A DNA stretch of 64,000 bases. Source: Candidatus Sulfomarinibacteraceae bacterium (GTDB lineage Bacteria; Acidobacteriota; Thermoanaerobaculia; Thermoanaerobaculales; Sulfomarinibacteraceae). The stretch's first letter is position 1, and every line of letters begins with the position of its first letter. The stretch is taken from contig CAVUHO010000003.1 of assembly GCA_963741385.1 (NCBI GenBank), forward strand, positions 435,935-499,934. Reading direction: 5' to 3'. Of the stretch, positions 1-64,000 are shown in pieces. The translations under genes were made by a program, and so were the position numbers. The notes below the pieces were generated by a model. The model worked only from the letters and a program-made list of their open reading frames with translations, was not told where the DNA came from and did not search any database.

Positions 1-559
1 TCAGGCTATCGCCTACCATGAGGACCTCCGATTTTGAAGGGTGTTCCATTTTTTCAAACGCCGCGTCGAAGATCCGCGGGTCGGGTTTGGCGGCGCCCAC
101 TTCTTCGGAGATCACGAGGTCCGCGAAGTGGCGGCGGATTGATGAGGCGGCGAATCGCGGTCGTTGGACCTCGGCGAGACCGTTGGTGATGAGCATCAGA
201 CGGGCGACCTCTGTAAGAGCTGCAACGGTATCGTGAGCGCCTTCGATGAGTTCGGTACGGCTCGCGAGATTGGCCAGATAGGTTTCGCTGAACCGGGCGG
301 GGTCGCTGTTCTCGCCGATGGCCTCAAACAGCTGTGCGAACCGCTCCACCCGGAGGCGCTTTTGCGTTGTCGCGCCGTTTTCGAGATCGCGCCACAATCT
401 GCCGTTGATCTCCCGGTACGTTGCCGCGTGTTCCGGTAGAAATTTCCGTCCGATGCCCGAAAACGTAGCGGCAAGGGCCGCAGCTTCCGCGGCGTCGTAG
501 TCGAACAGCGTGCCGTCCGCGTCGAACAGTATCCAGGTGTAGCGCACGTCAGATGTCAC
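1..559 (-). CDS. HAD-superfamily hydrolase (YjjG-like); C-terminal end lies beyond window edge
   Basis: Absent from the ORF track because it runs off the edge. Own translation from GTG at 559: VTSDVRYTWILFDADGTLFDYDAAEA...LMLITNG...EVLMVGDSL. HAD motif I (DxDGT) and the distal GD motif are present. Confidence 0.75.
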   Translation of the reverse strand, partial: MTSDVRYTWILFDADGTLFDYDAAEAAALAATFSGIGRKFLPEHAATYREINGRLWRDLENGATTQKRLRVERFAQLFEAIGENSDPARFSETYLANLASRTELIEGAHDTVAALTEVARLMLITNGLAEVQRPRFAASSIRRHFADLVISEEVGAAKPDPRIFDAAFEKMEHPSKSEVLMVGDSL

Positions 560-565
560 CCGGTT

Positions 566-727
566 TCACAGGCAGAACCGCCCGAGCTGTTCGAGGAGAT
601 CGATCCCGTCCCACTCACCCCAGCGCTCGACGATGAGGCCGTCGCGGATGCGGATGATCTCGATGCCCTTGAATCGCACCGTGCGGCCGGCGATCCGCTC
701 CATCTGGGCCCGATTTTCAGACTGCAT
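566..727 (-). pseudogene. 53-aa remnant resembling the C-terminus of a SnoaL-like/ester-cyclase (NTF2-fold) protein
   Basis: Own translation: MQSENRAQMERIAGRTVRFKGIEIIRIRDGLIVERWGEWDGIDLLEQLGRFCL*. This covers only the last ~50 aa of a fold that is normally ~130 aa. It is wedged between the VOC and HAD genes. Confidence 0.4.
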
Positions 728-739
728 CGGAAACCCGAA

Positions 740-1108
740 TCAGCCCATGCAGAAGGCGTTGAGCTTGTTGCCGTCCAGATCGCGGAAATACGCAGCATAG
801 AAGCCTTCGCCGCGCGGCCCCGGAGCGCCCTCGTCGGTGCCGCCCAATTCGAGGGCCTTGGCGTGCAGTGCATCGACCTTGTCGGTGCTGTCCACAACCA
901 GCGCGACCATGACCCCGTTGCCCACGGTGGCCGCGTTGCCGTCGTAGGGCCTGGTGATACTCAAAGCCGGTGACTTCGGCGACACAGACCAGGCGACGAA
1001 CTTCTCGCTCTCCATGAACCTCGAGGCGCCGATGACACCGAGGAGCTGGTCATAGAACACGGCTGATTTCGCGATGTCATTGGATCCCAGGGTCACATAT
1101 CCGATCAT
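740..1108 (-). CDS. VOC family protein (glyoxalase/bleomycin-resistance fold)
   Basis: Translation MIGYVTLGSNDIAKSAVFYDQLLG...FRDLDGNKLNAFC is typical of VOC proteins. Start moved to the internal ATG at 1108, which is preceded by AAGGGAGGA. Confidence 0.8.
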   Translation of the reverse strand: MIGYVTLGSNDIAKSAVFYDQLLGVIGASRFMESEKFVAWSVSPKSPALSITRPYDGNAATVGNGVMVALVVDSTDKVDALHAKALELGGTDEGAPGPRGEGFYAAYFRDLDGNKLNAFCMG

Positions 1109-1147
1109 GGAGTCCTCCCTTGTTGAAGCTGGAGAATAACGCAACCT

Positions 1148-1639
1148 TCAGTTTTTGATCCGCTGCATCCAGACCATGTCGAAGGGCTGACCGGCCTTGG
1201 TGCCGATTTTCAGAAACCGACCGCACTCGGTAAAGCCGTGGCTGGTGTGAAAGCGGATGCTGCCCTCGTTGGCCGACGAGATGTGGGCGAGAAAATTGCT
1301 GACTTCAAGGCGACGTCCTGCCTCCATCAGTTGTTCAAGAAGAAGGCTGCCCAGGCCCTTCCCGGTGTGGTCGGGGTGGATGAAGTAGGTCAGGAGCGCG
1401 GATTTCTTCATGGTGGCGACGGGATGAAACGGGGCGAGGTAGGCGAAACCGACGATCGCACCGCCGACTTCCACCACCAGAAAGGGGTAGTCCGGAGCCA
1501 CTGTGTGTTTCTTGTGGAAGAAATCGTCTTCAACGGGTTCTTCCGGGTAGGCGGCGAAGCTGTTGGCCACGAAGTGGTTGAAGATCGCCGTGACGGCTAC
1601 CCAATCCCGGTGGTCGACCGATCGGATGGTGGCGTCCAT
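1148..1639 (-). CDS. GNAT family N-acetyltransferase (phosphinothricin-acetyltransferase-like)
   Basis: 163 aa. The N-terminus IRSVDHRDWVAVTAIFNHFV..S.AAYPEEP and the segment HPDHTGKGLGSLLLEQL (acetyl-CoA pocket) match the GNAT pattern. Confidence 0.85.
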   Translation of the reverse strand: MDATIRSVDHRDWVAVTAIFNHFVANSFAAYPEEPVEDDFFHKKHTVAPDYPFLVVEVGGAIVGFAYLAPFHPVATMKKSALLTYFIHPDHTGKGLGSLLLEQLMEAGRRLEVSNFLAHISSANEGSIRFHTSHGFTECGRFLKIGTKAGQPFDMVWMQRIKN

Positions 1640-1681
1640 CCGCCACAGTGTCGCACGGACGATGGACGCCGGCGACGCCTG

Positions 1682-1930
1682 TCAGATGTCACGCGGTGGC
1701 ACTGCGACCTGTCGGTTTCGAAGGTAGGCGACCACGCCGGCGATGCCCCCGGCCACGATCAACGCCGTGATCACCCGGAAGAGGCTGATGAACCAGGCGA
1801 TGCCGATGCCCAGGGCTGCCCACTGGACCCACCATTCCCCCGGTGACGTCATGTAGTTGATGACCACCAGCATCAGAAGAACCATGGGCCCCACAAACAG
1901 GAACTTGACGGCTCGAAAGGTCTTGATCAT
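1682..1930 (-). CDS. small 2TM-domain membrane protein
   Basis: MIKTFRAVKFLFVGPMVLLMLVVINYMTSPGEWWVQWAALGIGIAWFISLF... contains two hydrophobic helices. ATG at 1930 follows GAGGGA. The upstream extension in the track is Arg/Pro-rich junk. Confidence 0.6.
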   Translation of the reverse strand: MIKTFRAVKFLFVGPMVLLMLVVINYMTSPGEWWVQWAALGIGIAWFISLFRVITALIVAGGIAGVVAYLRNRQVAVPPRDI

Positions 1931-1983
1931 GTGGAATCCCTCTGTTGGTGGATACGCACCTGCTTCGGTTTTTGTGCCAAGTT

Positions 1984-2499
1984 TCAGTCGTCGCTGTCGG
2001 TGCAGTCGAGGAGGGAGTTGTCCTCCACATCTTCCAGGACACCATCGGTGAGGACGCCGACGGCCGAGGCCAGGGCCCACAAAAACTCGACAGTCGTTTC
2101 GGTGACCTGGCCGTCAACCCTGAAGGCGTAGCACGCCACGGCCTCTTCGACACGGGTGACAAGCTTGGGGTCGATGTCCGACTCCCGCAACTCAGCGATG
2201 ACTTCCGCGTCCGGGTCGAACGGGAACTCGACCTCGATCTCGACGGCGCTCAACAGTCCGATGGGCGCCGATAGCAGACCGGGGTTCTCTTCGGCCACGG
2301 CCTCTGCCACCGAGTCGCCGATATCGTCGGCGAGGTCCCACCCGAGGGCGGTGGCGCCCGCAAGATCCGATGTCTGACTGAATGTCTCGATATCGGTGAT
2401 GAGTGCCCACTGCCACCCGGCAACCTCGAGCAGCGCCGAGATTTCGTCGACAGGTGGTTCGTCCTCGGTGGCTGCGTAGACATAGAGTTCGTAGCTCAT
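1984..2499 (-). CDS. hypothetical protein, strongly acidic, no recognisable domain
   Basis: 171-aa ORF with a GAGGAG RBS before the ATG and a protein-like composition (many D/E/V/A). I recognise no motif. Confidence 0.55.
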   Translation of the reverse strand: MSYELYVYAATEDEPPVDEISALLEVAGWQWALITDIETFSQTSDLAGATALGWDLADDIGDSVAEAVAEENPGLLSAPIGLLSAVEIEVEFPFDPDAEVIAELRESDIDPKLVTRVEEAVACYAFRVDGQVTETTVEFLWALASAVGVLTDGVLEDVEDNSLLDCTDSDD

Positions 2500-2563
2500 T
2501 CGGCTCCTCGCGGCTCAGGGCTTCTCCCGGCCTTGTGAGTGTGCCCCAACCGATCGACGATAT

Positions 2564-2755
2564 CTACCGATTCCCCACGGCGCGCCGGGCCTGGTGAGTG
2601 TCGGCGGACTGCTGGAAGGTCACGGCCTTGCCCTCGCGAACGCCACAGAGGTGGGCGAACTGGGCATTGATCTCAGTCCCGGTAGCCTTGCTCTTGGCCT
2701 GATAGCGACCGAGGGCTACCACCCGGTCGCCGCGGGTCTCAACCACAGCAGAATC
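2564..2755 (-). pseudogene. C-terminal remnant of an NTF2-like/SnoaL-like (DUF4440-type) protein
   Basis: ...DSAVVETRGDRVVALGRYQAKSKATGTEINAQFAHLCGVREGKAVTFQQSADT... matches only the last ~60 aa of the fold. The upstream part overlaps the 3' end of the hydrolase gene in another frame. Confidence 0.4.
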
Positions 2756-3975
2756 TGGCGGGTCACAGCTGGGCTGCTGAGCAGTTCGAGATGGTTCATA
2801 CCGTATTGAATGCACCGCGACGACTCGGAAAAGCCGAGGGCTCGGCCCGTCTCCTTGTGTTCGCCCAGAGCGCTGGCAACGGGCACCAACCCGTCGCCGA
2901 TCAGGCGGTCCGCCATGAAGCCTCGTCTGGAGGCTGTGGTCGCGGCCACCGTGTAACAGGCCACGCCCTCGGGCAGGGGAACGACCTGGCGGGTGTCGGG
3001 TGAGTGTTCAAAGCGGTCGCGCCCCTGCCAATCCTCCTCCAGCAGGTGGCCGTATCGGAGATCGGTGATGCCGGCGCTGCGCAGCGCGCCAAGCTTCGTG
3101 AAAGGCGCTGTGTAGGGCGTGCTGCCCAGCACCACATCGACCCAGTTTCCGGCCTTTTCCAGAGGGGCGCCGTGGTGCGGTGTGCCGAGAAACACGATGT
3201 TCATCAGGTGGTCCGGCCAGCTCATGCCCTCCCGGTTGGCGGCGTGGATGGCGCTGCGGATCAACAACCCGCCCATGCTGTGGGCGAGGACGGTCAATTC
3301 TTCGACCGCCACCGGCCAATGAGTGACCAGTTCCTCGAGTCGGGCCGCCAGCTCGCGGCCGTTTTCCGATGTGTGCAAACCGGAGTTGTAGCGGACCGAG
3401 ATGGGAGTGTATGCGAGGGCCACGGCCACCGCTTCGCCGTGGTCGACCACGCGCCCCTCGTTGTGGGTGTGCCACTGAAGATCGTTCATGCAGAGACCGT
3501 GGATGAGCACCAGGATCTTGCCCGTCGCCTCGGGCATCGACGGCGGGGTCTGCCAATCCAGAACCTCACCCCGGTAACGGAGGGTCATCGGGGTCGCGAA
3601 CGGGTTGTCATCGGCGAGCAGGCGGTCGCCCATCACGCCGTTGAGCGCCGCGAGGACGGCCTCGCGCTGAGGTGACTCGATTTCGGATTCATCGTCGAAA
3701 TCGACGAGGCTCTCCAACCGCGCCAATCCCGCGTCCACGCCTTGACCGACAAGCTGCGTGATACTCCGAATGTTCCCGTAAACGGCGCCGGTGATGCCGC
3801 CGGTCCGCCCCGGCTGATCTCCGCCCGGAAACCCGAGGGTGCTCCACACCGATTGGTGGACCCCTTCGACGATTCCGGTCACGCCCTTGGTGGCCTGCGT
3901 CGCCAGCCGGGCGAGGCCTCTGAGGTCCGAAACCCGCAGGTGTTTGAGAGGATCGAAAGATGTCGGTTTGGACAC
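2716..3975 (-). CDS. alpha/beta hydrolase (lipase/esterase-like)
   Basis: 419 aa with the nucleophile elbow LAHSMGGL, then FLGTPHHGAP. GTG start. Confidence 0.8.
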   Translation of the reverse strand: MSKPTSFDPLKHLRVSDLRGLARLATQATKGVTGIVEGVHQSVWSTLGFPGGDQPGRTGGITGAVYGNIRSITQLVGQGVDAGLARLESLVDFDDESEIESPQREAVLAALNGVMGDRLLADDNPFATPMTLRYRGEVLDWQTPPSMPEATGKILVLIHGLCMNDLQWHTHNEGRVVDHGEAVAVALAYTPISVRYNSGLHTSENGRELAARLEELVTHWPVAVEELTVLAHSMGGLLIRSAIHAANREGMSWPDHLMNIVFLGTPHHGAPLEKAGNWVDVVLGSTPYTAPFTKLGALRSAGITDLRYGHLLEEDWQGRDRFEHSPDTRQVVPLPEGVACYTVAATTASRRGFMADRLIGDGLVPVASALGEHKETGRALGFSESSRCIQYGMNHLELLSSPAVTRQILLWLRPAATGW

Positions 3976-4136
3976 GATTGCTGACTCCAGCCTGGAAAAG
4001 GCCGGATCGAACGTATCACGAGGAGCGTGCCGGACGTTTCAAAACCGTCACTATTTCCGTCGTGTCGTGCATCCGATTCAGTCGATGAAGAACTTCCACG
4101 TCACGGATGTGACCACGCCGTTCTCATACCGAATGG

Positions 4137-4733
4137 TCACTGCGGTTCCTGGGGGTGGCGCGCCAGGGTGCGTTGCACCAGTGCCATGAAAAGGGCCTCG
4201 CGCTGGTCGGGTTGGAGGTCGAGTGCGCGGGCGACCACGGGCCACCCGGCGGCGAGCAGAAAGAGCGGCGCCGCCAGGTCCAGAAACAGCAGCCGGCTTT
4301 CGGCGCTTCCGCGGAGGCTGTCATCCTCTCCGAGAGTGGCGTTGAGGTGTTCAAAGGCGTTGCGAAGGGGCGGAGTCAGCGATTCGACGGCCACGGTGCC
4401 GCCGTCGGCGAGATCGCGCAGGAGGAGACGGGTCGCGGTGTCGTCGGTCTGCAAGCGGCGGAGGACGCGACCGAGAGCTTCAGCCGCCCCCGGAGACGCG
4501 CCCTCGAGGTCGTCCACATCACCGGGTCCCGGCCCCATCTCGGCGAGCACGGAGGCGGCCTGACGCAGCACGGATCGATAGAGCTGCCGCTTGCCGCCGA
4601 AATGGTAGGAAACCGCGCCGGGGTTGGCTCCCGCCTGGTTGCAGATGTCGCGCACCGAGGCGCCGCGATAGCCCGAGTCGGCGAAGAGCCGGGTGGCTGC
4701 GAGGAGGAGGCGTTCACGGGTGCTCAAATTCAT
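4137..4733 (-). CDS. TetR/AcrR family transcriptional regulator
   Basis: The N-terminal HTH segment RERLLLAATRLFADSGYRGASVRDICNQAGANPGAVSYHFGGKRQLY is a canonical TetR_N. Confidence 0.9.
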   Translation of the reverse strand: MNLSTRERLLLAATRLFADSGYRGASVRDICNQAGANPGAVSYHFGGKRQLYRSVLRQAASVLAEMGPGPGDVDDLEGASPGAAEALGRVLRRLQTDDTATRLLLRDLADGGTVAVESLTPPLRNAFEHLNATLGEDDSLRGSAESRLLFLDLAAPLFLLAAGWPVVARALDLQPDQREALFMALVQRTLARHPQEPQ

Positions 4734-4921
4734 ACAGTTGTTTGTATCAATTCTTGAAGATTTTTACAACAGATTCTCGAGACATCGTCGTTTTCCAGCG
4801 TTCATTTTTTGAACTCTTCCGTCAGATGACGTCGGATTCTTCAAATTTTCACTCTAAATCATTGATTTACAGTCTTTTGAAAATTCGTTACAAACGATTG
4901 TTTGAATGTCTGCAAAGCGGC

Positions 4922-4950
4922 TTGACTTGCTCCAAGGCGGTCGATAGCAT
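4922..4950 (+). promoter_or_regulatory. candidate sigma70-type promoter for kdsB (TTGACT-N17-TAGCAT)
   Basis: TTGACT at 4922-4927, a 17-nt spacer, and TAGCAT at 4945-4950. It lies 12 nt before the kdsB ATG, implying a very short or absent leader. Confidence 0.4.
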
Positions 4951-4961
4951 CCCTTTACAGG

Positions 4962-7409
<2,448 letters not shown>

Positions 7410-7411
<2 letters not shown>

Positions 7412-7449
7412 CGTTCGAACGTTCAATCGTTTGGACGTTAAACGTTGGA
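7410..7449. repeat. tandem ~8-nt AACGTTYR array (about 5 units) directly after the pyrG stop
   Basis: AACGTTCG AACGTTCA ATCGTTTG GACGTTAA ACGTTGG. CGTT recurs at 7412, 7420, 7428, 7436 and 7443. Confidence 0.8.
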
Positions 7450-7472
7450 GCGCCGATGCTAAACTTGCGGCG

Positions 7473-8306
7473 ATGATGAGCCAGGGCTTCGAAATCGTTG
7501 AAGGCATCCGGATCGGCGGCGGCGCCAGACCGGTCTATCTCGCAGGGCCGTGCGTCGTCGAGTCGCGGGACTTCGTCGTCGATGTCGCGGGCAGGGTCGC
7601 GGAGATCGCCGCCCGCCGCGGCGTGCCGCTCGTTTTCAAGGCCTCCTACGACAAGGCCAACCGCTCGTCCGAGTCGGGCTTTCGCGGATGCGGGGTTGAC
7701 GAGGGTCTCGAAGCGCTGGCCCAGGTCAAGAGGGTCACCGGTCTGCCGGTGATCACCGACGTCCACCACCCCGAGCAGGCGGCAGTGGCGGCGGCGGTAG
7801 TCGACATGCTCCAGGTGCCGGCCTTTCTGAGCCGTCAGACCGACCTCCTGCACGCGTGCGGCGCCACAGGTCTTCCGGTCAACGTCAAGAAGGGCCAGTT
7901 CCTGGCCCCCGAGGACATGGCCAACGTGGTCGAGAAGGTGCAGGCCGCGGGCAACAGCCGGGTGGTTGTGACCGAACGCGGGACGACCTTCGGCTACCAC
8001 AACCTGGTGGTGGACATGCGGGGCCTGCCCATCATGCGGCGGTTCGCCCCGGTCGTTTTTGACTGCACCCATTCGTTGCAGCTGCCCGGCGGGCTCGGCC
8101 ACGCCACCGGCGGGGCGCGCGAGTTCCACCCCTACCTGGCGCGGGCGGCGGCCGCTGCGGGCGCCGATGGATTCTTTATCGAGGTCCACCCCGATCCCCC
8201 CAACGCCCTGTCGGATGCCGCCACTCAGCTCTCGATCGACGAGTTCGACAAGTTGATCGGTCAGCTCGAGGCGGTGTCGGCGGTCGTGCGGGAGGTCGCA
8301 CCGTGA
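7473..8306 (+). CDS. kdsA: 3-deoxy-8-phosphooctulonate synthase (KDO-8-P synthase)
   Basis: FEIVEGIRIGGG..PVYLAGPCVVES...FKASYDKANRSS...DVHH...FLSRQTDLL...NVKKGQF is the KdsA pattern. Start reset to ATG 7473, because the track ORF begins inside pyrG. Confidence 0.93.
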   Translation: MMSQGFEIVEGIRIGGGARPVYLAGPCVVESRDFVVDVAGRVAEIAARRGVPLVFKASYDKANRSSESGFRGCGVDEGLEALAQVKRVTGLPVITDVHHPEQAAVAAAVVDMLQVPAFLSRQTDLLHACGATGLPVNVKKGQFLAPEDMANVVEKVQAAGNSRVVVTERGTTFGYHNLVVDMRGLPIMRRFAPVVFDCTHSLQLPGGLGHATGGAREFHPYLARAAAAAGADGFFIEVHPDPPNALSDAATQLSIDEFDKLIGQLEAVSAVVREVAP

Positions 8307-9259
8307 GCCGCGAGGTGGCGCTTCAGGTGCTGGAGGCCGAGGCCAACGCGATCCGCCATCTGATGGAGAACCTCGGCGAGGACTTCGATCGCGCGGTGGA
8401 GCTGATCGACGGCTGCGGCGGCCGCGTGGTGCTGACCGGGATGGGGAAGTCGGGCATCATCTGCCGCAAGATCGCCGCGACCATGCGGTCGACCGGGACA
8501 CCGGCCATCTTCATGCACCCGGCCGAGGCCATCCACGGCGATCTGGGAATGGTCGCAGGTGGAGATCTCGTGGTCGCCATCTCGAACTCCGGCACCACCG
8601 ACGAGATCCTCAACCTCGTGGCGGTGCTGCGACGGATAGGGGTCGTTCTGATTGCCATCACCTCGAACCCGGACTCGCCGCTGGCCACCACAGCCGATCT
8701 CCACCTCGACGTGGGTGTACGGCGCGAAGCCTGTCCCATGAACCTGGCGCCGACGGCCTCGACTACCGCCGCCCTCGCCCTCGGTGACGCCCTGGCGATG
8801 TCGGTGTCGGTCAAGAAGGGATTCAAGGAGGAGGATTTCGCGCGTCTCCACCCGGGTGGCAAGTTGGGCAAGAAATTCCTCAGGGTGCGCGACCTGATGC
8901 ACACCGGCGACGAGGTCCCGCGGGTCGAGACCGGAACGGTGATGAAGGACGTCATCTACGAGATGAGCCGCAAGGGGCTCGGCTTGACCACCGTCCAGAA
9001 CCAGGAGGGCCTGCTTCTCGGACTGGTCACCGATGGCGATTTGCGGCGGCTCATGGAACGGGACCCGGACCCCATGGCGCGGACCGCCGGTGAGGTCATG
9101 CACCACGGCGGCGCCTGCATTCCGCCGGACGAACTCGCGACCGCGGCGCTGCGCCTCCTGGAGGAAAAACGCATCACGTCACTCATGGTGAGCAACCAGG
9201 GGGAGCCGGTGCTCGGCGTGCTCCACCTCCACGATCTGTGGGGAGTAGGATTATTTTGA
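8303..9259 (+). CDS. kdsD: arabinose-5-phosphate isomerase (KpsF/GutQ family; SIS plus tandem CBS)
   Basis: SIS motif VVLTGMGKSGIICRKIAATMRSTGTPA, with tandem CBS domains at the C-terminus. GTG start overlaps the kdsA stop (GTGA). Confidence 0.9.
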   Translation: MSREVALQVLEAEANAIRHLMENLGEDFDRAVELIDGCGGRVVLTGMGKSGIICRKIAATMRSTGTPAIFMHPAEAIHGDLGMVAGGDLVVAISNSGTTDEILNLVAVLRRIGVVLIAITSNPDSPLATTADLHLDVGVRREACPMNLAPTASTTAALALGDALAMSVSVKKGFKEEDFARLHPGGKLGKKFLRVRDLMHTGDEVPRVETGTVMKDVIYEMSRKGLGLTTVQNQEGLLLGLVTDGDLRRLMERDPDPMARTAGEVMHHGGACIPPDELATAALRLLEEKRITSLMVSNQGEPVLGVLHLHDLWGVGLF

Positions 9260-9374
9260 TTTCGGATTTCGGATTTCGGATTTCGGATTTCCCGACCGCC
9301 CTCCCACCACTTCTGAACATCGGGCGGGTGGGGGACAAATCCGAAATCCGAAATCCGAAATCCGAAATTCCGAC
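9258..9374. repeat. composite element copy 1: (GATTTCG)x4 - 45-nt GC-rich core - (AAATCCG)x4, arms mutually complementary
   Basis: Read directly from the sequence. The first unit overlaps the kdsD stop codon. Core: CCCGACCGCCCTCCCACCACTTCTGAACATCGGGCGGGTGGGGGAC. Confidence 0.9.
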
Positions 9375-9386
9375 CCGGAAGGTCCG

Positions 9387-9890
9387 ATGCGCCTGACCAT
9401 ACTGACCACCGGCGGCACGATCGACAAGACCTATGATGAGCTGCAGGGCAGCCTGCGCAACGTCAACTCGATTCTCGACGTGATCCTCGACGAGCTGCGC
9501 ACGCCGGACCTTTTCATCCGGCACGTCGACGTGATGCACAAGGATTCGCTCGACATGACCGAAGAGGACCGGCAGATCATCGCCAAAGCGGTTCGAGACG
9601 CCGTCAAGAACTCCGACGCGGTGATCATTCTCCACGGCACCGACACGCTCGAGGAGACCGGTGACCTCCTGTGCAGCGAGATCGGCGACCTCGAGGTTCC
9701 GGTGATTCTCACCGGCGCCATGCGGCCGTACGAGTTTCGCGACACCGACGCCGTGCAGAATGTCACCGAGGCCCTTCTGGCGGCGCGGTTGCTCGAGGGC
9801 GGGGTCTACGTCGTGATGCACAATCGGGTGCTGCGCTTCCCGGGCGTTACCAAGGACCGGCAAGCGCTGACGTTCGTGCAGAAGGACTGA
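9387..9890 (+). CDS. single-domain L-asparaginase-like protein (N-terminal catalytic domain only)
   Basis: 167 aa with asparaginase signatures TTGGTIDK, HGTDTLEET and LTGAMRP. GGAAGG RBS. No C-terminal asparaginase domain. Confidence 0.75.
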   Translation: MRLTILTTGGTIDKTYDELQGSLRNVNSILDVILDELRTPDLFIRHVDVMHKDSLDMTEEDRQIIAKAVRDAVKNSDAVIILHGTDTLEETGDLLCSEIGDLEVPVILTGAMRPYEFRDTDAVQNVTEALLAARLLEGGVYVVMHNRVLRFPGVTKDRQALTFVQKD

Positions 9891-9895
9891 CCGGG

Positions 9896-10010
9896 TCGGA
9901 ATTTCGGATTTCGGATTTCGGATTTCGGATTTGTCCCCCACCCGCCCGACGTTCAGAAGTGGTGGGAGGGCGGTCGGGAAATCCGAAATCCAAAATTCGA
10001 AATCCGAAAT
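9896..10010. repeat. composite element copy 2: reverse complement of copy 1 with only a few mismatches
   Basis: GTCGGAATTTCGGATTTCGG...GTCCCCCACCCGCCCGACGTTCAGAAGTGGTGGGAGGGCGGTCGGG...AAATCCGAAAT. Aligns base-for-base to the reverse complement of 9258-9374 except for about 5 positions. Confidence 0.9.
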
Positions 10011-10028
10011 GGATGGTTGGATGGCGGA

Positions 10029-10541
10029 CTACTTCTCCCCGAAGTGGGTGGTGCCGCACTGGCTGAAGGTGGTTCCCGAGGTGAGCGGAAAGCGGTAGTC
10101 GGTCGCAAGAGTGAGCACCGCCGCGCAGAATGCCGGTCCGTCGGCCTCCTCGAGGTGGCTGTGGAAGTAGTAAGCGATGCGGCCGTCGGGTTCGAACAGG
10201 ACGACTGAGGTCACGGACCTGCCCGTGAGATCGAGCCGGCCCTCGCTGCGGATCTCCTCGTACAGCCGTTTCTGGAAATCGGTCCAGGCTTTCGCCACTT
10301 CGCTCTCGCTGTCCGGAAAAACGCAGTCGTTGTCTCCGACCTTGTAGGCCGCCTTGTACGCCTCCCGCATGTCGGCGATGCTGATCTCGGAGGCTTCGGC
10401 GTCGTTGACTGAGAGGCAGCGGGTGGCCGTTGGTTTGTCGTTTTCGGTGGCCGGGAGGCCGGCCGCAACCAACAAAAGCGACGTCAGAAACCCAAGCGTT
10501 CTTGAGATGCTTCGCAACGGCGCGCCTCCATGGTCAACCAT
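10029..10541 (-). CDS. hypothetical secreted protein
   Basis: Start reset to ATG 10541. Hydrophobic signal-like segment LGFLTSLLLVAAGLPA. The remainder is protein-like but carries no motif I recognise. The track's N-terminal extension translates the repeat and is not credible. Confidence 0.55.
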   Translation of the reverse strand: MVDHGGAPLRSISRTLGFLTSLLLVAAGLPATENDKPTATRCLSVNDAEASEISIADMREAYKAAYKVGDNDCVFPDSESEVAKAWTDFQKRLYEEIRSEGRLDLTGRSVTSVVLFEPDGRIAYYFHSHLEEADGPAFCAAVLTLATDYRFPLTSGTTFSQCGTTHFGEK

Positions 10542-10667
10542 AGCAGATCCTGGAGGGCGAGAATGTGACGGAGGTGACGGCACCTCCACCGCACGCGGCA
10601 CGTTTCCGCACGCGCTACCCGAGAGGAGCCACTCGGTCCCACCCTGAGCACTCGGGCGTTTATTGTC

Positions 10668-10720
10668 GGTGGGGGGTTGGGTGGAAAAATCCGAAATCCG
10701 AAATCCGAAATCCGAAATTC
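10668..10720. repeat. solo half-element: G-rich core remnant plus (AAATCCG)x4 arm
   Basis: GTCGGTGGGGGGTTGGGTGGAAAAATCCGAAATCCGAAATCCGAAATCCGAAATTC. There is no left arm. It abuts the helicase stop codon (10724). Confidence 0.85.
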
Positions 10721-10723
10721 TCC

Positions 10724-13339
10724 CTACGTCCCAATCCGCGTCACCGTCACCAACGGCCCATCCACCCTGGCGTTGTCCGAGAGATCGACCTTGCCCTCGA
10801 TGCACCACAGGTTGTCGTCGGCGGGGTCGAGCAGGACCTGCACGACCTGCCAGGCGTGGTCGCCGACTTCGGTGATCTGGGTGTGCTCCGCGAGGCGGGC
10901 GTTGTGGTCGAACCGGAGCTCGTCGTAGGCGGCGAAGAACGGCTCCAACGCCCGCGAGAAATCATCCTCGGTGACCAACGCCGCCGGTGTATCGGGGTCG
11001 TTCCGTACCGAGTCGGCGGCCTCTTCCCAATCGCGCCGCGCCAGCGCCGCCACCAGTTGGTGGAGGTCAGCGCGCAGCCGCGACGCGAGGGCCCCGGGAT
11101 TCGAGCGCAGTTCGCGCACCGCCAACAGCCTCTGCGCGACCCTCCGTTCGTCGGGCGTCTCGAGCAGGAGCTCGGGGTGCCGCATGGACTCCCACTCGTC
11201 GATCAGACTGGTGTCGACCCGCTCGAGCATGGCGCGGAAAAATGCGATCACGTCACGTACGCCTGCGGTCTTGATCTGGTCCGGGAGGTTCTGGTCGAGG
11301 GTCTTGTAGACCTGTGAAAGATAGCGCAGGAGGACGCCTTCGGATCGTTGGAGTCCGTAGCGCCGGACGTAGTCGGTAAAGCCCAGGTAGTCCTCGTACA
11401 TCTCCCGCGCAACCGACTTGGGTTGGACGACATCGCCGCCGACCCACGGGTGATCACGGAGGAAGTGATCGAAGGCAGCGTGGATGTAGTCGGCGAGGGG
11501 CTGTGGGTGGGTCACCTCGTCGAGCCGGTTCATTCGTTCGTCGTACGAAACACCCTCGGCTTTGAGCCGGTTGATGAGGTCGGTCTTCAGGCGGTCCACC
11601 TGCCGTCTGAGGACGATCACCGGGTCCTCGAGCACCGACTCCACCAGACTCAACAGGTCGAGGGCGTGCTCCGGGTTTTCGGGATCGAGACCCTCGGTCG
11701 CCTGAATGAGAAAGAGCGACAGGTTGTGAAACAGCGAGAAATCGACCTGCAGATCCTCGTCGACCACCACCCACAGATAGTGGCCGGCGGTGTCGGGCAC
11801 CATGCGAATGATGCCGGCGCGGTAGAGCGACCGCGCCAGCTGAGCTGCGCGCTCGAGATGCGACTTCTTGCCCGCATCGTCATCGTGGCAGTTGGCGATG
11901 AGCTGGCGAACGGAGTGGAAATTCCCGGCGGCGGGGTCGTTGGCAGCCGCGTCGCGCTGCAGCAGATCGACCAGCATGCCGGGGGTGATGCGGAACCGGG
12001 AGACCAACTTTTCGGGCGGGTCGACGATGAGCTTTTTGAACGTCTCCTCGGACCACGAGATCTCGCCCGGGCGAGGCGCCGTTTTCCCGGTCTTGCGCTT
12101 TTTGTTCGGGTTGGCCGCCGCCTTGCGTTGTTCCTTGAGACGTTCGATCACCTCTTCGGGGGCCTGACACACCACGCTGCCCTGGTCGTCGAAACCCTTG
12201 CGCCCGGCGCGGCCCGCGATCTGTTTGAACTCGCGCACCTTGAGCCGTGCCACCTTGCGGCCGTCAAACTTGGCGAGCTTGGTGAACAGCACGGTCCGCA
12301 GCGGGATGTTGATGCCGACCCCGAGGGTGTCGGTTCCCGAGATCACCTTGAGCAGACCGGCCTGGGCCAGTTGCTCCACCTGAAGGCGGTACTTCGGCAA
12401 CAGGCCGGCGTGGTGGACGCCGATGCCGAAACCGAGGAAGCGCTTGAACTCCTTGCCGTACGGGGTGTCGAAACGGGTGTTGCCGACGGCCTCGCGGATG
12501 GCGGTCTTCTCTTCTTTGGTCGTCAGCTGCATGCTGGTCAGTTTCTGGGCGGTTTCGGCGCAGTCACGCTGCGTGAAGTTGACCAGGTAGATGGGCGCCT
12601 TGGACTCGCCCGCGAGTTCTTCGATGGTCTCGTGGAGCGGCGTCTCCCGGTACGAGAAATCGAGCGGCACCGGCCGGTCGGAGGATTGAACGAGTGCCGA
12701 TGTGCGGTCGCTCCGTTCCTCAAGCTGTTCCATGATCGAGGTCATGTCGCCGAGGGTTGCCGACATCAGGAGGAACTGGGTGCGCGGCAGGGTGATCAGC
12801 GGCACCTGCCACGCCCACCCGCGGTCGCGGTCGGCGTAGTAGTGGAACTCGTCCATGATCACGTACGGTGCCTCGAGGTCCGGGCCCAGCCGCAGAGAGA
12901 GGTTCGCCAGGACCTCGGCGGTACAGCAGATCACCGAAGCCTCCGGGTTGATGCTGGCGTCGCCGGTGAGCATGCCCACGTTGTCGGCGCCGAGCTCGGC
13001 GCACAGTGCGAAGAACTTCTCGCTCGCCAGGGCCTTGATCGGCGTCGTGTAGTAGCTGCGCCGGCCCTCGCACAGGCCGCGGAACTGCAACCCGAGCGCT
13101 ACCAGCGACTTACCGGATCCTGTCGGGGTGTCGAGCACGACGTGGCGGTCGGCCATGAGCTCGAGCAGCGCCTCTTCCTGCGCCGGGTAGAGCTCGAAAC
13201 CGGTGTCCGCGACCCAGCCGAGAAAGAGATCGAGGATGGTGTCCGGATCGTGCGTTCCGCCTTGAGGGATGCGCGATCCGAGCGAGGCGATCGTGGACGC
13301 AGCGCCGTCGCCGTCGGTCGTGATCGTTTCGTCGGACAT
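10724..13339 (-). CDS. DEAD/DEAH-box (Ski2-like) helicase with large C-terminal DUF3516-type region
   Basis: 871 aa. Walker A DTPTGSGKS, DEFH box, SAT motif, and the helicase C motif HHAGLLP..QIAGRAGRKG. Confidence 0.9.
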   Translation of the reverse strand: MSDETITTDGDGAASTIASLGSRIPQGGTHDPDTILDLFLGWVADTGFELYPAQEEALLELMADRHVVLDTPTGSGKSLVALGLQFRGLCEGRRSYYTTPIKALASEKFFALCAELGADNVGMLTGDASINPEASVICCTAEVLANLSLRLGPDLEAPYVIMDEFHYYADRDRGWAWQVPLITLPRTQFLLMSATLGDMTSIMEQLEERSDRTSALVQSSDRPVPLDFSYRETPLHETIEELAGESKAPIYLVNFTQRDCAETAQKLTSMQLTTKEEKTAIREAVGNTRFDTPYGKEFKRFLGFGIGVHHAGLLPKYRLQVEQLAQAGLLKVISGTDTLGVGINIPLRTVLFTKLAKFDGRKVARLKVREFKQIAGRAGRKGFDDQGSVVCQAPEEVIERLKEQRKAAANPNKKRKTGKTAPRPGEISWSEETFKKLIVDPPEKLVSRFRITPGMLVDLLQRDAAANDPAAGNFHSVRQLIANCHDDDAGKKSHLERAAQLARSLYRAGIIRMVPDTAGHYLWVVVDEDLQVDFSLFHNLSLFLIQATEGLDPENPEHALDLLSLVESVLEDPVIVLRRQVDRLKTDLINRLKAEGVSYDERMNRLDEVTHPQPLADYIHAAFDHFLRDHPWVGGDVVQPKSVAREMYEDYLGFTDYVRRYGLQRSEGVLLRYLSQVYKTLDQNLPDQIKTAGVRDVIAFFRAMLERVDTSLIDEWESMRHPELLLETPDERRVAQRLLAVRELRSNPGALASRLRADLHQLVAALARRDWEEAADSVRNDPDTPAALVTEDDFSRALEPFFAAYDELRFDHNARLAEHTQITEVGDHAWQVVQVLLDPADDNLWCIEGKVDLSDNARVDGPLVTVTRIGT

Positions 13340-14320
13340 TCAGACCCGCATCCCGTCGAGACGACCGCCGACGATCTGTCGCGCTTCCTCCATGATGGTG
13401 TCCATGAGCTCGCGTACGGTGGGGATGTCGTGAACCAGCCCCACCGATTGTCCGGCCGGCATCAGCCCGACGTCGATCTCACCGTCCTTCAGCATGCGCA
13501 GACCGTTCTTGCCGGTGACCAGGGGGGCGAGCTCCGCGATCCCGGCGCCGTGACTCTCCAATTCGACGACCTTTTCCGCAACCTCGTTGCGCAGCACCCG
13601 TTCGGTGTTGCGCAGTGACCGCATCACGAACATGGTGTCGGTCTCGGTTGCCTCAACCAGCCAGTTCTTGACGTTGATGTGGGCCGGGGCCTCCTGCGTG
13701 GCGACGAAACGGGTGCCGAGATTCATGGCCTCGGCGCCCAGCGCCAGCGCCGCCACCAGACCGCGGGCGTCGGCAAAACCTCCCGAGGCGATCACCGGGA
13801 TTTTGACCGCATCGACCGTCACCGGGATCAACACCAACGAGGTCACATCGTCTTCGCCGGGGTGGCCGGCGCACTCGCAGCCGTCGATGCTGACGAAGTC
13901 GCAGCCGATCGACTCCGCCTTCCTGGCGAACCGCACTGAGGTGCACTTGTGGATGACCTTGGCGCCGCCCGCCTTGATTCGTTCGATGTAGGGCTCGGGA
14001 TTGCGTCCGGCGGTCTCGACGATCGTGATGCCCTCGTCGACGATCACGTCGATGAGGCTGCCGTAGTCCTTGGGCACCAGGGTCGGGAGAAAGGTCAGGT
14101 TGACCCCGAAAGGCCGATCGGTGAGCGCCCGGGTCCGGGCGATGGCGTCTGCGAGCCCCTCGGCAGTCTCGAACGTGAGAGCAGTGAGAACCCCGAGCCC
14201 GCCGGCTTCCGACACCGCCGCCACCAGCTCCGGCTGCGACACCCACATCATCCCGCCCTGAATGATCGGGTGGTCGATACCGAGTTCCTCGGTCACCCTG
14301 GTCCTGAATACCTGCTTCAT
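13340..14320 (-). CDS. nitronate monooxygenase / FabK-like NAD(P)H-dependent flavin oxidoreductase
   Basis: GIDHPIIQGGMMWVS...VIASGGFADARG...GAEAMNLGTRF is the NMO family pattern. Start reset to ATG 14320, preceded by GAGGGAGAA. The stop abuts the helicase start. Confidence 0.85.
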   Translation of the reverse strand: MKQVFRTRVTEELGIDHPIIQGGMMWVSQPELVAAVSEAGGLGVLTALTFETAEGLADAIARTRALTDRPFGVNLTFLPTLVPKDYGSLIDVIVDEGITIVETAGRNPEPYIERIKAGGAKVIHKCTSVRFARKAESIGCDFVSIDGCECAGHPGEDDVTSLVLIPVTVDAVKIPVIASGGFADARGLVAALALGAEAMNLGTRFVATQEAPAHINVKNWLVEATETDTMFVMRSLRNTERVLRNEVAEKVVELESHGAGIAELAPLVTGKNGLRMLKDGEIDVGLMPAGQSVGLVHDIPTVRELMDTIMEEARQIVGGRLDGMRV

Positions 14321-14427
14321 GATTCTCCCTCGATGGCTGCGCGCCGAATCAGGCAAGAAGGTAGCATGACGGCTCCGAAAGCTCGGAAGCGCATGCTGGA
14401 GATCGAAGCCAGTCAGCACTGGCCGGC

Positions 14428-14459
14428 AATTCAAAATTGAGAATTCAAAATTCAAAACT
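14428..14459. repeat. heptamer array AATTCAA AATTGAG AATTCAA AATTCAA AACTC
   Basis: 7-nt periodicity read directly from the sequence. The same unit type occurs at 21562-21599 and 54769-54797. Confidence 0.85.
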
Positions 14460-14497
14460 CTCAACTGAACGGCGCCGAACAGCGCCGTTCAGTTGAG
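14460..14497 (-). terminator. perfect 16-bp hairpin overlapping the pentapeptide-gene stop, followed on the minus strand by a T-rich heptamer tail
   Basis: CTCAACTGAACGGCGC-cgaaca-GCGCCGTTCAGTTGAG. On the minus strand it is followed by AGTTTTGAATTTTGAATTCTCAATTTTGAATT. Confidence 0.6.
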
Positions 14498-15550
14498 GTA
14501 GTACTCCTGAAGCATCGTCAGCAAGACCGCCTCCCGGTCCGCCGGCCGGACCAATGGGTCTTCTTCGATCTGGGCGCGGAAGCCGGCCACGATCCGCGGG
14601 TCGACCATTTCCAGCACGTCCTCAGGGCGGGAGATACCGCCTTGACGGCGCAGCGCGGCGGCCGTGCCCGAGGGCAGCCCATCGGTGTTGACGAACCACG
14701 CCCTCTCGGCCTTGCCGGGCTCGATGCGGGCGCCGGTCAGGTTGGCCCCCGTGAGGTTGACGTCGTGCATGCTTTCCACGTCGCCGAAGTCGGACCCGAC
14801 CGCCGAGGCGAGGGTGAAGTCGGCGCGGTCGAAGCGCGCAGACGGGAACTTCGAAGCAAAGAGGTTGGCCTGGGCGAGCTCGGCGCCGGCGAAGTTGGCG
14901 AGCGTGAGGTCGTCGAGCTGGGTGAGGGAAGCATCCACCAGCACGGTGTCCTCGAAGACGGCGCCCACCCCGTGGATTCCGGTGAGGATTGCGCTGGACA
15001 GCACGGCCTGATTGAACGAGGCGCGGCTGACGTCCGCGTTCTTGAGATTGGCGCGGGGCATCTCGGCGAGTCGGAAGTTGGCGTCGGACAGATTGCAGTC
15101 CGAAAAATCGGTGCCCGTGAGTTCGGCCCCCGAAAAGTCAGCGGCCCGGAGATCGAGCCCCGACAGGTCGCGGTGGGCAAGGTTGTAGGTCAAAAAGTGG
15201 GTGGCCCTGCGGAGGGCGTTGAACTGACTGACGTCGCCGTTGCGCAGCAGGGTCATCGCGTAGTCCATGTGGTGAGCATAGAGCCGCGGCATGTACTGGA
15301 GGGCGAGGTAGTGGCTGAGTTCGAACGGGACTCCGTCTTTCATGGCGTTGGTCGCCGCCGCCAACTCGTCCTCCAGCAGGGTGGCTATCTCGTCGATCTG
15401 GTGGTTGTGGAAGCTGCGTTGGAGATGGTTGACGCGAAGCAGGCCATTGACCTCGTTGTACGCCATGGAGCCGACCGCGGTCGCCGCGATGCCCAGAATG
15501 AAGCCGAAGATCATGCCTTCCCAACGCCCCAATCGATCGATGAAGGTCAT
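14489..15550 (-). CDS. pentapeptide-repeat protein with N-terminal TM helix
   Basis: Long A(D/N)LxG-type repeats (LSGLDLRAADFSGAELTGTDFSDCNLSDANFRLAEM...). N-terminal helix MIFGFILGIAATAVGSMAY. Start reset to ATG 15550 after AAGGAGAA. Confidence 0.85.
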   Translation of the reverse strand: MTFIDRLGRWEGMIFGFILGIAATAVGSMAYNEVNGLLRVNHLQRSFHNHQIDEIATLLEDELAAATNAMKDGVPFELSHYLALQYMPRLYAHHMDYAMTLLRNGDVSQFNALRRATHFLTYNLAHRDLSGLDLRAADFSGAELTGTDFSDCNLSDANFRLAEMPRANLKNADVSRASFNQAVLSSAILTGIHGVGAVFEDTVLVDASLTQLDDLTLANFAGAELAQANLFASKFPSARFDRADFTLASAVGSDFGDVESMHDVNLTGANLTGARIEPGKAERAWFVNTDGLPSGTAAALRRQGGISRPEDVLEMVDPRIVAGFRAQIEEDPLVRPADREAVLLTMLQEYYLN

Positions 15551-15575
15551 GGCGGTTCTCCTTGCGACGATGGTA

Positions 15576-15637
15576 GCAGGAGGGCGGGGGAGCGGGGGAG
15601 AAAGGGAGAAAGGGAGAAAGGGAGCAGGGGAGAGGGC
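15576..15637. repeat. polypurine ~8-nt array (GGGAGAAA-like, about 6 units)
   Basis: GGGGGAGC GGGGGAGA AAGGGAGA AAGGGAGA AAGGGAGC AGGGGAGA. GGGAG recurs every 8 nt from 15596 to 15632. Confidence 0.85.
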
Positions 15638-15669
15638 TGCCGGGATGGGAAGCACCTGAATACGAAACC

Positions 15670-15765
15670 ATGAGCCTCACGGAAATCGAGACCAAGAACG
15701 ACCAGACGGCTCGCACCCTTGGCAACGACCGCATCGTCGACACACACGGCAGAACGACGCGATTC
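15670..15765 (+). pseudogene. orphan 5' stub of a Ser/Thr kinase paralogue
   Basis: MSLTEIETKNDQTARTLGNDRIVD aligns with the kinase N-terminus MAATEIETMKNLSGRTLGHYRIVE. The DNA also aligns (ACGGAAATCGAGAC...CGCACCCT.GGC.AC.ACCGCATCGTCGA). The similarity stops before the GxGxxG loop. Confidence 0.5.
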
Positions 15766-15800
15766 GTCGTCCAATGGAGATTCCGGGGGAGTTCAGCGGG

Positions 15801-16694
15801 TCAGGGCTGTTGTCGGCACGGCTCGCTGAGGATCCTGGTCTCGATGATCTTGGTCGGCAGGAGCTTGTGCATCACCAGCTTTGCAGTGTACATGTCCTTC
15901 ATGGGACCGATGCGAAGCTTGTACAGCGGAAGCACACCGTCGTCTTCGACGGTGATGACTTCTTGTTGAAGGAGAGGAAATCCCAACTCGTCGAGTTCGG
16001 TTTGGGTGGTCTCAACCAGTTTGAGATCGCTGGTCCGGAGCACCTGCACCCAGTACCAGAGGCACGGGGACTCTCCTGCCGGACCGCTCGCCGCGTTCGA
16101 TGAGCCGCCGCCTTCGCTCGTTGGTTCCTCTGAGCCGGTCGTGACCCTCTTATTGGCGAAGTCCACCTTGATCCGAGCGGGCGCATCGGGCGTGACAACG
16201 ACCTTGGTCTGAAGCAGCGCCCCGAACCTCTCGAACCACAGGTTGTGCTCACCGGCTGGAACGTCGAGGATGGTCACGAGCGGCTCTTCCTTTTCGGTCC
16301 AACGATTTCCGATTCTCAATGTGCAGTCCACCGGTACCGAGGTGACCTCGATCCTTCCGACCGGTTTCTCGTCCTTGTTCGTCGAAGTGCCCCCTTCAAC
16401 GCTGAAGGTAGGGCGCGGTGACAGCTCGCCGACCACGATCTGCTGTGAGATCACGCCGACAACCACCAGGAACTCCGCGGGCAGGAAACCGTTCTTTTCG
16501 ATCCTCACGGTGTGGTTGCCAGCGCTGAGCTCCGTGAGACGCTTCCCGTTCGCCGCCGATTCGCACATCCCGGCGCGCGTCCCGTCGAGGAAGATCTCAA
16601 GCCCGGGCGGGCACGTGAGCAGCACATCTCCTGCATTCGCCGAAGCGATCATGCCGAGGCACAAAACCAACGAAATCAACCGGGCAGCCCGCAT
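15801..16694 (-). CDS. secreted PEGA-domain protein with C-terminal SPOR-like domain
   Basis: Signal peptide MRAARLISLVLCLGMIASANA. PEGA-like segments (LEIFLDGTRAG; HTVRIEKNGF; CTLRIGNRW). C-terminal YWVQVLRTSD...LYKLRIGPM resembles SPOR. Start reset to 16694 after GGGAGG. Confidence 0.65.
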   Translation of the reverse strand: MRAARLISLVLCLGMIASANAGDVLLTCPPGLEIFLDGTRAGMCESAANGKRLTELSAGNHTVRIEKNGFLPAEFLVVVGVISQQIVVGELSPRPTFSVEGGTSTNKDEKPVGRIEVTSVPVDCTLRIGNRWTEKEEPLVTILDVPAGEHNLWFERFGALLQTKVVVTPDAPARIKVDFANKRVTTGSEEPTSEGGGSSNAASGPAGESPCLWYWVQVLRTSDLKLVETTQTELDELGFPLLQQEVITVEDDGVLPLYKLRIGPMKDMYTAKLVMHKLLPTKIIETRILSEPCRQQP

Positions 16695-17015
16695 TGGATC
16701 CGACCTCCCACGGTGCGCCGACCTCAGCGCACCCGATTTCCGCCGACTGATAATAACTCCGCCGCGATGGTGTCTGGACGGGTCAATCCGTGAATCTTCC
16801 AATGCCACACCGTTCCCGACACACCGACAACTCGAGAACGACTCTGACCCTGGGCTGACCTGCAAACCCCTCCGGGCACGGCACCTCGCTGCCCTCGCGA
16901 CGGAACCCGGCGAGAAATGCAGGCCAAAACCCAACCGGTCCGCTCGGTTTGTGGGTCCGACGCAGGGTAGGTTTCAGCCCAGGGTGCGGGGACGTGAGGC
17001 CCTGTTTGCGGTACC

Positions 17016-19277
17016 ATGGCGGCAACGGAAATCGAGACAATGAAAAATCTGTCGGGTCGCACCCTCGGCCACTACCGCATCGTCGAGCAAATCGGCGCCG
17101 GCGGAATGGGTGTGGTTTACCGCGCGCATGACGAGAGGCTGGATCGGGATGTGGCGATCAAGGCGCTGCCGGAGGGGGTGGCCGGTGACCCAGATCGATT
17201 GAGCCGCTTTGAACGCGAAGCCCGGGCGGTGGCTCAGCTCGACCATCCGAATATTCTCGCCATTCACGACTTCGGGTCGGAGGACGGCACGGTCTACGCG
17301 GTCATGGAGCTCTTGGACGGGGAGTCGCTGCGCCAGGTGATCGCGAAGGGCGGCCTCACCAGCGGCAAGGCAGTGGAGTATGCACGGGCGATCGTCGACG
17401 GTCTCGCTGCGGCGCACGACAAAGGGATCATCCACCGGGACCTCAAACCGGAGAATGTTTTCCTGACCCGCGACGGCCGCATCAAGATTCTCGACTTCGG
17501 GCTGGCTCGAATCAAACAGATGGTTGACCACGAGGCCGAAACGGTCACATTCTCCCCAGAGGGGACGGCCGTGGGCACCGTCCTGGGCACCGTCGGGTAC
17601 ATGTCCCCCGAGCAGGCCGAGGGTCGGCCCGTCGATGCCCTCAGCGATCTCTTCAGTCTTGGCGTGGTGTTGTACGAGATGCTGACCGGCCGGCGTCCGT
17701 TCATGGGGGACACGGCCGCGGCCACACTGGCCGCACTGTTGCGTGACGACCCACCGCCAATGACGGGTGTCGATCCGAAGCTCGCGCGGCTGGTCGAACG
17801 GAGTCTGCGAAAGAACGCCTCCGAACGATTCCAGTCGGCCGCCGATCTGAGGTCGGCCATCGACGACTGCGTGGCTCCATCCGGCGACCGCGAGTCCGCC
17901 TCGATCGCGGTGCTGCCGTTCCACAACATGTCCGGCGCCGCGGAGGACGAGTATCTCTGTGAGGGGTTGACCGAAGAGATCATCAACGTGTTGACGCGGA
18001 TCCCCGGTCTGCGCGTCATCGCCCGCACCTCCGTTTTCGCGGTGGGCCGCATGGGCCTCGACGTGCGCGAAATCGGGGCGAGGCTGGACGTGGGCACGAT
18101 CCTCGAAGGCAGCGTGCGGCGTTCGGGACAACGGGTGCGGATCACGGCTCAGCTCGTCTCTTCGGGCGATGGCGGGCACCTATGGAGCGAGCGCTTCGAC
18201 CGCGAGCTGACCGACGTGTTCGCGCTCGAGGACGAGATCGCCGAGGCGATCGCTGAGCGACTGCGGGTCGGACTCAATCGTGAGGACGGGGCGTCACGGC
18301 GCCCCGCTGTCGACGCCGAGGCGCACAACGCTTTTCTCGAGGGCCGGTACCACCTCGCCCGGGGAACCCCGCAGGCCCTGGCGCAGGCGATGGCGTGTTT
18401 CGAGCGCGCAATTGCCCGCGACCCGGGCTTCGCGCTGGCCTTTGACTCGCTCGCCGAGGTGTACTGGTACCTCGGTTTCTTTGGTGGTCTACTTCCAAGG
18501 GACGCTTTCTCGCAGGGCACCTGGCACGCCCTGCGCGCTCTGGAACTCGACGACACTCTGGCCGAAACGCACGCGCTGTTGGCAATGCTTCGCAAGGAGC
18601 TCGACTACAACTGGGCGGAGGTCGATCACGAACTTCGCCGCGCCCGCGAGCTCAACCGGGAGTCGCCGATTGTGCGCTTGCGCTACGCCATCAGCGGCCT
18701 CCTGCCCCACGGGCGTATCGACGCGGGTGTGGAGGAAATCGAGGGCGTCCTGCAGAGCGATCCCCTGTCGATTGTCGTGCGCTGGTGGTTGGCCATCATG
18801 TTGTATCTGGCTCGCCGCCCGGACCGCATGATCGACGAGGGACACCGCATGATCGCGCTCGACCCGAACCATTTCCTGGGCCACTGGGTCGTCGGTGTGG
18901 CGTGCAGCGAACGCGATCGCGCCCGACGACGCGGTGGCAGCGCTTCGAGCGGGCGCACGAGCTGTCGGGTGGGATCCCCTTCACCCTCGGGTTCCTGGCC
19001 TACGGGCTGGGGCGGGCGGGGCGGACGGACGACGCGGGCAGGCTGCTGGCTCAAGCAGAGGCTATGGCGAAGGACGGTTACCTGTCCCCGTTCGCCATCG
19101 CCATCAGCCACGCTGGTCTTGGCGACTGGGATGCAGGCCTTCGAGTGGTGGAACCGGGCGATCGATGTCCGTGATCCACTAATCGTGCCGATCAAGAACC
19201 TCCCCATCTTCGATCCAGTGCGGAACGACCCCCGCTATCCCCCGATGTTGCGCCGCATGAACCTCGCGGAGGACTGA
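17016..19277 (+). CDS. Ser/Thr protein kinase with juxtamembrane-like module and C-terminal TPR region (possible frame disruptions at 18.92-19.14 kb)
   Basis: IGAGGMGVVYRA, HRDLKPENV, DFGLAR, GTVGYMSPEQ. Followed by IAVLPFHNMSG...EGLTEEIINVLTRIPGLRVIARTS and TPR-like repeats. Confidence 0.85.
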   Translation: MAATEIETMKNLSGRTLGHYRIVEQIGAGGMGVVYRAHDERLDRDVAIKALPEGVAGDPDRLSRFEREARAVAQLDHPNILAIHDFGSEDGTVYAVMELLDGESLRQVIAKGGLTSGKAVEYARAIVDGLAAAHDKGIIHRDLKPENVFLTRDGRIKILDFGLARIKQMVDHEAETVTFSPEGTAVGTVLGTVGYMSPEQAEGRPVDALSDLFSLGVVLYEMLTGRRPFMGDTAAATLAALLRDDPPPMTGVDPKLARLVERSLRKNASERFQSAADLRSAIDDCVAPSGDRESASIAVLPFHNMSGAAEDEYLCEGLTEEIINVLTRIPGLRVIARTSVFAVGRMGLDVREIGARLDVGTILEGSVRRSGQRVRITAQLVSSGDGGHLWSERFDRELTDVFALEDEIAEAIAERLRVGLNREDGASRRPAVDAEAHNAFLEGRYHLARGTPQALAQAMACFERAIARDPGFALAFDSLAEVYWYLGFFGGLLPRDAFSQGTWHALRALELDDTLAETHALLAMLRKELDYNWAEVDHELRRARELNRESPIVRLRYAISGLLPHGRIDAGVEEIEGVLQSDPLSIVVRWWLAIMLYLARRPDRMIDEGHRMIALDPNHFLGHWVVGVACSERDRARRRGGSASSGRTSCRVGSPSPSGSWPTGWGGRGGRTTRAGCWLKQRLWRRTVTCPRSPSPSATLVLATGMQAFEWWNRAIDVRDPLIVPIKNLPIFDPVRNDPRYPPMLRRMNLAED

Positions 19278-19363
19278 TGATGATCGGCACCACCCTCGGC
19301 CATAACCGCATCCAGGCGCTGCTCGAGGAGTGCGATGCGCCGTTCAAACGTGAAACGTTCTAG
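19277..19363 (+). pseudogene. second kinase 5' stub (28 codons), start overlapping the kinase stop
   Basis: MMIGTTLGHNRIQALLEE... The DNA ACCCTCGGCCATAACCGCATC compares with the kinase ACCCTCGGCCACTACCGCATC. The stub is cut off by the AACGTT array. Confidence 0.35.
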
Positions 19364-19376
19364 CGTTTGAACGTTG
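19341..19376. repeat. AACGTT-type ~8-nt array containing a 9-bp inverted repeat GTTCAAACG/CGTTTGAAC
   Basis: CGTTCAAACGTGAAACGTTCTAGCGTTTGAACGTTG. Same unit family as 7410-7449. Confidence 0.75.
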
Positions 19377-19491
19377 CCCACCCACCCGGCAGGCGGGACG
19401 CCTGCCCCACAAAGGCCCCGGCGCTACATTTCTGAATATGCGATCGGTCTCAAGCCCCAGGCCTTTTTCGTGTTCGGCATGGCCGGACATG

Positions 19492-19515
19492 AAAAAACCG
19501 GGCCTGGCGGCCCGG
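19492..19515 (-). terminator. candidate intrinsic terminator (minus strand) downstream of the LOR/SDH-like gene
   Basis: Minus strand reads CCGGGCC-gcca-GGCCCGG followed by TTTTTT. It lies about 170 nt after the stop at 19686. Confidence 0.5.
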
Positions 19516-19685
19516 AGAGATCAGGGGAAATAATTGTGGTCGTGGGAAGCCGGAGCTTCCAGCGACATTGATGTGTACGTCTGTCGGTGTCTCGGCCACG
19601 ATCGCGTGAAGCGCGGGCCGTCGCACCGGCAGAACGTCTCAGACGGTATCGCGTCCTGGCCGGCAAATCAACCCGGGATCCAGCA

Positions 19686-21008
19686 TCAGGCGCCGACCTC
19701 GGCTGCGAGGTATTCCTCGAGATAGGCGTAATCGGGCGTCAGTTTGCCGTGGTGGACGATGGTGGCCCGTTTGAGTTCGGGCGGCAGGTCGAGTTCTTCG
19801 AAGGGGACCGAGAAGTCGGCGGCGGCGAGCGCCGGCAGGAATTGGGCGAGCGCCTTGGAAAACTCTTCTGAGGCCTCCCGGGGCAATTCGGAGGGCAGGA
19901 TTTCGACGGCGAGCACCACCGGTCCGTGGCCTTCGACCCCGGAGGTGACGGAGCCGTCTGAGGGGTCGTAAACGTAGACCGGGTCGGCGGGCTCGGTGCT
20001 CTTGACGGTGCACTCAATCGCACCCTCGATGTCGCAGCTGAGGTCGCCGATGACCTTGAGCCGCGGCGGTTCGGCACCGCAGTAAAGGGTCTTCAGTTGC
20101 TCGGTGGTGACGAGTCGCGGGTAGCGGGCATCCCAATAGATGCAGTTCACAAGAACCGTCAGTTGGGGAAGGTAGTTTTCGAAGATCGATCTGTAGTTCT
20201 CGGGATGGCTGTAATAGTCCTGGAGATCGAAGGCAGCGCCGGGCGAGACCGGTTCGACGAGATGCTCCTCGCGAAAGGTCGTCTGGTAGAGACAGTGAGG
20301 GGACGGTTGCTCAAACAGCGATTCCAGGGCACCCGGTTCGACTTCACGGGTCGGCAGCTCTGCCAGGATCTCGCGGGCGCCGGTGGCCACGTTGCCGTAG
20401 CCCGAAATGCCGATGATGAGGGGCGGCAGGCTGGGGTCGAGCCCGTTCGACGCGATCTTTTCGCCGGCCTTGCGAATGGCGCGTTTGGCGTCATGGAGGG
20501 AGGGGTAGCTGATGGCCTGTTCGATCTCCGCGAGCGGCGTTGTGATGCCTTCGCGGCGCAGCCGTTGGCCGAGCGCCCACAGGGTGTCGATCATCCCCGC
20601 GAGACCGGCGTAGCGGCCGAAGAAAATGAGCCTTTGACCCTCGTCGTTGGTAATCGTTTCGTAGTCGATCAGGGTGCTGCCGCGTTCCAGGATCCTGGCC
20701 AGCATCGGCATGTTGTAAGGCTGACCCTTGATGACGTGCGAGAAGAAAATGTAGGCGGTGCCGGGCTGGAACGACTCGAGCGGGATCTCCTTGACGCCGA
20801 CCACCACCTGCGCCTCCGAGGTGTTTCCGGTGAGTCGCGCTCCGGCATGGATGTATTCATTATCAGGAAAGATCCGACGTGAGGAAGGCTGTACCAGGAT
20901 CTCGAGGCTGTTTTGCGACACCAGCCGACGTGCGAGGTCCGGTGTTACCGCGGCTCGTCGCTCCCACAGGCTCTTTGTTTCACGCCGTACGGCGATGACG
21001 TTTTTCAT
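19686..21008 (-). CDS. alanine dehydrogenase/PNT-like N-terminal domain protein of the LOR/SDH (lysine-oxoglutarate reductase/saccharopine dehydrogenase-like) type
   Basis: N-terminus VIAVRRETKSLWERRAAVTPDLARRLV...ILVQPSSRRIFPDNEY is LKR-like. Start taken at ATG 21008, with GGAG 8 nt upstream. Confidence 0.65.
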   Translation of the reverse strand: MKNVIAVRRETKSLWERRAAVTPDLARRLVSQNSLEILVQPSSRRIFPDNEYIHAGARLTGNTSEAQVVVGVKEIPLESFQPGTAYIFFSHVIKGQPYNMPMLARILERGSTLIDYETITNDEGQRLIFFGRYAGLAGMIDTLWALGQRLRREGITTPLAEIEQAISYPSLHDAKRAIRKAGEKIASNGLDPSLPPLIIGISGYGNVATGAREILAELPTREVEPGALESLFEQPSPHCLYQTTFREEHLVEPVSPGAAFDLQDYYSHPENYRSIFENYLPQLTVLVNCIYWDARYPRLVTTEQLKTLYCGAEPPRLKVIGDLSCDIEGAIECTVKSTEPADPVYVYDPSDGSVTSGVEGHGPVVLAVEILPSELPREASEEFSKALAQFLPALAAADFSVPFEELDLPPELKRATIVHHGKLTPDYAYLEEYLAAEVGA

Positions 21009-21099
21009 GCACAACTCCGCCGCTCAGGATATATCCGTCGGTGTCGGCCCACAAGGGAGGGTCTCGACAATCCGCGACCGAGACGATAAAGTTCCCGCC

Positions 21100-21480
21100 A
21101 TGAAGAAGATATTTCTCGTTTTGTTGTGTCTTGGTGTGGTTGTTGGATGCAAGTCGACGGTGACGACTCCGGAAGGCACCGATGCGCAGTACAGCACGGC
21201 CGAGGGCGTGATGCGGTCGACGCTCCCGGGCGCCATGCCGGACGTCGTCAACGCGACCACCGCCAGCCTCACCGATCTCGAGCTGGTCGCCATCGACAGC
21301 ACCGTCGACAAGCTCAAAGGCAAGATCACGGCGCGCATGGCGGTCGGCACCAAGGTCACGATCAACCTCGAGGCGGTCGACTTCTCAAGCACCTCGATCA
21401 AGATCAAGGTCGGGACCTTCGGCGACCGCTCGATCTCGCTGCAGATCCTGCAGAACATCGAAAAGAGACTGGGGAAATAG
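21100..21480 (+). CDS. lipoprotein (DUF3568-like)
   Basis: MKKIFLVLLCLGVVVGC contains a lipobox. Length 126 aa. The track ORF is over-extended upstream. Confidence 0.7.
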   Translation: MKKIFLVLLCLGVVVGCKSTVTTPEGTDAQYSTAEGVMRSTLPGAMPDVVNATTASLTDLELVAIDSTVDKLKGKITARMAVGTKVTINLEAVDFSSTSIKIKVGTFGDRSISLQILQNIEKRLGK

Positions 21481-21599
21481 TTCGGAATTCGGAATTCGGA
21501 ATTCGGAATTTTTCCACCTGCTCTGAACGGGTGGATGTTGAAGCAGGTTGGATGCTTCCATAATTCAAAATTAAGAATTCAAAACTCAAAATTGAAAAA
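21481..21599. repeat. composite element: (TTCGGAA)x4 - core with CCACC..CTGAAC..GGTGG hairpin - (AATTCAA/AATTAAG/AACTCAA/AATTGAA) array
   Basis: Read directly from the sequence. The core TTCCACCTGCTCTGAACGGGTGGATG resembles the core of element 9258-9374. Confidence 0.85.
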
Positions 21600-21625
21600 G
21601 CCCCCGCAACACGAGGTGCGGGGGC
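21595..21625 (-). terminator. intrinsic terminator of fadA (minus strand)
   Basis: GCCCCCGCA-N8-TGCGGGGGC. On the minus strand it is followed by CTTTTTCAATTTTGAGTTTTGAATT. It lies 22 nt after the fadA stop. Confidence 0.75.
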
Positions 21626-21647
21626 TTGGTGTATAGCTCTGTCAGCC

Positions 21648-22811
21648 TTATGCCATCTCTAAAAGATAGGCGAACCCCATTCCGCCGCCAATGCACATGG
21701 TGACGATACCGCGTTTGCCGCCGCGGCGTTTGAGCTCGCCGAGGATCTTGACGGTCAGCACGGCGCCGGTGGCGCCCAACGGGTGGCCGGTGGCGATGGC
21801 GCCGCCGTTGACGTTGGTCTTTTCGGGGTCGAGCCCGAGCTCCTTGACGCAGTAGACCGACTGGCTGGCAAAGGCCTCGTTGATCTCGATCAGGTCGATG
21901 TCGCCGAGTTTGAGACCGGTCTTTTTGAGCAGCTTTGGAACCGCTGCCGCGGGACCGATCCCCATGACATCCGGGTCGACGCCGGCCACCGCCCAGTGGC
22001 GCACGAAGGCGATCGGCGGCAGCTCCATGGTGTCTGCCACGTCGTTGCCCATGATCACGACCGCCGCGGCGCCGTCGTTGATCTGCGAGGCGTTGCCGGC
22101 GGTGACCGTTCCCATGGGGTCGAACACAGGCTTGAGCTTTGCCAGACCCTCGACGGTGGTGTCGGCTCTCGGCCCCTCGTCGACGTCGAAGTGGATGTCG
22201 CGCCAGGCGCCATTTTCGCGGACGCGGACATCGAGCGGCACGATCTCGTCGGCGAACTTGCCCGACTCGAGAGCCGCGACCGCTTTCATGTGCGAGTTGT
22301 AAGCGAACTCATCCTGGGCCTCGCGGGTGATGCCGAAACGCTTGGCCACCACCTCGGCGGTCGTGCCCATCGCGGCATAGGCGTTGGGCATGGTTTCCAT
22401 GAGGCCGGGGTAGGCGATGGGTTTGTTGCCGCCCATGGCGACCATCGACATCGACTCGACGCCGCCGGCAATGATGATGTCGGAGTTCCCAGCTCTGATC
22501 GTGTCGGTGGCGAGGGCGATGGTCTGGGAGCCGGAGGAACAGAATCGGTTGACGGTCATGGCCGGTACCGAGGTCGGGAAACCTGCGGCGAAGGCGATGA
22601 GCCTGGCCACGTTCATGCCCTGTTCGCCCTCGGGCATGGCGCAGCCGAGGATCACGTCATCCACAGTCTTCGGGTCGAGGCCGGGTGTTCGGGCCACCAG
22701 GGCCTTGATCATCTCGGAGGCAAAGTACTCGGGACGGGTGTCGCGCAGGCTGCCCTTCTTGGCCCTGCCGATGGCCGTGCGGGCTGCTGAAACGATGACT
22801 GCTTCGCGCAT
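21648..22811 (-). CDS. fadA: acetyl-CoA C-acyltransferase (thiolase)
   Basis: 387 aa. [23 protein letters not shown] (active-site Cys), [28 protein letters not shown]. Confidence 0.95.
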
Positions 22812-22826
22812 CGTGATGCTCCTTTC

Positions 22827-25253
<2,427 letters not shown>

Positions 25254-25322
25254 GGATGTACCTCCCGGTTGGTTCAGGGATGAGTGCCGGACCTCGCGGT
25301 TCGAGGTCGTGTGGCGATATGG

Positions 25323-25340
25323 TGAATGAACACTCATTCA
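25323..25340. promoter_or_regulatory. perfect palindrome TGAATGA-ACAC-TCATTCA, candidate FadR(TetR-type) operator for fadN-fadA
   Basis: 7-bp arms with a 4-nt spacer, 70 nt upstream of the fadN start on the minus strand. Confidence 0.45.
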
Positions 25341-25802
25341 TTCTGCACAAAACGCCGCACGTTGGCAAGGACTTTCGTGGCCGGTTGGGAGTCATCCCGT
25401 GCCACGATCGATTGAGGAGAGCCAAGAGTCTTCAATACAGCAGCTTAAGGGAGCTCGCACCGGATCAGCAAAGGCTCGGGCGGAGAATGCCGTACCGCGG
25501 CATATGGGCATTACAACTCGACGAGACCCCAGCCCGGACCCGAATCGACAACCTGAAATCTTGAGACAAGACATGGAAGGAATTCACAGTCGGTGAGATT
25601 CTCGAGTTCATCCGCGCAGCGACTGAGCATGACTGATGATGGGGGGCTGCAAACTGGAAGCGAGAATCATGCCGATTATGGTAGAGTCATATAGGACAGT
25701 GGTTTAGCTCGTTTGTCGGAAACCCTGATATACCAGCCGTTTTGGAAGATCGCACATGGTAACAAAGTTGGCGGGTAGGCCCGCGGGGGACAGGCACCAT
25801 TC

Positions 25803-27053
25803 ATGAAGGGCGCGAAGGCCGTCCTTTGGCTGATTGCGTTATGGTGCCTCTGGCCGGTGGGCGTGAGTGCTCAGTCCCAGACCCAGCTTTCGACCCAGAG
25901 CACAGGACCGACGGCGTCGAACTCGAACGAGTCGATCATGGTTGGTCCGTTTCTCTTCAGTCCGACGATCCAGCTGAGCTGGCAGGCCCGCGACAACATC
26001 TTCTTCACGCCCGACAACGAGGTCGCCGATCAGGTCTATCAGGCCGGCGCGACCTTCCTCTTTGAAATGCCGATCAACCAGTCCTTCATTCACTTCTCGT
26101 ACTCCCCGCTTTACACGGATTACAAGAGGTACGATCTCGAGGACAAGTGGTCGCACTTTTTTGACGTTGGCGGAACGTTTTCATTTTCCAACGGGCTGGT
26201 GTTGAACGCCACTTACAACTACATCATCGGTAATCTCCAGACCCGCCAAGTCGACGCCGGCGGCGAGCTCTATTACGGCGACCCGCACTTCGTGAAGCAA
26301 TTGGCGGTGGTCGGAGCGCAGTACTGGTTTACCCCCCGTGACGGGATGTTCGTCGAGGCCGGTTGGACGGATCTGGAAAACTCCGACCCGACGTTTTTCT
26401 ACGACTACAACCGGGTCGGGGCGGGATTGGGGTGGATTCACCAGATGGGGCCGAACACGACGATGGACGTGCGGTATGCCCGCTCGAAATTCGATGCGCA
26501 CGACACCGAATACACTTCCAACGGGTTTCGGGATTCCGTGTCGACCGAGGTGACGGCGGGCGTCAAAGGGCAACTGAACCCGGTCGTGGGAACCGAGATC
26601 CGAGTCGGCTACATGGTGATCAATTACGACCTCCAGCCTGGCGATCCCGATGTCAGCGATTTCAAAGGTTTTATCGTCAACGGTTTCTTTGACTGGTCAC
26701 TCGGCCACGGTTCGGTGGTCCGGCTCGAACTGTTGCGATCACCCTATCCCTCCAACTATGCCGACAACGCGAACTACCTGGCGACCGGCGGTGCGCTTCA
26801 ATACAGCCTCGATCGGGGTTCGATTTTCGGGTCGCTGAGCGGGGGTTTTCAAAACAACGACTATGAACTACCGGACCCCCAGACCGGCGAGAAGCGGTCG
26901 GACGATATTCTGACGCTGGGCCTGGGTATGGGCTATCGCTTTACCCACTATTTTTCGCTGTGGGGATCCTACGTGTATGAGGACCGTGCTTCGCTCTACC
27001 AGTACTCCTACACCACGAACATCTTCACTCTCGGGCTGGTCTTCGGATTCTGA
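25803..27053 (+). CDS. outer-membrane beta-barrel protein (EPS-locus associated type)
   Basis: Signal peptide MKGAKAVLWLIALWCLWPVGVSAQ. Alternating aromatic/Gly-rich strands. C-terminal NIFTLGLVFGF ends in Phe, the OMP signature. Confidence 0.7.
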   Translation: MKGAKAVLWLIALWCLWPVGVSAQSQTQLSTQSTGPTASNSNESIMVGPFLFSPTIQLSWQARDNIFFTPDNEVADQVYQAGATFLFEMPINQSFIHFSYSPLYTDYKRYDLEDKWSHFFDVGGTFSFSNGLVLNATYNYIIGNLQTRQVDAGGELYYGDPHFVKQLAVVGAQYWFTPRDGMFVEAGWTDLENSDPTFFYDYNRVGAGLGWIHQMGPNTTMDVRYARSKFDAHDTEYTSNGFRDSVSTEVTAGVKGQLNPVVGTEIRVGYMVINYDLQPGDPDVSDFKGFIVNGFFDWSLGHGSVVRLELLRSPYPSNYADNANYLATGGALQYSLDRGSIFGSLSGGFQNNDYELPDPQTGEKRSDDILTLGLGMGYRFTHYFSLWGSYVYEDRASLYQYSYTTNIFTLGLVFGF

Positions 27054-27095
27054 CACCCGGTGAGAGGTGCGGGCTATGTGTGCTACGGTTCGGCC

Positions 27096-27935
27096 ATGAG
27101 TGTGAGACTGATTTCCTTCGCGATCGCCATCGGGTTGTGCATCGCCCCCGCGAGTGTGGGCGGCCAGGATATGGCGGTCGATGCCCAGAGCTATCAGGTT
27201 GGTATCGGTGACGTGATTGACGTGATGACCTTCGGCCACGACGAGATCTCGGGGGAATTCACGATTCAACCGTCCGGCGTGATCATCTTCCCCCTTCTGG
27301 GTGCGGTTCCGGTGGCGGGCAGGACGCCGGCCGAGGTGGGTGCGGTTCTCGAGACGTTGCTCGAGAAGGACTACTACGTGGACGTTCAACTCAAGGTCGA
27401 GATGAAATTGTTCGCGTCGCAGCCGGTCACCCTGCTCGGCGAAATTCAGAACCCCGGGACCTATTATCTCGAGGGGCGGACCTCGCTCACCGATTTGCTG
27501 GCGAAGGCCGGCGGTCTCAAACCGACCGCGGGGCCGACGCTCGAGCTCCGTCACGTCACCCGGGTTGACGGCGAGGGCCCGCCGCCGCCGATGGTGTTCG
27601 CCACCGCCGAGATCCTCAGCGGCGAAGTGGGCCGTGACGTCCTGCTGCAGGCCGGCGATGTGCTCGCTGTGGCCGCGAAAAAGCTGTACTTCATCACCGG
27701 CGAGGTCGCGAGGCCGGGCCAGTACGAAATCACCCTCGGTATGACCCTCATGCAGGCGATATCACAGGCGGGTGGTGTCGGGAAGTTCGCGTCGCAGTCC
27801 CTCGAGGTTCACCGTCTGGTCAACGGGGAGAAAGAGATTCTCAGTTTCGACCTGGCCCACATCCGGAAGGGCCGGGTTGCCGACCCGGCGATCGAGGCAG
27901 GTGACGTGATTTACGTCAAACGACGGTTTTTCTGA
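27096..27935 (+). CDS. polysaccharide export protein (Wza-like; Poly_export plus SLBB)
   Basis: YQVGIGDVIDVMTFGHDEISGEFTIQPSGVIIFPLLGAVPVAGRTPAEV and later GDVLAV...YFITGEVARPGQYEI. Start set at ATG 27096 (signal peptide MSVRLISFAIAIGLCIAPASVGG). Confidence 0.85.
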   Translation: MSVRLISFAIAIGLCIAPASVGGQDMAVDAQSYQVGIGDVIDVMTFGHDEISGEFTIQPSGVIIFPLLGAVPVAGRTPAEVGAVLETLLEKDYYVDVQLKVEMKLFASQPVTLLGEIQNPGTYYLEGRTSLTDLLAKAGGLKPTAGPTLELRHVTRVDGEGPPPPMVFATAEILSGEVGRDVLLQAGDVLAVAAKKLYFITGEVARPGQYEITLGMTLMQAISQAGGVGKFASQSLEVHRLVNGEKEILSFDLAHIRKGRVADPAIEAGDVIYVKRRFF

Positions 27936-28107
27936 AGTACTGCGGTCCGGACACGTGGCGGTCACCGACGCACCGCGGTGCTGCGCTCATGGTGGCGTCG
28001 ATCCGGTGTGTTGACAATGCTTTGGCTGCTTCGTAGACTCGGATGAAGCTGGAGATCTTCGGTCCGGTTTGAGGGCGGTCCCACCGAGTTCCCGCAGCCT
28101 GGGAGAA

Positions 28108-28989
28108 ATGATGCGACTTTTCGAACACTCGAACCGGATCTCGCGGTCATCGCGTGTCACCTTCGCGCTGGCGGCGATCGTGGTGGCCGGGTCGACCTGG
28201 TCAGAGGCACAGAAAACGTCGGTGACGGCGGACCGCGTGCAGTGCGTTCCCGCCGGGGCGAACGCTGTTGTTCAGGCGACTGTGGCCAACAACCAACCGG
28301 ACACCACGACCAGGCTCTTCTTCAGGAGAATGAACGACGTCGTCGAGGACCTCTACTATGTCGACATGTATCCGGAGGGCGACGGTCGTTACTGGGCGGT
28401 CATGCCAAAGGCGGAAAAACGCGAGCTCGACCGCCACGAGATCGAACGTCGGAGGGACGAATCGGCCGCCAACAATCCGGAAGCAATCTGGTGGCGGGAG
28501 AAGGAAGCCTCAGACGATCGCAACCCGAACAAGGACCTCGATCAGGATGAAATCCGCGAGCGCGCGAGTGTCGGTAAAACCGAGCAACGCGACTGGATGA
28601 GCACTCTGAGCGACCAGCAGTTCGAACAGTGGCTGGACACGTTGGAGTACGAGCCGGTCGAGTACTTCGCGGCGGTTTTCGGGCCCACCGGGGATCTGAT
28701 CGCGCGGTCTCCGATGATGATCGGGGAGGTGCGATCGGAGTCGGACTGCGACGTCGAACTCACACCCTTACAGCTGGGTGAGACCCAAAACCTGGTTGTG
28801 GGGGAGACGGCCTCATGGCAGCGCGGCAAGCCGGTCTATCACTGGCTCTGCGATGGCGTCGTGGCGCGGGTCAATCCCGAGGGGATCAAACGACCGGATG
28901 AAATCTGCCGAACCTGTGTGCCGTGCATCAACCAGGCTAGTGTCCTCAACTACACCATCGGCGGCGCGGTCTCGCCTTCTGATTTCTGA
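28108..28989 (+). CDS. hypothetical secreted protein, charged central region, Cys-rich C-terminus
   Basis: MMRLFEHSNRISRSSRVTFALAAIVVAGSTWSEAQ is signal-like. GGGAG RBS. No motif recognised. C-terminus: CRTCVPCINQ. Confidence 0.55.
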   Translation: MMRLFEHSNRISRSSRVTFALAAIVVAGSTWSEAQKTSVTADRVQCVPAGANAVVQATVANNQPDTTTRLFFRRMNDVVEDLYYVDMYPEGDGRYWAVMPKAEKRELDRHEIERRRDESAANNPEAIWWREKEASDDRNPNKDLDQDEIRERASVGKTEQRDWMSTLSDQQFEQWLDTLEYEPVEYFAAVFGPTGDLIARSPMMIGEVRSESDCDVELTPLQLGETQNLVVGETASWQRGKPVYHWLCDGVVARVNPEGIKRPDEICRTCVPCINQASVLNYTIGGAVSPSDF

Positions 28990-29103
28990 GCGTATTCAGC
29001 GTCCGTGCCCGGCGACTGTCGGTGGTTGGGGACGTCCGACGTCCCGCGCCGCGTCACCCGCCGGGACGGGGTAAATTCCCGCGCAACCTGTTGGGAGGTC
29101 CAC

Positions 29104-29883
29104 ATGAGTTATGACAACCTGCTGATTCAAGACGCCGGAGGGGTGCGTTGGATCACCCTCAACCGGCCCGAGAAACTGAACGCACTCAATGGCGCAACGC
29201 TTGCGGAGCTCGATCACGCGGTGGCGGCGGCGGGAAGTGACGACGCGGTCCACGCCGTGGTTCTCACCGGCGCCGGCGAGAAGGCGTTCGTGGCGGGCGC
29301 GGACATCGCCGAACTCAACACCCTCGGGCCGGTGGCGGCGAAGGAGTTCGCCCTGCGGGGACAGGCTATTTTCAATCGCATCGAACGATTGAACAAACCC
29401 GCGATCGCAGCCGTCAACGGTTTTGCCCTCGGTGGCGGTTGCGAGCTTGCCATGTCCTGCCATCTGAGGGTGGCGTCGTCAAACGCGATCTTCGGTCAAC
29501 CCGAGGTCAAACTTGGTTTGATTCCGGGGTACGCGGGCACCCAGCGGTTGCCGAGACTGGTGGGAAGGGGTCGTGCCCTCGAACTGTTGCTGACCGGGCG
29601 CAATGTTGGGGCTGAGGAGGCTGAGCGGATCGGCCTCGTGAACGCTGTGTGCCAACCGGACCAGCTCACCGACACAGTCACCGGTCTCCTGGGCAAGATC
29701 CTGGCCAATTCTCCACTGGCGGTGGCTCACTGCATCGAGGCCGTCAACCACGGGCTCGACATGCCGTTCGACGACGGATGCCTGCTCGAGGCGACCCTCT
29801 TCGGTGTCGGTGCGGCGAGCGAACAGATGCGGGAAGGGACGTCAGCCTTCCTCGAAAAACGGAAGGCGGTTTTCCGCTCCTGA
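29104..29883 (+). CDS. enoyl-CoA hydratase (crotonase family)
   Basis: ITLNRPEKLNALN, LTGAGEKAFVAGADI, AAVNGFALGGGCELAM, EGTSAFLEKR. ATG 29104 follows GGGAGG. Confidence 0.92.
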   Translation: MSYDNLLIQDAGGVRWITLNRPEKLNALNGATLAELDHAVAAAGSDDAVHAVVLTGAGEKAFVAGADIAELNTLGPVAAKEFALRGQAIFNRIERLNKPAIAAVNGFALGGGCELAMSCHLRVASSNAIFGQPEVKLGLIPGYAGTQRLPRLVGRGRALELLLTGRNVGAEEAERIGLVNAVCQPDQLTDTVTGLLGKILANSPLAVAHCIEAVNHGLDMPFDDGCLLEATLFGVGAASEQMREGTSAFLEKRKAVFRS

Positions 29884-29990
29884 TCGGGACGATGACGTGC
29901 AGTTGCCGCGTCGATATCCATCGTCGACAGGGCTCGCCCGGTCGGTTGTGCGGCGACCCGGGCCCACGTAGTATCCTTGGAGCGGTAAAG

Positions 29991-30482
29991 TTGCGTCCGT
30001 GGAGGTTGTTGGTGGTCGAAGAGAAGGAATCGCCGCGCACGATCAAGGTCGTCGATCGACGCTGGTTCACAGTCGAGGGTGACCCGCGAAACGACGTGCC
30101 CCGCAAGGCGGAACCCACACCCGATGTCGAACCGCCGCCCGTCGCCGGGCCGGACCCGGCCCGGCGGGCTCCAGCGGTCCCGCCCTCGACCCAACCGGCA
30201 GACCCTCCCGTGGCGACCGGGGCAGTTCCCCCATTCCAGCCGAACCGGGCTGCAACAACGTCACCCGTTTTTGTCGAGCTGGTGGTCACGCTTGCCCAGC
30301 AGGCGGAGTTGCTGCTGGTTGGTGCGGAGGATGTGCCGGCCGAGCCCGACGAGGCGCGCCGGCTGATCGATTACCTGGCTGCCCTCGAGTCAAAGACCAC
30401 CGGCAACCTGTCGCCGGAGGAAGCGCAGGTTCTTTCAAGCGTCGTGTTCCAACTGCGGACCATGTTCATCCAGAGCCGGTGA
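29991..30482 (+). CDS. DUF1844 domain protein (start uncertain: TTG 29991, or TTG/GTG at 30009-30012)
   Basis: IKVVDRRWF at the N-terminus, a Pro-rich linker, and C-terminal FVELVVTLAQQAELLL...ARRLIDYLAALESKTTGNLSPEE..L..V.FQLR, which fits the DUF1844 pattern. Confidence 0.6.
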   Translation: MRPWRLLVVEEKESPRTIKVVDRRWFTVEGDPRNDVPRKAEPTPDVEPPPVAGPDPARRAPAVPPSTQPADPPVATGAVPPFQPNRAATTSPVFVELVVTLAQQAELLLVGAEDVPAEPDEARRLIDYLAALESKTTGNLSPEEAQVLSSVVFQLRTMFIQSR

Positions 30483-32287
30483 TGAGGCGGCTGGTTCTTC
30501 TCGGGATGGTCCTGGCGATGGCGATCGCGCCCGTCGTCGGAGCGAATCTTCTCAATACCTGGCAAGAGGTCCAGGAGAGTCTTGCCGCCGGAGACGTCGA
30601 CGCCGCTGAAAGGTCGATTCAAATCCTGCAGGACCAGGCTACGGAACTCGAGGTGTGGCGCATGCCCGCCTTCGCTGCGGCGCTCGTGTTCTGGGCCGAG
30701 TCCAATCCGGGGGCTCCTGGCGAAGCGATGGTGCGGGCCGCCCGTCAGCTGGATCCGGATTGCCCGTCCAGCTACTTTCTGGAGGCACGCTGGCATCGCG
30801 GGCGCGGAGCGACCATGGACGCGATCAAGTCGTACGCCGCCGGCTGGAAGGCCCTTTTTCTCTTCGAGCCGACGAGGCGTGTTGTGACGGCGATGTTCAT
30901 TTTGTGGACGACGTTTTCCGTGACGATCACGTTTCTGATCATGATGGTGGCGGTGACGTTGCGGCACCTGCGGGGAATGGCCCACGATGCGCGGGAACTC
31001 GGGGGAGTGCTTTTCCGGCCCGCCAACGCCTGGGTTTTCACCTTTGTGGTGTTGCTGCTACCGCTGTTTGCAGGCCTCGGTCCTCTGTGGTTGTTGGTCT
31101 ACCTGTTTTGTTCGAGTTGGATCTATCTGGGCATCCGGCTGCGGGTTTGGGCGGTGATCGCCTGTCTCACGTTGATCTTCCTGGTCCCGGTTCTGTCGTG
31201 GGTGCAGAATCGGCTGTTGCAGACGCCGACCCTGGCGGACCGGGTTTCGGTCATGCTGGACGAACGCGCGATCGACTACTCGACGCTGCGCGACGTCGTC
31301 GATCTCGAGCCGACTCTCGCCGAGATCTACTCGTACCACGTGATTCTCGGCGAACTTTTTCGCATGCACGGTGAGCCGGGCCTGGCCAAGATCCAGTTCC
31401 AGAAAGCCAGCGCTGCCGATCCCCGAGATGTGCGGGCATTGGTCATCGTCGCCAATCTCGCGCTCGAGGACGGCGACGCTCAGCGCGCTGTGCAACTTCT
31501 CAACTCGGCCCTGGAAATCGATGCCCAAAACGCCTACGTGTACCACAATCTTTCGTTGGCTCTCGACCTCAATCGGCGTTTCGAGGAGGGGGACGTGGCG
31601 CGGAACCGCGCTCGAGAATTCAAAGGCAGCAGCAGCGCGGAAAACGGGCTGAGGGGCCTTGACCCGAGAATTCGCTTTCCTCGTCTTGGCTCTGTCGACG
31701 TTGCACAGCTCGCGACCGTTCTCGACGTCCAGGAGGGCCCCGCCGGAGCAGAGGAACCACCGCCGATGCATCAGCCGCAACACCTGCTCGCGCCGTTGTC
31801 GTTGATTTTTGCGATAGGCATCGTGTTCGGGGCCGGCATGCTCGTCGTCCGCCACAGGTCGTTTGAGGCCGGCAAAGAGTGCTCCAAATGCGGAAAGGTG
31901 TACCGCCTCGAGACGGGATTCGGCGAGAGCTCGGTAATCTGTCCGCAGTGTGTTTCGGTCTTTCACAAACGTGATGTGGTTTCCATCGAACAGCAGACCA
32001 CCAAACTGCGAAGCATTCGAAGCTGGGAGCGCTTGACCATGCTGGGCCGGCGCCTGGGCGGTCTGCTGTTTCCGGGGAGCCCCTACTATCTCAGCGATCG
32101 GCTTTTTCGCGGCGTCCTCTTTTCGTTCGTGACCTGGTTCCTTCTCACAGGCGCTTTGGTTTGGATACCGCGCTTTCTGCCGATGATCGAACCCCTTGCG
32201 GACTTCAAGCAGATACAGATCGGGATGACCGTGCTCGCCGGGTTGATGGTGTTGCGCTCCGCCACCATGGCGTGGGACGGGAGGTGA
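30479..32287 (+). CDS. multi-pass membrane protein with TPR repeats and an internal CxxC...CxxC zinc ribbon
   Basis: Signal/TM at the N-terminus and about 5 central TM helices. TPR-like AEIYSYHVILGELFRMHGEPGLAKIQFQKASAADP.., and the zinc ribbon CSKCGKVYRL...ICPQCVSVF. The start GTGATG overlaps the upstream stop. Confidence 0.6.
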   Translation: MMRRLVLLGMVLAMAIAPVVGANLLNTWQEVQESLAAGDVDAAERSIQILQDQATELEVWRMPAFAAALVFWAESNPGAPGEAMVRAARQLDPDCPSSYFLEARWHRGRGATMDAIKSYAAGWKALFLFEPTRRVVTAMFILWTTFSVTITFLIMMVAVTLRHLRGMAHDARELGGVLFRPANAWVFTFVVLLLPLFAGLGPLWLLVYLFCSSWIYLGIRLRVWAVIACLTLIFLVPVLSWVQNRLLQTPTLADRVSVMLDERAIDYSTLRDVVDLEPTLAEIYSYHVILGELFRMHGEPGLAKIQFQKASAADPRDVRALVIVANLALEDGDAQRAVQLLNSALEIDAQNAYVYHNLSLALDLNRRFEEGDVARNRAREFKGSSSAENGLRGLDPRIRFPRLGSVDVAQLATVLDVQEGPAGAEEPPPMHQPQHLLAPLSLIFAIGIVFGAGMLVVRHRSFEAGKECSKCGKVYRLETGFGESSVICPQCVSVFHKRDVVSIEQQTTKLRSIRSWERLTMLGRRLGGLLFPGSPYYLSDRLFRGVLFSFVTWFLLTGALVWIPRFLPMIEPLADFKQIQIGMTVLAGLMVLRSATMAWDGR

Positions 32288-32288
32288 G

Positions 32289-33581
32289 ATGGCGCTTGAA
32301 GGAACGCTTCGCGACTTCTCATTCGCCGATATCCTGCAGCTGATCTCTCTGCAGAGAAAAACCGGCGTCCTGACTCTGCGCGCTGCCGAGAATCTGGTGA
32401 CAGTGTCGTTCCAGGACGGATGCATCGTCGGCGCCTCCACTCTGAACCAGCACACCGAGGACATGATCGGTCTCATCCTGTTGAAACGCGGCGAAGTATC
32501 CGAGGCGGAACTCGAGGGGGCTCTCCGCCGCCAGGAGGAAACGCTGCAACGCCTGGGGCGGATTCTGATCGACCACCACGTCGTTCCCGTCGAAACGGTG
32601 CGGATCGCATTACAGCAGCAGATCCTGCAGATCGTCTACCGGGTGTTCCGTTGGACTGACGGCGAGTACCACTTCTCGCAAGAGACCGACATCGATTACG
32701 ACCGCGACCTCTTACAGCCGATGGCCGCCGATTCCATCATCATGGAAGGCGCCCGCATGACCGACGAGTGGCCGTTTATCGATCAACGGATCCCGGATCG
32801 CAGTTTGATCTTCCGCAAGGACAACCCGTCGCAGCGGCTCGAGGTGGTTGATTCCGGCGGTGACTTCTTCAGTGATTCGGATTTCAGTTTCTCCGCCACC
32901 GACAATACTGCCGGGAGCGGTTCGCTGGGCGATCATCAGGTCACCGACAGTCAGATGCTGGTCTATCCCCTGGTCAACGGCACCAGTTCAGTCAGCGAGA
33001 TCATTCTCGAGAGCACGTTAATCGAGTTTGAAACGTGCAAGGCTCTCGCCGAGCTGTTGGAACGCGGTCTGATCCGGGAGGCCAGCCAGGAGGAGGTCGC
33101 CCGAGAGCTTCGGCGTGGGTTCACAATCACGACCCCGAGCCATTTCAGCCTCGCGTCACTGCCGTGGCTGGCGATCCCGTTCCTCATTCTGCTCGGCTTC
33201 TCGCTGACGGTCATTCCGCGCAATTCAATCAATCCCCTTTTCGACTTCCGGGCAGACGTCTGGAACCGGTGGGTAGGGCAGAGCCTTTCATGGATCGGTC
33301 TTGACAGGGTGGCGCGAGCGGCTGAGACCTACTACTACCTCGACGGAATCTACCCGGTGTCGGTGGACGAACTCGTGGTGGATTCGGACGACAGCGAGAT
33401 TACCGATCCCTGGGGTGTCCCGTACCGGCTGGTGACTCGCGGCAACAAGATTCTGGTGACTGGAGCGGATGCGAGCGGTCGCCCGATTGCAAACCTCATC
33501 CTGAGCCGGAGTCTGGCGTGGGAGGGGAGCATGGGTCGGGTCGAGAGGTCGCAGGGGCCTGGAGTGCAGCTGCTCGACTGA
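32289..33581 (+). CDS. DUF4388 (PATAN-like) protein with tandem MshEN-like motif, one TM helix and C-terminal GspG-like pseudopilin domain
   Basis: LEGTLRDFSFADILQLISLQRKTGVLTL...VSFQDGCIVGA (DUF4388). aa 59-111 fit two MshEN 24-mers. TM helix LPWLAIPFLILLGFSLTVI. YYYLDGIYPVSVDELV...DPWGVPYRL...VTGADASG is GspG-like. Confidence 0.7.
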   Translation: MALEGTLRDFSFADILQLISLQRKTGVLTLRAAENLVTVSFQDGCIVGASTLNQHTEDMIGLILLKRGEVSEAELEGALRRQEETLQRLGRILIDHHVVPVETVRIALQQQILQIVYRVFRWTDGEYHFSQETDIDYDRDLLQPMAADSIIMEGARMTDEWPFIDQRIPDRSLIFRKDNPSQRLEVVDSGGDFFSDSDFSFSATDNTAGSGSLGDHQVTDSQMLVYPLVNGTSSVSEIILESTLIEFETCKALAELLERGLIREASQEEVARELRRGFTITTPSHFSLASLPWLAIPFLILLGFSLTVIPRNSINPLFDFRADVWNRWVGQSLSWIGLDRVARAAETYYYLDGIYPVSVDELVVDSDDSEITDPWGVPYRLVTRGNKILVTGADASGRPIANLILSRSLAWEGSMGRVERSQGPGVQLLD

Positions 33582-33675
33582 GCGCTCACAGTCCTCGATC
33601 GATGCCCTCGATGCAGCGACGGGGGAATCGTCATTGCACTCACAGTTTCAGAGGGCCTTCCGGTCAATTTTAATA

Positions 33676-33705
33676 CTTGACAAAGATGTACTCAAGTCTT
33701 ACATT
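33676..33705 (+). promoter_or_regulatory. dnaK promoter TTGACA-N17-TACATT overlapped by HAIR-like operator CTTGACA-N7-ACTCAAG
   Basis: TTGACA at 33677-82 and TACATT at 33700-05. The inverted repeat is CTTGACA (33676-82) / ACTCAAG (33690-96), against the HAIR consensus CTTGAGT-N7-ACTCAAG. An hspR gene lies downstream of dnaK. Confidence 0.6.
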
Positions 33706-33740
33706 AGCATCTGGATCTGAAATATGAGGAGGATTCAAGC

Positions 33741-35666
33741 ATGTCTAAAGTCATTGGAATTGATCTCGGTACCACCAACTCGGTGGTGGCCGTCATGGAG
33801 GGTGGCAAGCCGGTCGTCATCCCCAACCAGGAAGGGAATCGCACGACTGCGTCGGTGATCGGCTTCGCGAACAACGGGGAGCGGCTGGTGGGCCAGGTGG
33901 CCAAACGGCAGGCCGTCACCAACCCCGAGAAGACGGTTTCATCGGTCAAACGGTTCATGGGTCGGCGTTTCGACGAGGTCCAGGGTGAGATCAAGACGAT
34001 CTCCTACCACGTCGTCAAAGGCGACAATGATACGGCTCGTATTGAAATCGAAGACAAGTTGTACTCACCACCCGAGATCTCGGCCATGATCCTGCAGAAG
34101 CTCAAGGCCGCGGCCGAAGACTATCTCGGCGGCAAGGTCGAAAAGGCCGTGATCACGGTCCCTGCCTATTTCAACGATGCACAACGTCAGGCGACGAAAG
34201 ACGCCGGGCAGATCGCCGGTCTCGAGGTCCTGCGACTGGTCAACGAACCCACCGCCGCCGCCCTCGCGTACGGACTCGACAAAAAGGACGACGAAACCAT
34301 CGCGGTTTTCGATTTTGGCGGCGGTACGTTCGACATCTCGATCCTCGATGTCGGCACCGGGGTGGTGGAGGTGAAATCCACCAACGGTGACACCCATCTC
34401 GGTGGCGACGATATCGACCAGCTCATCATCGGCTGGCTGGTGGACGAGTTCAAAAAGGATCAGGGCGTCGACCTTTCAAAGGACCGGATGGCGATCCAAC
34501 GCCTCAAGGAGGCGGCGGAGAAGGCGAAGATGGAGTTGTCCTCCACGATGGAGAGCGACATCAATCTGCCCTTCGTCACTGCTGATGCGTCTGGCCCCAA
34601 ACACCTCAACCTGAGGCTGTCCCGTTCGAAATTCGAGCAGATGATCGAACCTCTCGTGCAACGGACCCTGGACCCGTGCCGGCAGGCTCTCAAGGATGCC
34701 GGACTCGAAGCCAAGAACATCGACGAAGTGGTGCTGGTAGGTGGTTCGACCCGTATTCCGATGGTGCAGAAGCTGGTGAGCGACTTCTTCGGCAAGGAGC
34801 CCAACAAGGGCGTCAATCCCGATGAAGTGGTTGCGATCGGCGCCGCGGTTCAGGCCGGCGTGTTGGCTGGCGAGGTCACTGACGTGCTGTTGCTCGACGT
34901 GACGCCGTTGTCCCTCGGCGTGGAAACGCTGGGCGGCGTGGCCGACATCGTGATCGAGCGCAACACCACCATTCCGGTACGCAAATCCAAGGTCTACTCG
35001 ACCGCCGATGACAATCAGAACCAGGTGGAGATTCACGTCCTGCAGGGCGAACGCTCGATGGCGGCGGACAACCGGACGCTGGGACGTTTCCACCTGATCG
35101 GGATTCCTGCGGCGCCGCGTGGCGTTCCGCAGATCGAAGTCTCGTTTGACATCGATGCCAATGGCATCCTCCACGTTTCCGCCAAGGACCGGGGCACCGG
35201 CAAGGAACAGAAAATCCAGATCACCGCCTCGTCCGGCATTTCGGACGACGAGATCAAGAACATGGTCGATCAGGCCCAGGCACATGCCAGTGACGACGAG
35301 GAAAAGCGCAAGCAGATCGAGACCCGCAACAAGCTGGATAGCTTGATCTACTCGACCGAAAAACTGATCGCCGAAAACCGCGAAAAGCTCCCCGAGAAGG
35401 ACGCATCCTCCATTGACACTGCGCTGGAGGAGGCGAAGAAGGCTCTTGAAGAGGGCTCGATGACTGAAATGGAGTCGGCGTACGGTCGGCTGACGCAGGC
35501 CAGCCACCAGGTGGCGGCGGTGCTCTACCAGAGCGCCTCGGCCGACGGCGGCGCCGGGGTGCCCGACGCCGGCGCGGAACACGGTGGCGGCGGCGGATCG
35601 TCGGCGCAGGACGATGAGGTGATCGACGCCGAGTACGTGGATGTCGACGCCGAGAATCAGAACTGA
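33741..35666 (+). CDS. dnaK: molecular chaperone DnaK (Hsp70)
   Basis: [30 protein letters not shown]. 641 aa. GAGGAGG RBS. Confidence 0.98.
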
Positions 35667-35886
35667 CGGGAGCGGCGCGGATTCACGCAACCAGAGAGCG
35701 TCCGGTGGGGCGGCCCGGGAATGGGTCGCCCCGTACCGACCGCGGGCGAGGTGATAAAGTGAGGGCGGGAGATCCGCTGGCACAATTCACATGGCCCGTT
35801 GGCGCGGATACCTGTGCGGGGTGGCGGTTGTCAGCCCGCCCGGGATACCGGTCGGTGTCGGCTGCCGGAAGCGGAACGGAAAGACC

Positions 35887-36261
35887 ATGAAGGCGAAACC
35901 GAGATATCGCATGATCTCCTGGGTAGCAGAGAAATACCAGGTCCACCCTCAAACGTTGCGTCTGTGGGAACGCGAGGGTCTTCTGCAGCCGACCCGGTCG
36001 CGCGGAAATACGAGGCTGTATGACGAGGAGACCTGCGAACGGTTGGAAACGGTCATTGCATTGACCAGGGATCTGGGCGTCAATCTCGCCGGTGTCGACA
36101 TCATTCTCAACCTCAAGAGCCAGATCAACCGGCTGCAGCTCGAGAACGAAATGCTGACCAAGCTGATCCGTCGCACGATCCAGCAACATGGCGAGGTGCC
36201 GAGGTACCACTCGCTCGTCAAGGTGGAGTCGACGACTTTGCAGGTTGTGGAAGAGGAATGA
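35887..36261 (+). CDS. hspR: MerR-family heat-shock repressor HspR
   Basis: YRMISWVAEKYQVHPQTLRLWEREGLLQPTRSRGNTRLYDEETCERLETVIALTRDLGVNLAGVDIIL is the HspR-type MerR HTH. Located after dnaK. Start reset to ATG 35887. Confidence 0.8.
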   Translation: MKAKPRYRMISWVAEKYQVHPQTLRLWEREGLLQPTRSRGNTRLYDEETCERLETVIALTRDLGVNLAGVDIILNLKSQINRLQLENEMLTKLIRRTIQQHGEVPRYHSLVKVESTTLQVVEEE

Positions 36262-37124
36262 CCCGCCGCGGCGGATCGACTCCGGACGCCGAGGTGGCAA
36301 CTCTCCGCCGCTACCTCAAGGAGATCGGCCAATACCCGCCCATCGAACACGACCGGGAGATCGAACTCGCGCGCCGCATCCACGATGGTGACGAGGATGC
36401 GCTGCGCGACCTGGTTGAGGCCAACCTGAGATTTGTCGTGGCCTATGCCAAGCGGTACCGGAATCCCAACGTTTCCTTTCTCGATTTGATCCACGAGGGG
36501 AACCTCGGTCTGATCCAGGCGGCCAAGAAGTACGATCCCTCCCACGAGGGTCACGATGTCAAGTTCATCACCTACGCGGTGTGGTGGGTTCGCCAGGCCA
36601 TTCTGCATGCCCTTGCCGAGCACGCAGGGTCGTTCCGTCTGCCGCAAAAACAGGCCAACACTTTGTATCGTCTGGAACGGATCCGGTCGTTGCTCGGCGA
36701 ACGGTTCGGCAGGGCGCCTACCGAGAAGGAGCTGTCAGAAGAGGTCGGAATAACAGTCGACGATGTTCGCGTGCTGACGAGAGCTTCAAGAGGCTCGCTC
36801 TCGCTGAACGAACCCATCGCATCCGAAGGAGATTCAGAGCTCGGCGATCTGCTCGAGCAGACCGGGATCCCCGACACCGATGAGCTGTTGCTCAGGAAGA
36901 GCTTCTCACGTGCCATCGACGACGCACTGGCTGAATTGCCCGAACGGGAACGGCGGGTGCTCAACCTGCGCTTCGGTTTGACCGACGATCAGCCCAAGAC
37001 GCTGCGCGAGATCGGCGAGATCATGGAGTTGTCGAGGGAAAGGGTGCGACAGATCGAGAGCCGCGCCCTCAACAAGCTACGGCGCTCCCACATGAAACAC
37101 TCTCTGCAGGGCTTTCTCCGCTGA
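36258..37124 (+). CDS. sigma-70 family RNA polymerase sigma factor (RpoD-like, regions 1.2-4; alternative sigma)
   Basis: YLKEIGQYPPI, LVEANLRFVVAYAKRY, LIHEGNLGLIQAAKKYD, FITYAVWWVRQAI, TLREIGEIMELSRERVRQIESRAL. The ATG overlaps the hspR stop (ATGA). Confidence 0.9.
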   Translation: MTRRGGSTPDAEVATLRRYLKEIGQYPPIEHDREIELARRIHDGDEDALRDLVEANLRFVVAYAKRYRNPNVSFLDLIHEGNLGLIQAAKKYDPSHEGHDVKFITYAVWWVRQAILHALAEHAGSFRLPQKQANTLYRLERIRSLLGERFGRAPTEKELSEEVGITVDDVRVLTRASRGSLSLNEPIASEGDSELGDLLEQTGIPDTDELLLRKSFSRAIDDALAELPERERRVLNLRFGLTDDQPKTLREIGEIMELSRERVRQIESRALNKLRRSHMKHSLQGFLR

Positions 37125-37151
37125 TCGCTGGTTCTGCTCCTCCACGACGAA

Positions 37152-37808
37152 TCACGGGAGAACAACTTCGGGTGGGGATTTTTTCCCCGCGCCCTCGATC
37201 TCCGCCTCGTCATCGGGGATCTCTTCACCAGGGTCCTCTTCAGTTTCACTGAGGTCCCGCCGCGAGGGCGTCGATTTCCAAACCACCCGGGTGCCGGCGA
37301 GGACATCGTGCAGTGCGCGCCGGTCGTTCCTGAACAGGATCATGAGGTGCCCCCACTCGAATGTTATGGAGCTCACGCAGTACGCCGCGAGGCGGAGCAT
37401 GGCGCGAGTCGGACCGATGGGGCAGCGCTGCCGGTAGTCCACGATTCGAAGCCCCATCGCCCACTTGCCGGGCGTTGCGCCGAGCAACCCCCAGCCGACA
37501 ATGAAGTAGCACCACCACAGGGCGATCCAAAAACCGAGCACGCTGCTGGCGTGGCTGAGCCACTCGCGGTTGGATGCCGCCCGGGCGATGTCGTCGAAAC
37601 CGCCCCACAACGCGCTCCATTCGAAGGTCTGTTCGATGGGGATCGCGAGCAGCATGCAGAGGCCACAAAACACGGCCATGTCCAATAGCGTCGCGAAAAG
37701 GCGCCGGAGTGCGCCCGCCGGCCGCCAGCCTTCGTCGGCATACAGCGCCCTCGGTGCGAGACTCCCGGAGGATCCGCCGCCGGCCTGGCGTCGCGAATGA
37801 CGGTTCAC
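37152..37808 (-). CDS. RDD family membrane protein
   Basis: LRRLFATLLDMAVFCGL..., three TM helices, and RRALHDVLAGTRVV, typical of RDD. Confidence 0.75.
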   Translation of the reverse strand: MNRHSRRQAGGGSSGSLAPRALYADEGWRPAGALRRLFATLLDMAVFCGLCMLLAIPIEQTFEWSALWGGFDDIARAASNREWLSHASSVLGFWIALWWCYFIVGWGLLGATPGKWAMGLRIVDYRQRCPIGPTRAMLRLAAYCVSSITFEWGHLMILFRNDRRALHDVLAGTRVVWKSTPSRRDLSETEEDPGEEIPDDEAEIEGAGKKSPPEVVLP

Positions 37809-37820
37809 TACCGGCTCCGT

Positions 37821-39479
37821 TTATAAAGGCGTCAACCCACCGCACCGTTGATGGTCGAGCCACAGCCCGGAATAGGCATGGAGAAAGCGGAAGCGCGACC
37901 TGTAGACCTGCTCCAGCTTGTGGGTGTCGCCCCGAAACAACATGTCATCGACGAACCACTGAAAACGGTGGTCGGTGTCGCGCGCCCGCTCGAGGCTCTG
38001 CGCGGAGTTTTCCAGAACCGCCCAGAGGCGTTCAGCGTTTTCGTTCGTTTCGAGGTTGACGATCTCCTGAGCCTCCTCCTCCATTTTGATTCGTAGGGCG
38101 GCCGATGACAGGAAGAAACGAAGCAGCTCCCACTCGGCAGTCCCATTTTCGACGGTCTCCCCAGCGAGCGTTTGATAACTCTCCGCCTCCCAGGCTTCGA
38201 GCTTGAGGTTTTTGATTTCGGAGGCCTGGCTGATCTGAGATGGCAGGCGGTCCCAGACCACCAATTCGAGGGCGAACATGATCTTGTGCAGGGTCTCGTT
38301 GAGCAGCGGGTCCGGCGGCAGCAACTCTGTGATCGACATGCCCCTTCGGCGTTCGCCCTCGTCGATACCGTCATCCAGCAAATCCGGCGCCGAGCCGGCT
38401 CCTGACATCGTGATCGAGGCCCGGGGGGCGAGATCCGGAGGCGCCGTGAATGGATCAGTCTCCCGCGGCTTTTCTGCGACAGCGTTCGATCCCCTCGGTG
38501 CGGGGTCGAAACGGGCCAGCACAGCCTGCATGGCGCTTGTCATTTCGGTGATGTCATCTCTCTTGACGTTTTCCTTGCGGCGGCCTGACTCGTAACGGAT
38601 CCGGAAGTGGCGGAAGTCCTCGAGCTTTTGCTGAAGGTCGTCATTGGCGAGTTCGGGGTGATCTGTGAGGTAGCGTTCGATCTCGTAAATGCGGTTGGTT
38701 TTTTCGACGACATTTTTTTCTTCGGTTTCGAAGAGCTCCTTGAACCTGTTTTTGGCGGCGATGTTGGTGGTCGTGATTTCCACCATCAGTGCCGGGTGGA
38801 GGGCTGTTCGACCGAACCGCTGTTTGAGGCGCCGGTAACGGTCGTACACCTTGGATTCCACAAGAGCCATGTAACCGTCGATCTCCTGGAGCTCCTTGCG
38901 GATCGAGTGCACGGCTTCCACCAATGGCGACAGCTCTGCCGCCGGCAACTCCGGCAGGCTCGTGAATTCGCTCAGGTTCTGAAACGTTCTCGAGAGATCA
39001 TCCGGGTCCCGCGGTACGGCGCGCCCGTCGTCTGCCGGCGCCTCGGCGAGACGCGTCAACAGGATGTCGAGTTTGTCCAGGGTGTCCTGTTCGAAGTGCT
39101 TGTACAACAGGTAAAACTTGATCAGCGCGCAGAGGATTTTTTCATCCTGGCGTTTGATGTGATCGAAGAATTTCCGAAGCGCCGACGGGGCATACTCGCC
39201 CTCGATCCGGGCCAACTCACGATGGATCCGGTCGAGTTCGCGCTCCACCTGATCGAGTTCGGTCGAAGCTCGTGCGGTGCCCTCGAGACCGACGGTGTGG
39301 ACCAACTCTTGAAGGTGGCGGTGGAGCCCTTGAAAATCGTAGCTGTAGGGCATGGGACCTTCGCCCAGGTGCTTGAGAACGCCACTGAGAAACTGATAAA
39401 ACGTCCACAACGATCGGAAGCGGTCGGACAGTGTGGTATACCGAACACTCGCCGGTGCCGCCCCTGAGGTTTTCATCAA
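37821..39479 (-). CDS. hypothetical protein, 552 aa, largely helical/charged, no recognisable domain
   Basis: Long ORF with protein-like composition, 13 nt upstream of and co-directional with the RDD gene. I recognise no motifs. Confidence 0.6.
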   Translation of the reverse strand: MMKTSGAAPASVRYTTLSDRFRSLWTFYQFLSGVLKHLGEGPMPYSYDFQGLHRHLQELVHTVGLEGTARASTELDQVERELDRIHRELARIEGEYAPSALRKFFDHIKRQDEKILCALIKFYLLYKHFEQDTLDKLDILLTRLAEAPADDGRAVPRDPDDLSRTFQNLSEFTSLPELPAAELSPLVEAVHSIRKELQEIDGYMALVESKVYDRYRRLKQRFGRTALHPALMVEITTTNIAAKNRFKELFETEEKNVVEKTNRIYEIERYLTDHPELANDDLQQKLEDFRHFRIRYESGRRKENVKRDDITEMTSAMQAVLARFDPAPRGSNAVAEKPRETDPFTAPPDLAPRASITMSGAGSAPDLLDDGIDEGERRRGMSITELLPPDPLLNETLHKIMFALELVVWDRLPSQISQASEIKNLKLEAWEAESYQTLAGETVENGTAEWELLRFFLSSAALRIKMEEEAQEIVNLETNENAERLWAVLENSAQSLERARDTDHRFQWFVDDMLFRGDTHKLEQVYRSRFRFLHAYSGLWLDHQRCGGLTPL

Positions 39480-39528
39480 TTTTCAGGATACACCGTTCGC
39501 AGGTGCCGGACTATTCGGGAGGACGACG

Positions 39529-40047
39529 ATGCTCGGACAAGTTGTAGTGAGTCGGCACGCGATCGAGACCATGGTCGAGCGCCTCGCACGCGAGATCGAG
39601 GCGGACCTCGATGGTCGGGCGGCGGTGTTCGTCGGCGTGTTGAAGGGCTGTGTGTATTTCTTTACCGATCTCACGCGGCGGATCGACCGTCCCCTCGAGA
39701 TGGACTTCATTCAGGTTTCCAGCTATGGAGCGAGCACGACATCTTCCGGCTCGGTCGTCCTGGTCAAGGACATCACGGTCGACGTGCGCGATCGAGACGT
39801 GTACCTCGTCGAGGACATCGTCGACACCGGCACCACCCTCACCGACGTGATCCGCCTCATCGAGGCCAGACACCCGCGATCAATTCAGGTGGTCGCGCTG
39901 TTGTCCAAGCCGTCGCGGCGTCAGGTGGAGGTCGACGTAGCGTTTCTCGGCACCGAAATCGAGGACCTGTTTGTGGTGGGTTACGGTCTCGACTACGGCG
40001 AACGCTACCGCAACGTCCCGGACATCCGCGTGCTGGTAACGCCGTGA
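39529..40047 (+). CDS. hpt: hypoxanthine phosphoribosyltransferase
   Basis: VGVLKGCVYFFTDLTR, the PRPP loop VYLVEDIVDTGTTL, and VVGYGLDYGERYRN. ATG 39529 follows GGGAGGA. Confidence 0.92.
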   Translation: MLGQVVVSRHAIETMVERLAREIEADLDGRAAVFVGVLKGCVYFFTDLTRRIDRPLEMDFIQVSSYGASTTSSGSVVLVKDITVDVRDRDVYLVEDIVDTGTTLTDVIRLIEARHPRSIQVVALLSKPSRRQVEVDVAFLGTEIEDLFVVGYGLDYGERYRNVPDIRVLVTP

Positions 40048-40090
40048 CTCACCGACGAATCTCCAGATTGCGATTGTCGTGGCCGGACGC

Positions 40091-40135
40091 GTGACAGCTT
40101 TGCAAGTGCACGCTAGAATGTCCCATCACTTGCAA
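40091..40135 (+). promoter_or_regulatory. candidate promoter GTGACA-N17-TAGAAT bracketed by 9-bp inverted repeat TTGCAAGTG / CACTTGCAA
   Basis: GTGACA at 40091-96 and TAGAAT at 40114-19. Inverted-repeat arms lie at 40100-08 and 40127-35, flanking the -10 element. Confidence 0.45.
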
Positions 40136-40164
40136 CCGGGTCTCCAGGTTGAGATGGGGGAGGG

Positions 40165-41202
40165 ATGAAGCCGAGCGACTACCGCGTGTTGATTCGGGGC
40201 GCCGGGGAGCTGGCGTCGGGCACAGCCCAACACCTGTATACCCAGGGCTTCACCAACATCCTCATGCTCGAACGGCGGTACCCCAAGGCGGTCCGCCGCC
40301 AGGTGTGCTTTTCTGAAGCGATTCTCGACGGCACCCAGACCATCCAGGGCGTACGCGGTCGCTATGTTCACAACGTGGCTGAAGCCGTGCAGGCCAACGC
40401 GGAAGGCGACGTCGCGGTTGCAGCCCTCGCGCTCGAGGATGTGCTGCATGAGTGGCAACCCAAGATCTTCATCGAAGCGGCCATGCTGCGAAAAAACTGG
40501 GGCCTCAAGGCAGGCATCGCTCCGGTCGTGATCGCACTCGGACCGGGGTATGTGGTTCGCAAGGACTGTGACGCGGTCATCGACACGGTGCGCGGTCCGC
40601 AGGTCGGCTCGGTTCTCGAGGACACCGGTGAACGATTGCGGGACGAGCCACCGGCGCAGATCCTGGGGTACGCCAACGAACGATCGGTCAAGGCGGTTCG
40701 CGACGGAATCTTTTTTACCCACCACGAGATCGGCGGCGAGGTCGGGCAGGGAGAACGGATCGGAACGGTGGTTTCGGTCTATGGCGTCGAAGATTTTCGC
40801 CAGGGTGTCCCGGTTGACGCGTCCTACCCGGTGACTGCCAGGATTGCAGGAGTTCTGCGCGGATTGTTGCGCGACGGCGTGCCCGTGAAAAAGGGCGACC
40901 GGATCGCCGATATCGACCCGCGAGGCCAGACCGACGACCTCGACAAGATCTCCGACAAGGCCCACCGCGTGGCCGAAGGGGTTCACGAGGCGCTGATGGG
41001 CTTGTTGGCCGAGGTCGCCAAGCGTCACCCGGGGCCGCGGCAGAAAAAGGCCGGCGCTTCGTCTCGGGTGAAATCGATCAGGGCCGGTTCGTCGTCGAAA
41101 ACGAAGGCGATCGCGGCGGGCGCGGGCTCCGCCGGGGGCCGCCGTGCGAAGAGTTCGGCGTCGAAATCTGGAAAACCCGGAAAAGGCACGGCCAAGGGCT
41201 GA
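40165..41202 (+). CDS. YqeB/EF2563-family (selenium-dependent molybdenum hydroxylase system-type) protein with basic low-complexity tail
   Basis: VLIRGAGELASGTAQHLYTQGF..LMLE...P.AVRRQVCFSEAILDG.QTIQGV resembles the YqeB/XdhC-like N-terminus (recognition from memory). The C-terminal 55 aa are K/R/S/G-rich. Confidence 0.55.
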   Translation: MKPSDYRVLIRGAGELASGTAQHLYTQGFTNILMLERRYPKAVRRQVCFSEAILDGTQTIQGVRGRYVHNVAEAVQANAEGDVAVAALALEDVLHEWQPKIFIEAAMLRKNWGLKAGIAPVVIALGPGYVVRKDCDAVIDTVRGPQVGSVLEDTGERLRDEPPAQILGYANERSVKAVRDGIFFTHHEIGGEVGQGERIGTVVSVYGVEDFRQGVPVDASYPVTARIAGVLRGLLRDGVPVKKGDRIADIDPRGQTDDLDKISDKAHRVAEGVHEALMGLLAEVAKRHPGPRQKKAGASSRVKSIRAGSSSKTKAIAAGAGSAGGRRAKSSASKSGKPGKGTAKG

Positions 41203-41206
41203 CAGG

Positions 41207-42112
41207 GTGGCGGCGGATCCAGTGGCGACGATCCGACATTTCACGAAACAGATGGTCTGGCGCCTGCGCCCGCCGGTGTTGGCACTTGGTGGAGGCGGTG
41301 CGCGAGGATTCGCCCACCTCGGCGTGTTGCAGGTCCTCGAAGAGTCCGGCCTGTCCTTTCAGGCGATCGTGGGCACCAGTATGGGAGCGGTGGCCGGCGG
41401 GATGGTGCTGGTCCATGGGTCCGCGAGTCGAGCCATCGAACTCTGGCGGGATGCGATCGAGAAGGGATTGATTCCCTCGGTGCGGCCGATAGGCGGGGTC
41501 CCTGACGCCCAGAAAAAAGAGCACCCCCTGATCCAGGTGGCCCGCCGGATCCGCAATCGGGTGGTGATCTCGTTTGCCATGAACCGGAGCACGATCCTCG
41601 AAAGCAGGGATCTCGAACAGGTGCTGGAGCACCTGGTGCCGGACGTGTCGTTTGCCGATCTGCCGAAAAAACTGGTGGTCGTTGCGACCGACCTCGAGAC
41701 CGGTGAGGCGGTCTGTTTGAGGGAGGGTTCCCTGCGGCAGGCTTTGGTCGCCTCGAGTGCGATCCCCGGTGTGGTGCCGGCGGTGGAAATCGGGGGCCGA
41801 TTGTTGGTCGACGGCGGGGTGGTCGCCGAGGTTCCGGCGGTGGTGGCCCGGAACGAGGGCTGGCCGGTGATCGCCGTCGACGTGTCCCTTGACGTTCCGC
41901 CAATCGGAAAAGACGACCTCGTGCTCGATACCATGATGCGGACGCAGATGATGACCGCCCGTCTGCTGCGGTTCCAGCAGCTCCAAGGAGCGTCTCACGT
42001 CATTCGACCGGAGGTCGGTTCGGCGCGTTGGGCGGAATGGCAGCGCTTCGATGACCTTGTCGAGATGGGGCGAATTGCCGCCCGCAGGTTTCTGGGCCTC
42101 ACATCATCGTGA
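41207..42112 (+). CDS. patatin-like phospholipase
   Basis: LALGGGGARGFAHLGVL (oxyanion GGGxRG), GTSMGAV (GxSxG), and DGG near the C-terminus. Start is GTG 41207, with ATG 41252 as an alternative. Confidence 0.85.
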   Translation: MAADPVATIRHFTKQMVWRLRPPVLALGGGGARGFAHLGVLQVLEESGLSFQAIVGTSMGAVAGGMVLVHGSASRAIELWRDAIEKGLIPSVRPIGGVPDAQKKEHPLIQVARRIRNRVVISFAMNRSTILESRDLEQVLEHLVPDVSFADLPKKLVVVATDLETGEAVCLREGSLRQALVASSAIPGVVPAVEIGGRLLVDGGVVAEVPAVVARNEGWPVIAVDVSLDVPPIGKDDLVLDTMMRTQMMTARLLRFQQLQGASHVIRPEVGSARWAEWQRFDDLVEMGRIAARRFLGLTSS

Positions 42113-43537
42113 CGCCTTGGCGTCCTGACGTTCAAACGTTTCCCGGTGGCGAACTTGTGCGCGGTGCAGCCAGGGCCGCCAGGTGGGAGACGACTCCAGC
42201 AGCTGCATGACCGTTGTCGGCGCCACTCCGCGTTCGCGCAGAGTTTCGACAAAGGTGGGCAGCTCTTCCCAGGGAGCCTCATCGCGGTCGGTTGCCAGAT
42301 GCATGAGAACGATGCCGCCATGAAGCTCGGGAAACCGCAGCAGACGGTCCATCATGGTGGATGAATTCTGGTACATCGACGAGTGTTCGTTGGCCACCCA
42401 GTCCCGTGAATCCAGGGAGGCGCCCTCCAGGGAGCTCCAGCGAACGTGCAGGTATCCCGTCTCCAGAGCCCACCCGCGGAGGGTGCTGTTCTCCTCGCCG
42501 TAGGGCGCCCTCCACAGAGGCGCCATCGGCCTTCCCGTGGCCTTTCTGAATGCCTGCTCGGTCCTGCGCAGCTCGTTTTGAAACCGCTCGCGGGTGATGC
42601 CGGTTTGCAGGTTGTGGCGACGGTCTTGCGCATACGTGGTGAGGTGGGGGTGAGAGAACGTGTGGTTGGCGACTTCATGGCCGGCGAGCACCGCTCGGCG
42701 AACGACTTCCGGGTAGCGTTCGACGAATTGACCGGTCACGAACAACGTGACCTCCAGGTCGAGGTCGTGCAAGAGGTCGAGCAGCTCTCCGGTTCGGTTG
42801 GACGACGAGTTGCCATCGAAGGTCAACGCGATGTGCGGTCCCGCGTCGGCTACCAACTGCAGAACCGGCGGCGACAGGGCGGGAGTCGGTCCAGCCGCCG
42901 CGACCCGGCGGGCCACCGGGTCGAGCGTGGCAGTTGGCCGCTCAACGGGCGTCGGTTGCGAAATGCCGGTCGGGCTCGGCGCCGCTGGAAGCACGATGTC
43001 GAGGGTGGGTTCGGACAGGGCGACGAAACGCAGCGAGCCGCTGTCGTCAACCGAAAGCGGGATCGACGACTCGGTGGCGCCTTCGGCGCCGATCGTGAGC
43101 ACCCTCGACGGTTGTTCATTCACCAGCACCAACACCTGCGTGCCGGGACGGCCCTCGACCCGTACGACCCGGCCGTGGTCGCCGTTGACGACCGTGGCCG
43201 TGAAGGTCGGTCGCAGGGTGGGTTCTGACTCACTCGAGTCGTCGGGACCGCTCAACGCGATCAGCTCGGCGATATGGAGGCCGATAACGGTCAGCAGGGC
43301 AGCTGATACGGCGGCGGTGACCGCCAGGACCCAGACGGGATGGAGAGGTCGGCGCGCGAGCCTCAAGCCGTCGAGGAAAAAACCCTTTGAAAGACCTGCC
43401 AGCCGGCACTTCCGGCCGCAGTAGACGTGGCTGCCGAAGCGCTGAACACAGGCCTCGCAGAGCCATTTCCGGCAGCTGTGACAGCGTTGACCGGCTTCCT
43501 TCGAAGGATGGTTGACGCAGGGGGAGGTTACCCGCAT
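42104..43537 (-). CDS. polysaccharide deacetylase (NodB domain) with N-terminal B-box-type zinc finger and TM helix
   Basis: CVNHPSKEAGQRCHSCRKWLCEACV..HVYCGRKC. The NodB region reads IALTFDGNSSSN...TLFVTGQF...GHEVANHTFSHP. Confidence 0.85.
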   Translation of the reverse strand: MRVTSPCVNHPSKEAGQRCHSCRKWLCEACVQRFGSHVYCGRKCRLAGLSKGFFLDGLRLARRPLHPVWVLAVTAAVSAALLTVIGLHIAELIALSGPDDSSESEPTLRPTFTATVVNGDHGRVVRVEGRPGTQVLVLVNEQPSRVLTIGAEGATESSIPLSVDDSGSLRFVALSEPTLDIVLPAAPSPTGISQPTPVERPTATLDPVARRVAAAGPTPALSPPVLQLVADAGPHIALTFDGNSSSNRTGELLDLLHDLDLEVTLFVTGQFVERYPEVVRRAVLAGHEVANHTFSHPHLTTYAQDRRHNLQTGITRERFQNELRRTEQAFRKATGRPMAPLWRAPYGEENSTLRGWALETGYLHVRWSSLEGASLDSRDWVANEHSSMYQNSSTMMDRLLRFPELHGGIVLMHLATDRDEAPWEELPTFVETLRERGVAPTTVMQLLESSPTWRPWLHRAQVRHRETFERQDAKASR

Positions 43538-43563
43538 TGCCGGCGACAGACTCTCGAAACGGC

Positions 43564-43592
43564 GTGACGCGGCGACCGGGCCACGTTAGAAT
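43564..43592 (+). promoter_or_regulatory. candidate promoter GTGACG-N17-TAGAAT upstream of pgsA
   Basis: Hexamers at 43564-69 and 43587-92, 81 nt before the pgsA ATG. Same hexamer style as the promoter at 40091. Confidence 0.4.
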
Positions 43593-43672
43593 CATCCGGT
43601 CCGGTCCAGCCCTCCGAGCGAAATCGACACGAACCCGGGCAGGGGGGCCGCCGGAACACAGAGGAGGTCCGG

Positions 43673-44215
43673 ATGTGGAACATCCCCAACATGTTGACCC
43701 TGTTTCGCATCTTTCTCGTACCGCTCCTCGTGGTGGTGCTGCTGACCGAAGTTCCTGACAAGGAATACTGGGGATTGGGCATCTTCCTGTTGGCAGCATT
43801 GACCGATGCCCTTGATGGAATTATAGCCCGTCGGACCAACCGCATTACCACCACCGGCGCCATGCTCGATCCGATCGCCGACAAGCTCCTGATGAGTGCG
43901 GCGTTTATTTCCTTGGTGGAGTTGGGGCAGGCGCCCGCCTGGATGGTGACGTTGATCGTCGGCCGCGAGTTCGCGGTGACTGCCTTGCGGCTGATAGCTC
44001 TCGAGCGGGGGGTTGCCATCTCGGCCAACTGGCTGGGTAAGGCAAAGACCACGGCCCAGATCATCACCGTCTCGATCCTCATCTTCAGCATCCACTCCGA
44101 CAAGTGGCAGATCATCGCCGCGGTGGCGCTGTGGATCACCGTCGCCCTGACCGTGGCCTCGATGGCGGTCTACTTCTGGCAGAATCGCGGTGTGTTGACA
44201 GAGGACCCGACGTGA
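43673..44215 (+). CDS. pgsA: CDP-diacylglycerol--glycerol-3-phosphate 3-phosphatidyltransferase
   Basis: NIPNMLTLFRI and the CDP-alcohol motif DALDGIIARRTN...GAMLDPIADK. Confidence 0.93.
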   Translation: MWNIPNMLTLFRIFLVPLLVVVLLTEVPDKEYWGLGIFLLAALTDALDGIIARRTNRITTTGAMLDPIADKLLMSAAFISLVELGQAPAWMVTLIVGREFAVTALRLIALERGVAISANWLGKAKTTAQIITVSILIFSIHSDKWQIIAAVALWITVALTVASMAVYFWQNRGVLTEDPT

Positions 44216-46722
44216 GTCGAGGGTTGCTGCCGCGGCAGCTACCCCTCTTTCTGGTTCGTTTCGGGCGCCGCCGGCCGCGGCTGATCGCGGTGGTGGCGTT
44301 GGCTTCATGGATCGTGGCAGCCCTCCTCGCATCGCAGGTGAGCCTCGAGACCGACATCCTGTCTCTGGTGCCGCGCGACAACCCGGTCGTCAAGGGATTC
44401 AGGACCACGGTCGAGCGTTTTGGATCGGTCGACACGTTGCTGGTGGTCGTGCATCTCGAACCCGGGATCGGGCTCGAGACCACCATCGAATTTGCGGACC
44501 GCCTGGCGGGTGTGCTTCGGGCGTGGGACCAGATCGACTGGGTCGAGTACCGGGTCGACAGCACGGCCGAGGCCGCGGTGCCGCTGCTCGACCGGGCGAC
44601 GCTGTTTCTGGAACCGGCGGAGTTGGACGAGGTCATCGCAGCTCTCGACGACAAGGGTCTGGAAGAAACCGCCCAGAGTCTGCGGGCGCAGCTGATGGCG
44701 CCCCAGAGCCTGGTCACGAAAGACCTCCTCCGGCTCGACCCGATGGGACTCCTGCCGCGGATCCTGGCGCGGGTGAAATTGGGCGGGGTCGGCGTCAGCG
44801 TCGACCCCGAGACCGGCTGCCTCATCGACGGCAATCGACGATTCCTGCTGATCATGGCCAAACCGGTGCGGCCGGCCCAGGATCTGGAGTTCGATCGGGA
44901 ACTGGTCGAGGGCCTTGACCTGCGCGTCTCGGAACTTTCCGCCCGGTGGACGGAAGAAACGGGGGAGGGTCCGGCGCCGCGGGTCGAGTTCACCGGCGGT
45001 TACGTGGTGGCGCTTGACGATGCTCGCCTCATCACGTCGGATGTGGTGGTCGGCCTGGTGTCGTCCCTGGCCGGCGTCATGCTGCTCTTCCTGCTCGCGT
45101 TTCGCAGTTGGGCATCGCTGGTCTACGCCTTCTTCCCTCTTGTCACGGGGATCGCTCTGACCTTTTCATTCGGAGCGTTGGCGTTGGGCCGGATCAATTC
45201 CCTGACCTCGGCGTTCGGCGGTCTCGTGATCGGGCTCGGGATCGACTTCGTGATCGTGCTCTACGCCCGCTATGTCGAAGAGCGGCGACGGGGTTCGTCA
45301 CACGTCGAGGCGGTCGATGCGATGGGCCGGCACACCGGGGTCGGCGTGCTGCTCGGCGCGGTGACCACGGCCGCCACGTTCTACTCGTTCCTGGTCACCG
45401 ACTTCGCCGGTTTGTGGGAACTGGGGTTGTTGACCGGCACCGGGATTCTGCTGCTCGTGGTCACGGTCTACACACTGTTGCCAGCTCTTCTGACCTTTTT
45501 CGATTCTTATCGGCAGGTGGACAAACAGCTCTACCTCCATTCCTTCGGGTCTGATCTGCTGTGTCGCGCCGCCATGCGGCGGCCTGTGGTCACCATCGTT
45601 GCGGCCACGGTCATCACCGTGGCTCTCGGTTTTGCCGCGCGATCGCTCGAGTGGGACGACGATTTCAACCACATGCGATCGGGGGACAATCGGGCGATCC
45701 AGCTTCGCCAGGAGGTGATGGATGCATTCGACCTCCGTTTCTCGCCCATGGTCCTGCGCGTCGACGGTGCCAACGAAGCGGAGGCTCTGGAAAAGGCGCG
45801 GGCGATCCTCCCCGATGTGGAGGCCCTGGTCGACGGCGAAAACCTGGTTGGTGTGGACACCATCGCCGGTGTCATCCCCCCGCAGGATGTGCAGGCGGTC
45901 GTGATCGCCCGCCTCGAGGAGGCGGCCCCGGGGTTCGACGGGCTCCACGAACGATTCGACGCGGCGTTGCGTACCGCCGGACTCAACCCGGTCGCCTTCG
46001 AAACCGGGATCGATCACCTGGTGACGGCATTGCATCGACGACAACCGCTGTCGCTCGCAGACCTCGAGGGGACGGCCCTGGCGCGCGTGGTGGATCGCTA
46101 CGTGGCGACCGCCGACGGCGAAGTCTCAGCGGCGATTTACCTCTACCCGCCGGTCGGGCAGTGGCGGCGTGGAGCGTCGCCGGCGCTCGCCGCGGTGATC
46201 GAGGCACATCCGGGCGCAGTGTTGGCCGGCGCCAACGTGATATCGGCGGAGCTCCGCAGGATCGTGTGGAAGGATGCCGTCAAGGCCTCAGTGCTCGGGT
46301 TTGGACTGGTCTTCGTGCTGATGTGGGCCGATCTCGGCGGACCGTTGCGCGCATTGCTCGCGTTGGTGCCGCTCATCGTCGGCATGGTGTGGATGCTCGG
46401 TGGAATGGCCGTGCTCGGGTTCCGCCTCAATTTCTTCAACATTTTCGTCATCACCATGATCATCGGCATCGGGGTCGACTATGGGGTTCACCTGCTGCAT
46501 CGCTGGTACGAGTCCGGCGGCGACCGGACACAGCTGGCTGAAACCGCCAAGGCCATCGCCGTTGCAGCCCTGACGACGGTCGTCGGGTTCGGTTCGCTGG
46601 TGCTGTCGCACTATCCCGGGCTCCGCTCGGTGGGGGCGGCGGCGATACTGGGCGCCGTTGCCACGTCCGTCCTCGGCATTACCCTGTTGCCGGCCTTGCT
46701 TTCCCTGAAGGAGGACTCATGA
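44212..46722 (+). CDS. MMPL/RND-superfamily transporter (HpnN-like exporter)
   Basis: 836 aa with two blocks of about 6 TM helices, each after a large loop. GIGIDFVIVLYARY and IGIGVDYGVHLLHRW are typical MMPL motifs. The GTG start overlaps the pgsA stop. Confidence 0.8.
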   Translation: MSRGLLPRQLPLFLVRFGRRRPRLIAVVALASWIVAALLASQVSLETDILSLVPRDNPVVKGFRTTVERFGSVDTLLVVVHLEPGIGLETTIEFADRLAGVLRAWDQIDWVEYRVDSTAEAAVPLLDRATLFLEPAELDEVIAALDDKGLEETAQSLRAQLMAPQSLVTKDLLRLDPMGLLPRILARVKLGGVGVSVDPETGCLIDGNRRFLLIMAKPVRPAQDLEFDRELVEGLDLRVSELSARWTEETGEGPAPRVEFTGGYVVALDDARLITSDVVVGLVSSLAGVMLLFLLAFRSWASLVYAFFPLVTGIALTFSFGALALGRINSLTSAFGGLVIGLGIDFVIVLYARYVEERRRGSSHVEAVDAMGRHTGVGVLLGAVTTAATFYSFLVTDFAGLWELGLLTGTGILLLVVTVYTLLPALLTFFDSYRQVDKQLYLHSFGSDLLCRAAMRRPVVTIVAATVITVALGFAARSLEWDDDFNHMRSGDNRAIQLRQEVMDAFDLRFSPMVLRVDGANEAEALEKARAILPDVEALVDGENLVGVDTIAGVIPPQDVQAVVIARLEEAAPGFDGLHERFDAALRTAGLNPVAFETGIDHLVTALHRRQPLSLADLEGTALARVVDRYVATADGEVSAAIYLYPPVGQWRRGASPALAAVIEAHPGAVLAGANVISAELRRIVWKDAVKASVLGFGLVFVLMWADLGGPLRALLALVPLIVGMVWMLGGMAVLGFRLNFFNIFVITMIIGIGVDYGVHLLHRWYESGGDRTQLAETAKAIAVAALTTVVGFGSLVLSHYPGLRSVGAAAILGAVATSVLGITLLPALLSLKEDS

Positions 46723-49139
46723 TTCATCAACTCAAGCCGCAGGACCTGGCGTGGCGGTGCCCGAAGAGTTGGGTGCCGAAAACCGGAACCGCTGCCATCA
46801 AACCGGCGGCTACCATCGTCGCTCAGGATCGGGCGGTGGAGGCGATCGCCTTTGGCCTCGGGATCCGCAGCCTCGGTTTCAACGTTTTCGTGACCGGGAT
46901 GTCCGGCACCGGGCGGCTGACCACCATCAAGCAATTCGTCGAGCGCCTCGCCGAAGGCGAAGATCGCCCTGACGACATCTGTTTCGTATCCAATTTCCGA
47001 AAACCGGACGAACCCTGCGTGCTCTTCCTGAAGGCGGGAACGGGCGGGAAGCTCCGGAAAGGCATGGACGACCTTATCGATGAGATGTCGCACAATCTCC
47101 CGGGCATCCTCTCCGACCGCGAGTTCCGGTCGCGGATCGAGCGCGCGGTCGAACCGCTCCAACGGCGGGAGAAGGAGCTGGTGACGGCATTCGAGAAGGA
47201 GGTCACCGAGTCCGGTTTTTCATTGGTCCAGGTCCAGGCGGGGATGGTGACGCGGCCGGACATTCTACCCCTCGTCAAGGAAACTCCGGTGCCCATCGAA
47301 AAACTCGGAGAGCTCGCCGACCAGGGCGTGCTGACGACTGACCAAGTGACCAAACTGACCCTGGAGCACGGTCGGCTCACCGAGAAGTTTCACGATGTGT
47401 TTCAGGAGGTCTCGGAGATCCGGCGGATGGTGCAGCACCGGGTGGAGGACATCCGGCGAAAACTCATCCAGCCCGCCTTCGACGCGGCGGTCGATCGCGT
47501 CCGCCGTTTGGTCAAGGACCCCCGTGCGGGCGCCTACCTCGAAGCGGTAGCGGCGGATCTCGGTGAAAACCTGGAGCTGTTCATGATCTCCGCCGACGAG
47601 GTGCCGGGCGACGTGGATCCGTTCTTGCGTTGGCGCGTCAACCTGGTGGTGGACAACAGCGATGCCAGCGGACGTCCGGTGGTGATGGAGACGGAGCCCA
47701 GCTACACCAACCTCTTCGGCACCATCGAGCGCGAGATGACTTCCTCGGGGGAGACTTCGACATCGTTCATGCATATCCGGGCGGGATCGCTGCTGCGGGC
47801 GAACGGTGGTTTTCTGGTGCTCAACGCAGACGACGTCTTGATGGAACCGAGAGTGTGGCCGGGGCTCAAACGTGCGCTCAAATACCGCCGGGTGCAGATC
47901 CAATCCATGGAGAGCATGGTTCTCGGAGCGATCCTGCTCAGCCCGGAGCCTGTGCCGATTGATGTCAAGGTCGTGATTATCGGCAGCCGGAACATCTACG
48001 ACCTTCTTTTCCAGTACGACCGGGACTTTCCGAAGATCTTCAAGGTGCTGGCGGATTTCGACAACCTGCTGGAAAACTCGCGCGACCACGCCAGGGATCT
48101 TCTCTCGGTGTTCCGAAAGGTGATCGACGAGGAAGAGCTTTTGGAGCTGGACGCCGGAGGGGCCGCGGCCCTGCTCGAGGAGGCGGTTCGCCTCGGCGGC
48201 TGGCGGCGTCGGTTTTCGAGCCAGTTTTCGGATCTGGCCGATCTTCTTCGCGAGTCGTCGTACGTCGCCGAACAGGACCGGGCAAAGGTCGTTTCGAGGG
48301 CCCACGTCGAACAAGCGCATGGCGCCCGCCACCGCCGGCACTCCCTGAGTGAGGACCGCTCCCACCAGATCATCAGCGAAGGCGTGGTGACCATCGCGAC
48401 CTCAGGCGTGGTGGTCGGGCAGGTGAACGGTCTCGCGGTCTATGACCTCGGCCACCACAGGTTCGGCAAGCCGAGCCGCATCACGGCCCGGGTGGGTCTC
48501 GGACGCGAGGGGGTCATCAACGTCGAACGGCAGGCAGGTCTGTCCGGACCGACCTATGACAAGGGGGTGAGCATCCTCACCGGTTTCCTTCGCGGCACGT
48601 TCGCGCGGAGATTCCCGCTCACCATGGCCTGTTCGGTGACTTTCGAACAGTCCTACGGAGGGATCGACGGTGATTCCGCATCCTCCACCGAGATCTACGC
48701 CATCCTCTCGGCGCTTTCGGGGATCGGCCTGCGGCAGGAGGTCGCCGTCACCGGATCGGTTGACCAGTTCGGCCGGGTGCAGGCCATCGGCGGCGTCAAC
48801 GAGAAGATCGAAGGCTTCTTCAGGGTGTGCGAGGGCGCCGGTCTGACGGGCAGCCAGGGAGTCCTGATTCCGTTCACCAACGTCCGCGACCTCAACCTCT
48901 CGGCCGAGGTGGTGCAGGCGGTGGCGGAAGGCCGATTCCATGTCTGGGCGGTGGACGCCATCGCGGATGGGATCGAAATTCTCACCGGGGTCGAGGCCGG
49001 CCGCTGGCGAAAAAGCAAGGGATGGACGCCCGGCAGCGTATTCGAAAAGTGCCAGAACCGGCTCGACGAGATGGTCGACCTCATGCGGACGGCAACCAAG
49101 GGTCGAAACGGCGACGCGAAAGTCGAGCCGAATGAGTGA
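46719..49139 (+). CDS. Lon-family (LonB/LonC-like, COG1067-type) protease with degenerate Walker A
   Basis: 806 aa. P-loop-like VTGMSGTGRLTT, with R/L in place of K-S/T. Lon protease domain GIDGDSASSTEIYAILSALSG (Ser) and AIGGVNEKIEGFF (Lys). The ATG overlaps the MMPL stop (ATGA). Confidence 0.85.
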   Translation: MIHQLKPQDLAWRCPKSWVPKTGTAAIKPAATIVAQDRAVEAIAFGLGIRSLGFNVFVTGMSGTGRLTTIKQFVERLAEGEDRPDDICFVSNFRKPDEPCVLFLKAGTGGKLRKGMDDLIDEMSHNLPGILSDREFRSRIERAVEPLQRREKELVTAFEKEVTESGFSLVQVQAGMVTRPDILPLVKETPVPIEKLGELADQGVLTTDQVTKLTLEHGRLTEKFHDVFQEVSEIRRMVQHRVEDIRRKLIQPAFDAAVDRVRRLVKDPRAGAYLEAVAADLGENLELFMISADEVPGDVDPFLRWRVNLVVDNSDASGRPVVMETEPSYTNLFGTIEREMTSSGETSTSFMHIRAGSLLRANGGFLVLNADDVLMEPRVWPGLKRALKYRRVQIQSMESMVLGAILLSPEPVPIDVKVVIIGSRNIYDLLFQYDRDFPKIFKVLADFDNLLENSRDHARDLLSVFRKVIDEEELLELDAGGAAALLEEAVRLGGWRRRFSSQFSDLADLLRESSYVAEQDRAKVVSRAHVEQAHGARHRRHSLSEDRSHQIISEGVVTIATSGVVVGQVNGLAVYDLGHHRFGKPSRITARVGLGREGVINVERQAGLSGPTYDKGVSILTGFLRGTFARRFPLTMACSVTFEQSYGGIDGDSASSTEIYAILSALSGIGLRQEVAVTGSVDQFGRVQAIGGVNEKIEGFFRVCEGAGLTGSQGVLIPFTNVRDLNLSAEVVQAVAEGRFHVWAVDAIADGIEILTGVEAGRWRKSKGWTPGSVFEKCQNRLDEMVDLMRTATKGRNGDAKVEPNE

Positions 49140-49282
49140 TATGGCGAGCATCAGCCGGATGTTGAGAAGAGTGGCTTGTGATCTCCGTCACGTTGATTTG
49201 ACACCCCGCGGAGTGGATGGGACAATCTGGTTGCGATACTCGTGAAAACGTGTTCGCTATGTCCCATTGAAGGAGGGGCGGC

Positions 49283-50164
49283 ATGCCGGGGCGACTGAAC
49301 ACGATCATCATCGTGCCCCACAGCAAAGCGCGTTTCGTCAAGTTCTCGTTTTCAACGAGGACGGCGGTCGTGGCGGCGTGCGCGGCAACAGTGGGTTTGG
49401 TTCTCTCGATTGTCGCGATCACCTATACCGGAAGCGCCGTGAACCGGCGCGTCGAGGTGGATCGCCTGCGGGTCGAAAATGTCGAGCTCACCGATGTGAA
49501 CCGGGAACTCGAGGTGACCATCTCCGAGGTCCAGGGCCGGTTGGACGAGTTCGAGGAGCGGACCTCGCGGCTCGCTCTGGCGACGGGCATGGAAGCGCAG
49601 GCTGTCGGGTTCTCGGGCGCGGGAGAAAGCGGCACCAGGGTGGGCGCCGGTGGTCCCTACGACCGCCTGCCGGAGTCACCCGAGGCGCTGGCCGCTCAGG
49701 GTCGGTGGGTCGAACGGCAACTCGAGCTCGTCGAGGGACACCTCTCCGAGCAGGAACATCTTCTTGCCTCGACGCCGACGATCGCTCCCACGCTGGGACT
49801 CATCAGCGACGGATTCGGACGCCGCAAGGACCCGTTCACCGGCCGCCCGGCGTACCACCGCGGGCTCGACCTCGCAGCCCGCCGGGGCACGCCGATCAAG
49901 GCGCCGGCTGACGGGATCGTGGTGTTTGCGGGCCGCAACGGCGGTCTCGGGAAAACGGTCAGGATTTCGCACGATTACGGTTTCACGACCGTGTACGGCC
50001 ACCTCGACAAGATCTTGGTCGAACCGGGTGACGAGGTCCACCGCGGCCAGGAACTGGGCCTTTTGGGTAACTCCGGGCGCTCAACCGGCCCCCACCTCCA
50101 TTATGAGGTGCACGTCGACGGCAAAGCCGTGAATCCTCTGTACTACATTCTCGACGCGTTTTAA
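49283..50164 (+). CDS. M23 family metallopeptidase
   Basis: HRGLDLAARRGTPIKAPADG...YGHL...GNSGRSTGPHLHYEV. N-terminal TM helix and coiled coil. GAAGGAGGGG RBS. Confidence 0.9.
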   Translation: MPGRLNTIIIVPHSKARFVKFSFSTRTAVVAACAATVGLVLSIVAITYTGSAVNRRVEVDRLRVENVELTDVNRELEVTISEVQGRLDEFEERTSRLALATGMEAQAVGFSGAGESGTRVGAGGPYDRLPESPEALAAQGRWVERQLELVEGHLSEQEHLLASTPTIAPTLGLISDGFGRRKDPFTGRPAYHRGLDLAARRGTPIKAPADGIVVFAGRNGGLGKTVRISHDYGFTTVYGHLDKILVEPGDEVHRGQELGLLGNSGRSTGPHLHYEVHVDGKAVNPLYYILDAF

Positions 50165-50190
50165 GACTGTCCGGTCGCGATTCCCGTGAG

Positions 50191-50245
50191 GAGCCAGGCA
50201 CGCCAAGATGATGTTGAGGACAACATCATCTTGGGAGCCAGGCAC
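50191..50245. repeat. 14-bp perfect hairpin flanked by 11-bp direct repeats GAGCCAGGCAC
   Basis: GAGCCAGGCAC-g-CCAAGATGATGTTG-agga-CAACATCATCTTGG-GAGCCAGGCAC. Confidence 0.85.
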
Positions 50246-50427
50246 CTCCGCCGCACGAGACCATTTCCCGGGTGCGTATCGGTCAAAGATTCCAAGTGCC
50301 GTCGAGGCGGGTGCGTTGCAATCGCGGTCGGGCTGAACTAGGCTGCTAGGACCGGCGGCGACGCTGGTCAATGCACCGACTGCGCCGGGGGACGCCCCGG
50401 CATTTTGCAATCCGGCGAGGTGAGTGA

Positions 50428-53217
<2,790 letters not shown>

Positions 53218-53220
53218 AAG

Positions 53221-54690
53221 ATGAGCCGAGAAATTCCGGTCGGTCTGACCTTTGACGATGTTCTCCTGGTGCCGTGGCGTTCGGAGGTCCACCCGAACGA
53301 GCTCGATGTCAGCACGAGGCTGACCCGCGACGGGATTCGCCTGGGCCTGCCGATCGTGTCGGCGGCGATGGACACCGTGACCGAGGCCAACATGGCGATT
53401 GCCATGGCGCAGTTCGGCGGGGTCGGCGTGATCCACAAGAACATGAGCATCGAACGGCAGGCCGAGGAGGTGGACAAGGTCAAACGGTCGGAATCGGGCA
53501 TGATCGTCGATCCGGTCACCGTCCACCCGGAACAGTCCGTGCGCGAGGCTCTCGACGTCATGGCCAGGTACCGGATCTCCGGTCTGCCAGTGGTCGACGC
53601 TCAGGGCCAGCTCGAGGGCATCCTGACCAACCGCGACCTGAGGTTTTGCAGCGAATTCGACCGGCCGATCGCGGACTTCATGACCAAGGAAGAGCTGGTG
53701 ACGGCGCCGGTCGGGACGACGCTCGAAGAGGCCAAGTCGCTGCTGCACAAGAACCGTATCGAGAAGCTCCTGATCGTCGACGAGGCCGGCAACCTCAAGG
53801 GTCTGATCACGGTCAAGGACATCAAGAAGGCCCACGACTACCCTCACGCGTGCAAGGACGATCTGGGCAGGTTGCGGGTCGCGGCCGGCGTCGGTGTGAC
53901 CGGAGACGTTCTTGATCGCTGCGCGGCTCTGATCGCCAACCAGGTCGATGTCCTGTGTCTCGACAGCTCGCACGCTCACTCTCGCGGAGTGATGGAAGCC
54001 ACCGGGCGGATCAAGAAGGCCTTTCCGGAGACGCCCCTGATCGTCGGCAACATCGCCACCGAACAGGCGGCCCGCGACCTCATCGCCCTCGGCGCGGATG
54101 CGCTCAAGGTGGGGATCGGGCCCGGATCGATCTGTACGACCAGGATCGTGACCGGTGCCGGAATGCCGCAGATCACCGCGGTCATCGACTGCGCCCGTGC
54201 GGCTAAAGACGCCGGCGTGCCCATCATAGCCGACGGCGGCATCCGCTTTTCCGGCGACATCACCAAGGCGCTGGCTGCGGGCGCGGACGTGATCATGATC
54301 GGCTCGTTGTTTGCCGGGGTGGAGGAATCGCCCGGTGAGCAGATCCTGTACCAGGGCCGGACATTCAAGGCCTACCGCGGCATGGGTTCGATCGGCGCCA
54401 TGAAGAGCAGCGAGGGCTCGAGCGACCGCTACTTCCAGGAGGGGGGCGAGCGTGCCAAACTCGTGCCGGAAGGGATCGAGGGCATGGTCCCCTTCAAGGG
54501 TCCGCTGTCGGACCAGCTGACCCAGCTCGTCGGCGGGCTCCGCGCGGGAATGGGGCTAGCGGGTTGCGCCTCCATCTCGGAGCTCCACGAGCATGCACGT
54601 TTCATTCGCGTCACCGGAGCGGGCCTCAAGGAATCGCACGCCCACGACGTCGTCGTCACCAAGGAAGCGCCAAACTACAGGATCGACTGA
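53221..54690 (+). CDS. guaB: IMP dehydrogenase
   Basis: [10 protein letters not shown], tandem CBS domains, the catalytic loop [11 protein letters not shown], and GGIRFSGD. Confidence 0.98.
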
Positions 54691-54814
54691 GAATTCTCAA
54701 TTATGAATTCTTAATTTTGAATTCCCGCCCGCCCACCCCCAAGGTGCGGATCGCTGCGAAAGGGTGCCGGAATTGAGAATTCATAATTCAAAATTGGAGG
54801 GGCGTGAGCCCCTC
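54691..54814. repeat. composite element: AATT-type heptamer arms (imperfectly complementary) around a C-rich core, followed by GAGGGGC-gtga-GCCCCTC hairpin
   Basis: Left arm GAATTCT CAATTAT GAATTCT TAATTTT GAATTCC. Core CGCCCGCCCACCCCCAAGGTGCGG.... Right arm GGAATTGAG AATTCAT AATTCAA AATTGG. Hairpin at 54797-54814. Confidence 0.85.
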
Positions 54815-54830
54815 TGCTATTCTCCGCACC

Positions 54831-55862
54831 ATGAAAAAAGCATTGATCACGGGCATTACCGGGCAGGATGGTTCCTACCTCGCGGAGTTCCTGCTCGGCA
54901 AGGAATACGAGGTGCACGGCATCGTCCGCCGCGCCTCGACTTTTAACCGGCAGCGGATCGACCACCTGCGCAAGGCAGGGATGGGCGAACGCCACGTCAG
55001 GCTGCACTACGGCGATCTCGGCGACGCGGAGTCTCTGACGACGATCCTCGAAAACGTCCGGCCCGACGAGATCTACAACCTCGCGGCGCAGTCCCACGTC
55101 GGGATCTCGTTCGACATGCCGACCTACACCGGCGACGTTTCCGGTCTCGGAGTGGTGCGGCTGCTCGAAGCGGTTCGAAGGGTGGTGCCCGCGTCCCGTT
55201 TTTATCAGGCGTCGTCGTCGGAACTCTTCGGCCAGGTCGCCGAGGTCCCGCAGACCGAAAAGACCCCCTTTCACCCGCGGTCGCCGTACGCGGTGGCCAA
55301 GCTTTACGCCTACTGGGCGACCATCAACTACCGGGAGGCCCGCGGCTTGTTCGCCGCCAACGGGATCCTGTTCAACCACGAGTCGCCCCGCCGGGGCGAG
55401 AACTTCGTCACCCGGAAAATTACCCGCGCGGTGGCGGAGATCGCCGCCGGCCGCCGCGACTGGGTGTCCCTCGGCAATCTGGAGGCCCGTCGCGACTGGG
55501 GCTTCGCGGGCGATTTCGTCGAGTCGATGTGGTTGATCCTGCAGGCTGAACGGCCGGATGACTGGGTTGTCGGAACGGGAGAGGAGCACTCGGTACGGGA
55601 GTTCTGCGAGCTTGCCTTTTCCTGCGTCGGCGTCGAACTCGAGTGGCAGGGCAGCGGGACCGACGAGGTCGGCGTCGATCGGGCCACGGGGGCGCGGCGC
55701 GTTGTGGTCAACCCGCGTTACTTCCGCCCGGCGGAGGTGGAGCGTTTGCTGGCCGATGCCTCGAAGGTGAAGAGGGAACTCGGGTGGCAGCCGAAAATCG
55801 GCTTCGAGGAGCTGGTCCGCATGATGGTCGACTCTGATCTTGAAGCGACTGCCAAGAGATAG
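54831..55862 (+). CDS. gmd: GDP-mannose 4,6-dehydratase
   Basis: [45 protein letters not shown]. Confidence 0.95.
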
Positions 55863-56006
55863 GCGTTCACTTTCCGTTGGCTGTCGTACAGTTTCCGAGG
55901 TTCATTTTACGCGCCGGGCGCGGCGACGCGCGCGGCGCGAAAATGAGGTTTGGATTTGTCAAAGGCTGGGGGGCCGATTAGGCTTTGCAGGCTTGGAGAA
56001 AGAACG

Positions 56007-57650
56007 ATGAAAATCGTGGAATGCGTACCGAACATCTCCGACGGCCGCAACCCAGAGGTCTACAACGCCGTAGCGCAGGCCGCCGCGGCGGTGCCGGGAG
56101 TCAAGTTGCTCGACGTCGACCCCGGCGTCGAAACCAACCGCACGGTGATCACCTTCGTCGGTGAACCGGAGGCCGTGCTCGAGGGCGCGTTCCAGCTGGT
56201 GGCGGCGGCTCGTGGTTTGATTGACCTGCGTGGCCACCACGGCGCACACCCACGGATGGGCGCTGTCGACGTGTGCCCCTTCGTTCCGGTGGCCGACCTC
56301 ACCATGGACGAGTGCGTCGAGCTGGCCAATCGCCTCGGCAAGAGGGTCGGCGAGGAACTGTCACTGCCGGTCTATCTTTATGAGTTCGCGGCGACCCGTC
56401 CCGAGCGGCGATCGCTCGCGGCCATTCGCAAAGGCGAGTACGAGGCCCTGCCCCGCAAGTTCGAGGACCCGGACTTTGCTCCCGACTACGGCCCGGCGGT
56501 GTTCGTGCCCGAGTTCGGGGCCATGGTGACCGGCGCCCGCAAGTTTCTGGTTGCATACAACGTCAACCTCAACGTCACTGACAAGCGGTGGGCGAACCGG
56601 GTTGCATTCGACGTCAGGGAGAATGGCCGCACGGTGACCGGACCCGACGGCAAACAGATCCACCAGCCCGGCATGCTCGAGGCGGTCCGTGGCGTGGGTT
56701 GGTACATTCCCGAGTACGGCTGCGCCCAGGTCTCGATGAATCTGGTGGATATCGACGTCACTCCGATTCACACCGCCTTTGACGCCTGTGAAGAAAGCGC
56801 CCGTCAACGCGGTCTCAGGGCCACCGGCTCCGAACTGGTGGGTCTCGTTCCGAAAGGCGCGATTCTCGCCGCGGGCCGGCACTACCTCCAGCGCATGGGG
56901 CGGTCCCGGGGCGTGCCCGGAGCGGATCTCGTTCACACGGCCGTGCGTTCGCTCGGGCTGGCTGAAGTGGCCGGATTCGAACCGCGGGAGAAGATCATCG
57001 AGGACATTCTCGCCCCCGATCGGCCGTTGGCGTCGATGACGCTGCAGGAGTTCGCCGACGAGACCTCCCGCGACTCCACCGCGCCCGGCGGCGGTTCGGT
57101 GGCGGCCCTGGCGGGCGCCCTCGGCGCCTCCCTGGCCGCCATGGTGGCCAATCTTCCCCATCCCAAGGCCGAGTTCGAGGGTGTGTGCGACCAGCTCGAG
57201 GAGGTCGCCATCCGGGCGCAGGAACTGAAACAACAATTGTTGGACGCCATCGATGCCGACACCTGGGCGTTCCAGGCTGTCATGGAGGCCAACAGAGCAA
57301 CCGGCGCCGGTCGCGAACAGGCGATCCGCGAGGCGACCCTGGGGGCGGCCCGGGTGCCGCTGGAGGTCGCCGAGACCTGCCCCGAGGTGGTCGGCCTGTG
57401 CCGTCGTGCGCTGGAACTCGGGATGGCGGCGTCGGCGTCGGATGCGGGAGTTGGAGCCGGGATGGCGCGGGCGGCCGCGCTCGGCGCCGCCATGAACGTC
57501 CGGATCAACCTGCAGGAGATGGCCGGCGATCCGGAAGCCGCCGCCATGCTGGTGCGCGCGGACGCTGCGGTGAGGAGCACCGGGAAGCTCGCCCGCGAGG
57601 TGGAGAAGGCGGTGTGGGGCGGTCTCGGGGGCGAGGTCAGCGATCTGTAA
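56007..57650 (+). CDS. ftcD: glutamate formimidoyltransferase fused to formiminotetrahydrofolate cyclodeaminase (FTCD-like)
   Basis: MKIVECVPNISDGRN...HPRMGAVDVCPFVP is the transferase part. The C-terminal helical domain with APGGGSVAALAGALGASLAAMV is the cyclodeaminase part. Confidence 0.88.
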   Translation: MKIVECVPNISDGRNPEVYNAVAQAAAAVPGVKLLDVDPGVETNRTVITFVGEPEAVLEGAFQLVAAARGLIDLRGHHGAHPRMGAVDVCPFVPVADLTMDECVELANRLGKRVGEELSLPVYLYEFAATRPERRSLAAIRKGEYEALPRKFEDPDFAPDYGPAVFVPEFGAMVTGARKFLVAYNVNLNVTDKRWANRVAFDVRENGRTVTGPDGKQIHQPGMLEAVRGVGWYIPEYGCAQVSMNLVDIDVTPIHTAFDACEESARQRGLRATGSELVGLVPKGAILAAGRHYLQRMGRSRGVPGADLVHTAVRSLGLAEVAGFEPREKIIEDILAPDRPLASMTLQEFADETSRDSTAPGGGSVAALAGALGASLAAMVANLPHPKAEFEGVCDQLEEVAIRAQELKQQLLDAIDADTWAFQAVMEANRATGAGREQAIREATLGAARVPLEVAETCPEVVGLCRRALELGMAASASDAGVGAGMARAAALGAAMNVRINLQEMAGDPEAAAMLVRADAAVRSTGKLAREVEKAVWGGLGGEVSDL

Positions 57651-57728
57651 AAGAACGCGCCGGCCCTTTGCCGACGAGCCGAAATCAGAGGTACAACAGA
57701 GCTGTGGAGCAGGGGAGATGGAGTTGAT

Positions 57729-58718
57729 ATGACGGGAACTCACGCAAGGCAGGGTCCGGGCCGTGCCGGGGCGCTTGCGGTCGTGCTGGCGCGGGTCATC
57801 GTGCCGTCGTGGCTGGCGGCCGGTGCGGTGCTCAAGCTGGTGGATCTCAGCCCGAGTCACCTGCCGGCCGCGCTCATCAAATGGTCGGGGGCGATCGGCC
57901 TTGACCTGATGTTCGTCTTTCGATTCAGCATCGCCGCGGAACTGATCGTTGTCGGCGTCATGGTGCTGGTGCCGCCGCTGGCGCGCTGGACCGGCATCGT
58001 CATGCTGGCGGCGTTCATTCCGGTTCTGATCGGGGACCTGGCGCTCGGTGCATCGAGTTGCGGCTGCTTTGGCGCGGTCGAGATCAGCCCGTGGGTCACT
58101 TTGGTGACGGACGTCACATTTTTCCTCGGGCTGCTGCTGCTCGGGCGGCGGGTCCCGAGACTCGAACTGACGGCGAACCTCCCGACCCGAAAGGTCGTGG
58201 CAGCAGGTCTTTGGAGCCTGGCGAGCGTGGCGCTCGCGTTCGGCTTGCGGTCGCCCATTCAGCCCCCATCGACCGTGGTCGGCGGCGTCTCGGACACTCA
58301 ACAGGCGATGACCCTGCCGGCCGATGGTTACTATCTGCCCGACTATCAGTCCTGGCTGGGGCGTCCTTTTACCGACCTGGACATCGCCTCGTGGGTTCGC
58401 GGACTGCCGGATGACATCGCAAGTGGTTCACAATACGTGATTTTCTACCGCAAAGACTGCGAACACTGTCACGAACTCATGGACCTCTACTTCAGCGGTC
58501 CGCTGCCCTTGCCCACCACCGCCGTCGCAGTGCCGGAACGGGGCGGGTTCCCGACCGAGAACCTGCAGCCGTTTCCCTGTCTCGAATGCCGGACCGCCGA
58601 GCTGCCGGCGGGGTTGGATTGGTTCCTCCAGACGCCGGTCCTGGTCCGGCTCGCCGACGGCTCAGTGGAGTGCGTTTCGGAGGTCGATCCCGAGGCGCCG
58701 GAGTGCCTGAATTTCTGA
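57729..58718 (+). CDS. MauE/DoxX-like membrane protein fused to a C-terminal thioredoxin-like CxxC domain
   Basis: Four TM helices with the CGCFG motif (MauE type). The C-terminal YVIFYRKDCEHCHELM carries the CxxC. Confidence 0.65.
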   Translation: MTGTHARQGPGRAGALAVVLARVIVPSWLAAGAVLKLVDLSPSHLPAALIKWSGAIGLDLMFVFRFSIAAELIVVGVMVLVPPLARWTGIVMLAAFIPVLIGDLALGASSCGCFGAVEISPWVTLVTDVTFFLGLLLLGRRVPRLELTANLPTRKVVAAGLWSLASVALAFGLRSPIQPPSTVVGGVSDTQQAMTLPADGYYLPDYQSWLGRPFTDLDIASWVRGLPDDIASGSQYVIFYRKDCEHCHELMDLYFSGPLPLPTTAVAVPERGGFPTENLQPFPCLECRTAELPAGLDWFLQTPVLVRLADGSVECVSEVDPEAPECLNF

Positions 58719-58826
58719 TGACGGGGTTGATTTCTGGGGGTGCTTGCGTTGGAGAATGTGTTATAGTAACGCGGTGTTCAGTGGTGAAAACGTGAATTAC
58801 GAGAATACCAGATCAAACGGAGGTGG

Positions 58827-59471
58827 ATGATGCGTAAGGTTCTTTCCCCGGCGCTCGTGGTCGTCTTGGTCCTCGGACTGTCGCTCACCGGTTGCGCCAC
58901 CAAGAAATGGGTCAACGAGCAGGTGTCGGCTTTCGGTCAGGTGACCAACACCAAGATCCACGAGTTGCAGGACACGGTTGAAGGCAACCAGAAGGATATT
59001 TCCGAGCTGGCTGCCAACCAGGAAGCCCTCGCGGCTGACATGGCGCTGGTTTCTGCGGCTGCTCAAGAAGCGATGGCGCGCGCCGACGCAGCGGGCGTGC
59101 TCGCCATGGGCACCTTCCTCGCCGAGGTCACCATTTCGGACAACGACACGACCTTCGCCTTCAACAAGGCCGGGCTGTCCGACGACGCGAAAGCTCAGCT
59201 CGACAAGTTTGCAGCCGTCGTGTTGGCCATCGAAGGCAACGCGTTCATCGAGATCCAGGGCCATACCGACAGCATCGGCAGCGAAGGCTTCAACCTCGAA
59301 CTCGGCTTCAGGCGCGCCGAGACGGCCATGCGCTACCTCAACATGGAGAAGGGCATCCCGCTGTTCCGCATGAACGTGATCTCCTACGGCGAGTTCAAGC
59401 CGATTGCGGACAACTCGACCAAGGAAGGTCGCGCCCAGAACCGCCGCGTGACCCTGATTGCAATGCAGTAG
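58827..59471 (+). CDS. OmpA-family lipoprotein
   Basis: Lipobox LSLTGC. OmpA-C domain IEIQGHTDSIGSEGFNLELGFRRAE...NRRVTL. Confidence 0.88.
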   Translation: MMRKVLSPALVVVLVLGLSLTGCATKKWVNEQVSAFGQVTNTKIHELQDTVEGNQKDISELAANQEALAADMALVSAAAQEAMARADAAGVLAMGTFLAEVTISDNDTTFAFNKAGLSDDAKAQLDKFAAVVLAIEGNAFIEIQGHTDSIGSEGFNLELGFRRAETAMRYLNMEKGIPLFRMNVISYGEFKPIADNSTKEGRAQNRRVTLIAMQ

Positions 59472-59493
59472 GTCTGACCCAAGCGAAAACTCG

Positions 59494-59522
59494 ACGCCCG
59501 GGCTTCGGCCCGGGCGTTTTTG
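59494..59522 (+). terminator. intrinsic terminator after the OmpA-family gene
   Basis: ACGCCCGGGC-ttcg-GCCCGGGCGT (10-bp perfect stem) followed by TTTTT. Confidence 0.85.
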
Positions 59523-59657
59523 CGTTCGTTTGACCAACCAGGTGTCAGGTGTCACCCGAGACGGAACAAAATCATGGGTTGTGAGGCTCGACCGACGTTG
59601 TGAGCCTGTGCTACGTTGCATCGTGCGCCGAAGACGAAGACACCGGATGGAGGCCTG

Positions 59658-61802
59658 ATGGAACACTCGAAGCCTGTGAGCTCGAAGCTGCTACCGGCAA
59701 ACGCCTACCGAAAATTGAACCCCGGCGAGGTTTATCACCCGGTCGTTGGTCCGGACGATCTTCGACCCGAAGTTACCATGTGGTCGATCGGCGTCGGGGT
59801 GGCGATGGTCGTCGTTTTCACGGCTGCAGCGTCCTACATGGCGCTGCGAGCCGGCAACGCCATCGAAGCTTCGATCCCGATCGCGATCCTCGCGATTTTC
59901 TTCGGCAAGCTCAGGGTGCCCTCGAGCACCATCCTCGAAAACGTCATGGTCCAGAGTGTCGGCCAGGCTTCCGGGGTCGTAGCCGCGGGTGCGACCTTCG
60001 TGGTGCCGGCCCTCTACATCAACCAGCTCGACATCCAGTGGTGGCAGATCTTTCTGGCCTGCTTCATCGGCGGGTCGCTGGGTGTGGTCCTGATCATTCC
60101 GTTGCGCAGATACTTCGTGCAGGAACTCCACGGCGAGCTGCCCTACCCGGAGGCGACCGCCATCAACAACATCCTGATTACGGGCGAAAGTTCGGCCGGC
60201 GGCGCTGGCAAGATCCTGCTGATCTCGTTCGTGCTCGGAGCGCTGTTCGACTTTTCGATCGAAGCCCTCCACCTGTGGAACGCCAATCTGTCGAGTTCGA
60301 CACTGCTCGGGGGTGTCGGCAACGGGATTCGGCTCGAGATCCAGCTGACCGCCATCGCAGCCCTCTTCGGCCTCGGTTACATCATCGGCATCCGCTACGC
60401 GTCGATCATCGCGGCAGGGTCGGTCCTGGCGATGGTGGTCATGGTGCCGCTGATCTATCTCTTCGGCCGCCACCTCGCCGAGTTCTCGTTTGCCGGGAAG
60501 AGCTTCGAGATCGCGGAGATGAGTGCGGTTGCAATATTCGGGGCGTTCGTGAAACCGATCGGGATCGGGGCGATTGCGGTTTCAGGAATCATCGGCATCT
60601 TGCGGATGTGGAAGATCGTCGCCTCGTCGGTGACGCTGGGTTTCAAGGGGTTCTCGAAGGAGATGCACACAAACGTCGACACCACCGAACGGACGCAACG
60701 GGACATCCCTCCGAGAAACGTCTTGTTGATAACCCTCGCGGCCACCCTCGGCATGGGGGCTCTCTTCTTCATCGTCGCGATGATCACCCCGGGGGCAGGC
60801 GGTGCGGCCGCCTATGGTTTCGTCGACAGCGTCAAGTTCGGCCTGGTCGGAATGGTCGTCGGTTTCTTCCTCTCCTTTCTGTTCACTCCGGTTGCGGCCC
60901 AGGCGATCGCGATCGTTGGAGTCAACCCGGTGTCCGGCATGACCCTCATCACGGTGGTATTGGCGATCGGCTGCATGATCCTGGTGGGTCTCGCCGGTAC
61001 GGCCGGGATGATCGTGGCCCTCATCATCGGCATTGCCGTGTGCACCGCGTTGTCGACGTCCGGGGCGCTGATCACCGACTTCAAGATCGGCTACTGGCTC
61101 GGCAGCACCCCTCGCAACCAGGAAAAATGGAAGTTTCTCGGCATGTTCGTCGCGGCTCTGGTGGTCGCAGCGGTGATCCCGATCATGGACAACGCGTATG
61201 GCTTCCTCATCACCGACCCTGAGACCGGTCTCATGGTGTCGAACGAGCAGGCCCTCCCGGCCCCCCAGGCGAACATGATCGCAGCGGTGTCGCGTGGACT
61301 GATGGACAACCCCGCCAACCAACCGTGGCTGCTCTACGGTCTCGGTGGTGCGGTCGCGGTGATGTTGTGGATGGCCGGGGTCCCGATGCTCGCCTTCGCG
61401 CTCGGCATGTATTTGCCGATTTCGATCAATATGGCTGTTCTCGCGGGGGCCGCAGTCGGGTGGATTGTGGGTCGCACCGGCGGCAGTGAGGAGGTCCGCC
61501 AGGCGCGGACCGAACAGGGGACGCTGATCGCCTCCGGACTCATGGCGGGCGCCGCCATCTTCGGCGTGATCACCGCGATCCTCAGAACCCCGGATGTCGG
61601 CGCGCCGATCCGGTATATGAGTATCGGTGTGGATTTCGCGCTTCAGGACGGGGTGCTCCGAGAGACCGCCGCACACTGGTACGAGGGGTTTCAGGGTCAG
61701 ATCATCGGGCTCGTCATGCTCGTGCTTCTGGGCATCGCCTGCTATTTCCTGGCCCGCCTCGGCGCCCGCTGGCTGCTCGAAGCCCAACAGCGCGAGGAGT
61801 AG
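59658..61802 (+). CDS. OPT-family oligopeptide transporter
   Basis: 714 aa with about 16 TM helices. Segments LTAIAALFGLGYIIG and DFKIGYWLGSTPR fit the OPT family. ATG 59658 follows GGAGG. Confidence 0.88.
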   Translation: MEHSKPVSSKLLPANAYRKLNPGEVYHPVVGPDDLRPEVTMWSIGVGVAMVVVFTAAASYMALRAGNAIEASIPIAILAIFFGKLRVPSSTILENVMVQSVGQASGVVAAGATFVVPALYINQLDIQWWQIFLACFIGGSLGVVLIIPLRRYFVQELHGELPYPEATAINNILITGESSAGGAGKILLISFVLGALFDFSIEALHLWNANLSSSTLLGGVGNGIRLEIQLTAIAALFGLGYIIGIRYASIIAAGSVLAMVVMVPLIYLFGRHLAEFSFAGKSFEIAEMSAVAIFGAFVKPIGIGAIAVSGIIGILRMWKIVASSVTLGFKGFSKEMHTNVDTTERTQRDIPPRNVLLITLAATLGMGALFFIVAMITPGAGGAAAYGFVDSVKFGLVGMVVGFFLSFLFTPVAAQAIAIVGVNPVSGMTLITVVLAIGCMILVGLAGTAGMIVALIIGIAVCTALSTSGALITDFKIGYWLGSTPRNQEKWKFLGMFVAALVVAAVIPIMDNAYGFLITDPETGLMVSNEQALPAPQANMIAAVSRGLMDNPANQPWLLYGLGGAVAVMLWMAGVPMLAFALGMYLPISINMAVLAGAAVGWIVGRTGGSEEVRQARTEQGTLIASGLMAGAAIFGVITAILRTPDVGAPIRYMSIGVDFALQDGVLRETAAHWYEGFQGQIIGLVMLVLLGIACYFLARLGARWLLEAQQREE

Positions 61803-61807
61803 AAAGC

Positions 61808-62144
61808 CAAGGTTTACAGGTTCCAGGTTGCAGGATCCAGGTCGCCGGTTTCAGCTCTGAAGGTGGGCCAAGGCCCACCACCCTCAAGCTGTCATCCCGA
61901 CCGAGGGAGCGAAGCGATCGAGTGGAGGGATCCCTCCGCTGCGGCCCTCCGGGCCTCCGGTCGGGATGACAGGAATTGCGACTGCCTTCGGAATGAAAAC
62001 GACCCGAGAGAATTACCTCTTCCGAGTCGTTCCTGTGGTGCAGGCGTCCCGCCTGCACGTGCGGCCGGGACGGCCGCACCAAAATGCTCCCGTGTATCAG
62101 CGGCTACCCAAGCCCCAAGCCCCTCAAGCCTCAAGCCCCAAGCC
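61808..62144. repeat. 340-bp compound repeat region: CAGGTTN heptamer array, several GC hairpins, an 84-bp element with 15-bp terminal inverted repeats, and a CAAGCCC-type heptamer array
   Basis: Left array 61808-61846. Hairpin GGTGGGCC-aa-GGCCCACC at 61862-79. Inverted repeat CTGTCATCCCGACCG (61889-903) / CGGTCGGGATGACAG (61958-72). Tandem hairpins at 62038-58 and 62059-79. Right array 62107-62144. Confidence 0.85.
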
Positions 62145-62146
62145 TT

Positions 62147-62851
62147 TCAGTCGAGCGTGATCACCGCGTCGCCGACTCCGACTGACACTTCGATGTGGAA
62201 GGCGCCGTCACCCTCCCAGGTGGCGGAGTGGCCGATAAATCCGCCACTCGAGATCTTCGTGCCGCGGACCGTGAGGCTAGCGTCTCCCACCCCGCCGGCC
62301 CCTTCGGCAGAGGCGTAGACCGACGCGGGGGCCCGCACCACGGCGGTGCCGACGCCGAGGTCGATCGAGATGTCCCCCCCGCCGGCCTCGACCCGGATCT
62401 CTCCGACGCCCGAGTTGATCTCGACGCCGGAGTCGGCGCCCCGAATATCGATATCGCCCACTCCGTGGTTCAGCTTGACTGCGACCGTGGCGGGTATCGT
62501 GATGCTCCAGTTCTCCTCGAACCGGCGGTCGTCGTCCGCCTTGGGCTTGATGGTGAGCTCGAGACGGTCGCGTTTGATTTCCGCGCTCAAAGAGGCGGCC
62601 TCAACCTCCTGCTCGGCCCTTCGTTTGGATGAGAAGATGCCTCCGCGGCGGGGGGTGAGGACGACCTCCACGATGATTTCCTCGGCGCCCGGTACGGCGT
62701 GGATCTCGACGTCGCCGACGCCGCTGTCGAGGACCAGCCCGCTGATCGAACCCACGGTCACCGAGCGGGTCAACGTGCGGGTATCGGCGGCATCCGCGGT
62801 GGCGAGGCCTGCCGAGATCAGCAGTAGGAAGAGAATTGGGCACCTTTTCAT
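62147..62851 (-). CDS. DUF4097-like beta-strand-repeat (putative adhesin) protein, secreted
   Basis: Signal peptide MKRCPILFLLLISAGLATADA. Repeated GVGD(I/V)xI motifs (GVGDVEIHA, GVGDIDIRG, GVGEIRVEA, GVGTAVVRA). Confidence 0.65.
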   Translation of the reverse strand: MKRCPILFLLLISAGLATADAADTRTLTRSVTVGSISGLVLDSGVGDVEIHAVPGAEEIIVEVVLTPRRGGIFSSKRRAEQEVEAASLSAEIKRDRLELTIKPKADDDRRFEENWSITIPATVAVKLNHGVGDIDIRGADSGVEINSGVGEIRVEAGGGDISIDLGVGTAVVRAPASVYASAEGAGGVGDASLTVRGTKISSGGFIGHSATWEGDGAFHIEVSVGVGDAVITLD

Positions 62852-62924
62852 GGTCGGCTCCTTTGCGGCCGTTCACGACGGCTCACCGGGAGAAACGTGA
62901 TCCACCGGAAAAGGTTCGCCGTCC

Positions 62925-63884
62925 TCACTTCCGAATATCGGAAATGCTGAGCACGATCTCGGCCGAGGCCGTTTCGACGTCGAAGGTCGGCCCGTCGCCG
63001 GACAGGCGGAGGGTGCTGCCATCGCCGGCAACCTCACCCGGGAGCTCGCTGGTGATGCTGCCGGTGGTGGTGGTCAACGTGCCCTGAGGGTTCACCCCTT
63101 GCGGGACAGCGAGCTGGACGCGGCCCGAGGACGACCGGATCCTGATCGTGGAATCCTTACCGAGGCGGTCCCACGTGATGGAGATCTTGCCGGTCGACGT
63201 GCTCACGTCGATCGAGCCGGAGAGATTCTCCAACCAGATTTTTCCGGAGGCCGTGCTGACCTTCGCCTCCTGGGCCCCACCCACCAGCCGCACGTCGCCG
63301 GACGAGGTGCTTGCGGTGAAGGCTTCCAACGGCCGGATGACCTCGATGTTGATGTCCCCGTCGGCGCCATCGATACGCAGGGATGCGGCCGCACCCGTCA
63401 TCGTCATATCTCCCGCCATCGATCGCAGCCGGAGAGGGCGCGCGTCGGGGAAGTCCCCACGCACCTGGAGACTCCCCTTGGTGGTGGTGAGGTCCGGAAT
63501 GACGCCCCCGGGAACCAGCAGATCGAGCCGCGCGCGAGCCGACAGGCTGCCGAACCAGAGAAAGCCCGATTTGGCGGGGTTGACGGTGACGTGGAGCACG
63601 TCCTCTGCGTCGTCAAACGACGGCGTGTGATCGTCGATCCAGCCCTGGCCCTTCTCATCGCCGGTGCCGCTGATGTGGAGTTGAACCTGCGCCTCGATCT
63701 GGCTCAAGTCGGCAGTCCGCAGCGTGACGTCGAGGTCTGCGGCGTCGACCACCAGGGTCTTGCCCTCCACGAACGGAAAACGTTCGGTGACGTCGAGGTC
63801 CTTTTGCGCAGTCGATCCGAAGGCCGCCCAGGAAACGGTGAGGACGGCGGGCAGGAGGGTCTTCAGCAGCGATCTCGAGAGCAT
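62925..63884 (-). CDS. DUF4097 family beta-strand-repeat protein, secreted
   Basis: MLSRSLLKTLLPAVLTVSWAAFG is signal-like. Repeated units SGDV/GKI/GRV (TSSGDVRLVG, TASGKIWLEN, TSTGKISITW, SSSGRVQLAV, TTTGSITSEL). Start reset to 63884 after AAGGGAG. Confidence 0.7.
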   Translation of the reverse strand: MLSRSLLKTLLPAVLTVSWAAFGSTAQKDLDVTERFPFVEGKTLVVDAADLDVTLRTADLSQIEAQVQLHISGTGDEKGQGWIDDHTPSFDDAEDVLHVTVNPAKSGFLWFGSLSARARLDLLVPGGVIPDLTTTKGSLQVRGDFPDARPLRLRSMAGDMTMTGAAASLRIDGADGDINIEVIRPLEAFTASTSSGDVRLVGGAQEAKVSTASGKIWLENLSGSIDVSTSTGKISITWDRLGKDSTIRIRSSSGRVQLAVPQGVNPQGTLTTTTGSITSELPGEVAGDGSTLRLSGDGPTFDVETASAEIVLSISDIRK

Positions 63885-64000
63885 GATCGGGCTCCCTTCA
63901 TGGGGTTGGAAACTGCAGGATGTCGGCGGGCCGCACTTTTCGCCTCGGAAGTCGGGGCCCTGCGTCGAGGCGCGGGTTGGCGTTTGCGGCAAACGCGCGC

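Follow-up and report, generated by a model that had tools for sequence, protein, structure and literature searches.

Tandem repeats of seven-nucleotide units have been described in the intergenic DNA of several bacteria, and the closest known analogue of the elements studied here is the group of pair-forming heptameric repeats of Xanthomonas. According to the available part of their description (Rehm et al. 2015, PMC4692102), the Xanthomonas GGGAATC arrays consist mostly of 4 units, form 70-75 close convergent pairs, are intergenic in 89-93 % of cases (lying on average 28 nt from the end of the upstream ORF, versus 160 nt to the next ORF) and vary between closely related genomes. Other tandem heptamers are known from cyanobacteria (three tandem heptanucleotides in Calothrix PCC 7601 and GGGGA(C/T)T in Nostoc PCC 7120) and from the Beggiatoaceae, where TAACTGA repeats are direct, with a single inverted case, and are mostly located just upstream of start codons (PMC4679880).

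The locus analyzed in this work lies in a 64-kb stretch of DNA (hereafter the window) from a Candidatus Sulfomarinibacteraceae bacterium. Its elements share with the available description of the Xanthomonas repeats the tandem 7-nt units, the roughly 4 units per array, the convergent pairs, the position near the end of the upstream ORF and the variability among relatives. The Xanthomonas repeats, as far as they are described there, share a single G-rich consensus (GGGANTN) and attracted study for their ability to form G-quadruplexes, whereas here the units are AT-rich (GATTTCG, GGAATTA, GAATTTT and others) and vary between sites, none of the window arrays conforms to GGGANTN, and the G-runs are confined to a separate palindromic core; no GC-rich core appears in the available text of the Xanthomonas study (PMC4692102). 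The cyanobacterial and Beggiatoaceae repeats are likewise heptamers in tandem, over-represented between genes and found in scattered phyla, with polymerase slippage of 7 nt proposed as their origin, but the TAACTGA arrays lack the palindromic array-core-array architecture.

Among palindromic elements, the REP/BIME sequences are also imperfect and occupy short spacers, at gene 3' ends or between cistrons, and the accessible portion of one account mentions proposed roles in mRNA stabilization and termination (PMC3733652). REPs, however, are 20-40 bp long, conserved in sequence within a genome and marked by a GTAG or CGTC tag, whereas the present elements are of about 115 bp, built from microsatellites, variable by site and devoid of a conserved tag. 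MITEs of the Correia or ERIC type are similarly small and non-coding, with inverted ends and a hairpin when transcribed; unlike them, the elements described here show no target-site duplication and no uniform multi-copy consensus, and their array lengths are polymorphic in the manner of microsatellites. Finally, invertons also have inverted repeats bracketing a short segment, but at this locus the scanned genes nearby include no invertase, the orientation is fixed in relatives, the palindromic repeats are much longer and a complete gene lies inside.

Two palindromic elements around an asparaginase gene

The features of the window are collected in Table 1. The initial annotation of this DNA had described two near-identical composite repeats in inverted orientation, each with an array-core-array makeup and with about 5 mismatches between them, which bracket a single 167-aa ORF, and our analysis reproduces this description. 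The inverted-repeat arms (9259-9385 and 9884-10010) measure 127 nt each, with 95 % complementarity and 498 nt between them; element 1 and the reverse complement of element 2 show 5 differences in 117 columns, or 7 in 128 when the inner flank is counted. As had been stated, the kdsD stop codon (TGA, 9257-9259) overlaps the first heptamer of element 1, the ORF starts 12 nt past this element and its stop lies 5 nt ahead of element 2. The flank common to both copies is present and longer than had been noted, reading TTCCGACCCGG (9369-9379) versus CCGGGTCGGAA (9889-9899).

Both elements follow the same plan, with about five AT-rich heptamers leading into a C-rich arm and, beyond a loop, a G-rich arm leading into about five reverse-complement heptamers, the core reading CCCGACCGCCCTCCCACC...GGGCGGGTGGGGGAC. 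Beyond what the initial annotation had reported, each element is a palindrome in itself, with a hairpin stem of roughly 45 bp (arms 9259-9305/9322-9368 in element 1 and 9901-9947/9964-10010 in element 2), and further copies or relatives occur elsewhere in the window. Predicted folding energies are about -78 kcal/mol for each copy; for element 1, the + strand gives -78.5 kcal/mol (z = -8.4) and the - strand -76.9.

Table 1. Genes, heptamer elements and their parts in the window (strand "." where none is assigned; TRF, tandem-repeat search).
Feature	Position	Strand	Basis or remark
(GAACGTT)-type array starting at pyrG stop codon	7409..7446	+	TRF; orthologous in L121 with substitutions
KdsD-like arabinose-5-phosphate isomerase, SIS + CBS domains	8303..9259	+	ORF and Pfam
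Element 1, palindromic heptamer-array hairpin in the kdsD-asparaginase spacer	9258..9374	.	TRF, inverted-repeat search, folding
Element 1, left array (GATTTCG)x4.9, 100 %	9258-9291		TRF
Element 1, core, 45 nt, C-rich/loop/G-rich	9292-9336
Element 1, right array (AAATCCG)x5.1	9337-9373		TRF
Duplicated inner flank of element 1, TTCCGACCCGG...	9369..9385	.	reverse complement of 9884-9900, beside ORF stop codon
Short-chain L-asparaginase, RrA-type (predicted), 167 aa, N-terminal domain only	9387..9890	+	PF00710, E = 1.2e-34
Element 2, between convergent asparaginase and 170-aa genes	9896..10010	.	reverse complement of element 1
Element 2, array x5.1	9896-9932		TRF
Element 2, core	9933-9977
Element 2, array x4.7, 84 %	9978-10010		TRF
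Convergent ORF, 170 aa	10029..10541	-	ORF call; stop 18 nt from element 2
Half element, third family member, (GATTTCG)x4.6 then C-rich arm, without right-hand array	10640..10719	-	after helicase stop (10724)
(TTTTGAA)-type array behind GC hairpin that holds the stop of a pentapeptide-repeat gene (14489-15655, -)	14422..14500	-
(TTCGGAA)x4.3, core CCACC..TCTGAAC..GGGTGG, (AATTCAA)x5.3	21481..21598	+	1 nt past TAG stop; followed by separate GC hairpin
(GAATTCT)-type array, C-rich/G-rich core, inverted array	54691..54800	+	overlaps TGA of upstream gene; arms 25 nt, 88 % complementary
Convergent gap, each gene with its own array: (CAGGTTC)x3.7 at 61817-61842, (CCCAAGC)x5.1 at 62107-62144	61803..62146	.

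The bracketed ORF had been called asparaginase-like, a call borne out by its match to PF00710 (Asparaginase N-terminal, over residues 2-156) and by the motifs TTGGTIDK, HGTDT and GAMRP. The C-terminal domain is indeed missing, as had been remarked, but this is a feature of a known class, the RrA family, and no truncation. Nearly all of the 1833 homologs of the ORF have 166-170 aa. Based on the available text of their description (PMC10949315), in which the PDB code 8UOO appears, RrA-type short-chain L-asparaginases have about 170 residues and are homologous to the N-terminal domain of class 1 asparaginases. The 167-aa ORF is alike in this and in the motifs TGGTI, HGTDT and GAMRP, although its similarity to the solved chains is only moderate, the best PDB matches being 185-residue chains named Asparaginase (8UOO series, E = 1e-19). 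By prediction, it counts among the ordinary short-chain L-asparaginases of RrA type. The convergent 170-aa ORF had no Pfam or NCBIfam match and is called in relatives as a gene of 155-170 aa. In agreement with the initial annotation, which had seen no recombinase nearby, no recombinase or transposase domain was found in Pfam scans of 14 predicted proteins at 1.9-19.3 kb, 3 of which matched no Pfam family. RAYT transposases mobilize REPs, and no RAYT (Y1 transposase) was present among the predicted genes scanned over the same interval.

At least nine sites of the window carry heptamer arrays, all of them directly 3' of stop codons, with none in the five divergent gaps; in the window and in relatives, the arrays begin 0-13 nt after the stop codon. 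TRF reports a period of 7, with about 4.3-5.3 copies, at 9258, 9337, 9896, 9978, 10687, 21481, 21562 and 54691, and an array 20-mer has 16 matches in the window (at up to 3 mismatches) versus 0 in 100 shuffles. Cores and units differ from site to site, with no common tag. The third array (10640..10719) shows an 86 % match to a Sulfomarinibacteraceae MAG (L018), among the matches listed. Several of the array sites adjoin a separate, ordinary GC hairpin, and the convergent gap at 61803..62146 holds other palindromes between its two arrays.

Heptamer elements in syntenic relatives

We compared the locus with about 20 syntenic loci from relatives, at protein identities of 72-98 %. The order kdsA-kdsD-asparaginase and the orientation of the ORF are unchanged throughout, and in each locus with sufficient contig reach the layout is pyrG, kdsA, kdsD, a spacer of about 130 nt, the asparaginase gene and a spacer of 35-165 nt; at the level of sequence, this shows the asparaginase gene to be a fixed part of the chromosome that keeps its synteny. 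A heptamer element occupies each of the two spacers beside it in nearly every relative, and in each of the 13 upstream variants from relatives the first heptamer touches or overlaps the kdsD stop codon. The units at these two orthologous sites (GATTTCG, GGAATTA, GGAATGA, GAATTCG, GAATTTT, GAGTTTT and TAGTTTT) are linked by single substitutions, and the units of the two arms are complementary in 16 of the 23 two-array elements of relatives.

In L121, with genes about 90 % identical, the downstream element is orthologous but carries indels, at least one of them of a whole heptamer, the upstream element is unrelated to element 1, and the third array has about 13 units (4.6 in the window). An upstream copy with the core of element 1 is found at the same site in L208 and L212, while other relatives differ in their units; a downstream copy with the same core is found at the orthologous site in L121-L124, L155 and L210. 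The downstream element is half-deleted in L208 and L209 and nearly excised in L212, where part of the right array is left, the deletion endpoints fall inside the arrays and no duplicated flank or target-site-like scar is seen at the site. Some sites of L132, L208 and L212 are down to one array or a remnant. As judged from these assemblies, the comparison shows that the elements turn over fast, through unit changes, gain or loss of whole heptamers and deletion of half or nearly all of a hairpin. It also shows the near-identical inverted pair to be specific to the window's lineage: in the window the two elements score 225 in inverted alignment versus 104 in direct alignment, and no consistent inverted relation between upstream and downstream elements was found in the 11 relatives in which it was sought.

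Some of the comparison contigs are mosaic, being either assembly chimeras or recombinants. L208 and L209 have an identical protein and different upstream elements, and L120, considered for dating the upstream replacement on account of its 100 %-identical protein, was dropped, its contig being mosaic (the ORF is 99 % identical, but kdsD only about 72 %). L211, among the closest contigs, is labelled Thermoanaerobaculales.

Origin of the inverted pair and competing explanations

The reading that we favor, with a probability of about 75 %, is that the elements are common intergenic heptamer-microsatellite palindromes placed after stop codons, and that the upstream copy is a recent inverted duplicate, not part of a switch or a cassette. 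In members of this family, a C-rich and a G-rich arm enclose a short loop, with 4-6 tandem AT-rich heptamers ahead of the C-rich arm and 4-6 reverse-complement heptamers behind the G-rich one; they would fill short spacers directly after stops in this lineage of Acidobacteriota, probably within Thermoanaerobaculia. The downstream element would be ancestral and, together with 11 nt of its ORF-side flank, would have been copied in inverted orientation over an earlier upstream element, by ectopic conversion or by replication template switching. As each element contains its array in both orientations, pairing between two of them is possible in either sense. In L155, L208 and L209, the sequence CCGGG beside the stop codon is original to the downstream site, which points to copying from downstream to upstream, a direction that rests on parsimony across few lineages. 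The arrays would then change by slipped-strand mispairing, the complementarity of the arms would be maintained by template switching within the palindrome, and selection would confine the elements to harmless places. Once transcribed, each element would form a stem of roughly 45 bp in the kdsD-asparaginase mRNA. This stem might block 3'-to-5' exonucleases as a REP hairpin does, or RNase III might cut it and so part the two cistrons; either effect on the mRNA is plausible, although no strand-specific signal was found. The two elements probably do not act together as a unit.

A minority possibility, which we nevertheless take seriously, is that the elements are selected as functional RNA hairpins (intercistronic processing or stabilizer sites, or non-canonical terminators), so that their presence would reflect function and not tolerance. 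The predicted hairpins are very stable, their arms are usually complementary, and they sit immediately behind stop codons, much as REP elements do in the available part of that account (PMC3733652). Moreover, both sites are filled in nearly every syntenic relative despite the turnover, an occupancy that hints at selection and that a model of tolerated microsatellites leaves unexplained. Against this, the wobble-compatible differences between arms show no strand asymmetry: there is no significant sense-strand G-U excess (22 versus 14, p = 0.24, and 12 versus 12) and transversions predominate, so that selection on RNA pairing finds no positive support here. In the relatives compared, folding energies of the sense and antisense strands do not differ consistently at the upstream site. 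The terminator and promoter scan did not call the elements, in which an A-rich array, and no U-tract, comes after the stem on either strand; the whole window has 0 Rfam matches at the gathering threshold, and a permissive scan returned only sub-threshold matches to miRNA precursors (generic long hairpins). Sites reduced to a single array or a remnant (L132, L208, L212) also argue against such a function, as does the ordinary GC hairpin that stands beside the array at several window sites. The initial annotation had suggested RNA stems insulating the ORF transcript; the very stable hairpins are compatible with such a role, although the arm differences have no wobble bias on the sense strand and the elements do not look like intrinsic terminators.

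It is very unlikely that a composite element, with the repeats as its terminal inverted repeats, delivered the asparaginase gene to this place, or that each repeat is a MITE that transposed independently. Two near-identical copies and a related half copy within 1.5 kb would suit such an origin, as would the occurrence of the same heptamer array in many phyla (among the matches listed), but units and cores vary by site, leaving no uniform copy family, the arrays vary by whole heptamers as microsatellites do, target-site duplications are absent, the L212 deletion ends within arrays, and there is no transposase in the nearby genes scanned. The initial annotation, which had proposed a mobilized or inserted cassette, had named the orthologous loci beforehand as the place to look for evidence against it, and by that yardstick the cassette is refuted: there the ORF, a member of a large length-conserved family, is in place in relatives whose flanking elements are mutually unrelated, half-deleted or almost excised, and the gene is syntenic whether or not these elements match.

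Heptad arrays are bound by ribbon-helix-helix repressors, and the regular 7-bp period, with direct and inverted blocks of 4-6 units, could recall cooperative sites for a DNA-binding protein. We consider DNA-level binding arrays equally improbable, given that the unit differs among sites and close relatives, which a single sequence-specific protein would not tolerate, and that the arrays are located at gene 3' ends and not at promoters.

Still harder to sustain is the orientation switch that the initial annotation had put forward, in which the 127-nt repeats would flip the 498-nt ORF segment and thereby switch asparaginase expression relative to the kds operon. The repeats are long and 95 % identical, and their length could in principle allow homologous inversion; nevertheless, the ORF points the same way as kdsD in every one of the roughly 20 syntenic loci, the matching pair is restricted to the window's lineage, L208 and L212 share element 1 and keep the same ORF orientation after losing half or almost all of element 2, the scanned genes nearby include no invertase, and the segment is a whole gene instead of a promoter. 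Least credible of all is an assembly artefact, with one copy mis-joined or a repeat duplicated. Hairpins do disturb assembly (L212 has an N run inside the upstream hairpin and L120 is mosaic), but both copies have unique flanks on either side inside a 606-kb contig, and other assemblies show each of them independently at its site (L208 and L212 for the upstream copy, L121-L124, L155 and L210 for the downstream one).

Heptamer arrays in other phyla and implications

The same 26-nt array is found in MAGs of many phyla, among the matches listed, and 21 % of the arrays among these matches start at the stop codon of a long ORF, compared with 4 % of random positions. In-frame copies, read as (SEIRNPK)n, are also seen within genes for aminoacyl-tRNA synthetases and at the boundaries of PKS domains; only Pfam-verified intragenic cases were counted, and the heptamer unit has no stop codon in any frame. 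A literature search on the heptamer unit sequences returned nothing relevant. The array in many phyla, the placement at stop codons at five times chance, the in-frame cases and the unrelated units at orthologous sites leave some room for a dedicated insertion or synthesis process, such as templated heptamer addition to both 3' ends of a DNA break, making the heptamer palindromes, which would then be more than passive microsatellites. We regard this process as doubtful, even though addition at both 3' ends would directly give the layout of array, filler and inverted array; if it were real, the pair flanking the asparaginase gene would be two of its products.

For the locus itself the result is deflationary, with neither a phase switch nor a cassette, and the appropriate annotation for the asparaginase gene is that of an ordinary RrA-type gene closing a KDO gene cluster. 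In practical terms, the elements break assemblies and yield chimeric contigs and spurious ORFs, such as "SEIRNPKSEIRNPK" peptides. By the available text of the Xanthomonas study (PMC4692102), it had been recognized in 2007 that heptameric repeats are in excess between bacterial genes, a finding that still lacked an explanation in 2015. The lineage described here offers an unusually clean comparative series, in which fixed orthologous sites, between flanking genes that are 72-98 % identical, hold the same architecture made from different units. As this series also includes expanded, half-deleted and overwritten states, slippage with palindrome correction becomes testable against active insertion, and so does an effect of the elements on the mRNA.

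The inverted pair and the gene between its copies

The pair of near-identical inverted repeats proposed in the initial annotation is confirmed: the arms (9259-9385 and 9884-10010) are 127 nt long, 95 % complementary and 498 nt apart, and the two copies of the element show 5 differences over 117 columns, in keeping with the roughly five mismatches first counted. TRF recovered the heptamer arrays ((GATTTCG)x4.9, (AAATCCG)x5.1, x5.1 and x4.7), the core is 45 nt long, and the array 20-mer has 16 matches in the window versus none in 100 shuffles. The first unit of element 1 does overlap the stop of the kdsD-like ORF (SIS and CBS domains; end at 9259), and the 167-aa ORF (9387-9890) is bracketed as described, starting 12 nt past element 1 and ending 5 nt before element 2. 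Both copies also have the common flank, which at 11 nt (TTCCGACCCGG) is longer than first given.

Each element is itself palindromic: its 47-nt arms, one made up of the left array and C-rich arm and the other of the G-rich arm and right array, are 87 % and 83 % complementary in the two elements. Because of this, both strands read in the same order (U-rich array, C-rich arm, loop, G-rich arm, A-rich array). In neither element is the stem followed by a U-tract, the terminator scan called neither of them, and no Rfam family matches. By eye, the core loops often hold TGA-bearing motifs (TCTGAAC, TTCAGAT, CTGATGA, CTGATCA, GTGAATGAGTCA) flanked by C-rich (CCCNCCC) and G-rich (GGGNGGG) arms, both in the window and in the comparison loci L121, L125, L126, L129, L209 and L211.

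The ORF encodes an asparaginase N-terminal domain protein (PF00710), with 1833 homologs, nearly all of 166-170 aa, and it falls short of the cut-offs for both the full-length asparaginase model and the GatD model. Among solved structures it matches best to 185-residue chains named Asparaginase (8UOO series); the code 8UOO is cited in PMC10949315, where the Rhodospirillum rubrum enzyme RrA is the prototype of a short-chain L-asparaginase family. The C-terminal domain noted as missing is indeed absent, and this is thus a family trait of RrA-type enzymes. The order kdsB-like (CTP_transf_3), pyrG, kdsA, kdsD, short-chain asparaginase (4962-9890) is kept in relatives down to ~72 % protein identity, and the asparaginase consistently closes this KDO-synthesis cluster, a position suggestive of a functional connection.

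A family of heptamer-array elements

Elements 1 and 2 are not unique but belong to a family within the window (see table), each of which immediately follows the 3' end of a gene and in many cases overlaps its stop codon; the five divergent gaps are free of them (on a rough gene map, adjusted by eye at 21.1-21.5 kb). Of the five successive gene junctions from pyrG to the helicase, four are occupied, so that elements on both sides are close to the default state for a short gene in this stretch. Since several units lack stop codons (GATTTCG has none in any of the six frames), mechanical ORF calls read through arrays (9183-9941, 10029-10808 and 13340-14464, all on the minus strand, and others), giving spurious extensions with peptides such as SEIRNPKSEIRNPK, ISDFGFRISDF and LNFEFSILN; these probably enter databases as false hypothetical proteins.

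Heptamer-array elements and neighbouring features in the window and in comparison loci (L-numbers), with unit types at the kdsD-asparaginase spacer (upstream) and the gap after the asparaginase (downstream)
Feature	Location	Strand	Remark
Element 1	9258-9374		predicted folding energy -78.5 kcal/mol on + strand (z = -8.4), -76.9 on - strand
Element 2	9896-10010		predicted folding energy -69.8 kcal/mol on + strand, -66.6 on - strand
TGA-loop cores	9292-9336; 21511-21560
(GAACGTT)-type array	7409-7446		at pyrG stop
Half copy, GATTTCG unit as in elements 1 and 2	10640-10719		after helicase stop, minus strand
(TTTTGAA) array	14422-14500
8-nt tandem repeat, (GGGAGAAA)x4.8	15596-15633		5' end of pentapeptide-repeat gene region
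(TTCGGAA)...(AATTCAA) element	21481-21598
(GAATTCT)-type arms	54691-54800
(CAGGTTC) and (CCCAAGC) arrays	61.8-62.15 kb		one behind each of two convergent genes
GC-rich palindrome	61889-61972		84 nt, 42-nt arms, 74 %; between these two arrays
Second palindrome	62036-62081		46 nt; between the same arrays
In-frame array	within L029:2466-6107		within class I aminoacyl-tRNA synthetase
In-frame array	within L097:2102-5038	-	within class I aminoacyl-tRNA synthetase
In-frame array	within L119:5582-7789		within class I aminoacyl-tRNA synthetase
In-frame array	within L098:1-7998	-	PKS-NRPS, just before KS and AT domains (domain boundaries)
In-frame array	within L114:5058-8000, also L026		just before GDE_N domain
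GATTTCG unit	upstream: window, L208, L212; downstream: window, L121-L124, L155, L208-L210
GGAATTA / GGAATGA unit	upstream: L121-L125, L129-L131; downstream: L125, L129, L130, L134
GAATTTT unit	upstream: L126, L211
GAGTTTT unit	upstream: L209, L210
TTTTGAG / TTTTTAG unit	upstream: L128
GAATTCT / GAATTCG unit	upstream: L134

The two sites in relatives and the origin of the pair

Orthologous loci were collected by exact-protein look-up and one metagenome scan, several of the contigs being short and at least one (L120) mosaic. In all relatives keeping kdsD upstream (72-98 % protein identity), gene order and orientation are identical and both spacers hold an element of like architecture, with differing heptamer units; homologs below ~70 % identity lie in other gene contexts, without arrays. 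The units are linked as a network of single substitutions. In 16 of the 23 elements with two arrays, the consensus units of the arms match as complements with at most one mismatch. Chimeric elements (upstream in L131, downstream in L211), array-only or remnant states (L132) and a TAGTTTT-type upstream element (L120) also occur.

In L121, whose genes are ~90 % identical to those of the window in DNA, the downstream element and the pyrG array are both orthologous, the former carrying substitutions and indels of which one or more span a whole heptamer; the third array counts ~13 units versus 4.6 in the window, and the upstream element is unrelated. Element 1 is present in L208, where the downstream element lacks its right half, and in L212, where that element is reduced to ~14 nt. 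The scaffold gap of L212 (a run of N) falls exactly within the upstream hairpin, an example of how heptamer hairpins break short-read assemblies. In L120 (Logan SRR34731996) the asparaginase gene is 99 % identical to that of the window, with an identical protein, and kdsD only ~72 %; L208 and L209 share identical protein and downstream DNA and differ in their upstream elements. In both cases the upstream DNA is strongly divergent, the product of recombination that broke at the elements or else of chimeric assembly.

The GATTTCG element with the core of the window is found downstream in all close lineages and upstream in some only, and the CCGGG... flank that was copied along with it belongs natively to the downstream site. 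The simplest reading is that the downstream element was duplicated in inverted orientation and replaced an older upstream element built of different units. Strong inverted similarity is confined to the window (local alignment scores of 225 for inverted and 104 for direct orientation) and does not recur in the 11 relatives compared, so that the pair is recent and lineage-specific, and no conserved device.

As to the insulating RNA stems initially suggested, folding predicts them, and they would form part of the operon transcript, but two tests gave no positive sign of RNA selection, sense and antisense folding being equally good at the upstream site and wobble-compatible transitions between arms showing no sense-strand bias (22 vs 14, p = 0.24; 12 vs 12). 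Transversions predominate among the arm differences. Formation and correction of the palindromes at the DNA level thus account just as well for the complementary arms. As for an orientation switch, RecA may occasionally invert the ORF segment, but nothing found suggests a switch: ~20 loci show a single orientation, no recombinase or transposase domain occurs among the main predicted genes scanned (1.9-19.3 kb), and lineages sharing element 1 have degraded element 2 with the ORF orientation unaffected. A mobilised or inserted cassette is refuted by the conserved synteny, the ORF being the end of the kdsB-pyrG-kdsA-kdsD cluster, and by the absence of target-site duplications.

Distribution and affinities of the repeats

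An exact 26-nt (GATTTCG)n probe returned, among the matches listed from species-representative genomes, more than 119 stretches, nearly all in MAGs, from Verrucomicrobiota, Planctomycetota, Chloroflexota, Bacteroidota, Patescibacteria, Gemmatimonadota, Acidobacteriota and several proteobacterial groups; the Acidobacteria MAG SZAS-13 (JAFDVJ01) carries many copies on many contigs. Among these listed matches, an inverted partner lies no more than 200 nt away from 31 of 140 arrays, and 21 % start within a few bases of the stop of a long ORF (versus 4 % of random positions); other heptamer arrays (GGACATC, GCGGATT, GAACGTT, GATTAGC) often lie beside them. Some (AAATCCG)n arrays keep the reading frame of real genes in other phyla and add (SEIRNPK)n to the protein as KSEIRNPKSEI-type inserts. 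These affect class I aminoacyl-tRNA synthetases (at the same position in two Phycisphaerae MAGs, and also in L119) and the further genes given in the table. Within an essential gene, every single-unit slip of a 7-nt repeat would cause a frameshift.

An excess of bacterial heptameric repeats was reported in 2007 (PMC4692102 and PMC4679880), with detailed study lacking at that time according to the former. The Xanthomonas GGGAATC repeats (PMC4692102) resemble the present elements in unit length and number, in frequent close convergent pairs, in placement just past the upstream ORF and in variability between close species; their units, unlike those here, are G-rich and follow one consensus. REP/BIME sequences are the nearest functional analogy, but the window elements lack their defining features. 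On these grounds we file the elements with the known, poorly understood heptameric repeats, and the finding as ordinary for this lineage.

Follow-up and report, generated by a model that had tools for sequence, protein, structure and literature searches.

In the analysed 64,000-nucleotide stretch of DNA, termed the window hereafter, a partly decayed foldback with arms made of 7-base repeats separates a lipoprotein gene from a thiolase gene. The composite module flagged at this site is probably two neighbouring things, namely the terminator of the fadA-like thiolase gene and, beside it, a cargo-less and partly decayed foldback belonging to a stem-forming heptamer-array class. Members of this class would be constructed from two complementary arrays of about four to five heptanucleotide units, with a tip formed either by a G+C-rich hairpin or by a small gene. 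The class is not new, as inverted heptamer arrays (PMC4692102) and the heptamers of intervening sequences (PMC4990558) have already been published. The association between heptamer foldbacks and genes of the PF05635 family is a more interesting lead than the target locus itself.

The foldback and the fadA terminator

The window has a G+C content of 63% and is enriched in period-7 arrays: eight were found, and each of the other periods between 4 and 12 gave zero to three. The flagged module is located between two convergent genes and consists of the following parts, listed together with its neighbours:

21100-21480, plus strand: DUF3568 lipoprotein gene, 126 aa, lipobox LGVVVGC (translation; Pfam PF12092, E=8.5e-18)
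21481-21510, plus strand: left arm, (TTCGGAA)x4.3 (TRF period 7, 100% matches, score 60)
21511-21561, plus strand: core of 51 nt (folds, motif search)
21562-21598, plus strand: right arm, AATTCAA AATTAAG AATTCAA AACTCAA AATTGAA (TRF period 7, 5.3 copies, 76% matches)
21598-21627, minus strand: fadA intrinsic terminator hairpin, 11-bp stem (8 of its pairs G-C), loop of 8 (terminator scan)
21648-22811, minus strand: thiolase gene, fadA-like, 387 aa (ORF list; Pfam PF00108/PF02803 on homologs)

The left array is perfect and begins at the very next base after the TAG stop of the lipoprotein gene (21478-21480), and the units of the right array are degenerate. The sequence statements of the original prediction on the arrays, the core and the hairpin all hold in the TRF analysis and the terminator scan. 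Absent from that account was the reverse complementarity of paired arrays, seen at the other loci and in part at the target, by which an element makes one long foldback. In the core, CCACCTGCT (21514-21522) pairs with AGCAGGTTGG (21543-21552) in the predicted folds. This is the pairing that is kept, while the proposed CCACC/GGTGG pairing is lost in the closest relative, L001, where GGGTGG has become GAGTAG. The target core carries the motif CCACC-N3-TCTGAAC, which is also found at 9304 and 9951. A motif search of the window located CCACCNNNTCTGAAC exactly at 9304, 9951 and 21514, and with at most one mismatch it gave four matches versus 0.39 expected, a number reached in none of 100 shuffles; the shared motif that had been noticed in this core and in the elements at 9258 and 9896 is accordingly beyond chance. 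The description of the core as conserved-looking was not supported, since it aligns only with the core of L001 (87% identity, versus at most 62% to any other core) and has a 15-nt motif in common with the 9258 and 9896 elements.

When folded alone as RNA, the target foldback has a minimum free energy of -37.0 kcal/mol (z -4.1), and none of 200 shuffles folded as well. In the predicted stem, small internal loops interrupt the pairing between four GAAUUC blocks of 6 bp each. The foldback is the structure of lowest free energy as RNA, but with DNA parameters another structure of the target outranks the long-range pairing. The consensus units of its arms are complementary at 5/7 positions, as are those of L001, whereas 6-7 of the seven positions are complementary in 26 of the 28 foldbacks collected, which comprise at least 15 different units. 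The low complementarity thus marks the target as a decayed copy. These 28 foldbacks come from Acidobacteriota, Chloroflexota, Deinococcota, Rhodothermales (Rhodothermota, once placed in Bacteroidetes), Bacteroidota (Riemerella), Cyanobacteriota and Pseudomonadota, and the typical arm length among them is four to five units. Where a unit deviates in one arm, the other arm deviates to match it, as exemplified by L086, where GGAATGAGG is matched by CCTCATTCC.

On the minus strand, the hairpin at 21598-21627 together with its T-rich tail is an ordinary intrinsic terminator of the thiolase gene, and its earlier recognition as an intrinsic terminator was correct; it is a good one for fadA. Its arms are GCCCCCGCA and TGCGGGGGC, enclosing a loop of eight nucleotides, and the hairpin starts 20 nt after the fadA stop. 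The minus-strand tail in the scan window is TTTCAATTTT, and TTTTTCAATTTT follows directly after the hairpin; the complement of the right arm (21562-21598) supplies this T-rich tail. At the equivalent place, a hairpin with another stem sequence occurs in L001, L002 and L083-L091. Distant orthologs have a terminator with a T-tract of its own, and a spacer of some 20-25 nt lies between this terminator and the right arm. This spacer has gone in the target lineage, so that the right arm doubles as the T-tract. The separate terminators of distant relatives also imply that the fusion of array and terminator is lineage-specific and that the terminator does not need the array.

No Rfam family matched anywhere in the window at the gathering threshold, rRNA families included, and permissive Rfam searches of four stretches returned sub-threshold matches only (such as Esr41 and eukaryotic miRNA precursors), which reflect hairpin shape or terminators. 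Nothing was found in favour of tRNA-like or riboswitch readings. The idea that the 7-nt units provide stop codons in all three frames was rejected, as the TTCGGAA and GGATTTC arrays are stop-free in every frame.

Heptamer loci in the window and in the slot of relatives

The original prediction of a family with the architecture of a 7-nt array, a G+C-rich core and a second 7-nt array, with units specific to each locus, proved to be real. Its count of at least seven loci was generous, because the window holds four complete foldbacks, two half elements and a seventh locus (61817-62144) that is doubtful. The intergenic placement holds within the 64-kb window. Apart from the target, the loci are as follows:

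9258-9373, no strand assigned: complete foldback, (GATTTCG)x5, 44-nt core, (AAATCCG)x5
9896-10010, no strand assigned: complete foldback, an inverted copy of the 9258 element (cores 98% identical as reverse complement)
10640-10718, no strand assigned: half element, CCCACCC...GGGTGG core followed by (AAATCCG)x4.6, without a left arm
14428-14497, minus strand: half element, AATTCAA-type array against a 16-bp G+C-rich hairpin (z -6.3)
54691-54796, no strand assigned: complete foldback, (GAATTCT-like)x4.9 and (AGAATTG-like)x4 as A+T-rich arms
61817-62144: doubtful locus with G+C-rich units

The element at 9258-9373 is an intact example, with a continuous 30-bp array stem running into the core stem to give about 36 pairs (minimum free energy -78.5 kcal/mol, z -7.4), and it takes up the spacer that separates a SIS/CBS-domain gene from an asparaginase-like gene. 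The elements at 9896-10010 and 54691-54796 have the same foldback build; the former adjoins the stop of the asparaginase-like gene, just 3' of it, and the latter immediately follows a TGA stop and precedes a small G+C-rich hairpin. All four complete elements of the window begin 0-5 nt past a stop codon. The half element at 10640-10718 has a complete counterpart, termed E3, at the syntenic site of L002, and the half element at 14428-14497 reads on the minus strand as a hairpin with a T-rich tail after the gene at 14489-15655. The AATTSAR units reported at 14428 and 54769 are present.

The junction between the lipoprotein and thiolase genes was recovered from eleven relatives (L001, L002 and L083-L091), and orthologs of the DUF3568 lipoprotein gene are present in L001 and L002. 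A foldback composed of an array, a core and an inverted array occupies the slot in nine of the eleven, counting L088, which has no core:

L001 (thiolase 93% identical): core 87% identical, right arm with one substitution, left arm of five units TTCGGAT/TTCGAAT versus four TTCGGAA in the window
L002 (thiolase 91% identical): core of about 170 nt between perfect GGATTTC/GAAATCC arms, right end AAATTGAAA plus hairpin as in the window
L083, L084, L086, L087 and L090 (lipoprotein 68-77% identical): AGGAATT/AATTCCT arms, CCCACCC...GGGTGGG core of 46-48 nt
L091 (lipoprotein 65% identical): core of about 110 nt between short arms
L088 (lipoprotein 73% identical): collapsed to three units, no core
L085 and L089 (lipoprotein 70-72% identical): contigs end inside the left array

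Each of the slot elements of the relatives folds into a hairpin, and in the distant set (L083-L091) the stop codon falls within the first array unit. They differ from one another in unit sequence, in copy number and in the length and orientation of the core. The predicted differences in copy number were therefore observed, the left arm having four units in the window versus five in L001, and arm lengths elsewhere ranging from 3.3 to 8.7 units. These comparisons reveal that array length shifts in whole units, that substitutions propagate along an array, and that the core can be replaced, lost or flipped. The cores of L083 and L090 fit those of L084, L086 and L087 better as the reverse complement in five of six comparisons; for L083 the identity is 0.81-0.86 as reverse complement versus 0.56-0.67 direct, and for L090 the flip is weaker, with 0.73 versus 0.61 against L084 and about equal values against L086 and L087. 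Any function of the core must consequently be independent of orientation, or absent. The cores of other loci have composition in common and are 60-70% identical, and a single covariance model of the core is ill-defined, because cores flip between orthologs and align poorly between loci. Among the matches listed by a thiolase scan of the genome collection, four Acidobacteriota/Thermoanaerobaculia relatives at 75-83% identity have no arrays at the slot and another downstream neighbour; at 83% identity, the thiolase loci have a different neighbour and a plain terminator.

PF05635 genes and heptamer arrays

The foldbacks of L015 (Thermoflexus) and L078 (Deinococcus) enclose an ORF of about 130 aa that belongs to PF05635, a family named '23S rRNA intervening sequence protein', with an Avd-like four-helix bundle. 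A local profile search of the collected loci revealed that six of seven PF05635 genes are bracketed by inverted short-unit arrays, and ten PF05635 genes from plasmids comprised eight with inverted arrays, one with direct arrays and one unclear case. One of these eight lies inside an Azospirillum 23S rRNA gene and is a genuine intervening sequence with inverted heptamer arms; several other plasmid PF05635 genes are found between cas genes and co-oriented with them. On viral contigs, a period-7 array was detected at most 200 nt upstream in 24 of 41 distinct PF05635 genes versus 21 of 370 control windows, and a complementary downstream partner array accompanies 14 of the 24 array-bearing genes. 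PF05635 genes are usually bracketed by heptamer arrays, a genuine 23S rRNA intervening sequence included. The literature searched held no statement of a general association between PF05635 and heptamer arrays, and a profile search of the window detected no PF05635 ORF.

The 23S rRNA intervening sequences are insertions in helices 25 and 45 that are cut out by RNase III, some of them with an S23p/PF05635 ORF. To our knowledge, more than 30 years have brought no origin or function for these sequences and the S23p/PF05635 protein, and we know of no accepted explanation for the heptanucleotide repeats, reported since 2007 to be the most over-represented long simple-sequence repeats of many bacteria. 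The target locus and its relatives link both puzzles, since the foldback occurs in mRNA spacers, in operons with PF05635 and in rRNA. If the link holds genome-wide, it would provide a testable account of both, in which foldbacks are RNase III-processed insertions tolerated in transcripts, possibly with a protein partner; it would likewise flag the arrays as breakpoints of metagenome assemblies and as shufflers of small gene cassettes. A bolder version is conceivable, and we put it forward tentatively as a doubtful proposal: all heptamer foldbacks, from cargo-less ones to 23S rRNA intervening sequences, would form one class of insertion elements within host transcripts, with PF05635 as the trans-acting partner and the cargo-less copies as non-autonomous derivatives. 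A pentameric, Avd-like PF05635 protein might then bind the approximately five 7-nt units of an arm, and such a partnership, if true, would explain the long-noted excess of heptamers in bacterial genomes.

Origin, function and kinship of the foldbacks

The most likely role of the foldback is that of a double-stranded RNA stem in a 3' UTR. Transcription would make the element part of the lipoprotein mRNA as its 3' UTR, and pairing of the arms could there give a long double-stranded stem. The stem of an intact member, about 30 bp long, may be an RNase III-type substrate, by analogy with the heptamer stems of 23S rRNA intervening sequences, and it would set or shield the mRNA 3' end and spare the host transcript any harm from the insertion. 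The target, with its 6-bp GAAUUC blocks and internal loops, is probably a weak and decaying version in terms of the predicted fold.

An account without any function is that of neutral simple-sequence repeats, in which polymerase slippage expands the heptamers, in many bacteria the unit length most prone to it, wherever they lie in non-coding DNA, and intrastrand template switching at palindromes keeps the arms complementary. In many bacteria, no long simple-sequence repeats are commoner than heptamers (Mrazek 2007, as summarised in PMC4679880). Units and copy numbers drift, cores flip, and the target has decayed with no obvious consequence, all of which would suit such repeats. Folding energies of the sense and antisense strands are equal across 27 elements, and no G-U enrichment was found on the sense strand of the same 27 (141 sense versus 159 antisense); given this symmetry, nothing shows selection on RNA over a DNA palindrome or a purely mutational origin. 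We nevertheless consider the neutral account unlikely, because the architecture persists at the slot though the lipoproteins are only 65-77% identical, the arms are confined narrowly to about four to five units in several phyla, and slippage alone does not predict the PF05635 association (24/41 versus 21/370 controls).

The probability of a MITE-like, non-autonomous mobile element, with the arrays as terminal inverted repeats and PF05635 in the autonomous or cargo form, appears to be somewhat lower again. Cassettes are present or absent between arrays in close relatives, which speaks for mobility: the window at 19335-19385 is the empty form of a site built of AACGTT-containing 8-mers, at which L001 harbors a PF05635 cassette of 840 bp, bounded by terminal inverted repeats of 12 nt and with a duplicated 8-bp unit around it, and L002 harbors pentapeptide-repeat genes. 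A variable linker of FadB in L015 contains an in-frame insertion of a cargo-less foldback, and this foldback has a 20-nt arm, including a variant unit, in common with a PF05635 element 1 kb away; moreover, the two contigs of L085 and L089 break inside arrays. The 9258 and 9896 copies are 98% alike, yet just 0.6 kb apart. Against mobility, no transposase or recombinase is associated with the elements, the heptamer elements show no clear target-site duplication, the loci of one genome have different units and inheritance at the slot is vertical. The cores are not decayed PF05635 genes either, as a six-frame profile search gave nothing better than E=5.

A further proposal, that of a protein-binding DNA array with the tandem 7-bp units as cooperative binding sites, seems improbable. 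The omega repressor and the parS heptads of pSM19035 provide a precedent for cooperative binding of this kind. The regular 7-bp spacing, the four to five units and the paired, inverted layout resemble such sites, as do the pairs of Geobacter metallireducens (PMC2700814). A single sequence-specific binder is, however, unlikely for units that vary among the loci of one genome and among orthologous slots, and the elements lie past stop codons rather than at promoters. The originally proposed module in which slippage of copy number sets terminator strength or promoter spacing is very improbable: despite a copy number that varies among relatives and a right arm that serves as the terminator T-tract in this genome, termination depends only on the first few T residues past the hairpin, the unit adjoining the hairpin is identical in the window, L001 and L002, the varying arm is the one far from the terminator, other orthologs have a terminator with its own T-tract 20-25 nt off the array, and no promoter-like site was found inside the module.

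The preferred reading, a stem-forming foldback of paired heptamer arrays, was compared with several known systems. The claim that the loci are unlike REP/BIME, CRISPR and microsatellites was sustained for REP/BIME and CRISPR and has to be qualified otherwise, as the heptamer pairs of Xanthomonas are published. REP/BIME/REPIN elements are similarly intergenic, about 100 nt long, hairpin-forming, variable, often located just past stops or near terminators, and candidates for stabilisers of mRNA 3' ends. They differ in that the REP arm is a conserved imperfect palindrome with many near-identical copies and ties to the RAYT transposase, whereas the arms of the target class are tandem 7-nt arrays with locus-specific units, and its cores are 60-70% alike except between orthologs. 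CRISPR was rejected, as the units are 7 nt long and directly tandem and the Rfam match is at chance level (E=3.1).

In Geobacter metallireducens, tandem 7-9-mers are paired on opposite strands, including paired sites of five tandem heptamers, and the paired sites of classes 1-3 occupy dozens of intergenic places (PMC2700814). These sites and the elements described here have three to five tandem 7-9-nt units, opposite-strand pairs at variable distance and an intergenic location in common. The Geobacter sites have one consensus per class and have been proposed as global-regulator or IHF/HU sites, whereas the units here vary by locus.

In the 23S rRNA intervening sequences, as in those of Azospirillum and Coxiella, terminal inverted repeats likewise form a long stem with heptamers in it and a variable tip; cargo is optional, the copy number of the stem heptamers varies, and both kinds of element would be part of a host transcript. 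The Coxiella intervening sequence contains GACAGAT repeats that vary in number by strain, and RNase III cuts at the first of them (PMC4990558). Unlike the intervening sequences, the target resides between protein-coding genes (in a putative mRNA 3' UTR), has no ORF and forms an imperfect stem, and a role of RNase III is suggested by analogy.

The inverted pairs of Xanthomonas are also similar. Xanthomonas campestris and X. axonopodis (X. citri) each contain about 185 GGGAATC arrays, with 70-75 inverted pairs, and the arrays, mostly of four units, are found closer to the upstream ORF and vary in length at conserved positions (PMC4692102). Both there and here, tandem 7-nt units in about four copies are found in intergenic DNA near the end of the upstream ORF, two opposite-strand arrays are often able to form a stem-loop (the arms of the target being complementary at 5/7 positions, those of orthologs and other loci at 6-7/7), and the place is kept among relatives while length and sequence vary. 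In contrast, the Xanthomonas units contain GGG and have been studied as G-quadruplex formers (Rehm et al. 2015), and the present host is an uncultured, Thermoanaerobaculales-like member of the Acidobacteriota whose element has a G+C-rich core hairpin between the arms. A G-quadruplex reading was excluded here, as the arrays contain no GGG and the units TTCGGAA, GGATTTC, AGGAATT and AATTCAA are without G-runs. In Xanthomonas, too, a heptamer array adjoins a gene of the PF05635 family, since the start codon of XCC0516, which encodes a PF05635 protein (PDB 2GSC), is overlapped by a GGGAATC array.

Core orientation and related foldbacks

At the slot orthologous to the target foldback, where two complementary heptamer arrays (the arms) enclose a core, the orientation of the core was found to be opposite in the relatives L083 and L090 versus L084, L086 and L087. 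The core of L083 aligned with those of the latter three at an identity of 0.81-0.86 as the reverse complement versus 0.56-0.67 in the forward direction; L090 is a weaker case, with 0.73 versus 0.61 against L084 and about equal values against L086 and L087. Recombination of one inverted arm with the other would be expected to flip the core in this way.

A small asparaginase-like gene carries a foldback on either side both in the window (9258-10010), where the two foldbacks are inverted copies of 98% identity, and in the close relative L002 (19432-20235), the unit being AGGAATT in L002 versus GGATTTC in the window. In Thermoflexus (L015 2165-2248), an 84-nt heptamer foldback with AGTGCTA arms is inserted in frame into a variable linker of a FadB-like protein, which thereby gains about 28 residues that are missing in homologs, reminiscent of the Rickettsia palindromic elements. 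Furthermore, two metagenome contigs of relatives terminate within a heptamer array, L085 at position 1008 and L089 at position 2080, suggesting that array copies are frequent enough in these genomes to interrupt assembly.

PF05635 genes bracketed by arrays

A period-7 array was detected upstream of 24 of the 41 PF05635 genes on viral contigs, versus 21 of 370 control windows. The genes of this family (23S rRNA intervening sequence or Avd-like four-helix bundle) usually have inverted tandem arrays on both sides, whose period is nearly always 7 and whose unit is different for each element; they share the orientation of the adjacent genes and often lie directly 3' of a stop codon. This observation draws on the five loci listed here and, further, on L092-L100 and L102-L144.

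PF05635 loci
L015 (Thermoflexus), 3266-3716
L078 (Deinococcus), 7943-8388
L019, 1456-1961
L044, 6885-7500
L026, 1160-1625

In Azospirillum lipoferum 4B plasmid AZO_p2 (L097, NC_016586.1 13792-15330), the insertion is spanned by the Rfam LSU model and is therefore a genuine 23S rRNA intervening sequence, which harbors a PF05635 open reading frame and whose stem consists of inverted heptamers (consensus ACAGAGG / TCTTCTG). On the cyanobacterial plasmids L093, L096 and L098, PF05635 genes have cas6 and cas4, or else cmr2 and cmr3, as their neighbors on either side and share the orientation of these, a placement that may be the reason for the listing of the family as cas-associated. The flanking arrays in L096, (AAAAGCT)x15 and (AAAAGCC)x9, are direct, not inverted.

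A syntenic site in three states

One syntenic site is present in three states in close relatives: empty in the window (19335-19385), with AACGTT-type 8-mer arrays joined; occupied in L001 (13437-14305) by a PF05635 cassette of 840 bp, whose terminal inverted repeats measure 12 nt; and occupied in L002 (13792-15048) by pentapeptide-repeat genes. In two Acidobacteriota relatives, L001 (13640-13765, ATGGTCACCTCCGGGTCGTTCA...TGAACGACCCGGAGGTGACCAT) and L004 (4480-4590), the PF05635 start codon is closely preceded by an inverted repeat that is both long and perfect and that may represent a structured leader.

Other short repeats of the window

Intergenic regions repeatedly contain a second small palindrome, GCAGGCGTCCCGCCTGC (window 19389-19405 and 62040-62056; L001 13404-13420), which gave 4 strand matches versus 0.07 expected with one mismatch allowed. 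Further arrays and pairs are the following.

Additional short repeats (window positions)
61817-62144, 265 bp flanked by G+C-rich arrays of CAGGTTC-like and CCCAAGC-like heptamers
7410-7439, AACGTTCG 8-mers directly 3' of a stop codon
15584-15633, (GGGAGAAA)x4.8 in the spacer between genes 14489-15655 and 15801-16934
42127-42140, additional AACGTT pair

The 265 bp enclosed at 61817-62144 contain a long inverted repeat, CTGTCATCCCGACCG...CGGTCGGGATGACAG, and a GGGCTTG array was also found in L002 (13457-13500).

Follow-up and report, generated by a model that had tools for sequence, protein, structure and literature searches.

A heptamer microsatellite carrying a probable mosaic of REP-class palindromes, with a TGTC-tagged hairpin dimer, in the spacer between two convergent genes

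REPINs and BIMEs are doublets of GTAG-tagged REPs that are mobilised by RAYT tyrosine transposases and clustered in mosaics. The STRR heptamers of cyanobacteria are heptanucleotide simple-sequence repeats. Heptamers are the commonest class among repeats of 5-11 nt in most surveyed genomes; the TAACTGA heptamer arrays of Beggiatoaceae have one fixed unit and are located mainly upstream of start codons (PMC4679880). CGTC REPs, as outlined in PMC3733652 (Di Nocera et al. 2013), carry a CGTC tag, with TGTC or CCTC allowed as variants, a stem of 8-9 bp whose first pairs are A-T and then T-A, a loop of 4-5 nt and a 3-nt tail with the consensus CCA; they occur mostly as tags-outward dimers and have no transposase. 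Ssn-related motifs (SRM) are cut as single-stranded DNA by single-domain GIY-YIG Ssn nucleases; SsnA binds and cuts NTS/dRS3 only in the single-stranded form, and the bases critical for it are GTC upstream of the palindrome and C after it (PMC11893778; Chenal et al. 2025). GCGNAGC is an extraordinarily stable DNA mini-hairpin (PMC13037366, PMC3201870).

Here we describe an island of about 340 bp (61803-62146) in a 64-kb stretch of DNA that was analysed as a whole (the window). The island forms the spacer between an OPT transporter gene and a gene for a 234-aa protein; as these genes are convergent, it lies in the 3′ regions of both (Table 1). All components listed in a preliminary description of this DNA were confirmed, in the same order and at the same positions, far from chance. 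That description had placed a DUF4097 gene next to array B; this had to be corrected, as the abutting gene encodes the 234-aa protein, which gave no DUF4097 Pfam match even at E <= 10, and the DUF4097 gene lies one further on. The 234-aa protein has 243 homologues, with the gene order kept in relatives, and its use as a metagenome query yielded 10 related loci. The sole pointer to taxonomy was a homologue of 59% identity with an Acidobacteriota label. Only about 17 distinct perfect hairpins in the whole window have a stem of 8 bp or longer, and three of these are inside the 344-bp island. We consider it probable that the island is a non-coding, fast-evolving spacer of two layers, a heptamer microsatellite and a BIME-like REP mosaic that came about via a hairpin-recognising enzyme. 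The island is a real but largely ordinary bacterial repeat mosaic.

Table 1. Positions of the island features and flanking genes in the window (point in the strand column, no strand)
Feature	Position	Strand	Remarks
OPT oligopeptide transporter gene	59616..61802	+	PF03169, E = 9.7e-83; start codon uncertain
OPT stop codon	61800-61802		
Heptamer array A, OPT-proximal half of microsatellite	61808..61845	-	NNCCTGR units (minus) = CAGGTTN (plus)
Interior block	61846..62106	.	~261 nt; holds every hairpin element; missing from orthologous spacers (L152, L128)
REP-like unit TTCAGCTCTGAA-GGTGGGCC-AA-GGCCCACC	61850..61879	.	hairpin 61862-61879, perfect 8-bp stem
84-bp element, tags-outward (head-to-head) dimer of TGTC-tagged hairpin unit	61889..61972	.	
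Left unit of 84-bp element	~61889-61932		contains GCGAAGC
Right unit of 84-bp element	~61929-61972		
Imperfect hairpin AACGAC..GTCGTT	61998..62031	-	then TTTTC on minus strand; fold z = -2.3 to -2.8
Twin hairpins, zero-spacer inverted dimer of second REP-like unit	62036..62081	.	inverted repeat I3, 83% complementary
Heptamer array B, half beside 234-aa gene	62107..62146	-	GGCTTGR units (minus) = CCCAAGC (plus)
234-aa protein gene	62147..62851	-	without Pfam family
Stop codon of 234-aa gene	62147-62149		TCA on + strand
DUF4097 gene	62925..63992		next after 234-aa gene

The first layer would be a single in-phase heptanucleotide microsatellite, in which GGCTTGR grades into NNCCTGR on the minus strand. 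TRF reported array A as CAGGTTC (61817-61842, period 7, 3.7 copies) and array B as CCCAAGC (62107-62144, 5.1 copies); a 7-nt periodicity scan gave roughly 5-6 degenerate units for array A at ~61809-61842. Array A starts about 6 nt past the OPT stop codon, and array B ends 0-2 nt from that of the 234-aa gene. Both are unstructured on folding (z = +1.75 and -0.1), and their minus-strand units stand in the same orientation. Both unit types form one continuous in-phase array without a core in three relatives (L152, L128 and L123), whose unbroken-microsatellite spacers measure 61-88 nt overall. The spacer of L152, an 88%-identity relative with the same neighbour genes, is 61 nt of heptamers only; that of L128, with the same flanking genes, is ~80-88 nt and again only heptamers; and in L123, which has a different neighbour gene, the two arrays abut. 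In L122, L123, L124, L127, L128 and L152 the orthologous stop codon likewise has a GGCTTGR unit after it, and in-phase arrays differing in length and unit occupy the orthologous spacer of nine relatives (L152, L128, L123, L124, L127, L130, L131, L132 and L136). The arrays are head-to-tail 7-nt units (TRF period 7) with turnover between relatives, as in heptanucleotide simple-sequence repeats. The outer arrays are two direct-oriented halves of a single in-phase 7-nt microsatellite and not an inverted pair. In relatives this layer fills the entire gap between both stop codons, and it presumably grows and shrinks through replication slippage.

An insertion between the outer arrays had been proposed, and this was borne out: without the interior block, the window spacer can be aligned colinearly to the orthologous spacers, with agreement at 59/75 aligned positions for the 61-nt one of L152, and array A keeps phase with the arrays of L152, L128 and L123. 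The outer arrays had also been said to follow the array-core-array logic of smaller elements in the window, and in its strongest form this makes the whole island one composite mobile module, with the GGTGGGCC hairpin as its core and the other palindromes nested because modules attract insertions. Several array-core-array modules are indeed present in the window, with a GGTGGG/CCCACC box common to their cores; the segment TTCAGCTCTGAAGGTGGGCC adjoins array A, the outer arrays pair weakly with each other on RNA folding, and the spacer of relatives holds a different REP pair. However, the arrays are direct and not inverted, and in L128, L123 and L152 they are one in-phase array without a core, so that the array-core-array logic could not be upheld for the island. 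The island segment resembles the other cores in the G-rich box only (alignment A2 has a mean column identity of 38%), core-less arrays exist, and unit sequences vary from module to module. We therefore regard a composite module as unlikely, and prefer a microsatellite in which palindromes have lodged.

No target-site duplication was found at the borders of the 261-nt interior, which could have arrived as a single piece. The 84-bp element by itself has no precise empty site. In L124, L127 and L125 the orthologous spacer is occupied by a different, GTAG-tagged REP pair, a pattern that fits a recurrent landing site. Heptamer spacers may be specifically preferred targets, or simply permissive convergent spacers, for which REPs reportedly have a preference (PMC3733652).

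The second layer would be the ~261 bp lodged in the microsatellite, made up of small REP-class extragenic palindromes of at least three families in a BIME-like arrangement, with the 84-bp TGTC dimer as its centrepiece; the family of this dimer would be one that extends over many phyla, with no target-site duplication and no gene. The 84-bp element has perfect 15-nt termini, CTGTCATCCCGACCG and CGGTCGGGATGACAG, which are the sole 0-mismatch matches in the window, and arms of 42/42 nt, 74% complementary, around the 14-nt palindrome GGAGGGATCCCTCC. As DNA it folds with z = -4.4 on one strand and -5.8 on the other (0/200 shuffles equal). The TGTC tag is located at 61890-61893 and, on the minus strand, at 61971-61968. 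The window copy is atypical: there is no spacer between its units and both unit loops are expanded, so that ATCCC and GGGAT stand ~28-29 nt apart in each unit, versus 11 nt in the canonical one. It keeps ATCCC/GGGAT, and the C after the stem, on both units. It is flanked by CTCAAG on the left and GAATTG on the right, without target-site duplication. The copy fits the family terminal pattern and aligns with family members (alignment A1); on the exact termini and this alignment it was placed in the TGTC family. It is the only TGTC copy in the window; a near-match at 32220 was rejected as a second copy, being ordinary coding sequence. No TGTC copy was found at the syntenic loci L122-L126 (~35 kb), and blastn-short against the relatives' loci up to L136 reported no island-specific match. 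The TGTC element may be a rare relic in this lineage and not an active family.

Outside the window, the terminal pattern TGTCATCCCGA-N40-70-TCGGGATGACA, which retrieves tags-outward dimers by design, was found at at least 120 loci of other genomes, against a chance expectation that we estimate at ~2 for 22 fixed bases in 596 Gb. Among the matches listed, the genomes are labelled from at least 10 phyla, a breadth that comes mostly from MAG labels, with isolate genomes backing only Bacteroidota and Pseudomonadota. Complete genomes rich in copies include those of Reyranella sp. CPCC 100927, Luteimonas marina FR1330, Vineibacter terrae CC-CFT640 and Spirosoma oryzae DSM 28354. The matched loci have a common consensus interior, TGTCATCCCGAGCGnAGCGAGGGATCT...AGATCCCTCGCTnCGCTCGGGATGACA. 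The family unit is a 26-nt hairpin, TGTCATCCC-GA-GCGNAGC-GA-GGGATC; its parts are the head YTGTC, the stem ATCCC/GGGAT, the tandem G.A/A.G, the GCGNAGC mini-hairpin and a C directly after the stem. The canonical stem ATCCCGAG/CGAGGGAT starts AT/TA and has six Watson-Crick pairs plus the conserved tandem G.A/A.G; the canonical loop is CGNAG. In 143 arms of 26 nt the tandem G.A/A.G is kept in 140-142 and the GNA loop in 124; the bases following the C are T/C and then N (tail CTN), and a pyrimidine occupies position -1 in 103/123 copies of the family.

The 26-nt unit was also found as singletons, which include compensatory stem variants, as dimers in both arrangements, inward-facing ones included, and in tandem runs; further copies within the same family loci are mostly dimers in the limited sample. 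Where a dimer has canonical arms on both sides, the two arms carry the same loop base in 27/39 cases, and the ends of the dimer spacers are complementary (mean 2.76 consecutive pairs versus 0.36 in shuffles). In other phyla, the short tandem arrays beside hairpins consist of amplified element termini, and their periods are 17-30 nt. In the bacterial literature no paper with the 11-13-mer sequence strings was found.

The 84-bp element had been called MITE-like. A classical MITE would be a deletion derivative of an IS, with a DDE transposase recognising the 15-bp terminal inverted repeats, that landed in the island; the perfect 15-bp repeats with TG...CA ends, the MITE-typical size and the multiple copies in other genomes all agree with this. 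Terminal inverted repeats are one mark of a MITE, and a target-site duplication of fixed length is the other. The latter had been proposed as a check at other copies; it was found at no length in 123 family copies, where counts for k = 1-9 equal shuffled-partner controls (k=2, 7 versus 7.4 expected; k>=4, 0), nor at the window copy. The conserved part is instead the self-folding 26-nt unit, which also stands alone, in inward-facing pairs and in tandem. When 2304 ORFs located no more than 1.5 kb from family copies were clustered, no transposase was enriched; the families near the copies are generic or housekeeping ones (SDR, ABC/MacB, histidine kinase, acyl-CoA dehydrogenase, permease and others, in a limited sample). 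A scan of IMG/VR viral contigs with the terminal pattern gave 0 matches, and blastn against PLSDB plasmids gave none. The unit behaves as REPs do, and MITE-like is the wrong class: the 84-bp element does not appear to be a classical MITE, a reading that we consider highly improbable.

For the REP reading, which we prefer, the nuclease side of the CGTC systems is of interest. The units would have been copied or retained via interaction with an enzyme, and not by cut-and-paste transposition; for the TGTC unit a Ssn-type GIY-YIG nuclease or an HUH-type enzyme would be the candidates. The bases critical for SsnA are in place, as GTC-ATCCC...GGGAT-C, the C being present in 141/143 arms and in both window units. 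The published SRM motif, HGTCWYN(0-2)YYVSBRHN(0-5)WNVSBRGN(0-2)RNCYNB (PMC11893778), as a regex, matched neither the canonical TGTC unit nor the Bacteroidota variant nor the window element; it did match the positive controls (NTS and the units of L137 and L142), and its two matches in the window are at chance level. Three GIY-YIG genes of ~95-103 aa have CGTC-tagged hairpins on either side, for example CCGTCATCCCGGC..GCCGGGATCCAG, an arrangement confirmed for canonical CGTC repeats only; the head GTCATCCCG is identical between the window element and the repeats flanking the GIY-YIG gene in L137-L141. ORF regex and tblastn with an approximate Ssn-like query found no Ssn-like or small GIY-YIG gene, either in the window or across the 880 kb of family loci; at ~8 kb per genome, this coverage argues neither for nor against a partner gene. 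Likewise, tblastn with an approximate E. coli RAYT sequence found none in the window, in the relatives' loci or near copies; its one weak match, in L004, lies far from the element.

It is conceivable, if rather improbable, that the TGTC unit is the recognition hairpin of an unassigned clade of ssDNA nucleases or recombinases, whose repeated cutting with slipped repair would give rise to adjacent tandem arrays, here the heptamers. As the unit fails the published SRM motif, such a clade would be distinct from the described Ssn/SRM pairs, and the island would then record an active hairpin-plus-microsatellite process and not passive junk.

The other palindromes of the island recur as well. The motifs taken to stand for the three palindromes were YTGTCATCCCGA, TGTGG-KGCAGGCG-TCC-CGCCTGC and TTCAGNTCTGAAGGTGGGCC. 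The GGTGGGCC hairpin with its CTGAA flank is present at 22/23 positions in the relative L126 (8267-8289), inside a GTAG...CTAC palindrome, and alignment A2 groups the unit with L126; the window unit ends in ACCC, versus GTAG...CTAC in the L126 copy. Homology of island segment 61838-61892 to the cores of the smaller window modules was considered and rejected, only the GGTGGG box being common. The twin units, TGGTGC-AGGCG-TCC-CGCCT-GCAC and TGGTGC-GGCCG-TCC-CGGCC-GCAC, differ by two compensatory double changes only; their hairpins (62038-62058 and 62059-62079) each have a 9-bp stem and a 3-nt loop and fold with z = -6.1 and -5.2 (0/200 shuffles equal). A GCAGGCG-TCC-CGCCTGC hairpin with its TGTGG flank matches at 22/23 positions at 19389-19411 of the window. 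The preliminary description was to be given up if none of its sub-elements recurred elsewhere. They do recur, the 84-bp family in other genomes, the GGTGGGCC hairpin in L126 and the GTGC-type unit in the window itself, and on this point the description stands.

Copies of all three palindromes at unrelated loci also speak against a further alternative, that the hairpins were not inserted as repeats but evolved in place as functional elements of RNA or transcription, namely bidirectional terminators, 3′-end stabilisers or a small RNA for the OPT and 234-aa genes. The island does occupy both 3′ regions, and as RNA the whole of it folds with z = -5.3 (plus) and -3.8 (minus) relative to shuffled sequences; REPs as a class reportedly sit downstream of genes, with a possible action at the RNA level (PMC3733652). 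On the minus strand TTTTC comes after one hairpin, AACGAC..GTCGTT, which may serve the 234-aa gene as a weak terminator. The consensus terminator scan did not call this hairpin, nor any intrinsic terminator in the island, whereas canonical terminators are used elsewhere in the genome, such as 59494-59517 followed by TTTTT. Rfam gave no match for the whole window at the gathering threshold, only chance-level miRNA/sRNA matches for the island at E <= 10, and nothing covering the repeats in fifteen family or relative loci. Furthermore, relatives with the same two genes have a hairpin-free spacer; therefore the hairpins are not required, and an origin as RNA elements seems doubtful to us. A secondary, exapted barrier role is compatible with the two-layer explanation, in which the stacked hairpins would likely have the side-effect of insulating both convergent transcripts or forming barriers at their 3′ ends.

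For the window, these data remove a candidate "new mobile element" and replace it by a known kind of intergenic architecture. What they add is a highly conserved 26-nt hairpin unit in soil and sediment bacteria labelled from at least ten phyla. As the TGTC unit escapes the published SRM motif, motif-based surveys would overlook it; the unit is also a concrete candidate for the substrate of a new enzyme specific to ssDNA. The locus itself, with its different REP pair in relatives, illustrates in nature how a single site acquires palindromes repeatedly, and the heptamer-only spacers provide a clean "before" state.

Compared with known systems, the arrays of the island resemble the STRR and TAACTGA heptamers in being tandem 7-nt units, intergenic, near gene ends and quick in turnover; unlike those of the TAACTGA arrays, the unit sequence varies by locus and the array takes up the full length of a convergent spacer between the two stop codons. 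The 84-bp element is, like the bacterial MITEs Correia and Nezha, small, non-coding, multi-copy and located between genes, with terminal inverted repeats. In contrast to them, it lacks a target-site duplication, no parent IS was found, and its conservation extends beyond the termini over the self-folding unit.

As in REPINs and BIMEs, two inverted hairpin units make one long hairpin in the 84-bp element, the island elements are intergenic between convergent genes without target-site duplication, and a single spacer contains a stack of several palindrome families. Further likenesses are the genuine GTAG-tagged pair that L124, L125 and L127 have in the same spacer, and the GTAG/CTAC borne by the GGTGGGCC unit of L126, but the 84-bp element and the twin hairpins are without GTAG/CTAC. 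Whereas REP/RAYT pairs are usually lineage-specific, the TGTC unit is nearly identical across phyla.

The comparison with CGTC families was made with the text of PMC3733652. Set against that text, the canonical TGTC unit differs from the perfect 8-9 bp stem by its in-stem tandem G.A/A.G and GCGNAGC mini-hairpin, and from the CCA tail by its CTN; its CGNAG loop fits the 4-5 nt described, but the loops of the window copy, which has no spacer, are 28-29 nt. The likenesses to the same text are an unpaired YGTC head, TGTC being a listed variant and present at both ends of the window element; a short hairpin whose stem starts A-T, T-A, with a conserved C after it; and singletons and heterodimers besides a predominance of tags-outward dimers, whose spacers are variable and often self-complementary. 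The family spans several phyla and, as in CGTC REPs, is made of tags-outward dimers without an associated transposase, in a limited sample in which dimers were retrieved by design. By analogy of architecture, the closest known relatives of the 84-bp element would be the CGTC/TGTC-tagged REPs (Neisseria dRS3/NTS, SRM), of which it appears to be a sibling.

The island at 61803-62146 is bounded by the stop codons of two convergent genes, encoding an OPT transporter and a 234-aa protein. TRF, periodicity analysis, and repeat and hairpin scans found all components listed in the preliminary description, in the order stated there. The gene abutting array B had been labelled DUF4097, but the 234-aa gene had no DUF4097 match even at E <= 10. 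In DNA folding, the 84-bp element gave z scores of -4.4 and -5.8 and the twin hairpins -6.1 and -5.2, with 0/200 shuffles as good in each case. The 64-kb window has about 17 distinct perfect hairpins whose stem is 8 bp or longer, and three of them lie inside the 344-bp island; chance is very unlikely to account for the island hairpins. Overall, the island is a heptamer microsatellite, split in two, that encloses palindromes of the REP class (REP, small repeated extragenic palindrome) clustered in the manner of a BIME (a mosaic of REPs). The observation of the island is confirmed, and its earlier interpretation is partly supported.

Features of the island, its flanks and related arrays (window positions unless a locus is named)
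Feature	Position	Strand	Remark
OPT transporter gene	59616..61802	+	PF03169, E = 9.7e-83
CAGGTTN array (array A)	61817-61842 by TRF; ~61809-61842 by periodicity
Hairpin GGTGGGCC-AA-GGCCCACC	61862-61879
84-bp palindrome	61889-61972		perfect 15-nt termini, central GGAGGGATCCCTCC
Twin hairpins	62038-62058 and 62059-62079		abutting, 9-bp each
CCCAAGC array (array B)	62107-62144		ends 2 nt short of stop codon
234-aa gene	62147..62851	-	array B adjoins its stop codon
DUF4097 gene	62925..63992		next gene over
Smaller array-core-array modules	9258-9373, 9896-10010, 21481-21598, 54691-54795
Tandemly amplified TGTC termini	L031 3035-3240; L051 1-70; L084 6716-6790; L040 6208-6294		periods 17, 18, 21, 28-30 nt

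The 234-aa protein has 243 homologues, and loci were retrieved for relatives at 44-88% identity. Two of these loci, L152 (88%) and L128 (76%), have the convergent OPT neighbour as in the window, and their stop-to-stop spacer is one in-phase heptamer run throughout: 61 nt in L152 (GAGGCTT GGGGCCT GAATCCT GACTCCT GAACCTC ...), and ~11 units with a gradient from GGCTTGR to NNCCTGA in L128. In L123 (87%), where the downstream neighbour gene differs from that of the window, GGCTTGR-type and NNCCTG-type units abut directly. On the minus strand, arrays A and B have the unit types, order and orientation of these three loci, and the window spacer without 61846-62106 aligned colinearly with the L152 spacer at 59/75 positions. 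Therefore, we conclude that the outer arrays are the halves of one direct microsatellite, which is continuous in L152 and L128 and is split here by ~261 nt. This bears out the proposed insertion between the arrays. The array-core-array logic read into them does not hold: a single such module fails to explain the island, as the arrays form a direct and not an inverted pair, unlike the smaller modules of the window, and relatives have array-only spacers. Terminators evolved in place are likewise rejected, since the hairpins are absent in relatives with the same two genes and copies of them are present elsewhere; a secondary role as a barrier is possible, and the stacked hairpins may incidentally insulate the two convergent transcripts.

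In farther relatives, heptamer arrays at the orthologous position have unrelated units (AGATACA, AATTCTC, TAGATGT/CTCACGT), and the microsatellite may change by replication slippage. In L124 (5722-5815), L127 and L125 (5845-5965) the orthologous spacer is occupied by a pair of GTAG-tagged REPs, GGGCGGGGATAAACCCCGCC(C)CTAC ... GTAGGGGAGGGGTTTATCCCCTCCC, and thus palindromes were acquired more than once at this spacer. The spacer is rearranged in L125 (6065-6110), with an OPT 3′-end remnant, then L126-like array sequence, and an OPT gene in the opposite orientation. Two short-read contigs of relatives (L122 and a Logan contig) end 10 and 31 nt past the 234-aa gene, within the GGCTTGG array, which suggests that heptamer arrays, being repeated or length-variable, break assemblies.

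Among the smaller modules of the window, those at 9258-9373 and 9896-10010 are one (GATTTCG)5 - core - (CGAAATC)5 module in opposite orientations, with cores that differ at a single nucleotide, bracketing a small gene (~9388-9890) in a composite-element-like arrangement. Three heptamer arrays border a stop codon directly or at a distance of a few nucleotides: the one at 9258 shares bases with the TGA of ORF 8303..9259; that at 54691 begins 1 nt past the TGA of 53221..54690, its partner array extending into the GGAGG/GTG of 54804...; and that at 10687-10718 has its end 5 nt away from the stop codon of 10724..13339 (minus strand).

The termini of the 84-bp element were used as a search pattern, TGTCATCCCGA-N40-70-TCGGGATGACA, on a genome set in which each species is represented once (596 Gb). 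At least 120 loci matched, against an estimated ~2 by chance for 22 fixed bases, so the element recurs in other genomes. The matches listed carry labels, mostly of MAGs, of Acidobacteriota, Gemmatimonadota, Bacteroidota, Alpha- and Gammaproteobacteria, Planctomycetia, Verrucomicrobiae, Kiritimatiellia, Chloroflexota, Chlorobiaceae, Solirubrobacterales and Pseudobdellovibrionaceae; isolate genomes among them are Spirosoma, Reyranella, Vineibacter, Luteimonas and Pseudoxanthomonas. A common interior, TGTCATCCCGAGCGnAGCGAGGGATCT - variable spacer - AGATCCCTCGCTnCGCTCGGGATGACA, is present in all matches listed. What repeats is a 26-nt TGTC-tagged hairpin (the TGTC unit; 143/223 arms), of which the 84-bp element is a tags-outward dimer. 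Among the 143 arms of 26 nt, tandem G.A/A.G is retained in 140-142, the GNA loop in 124 and a C directly after the stem in 141. Whole units also occur as singletons and inward-facing pairs, stem variants are compensatory (ATCCT/AGGAC, ATCGC/GCGAT), and the ends of dimer spacers are complementary. Tandem amplification of element termini also occurs in places, the periods being 17-30 nt and the copies numbering up to ~14 in L031. There, and at further loci from other phyla, 11-20 nt of terminal sequence are multiplied beside a full element, which is another way for an array to adjoin a hairpin core.

The 84-bp element had been called MITE-like. No target-site duplication of any length was found across the family copies, and a classical MITE is rejected on this test. 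No family other than generic ones was enriched among neighbour proteins, the terminal pattern had no match in IMG/VR viral contigs, nor the element in PLSDB plasmids, Rfam holds no family for it, and the terminal strings appear in no paper with a bacterial context. In L004, a Spirosoma MAG, a weak tblastn match (5317-5592, E = 3.5e-4) to an unvalidated RAYT query lies ~5 kb away from the TGTC element of that locus. The pan-phylum TGTC unit, with no known partner protein, is the most interesting loose end.

The window copy is a divergent family member: it retains the head, ATCCC-GA, internal GA-GCGAAGC-GA, GA-GGGAT-C and central GGGATCCC, with ~17 extra bases per unit and no spacer, and its closest likeness by alignment is the L022 variant (Planctomycetia). 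No second copy was found in the 64-kb window and none in L122-L126, and blastn-short gave no island-specific match in loci up to L136.

The other palindromes recur as well. The segment CTGAAGGTGGGCCAAGGCCCACC recurs in L126, identical at 22/23 positions, within the palindrome GTAGGGTGGGC...GCCCACCCTAC, which places it in a GTAG-tagged REP context. The twin hairpins form a dimer of TGGTGC-NNNNN-TCC-NNNNN-GCAC in inverted orientation and with no spacer, the units having four stem differences, all compensatory (AGGCG/CGCCT versus GGCCG/CGGCC), and a related unit, TGTGGGGCAGGCGTCCCGCCTGC, lies at window 19389-19411 in another convergent spacer, beside a CAAGCCCCAGGCC remnant. Since the 84-bp element, CTGAAGGTGGGCCAAGGCCCACC and the twin hairpins are all distinct recurring palindromes, the interior holds three or more palindrome families, stacked in the manner of a BIME. 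That other spacer (19279-19470) is itself a smaller mosaic, with a 28-aa ORF beginning 2 nt past the stop of 17016..19277, then AACGTTC-type short repeats, a second GCAGGCG hairpin and the CAAGCCCCAGGCC remnant.

The palindromes may have arrived by a hairpin-directed ssDNA process. As defined by Di Nocera et al. (PMC3733652), CGTC-tagged REPs have a CGTC, TGTC or CCTC tag, a 3-nt tail, an 8-9 bp stem starting AT and a 4-5 nt loop and form mainly tags-outward dimers without a transposase; Neisseria dRS3 and certain Rickettsia RPEs are among the members. Chenal et al. (PMC11893778) describe SsnA, a 94-aa single-domain GIY-YIG nuclease that binds and cuts only the ssDNA form of the dRS3-containing Neisseria repeat NTS (CGTCATTCCCGCGMAVGCGGGAATCYRG), the critical bases being GTC before the palindrome and C after it, and ssn genes with cognate repeats on their flanks. 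Our GIY-YIG query, a consensus validated by its matches, found at least 7999 proteins of ~95 aa. Three different genes (~95-103 aa; L137-L150) from Chloroflexi, Alphaproteobacteria and Longimicrobiaceae MAGs were examined, and 3/3 had CGTC hairpins on both flanks, e.g. CCGTCATCCCGGCGTCCCCAGCCGGGATCCAG (Chloroflexi MAG), which reproduces the arrangement described for ssn genes. At the alphaproteobacterial loci these hairpins are embedded in larger composite repeats of ~190 nt. The TGTC unit resembles the CGTC/SRM class (SRM, Ssn-related motif) in its GTCAT(C)CCG head, AT-first stem, trailing C and dimer habit. It differs in its tail and in the tandem G.A with a GCGNAGC mini-hairpin, which is extraordinarily stable as DNA (PMC13037366, PMC3201870), and it fails the published SRM motif, whereas positive controls match. 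Because of these differences the TGTC unit is placed beside the CGTC/SRM class as a putative sibling family and is not counted among its demonstrated members; it may move by an Ssn-type mechanism.
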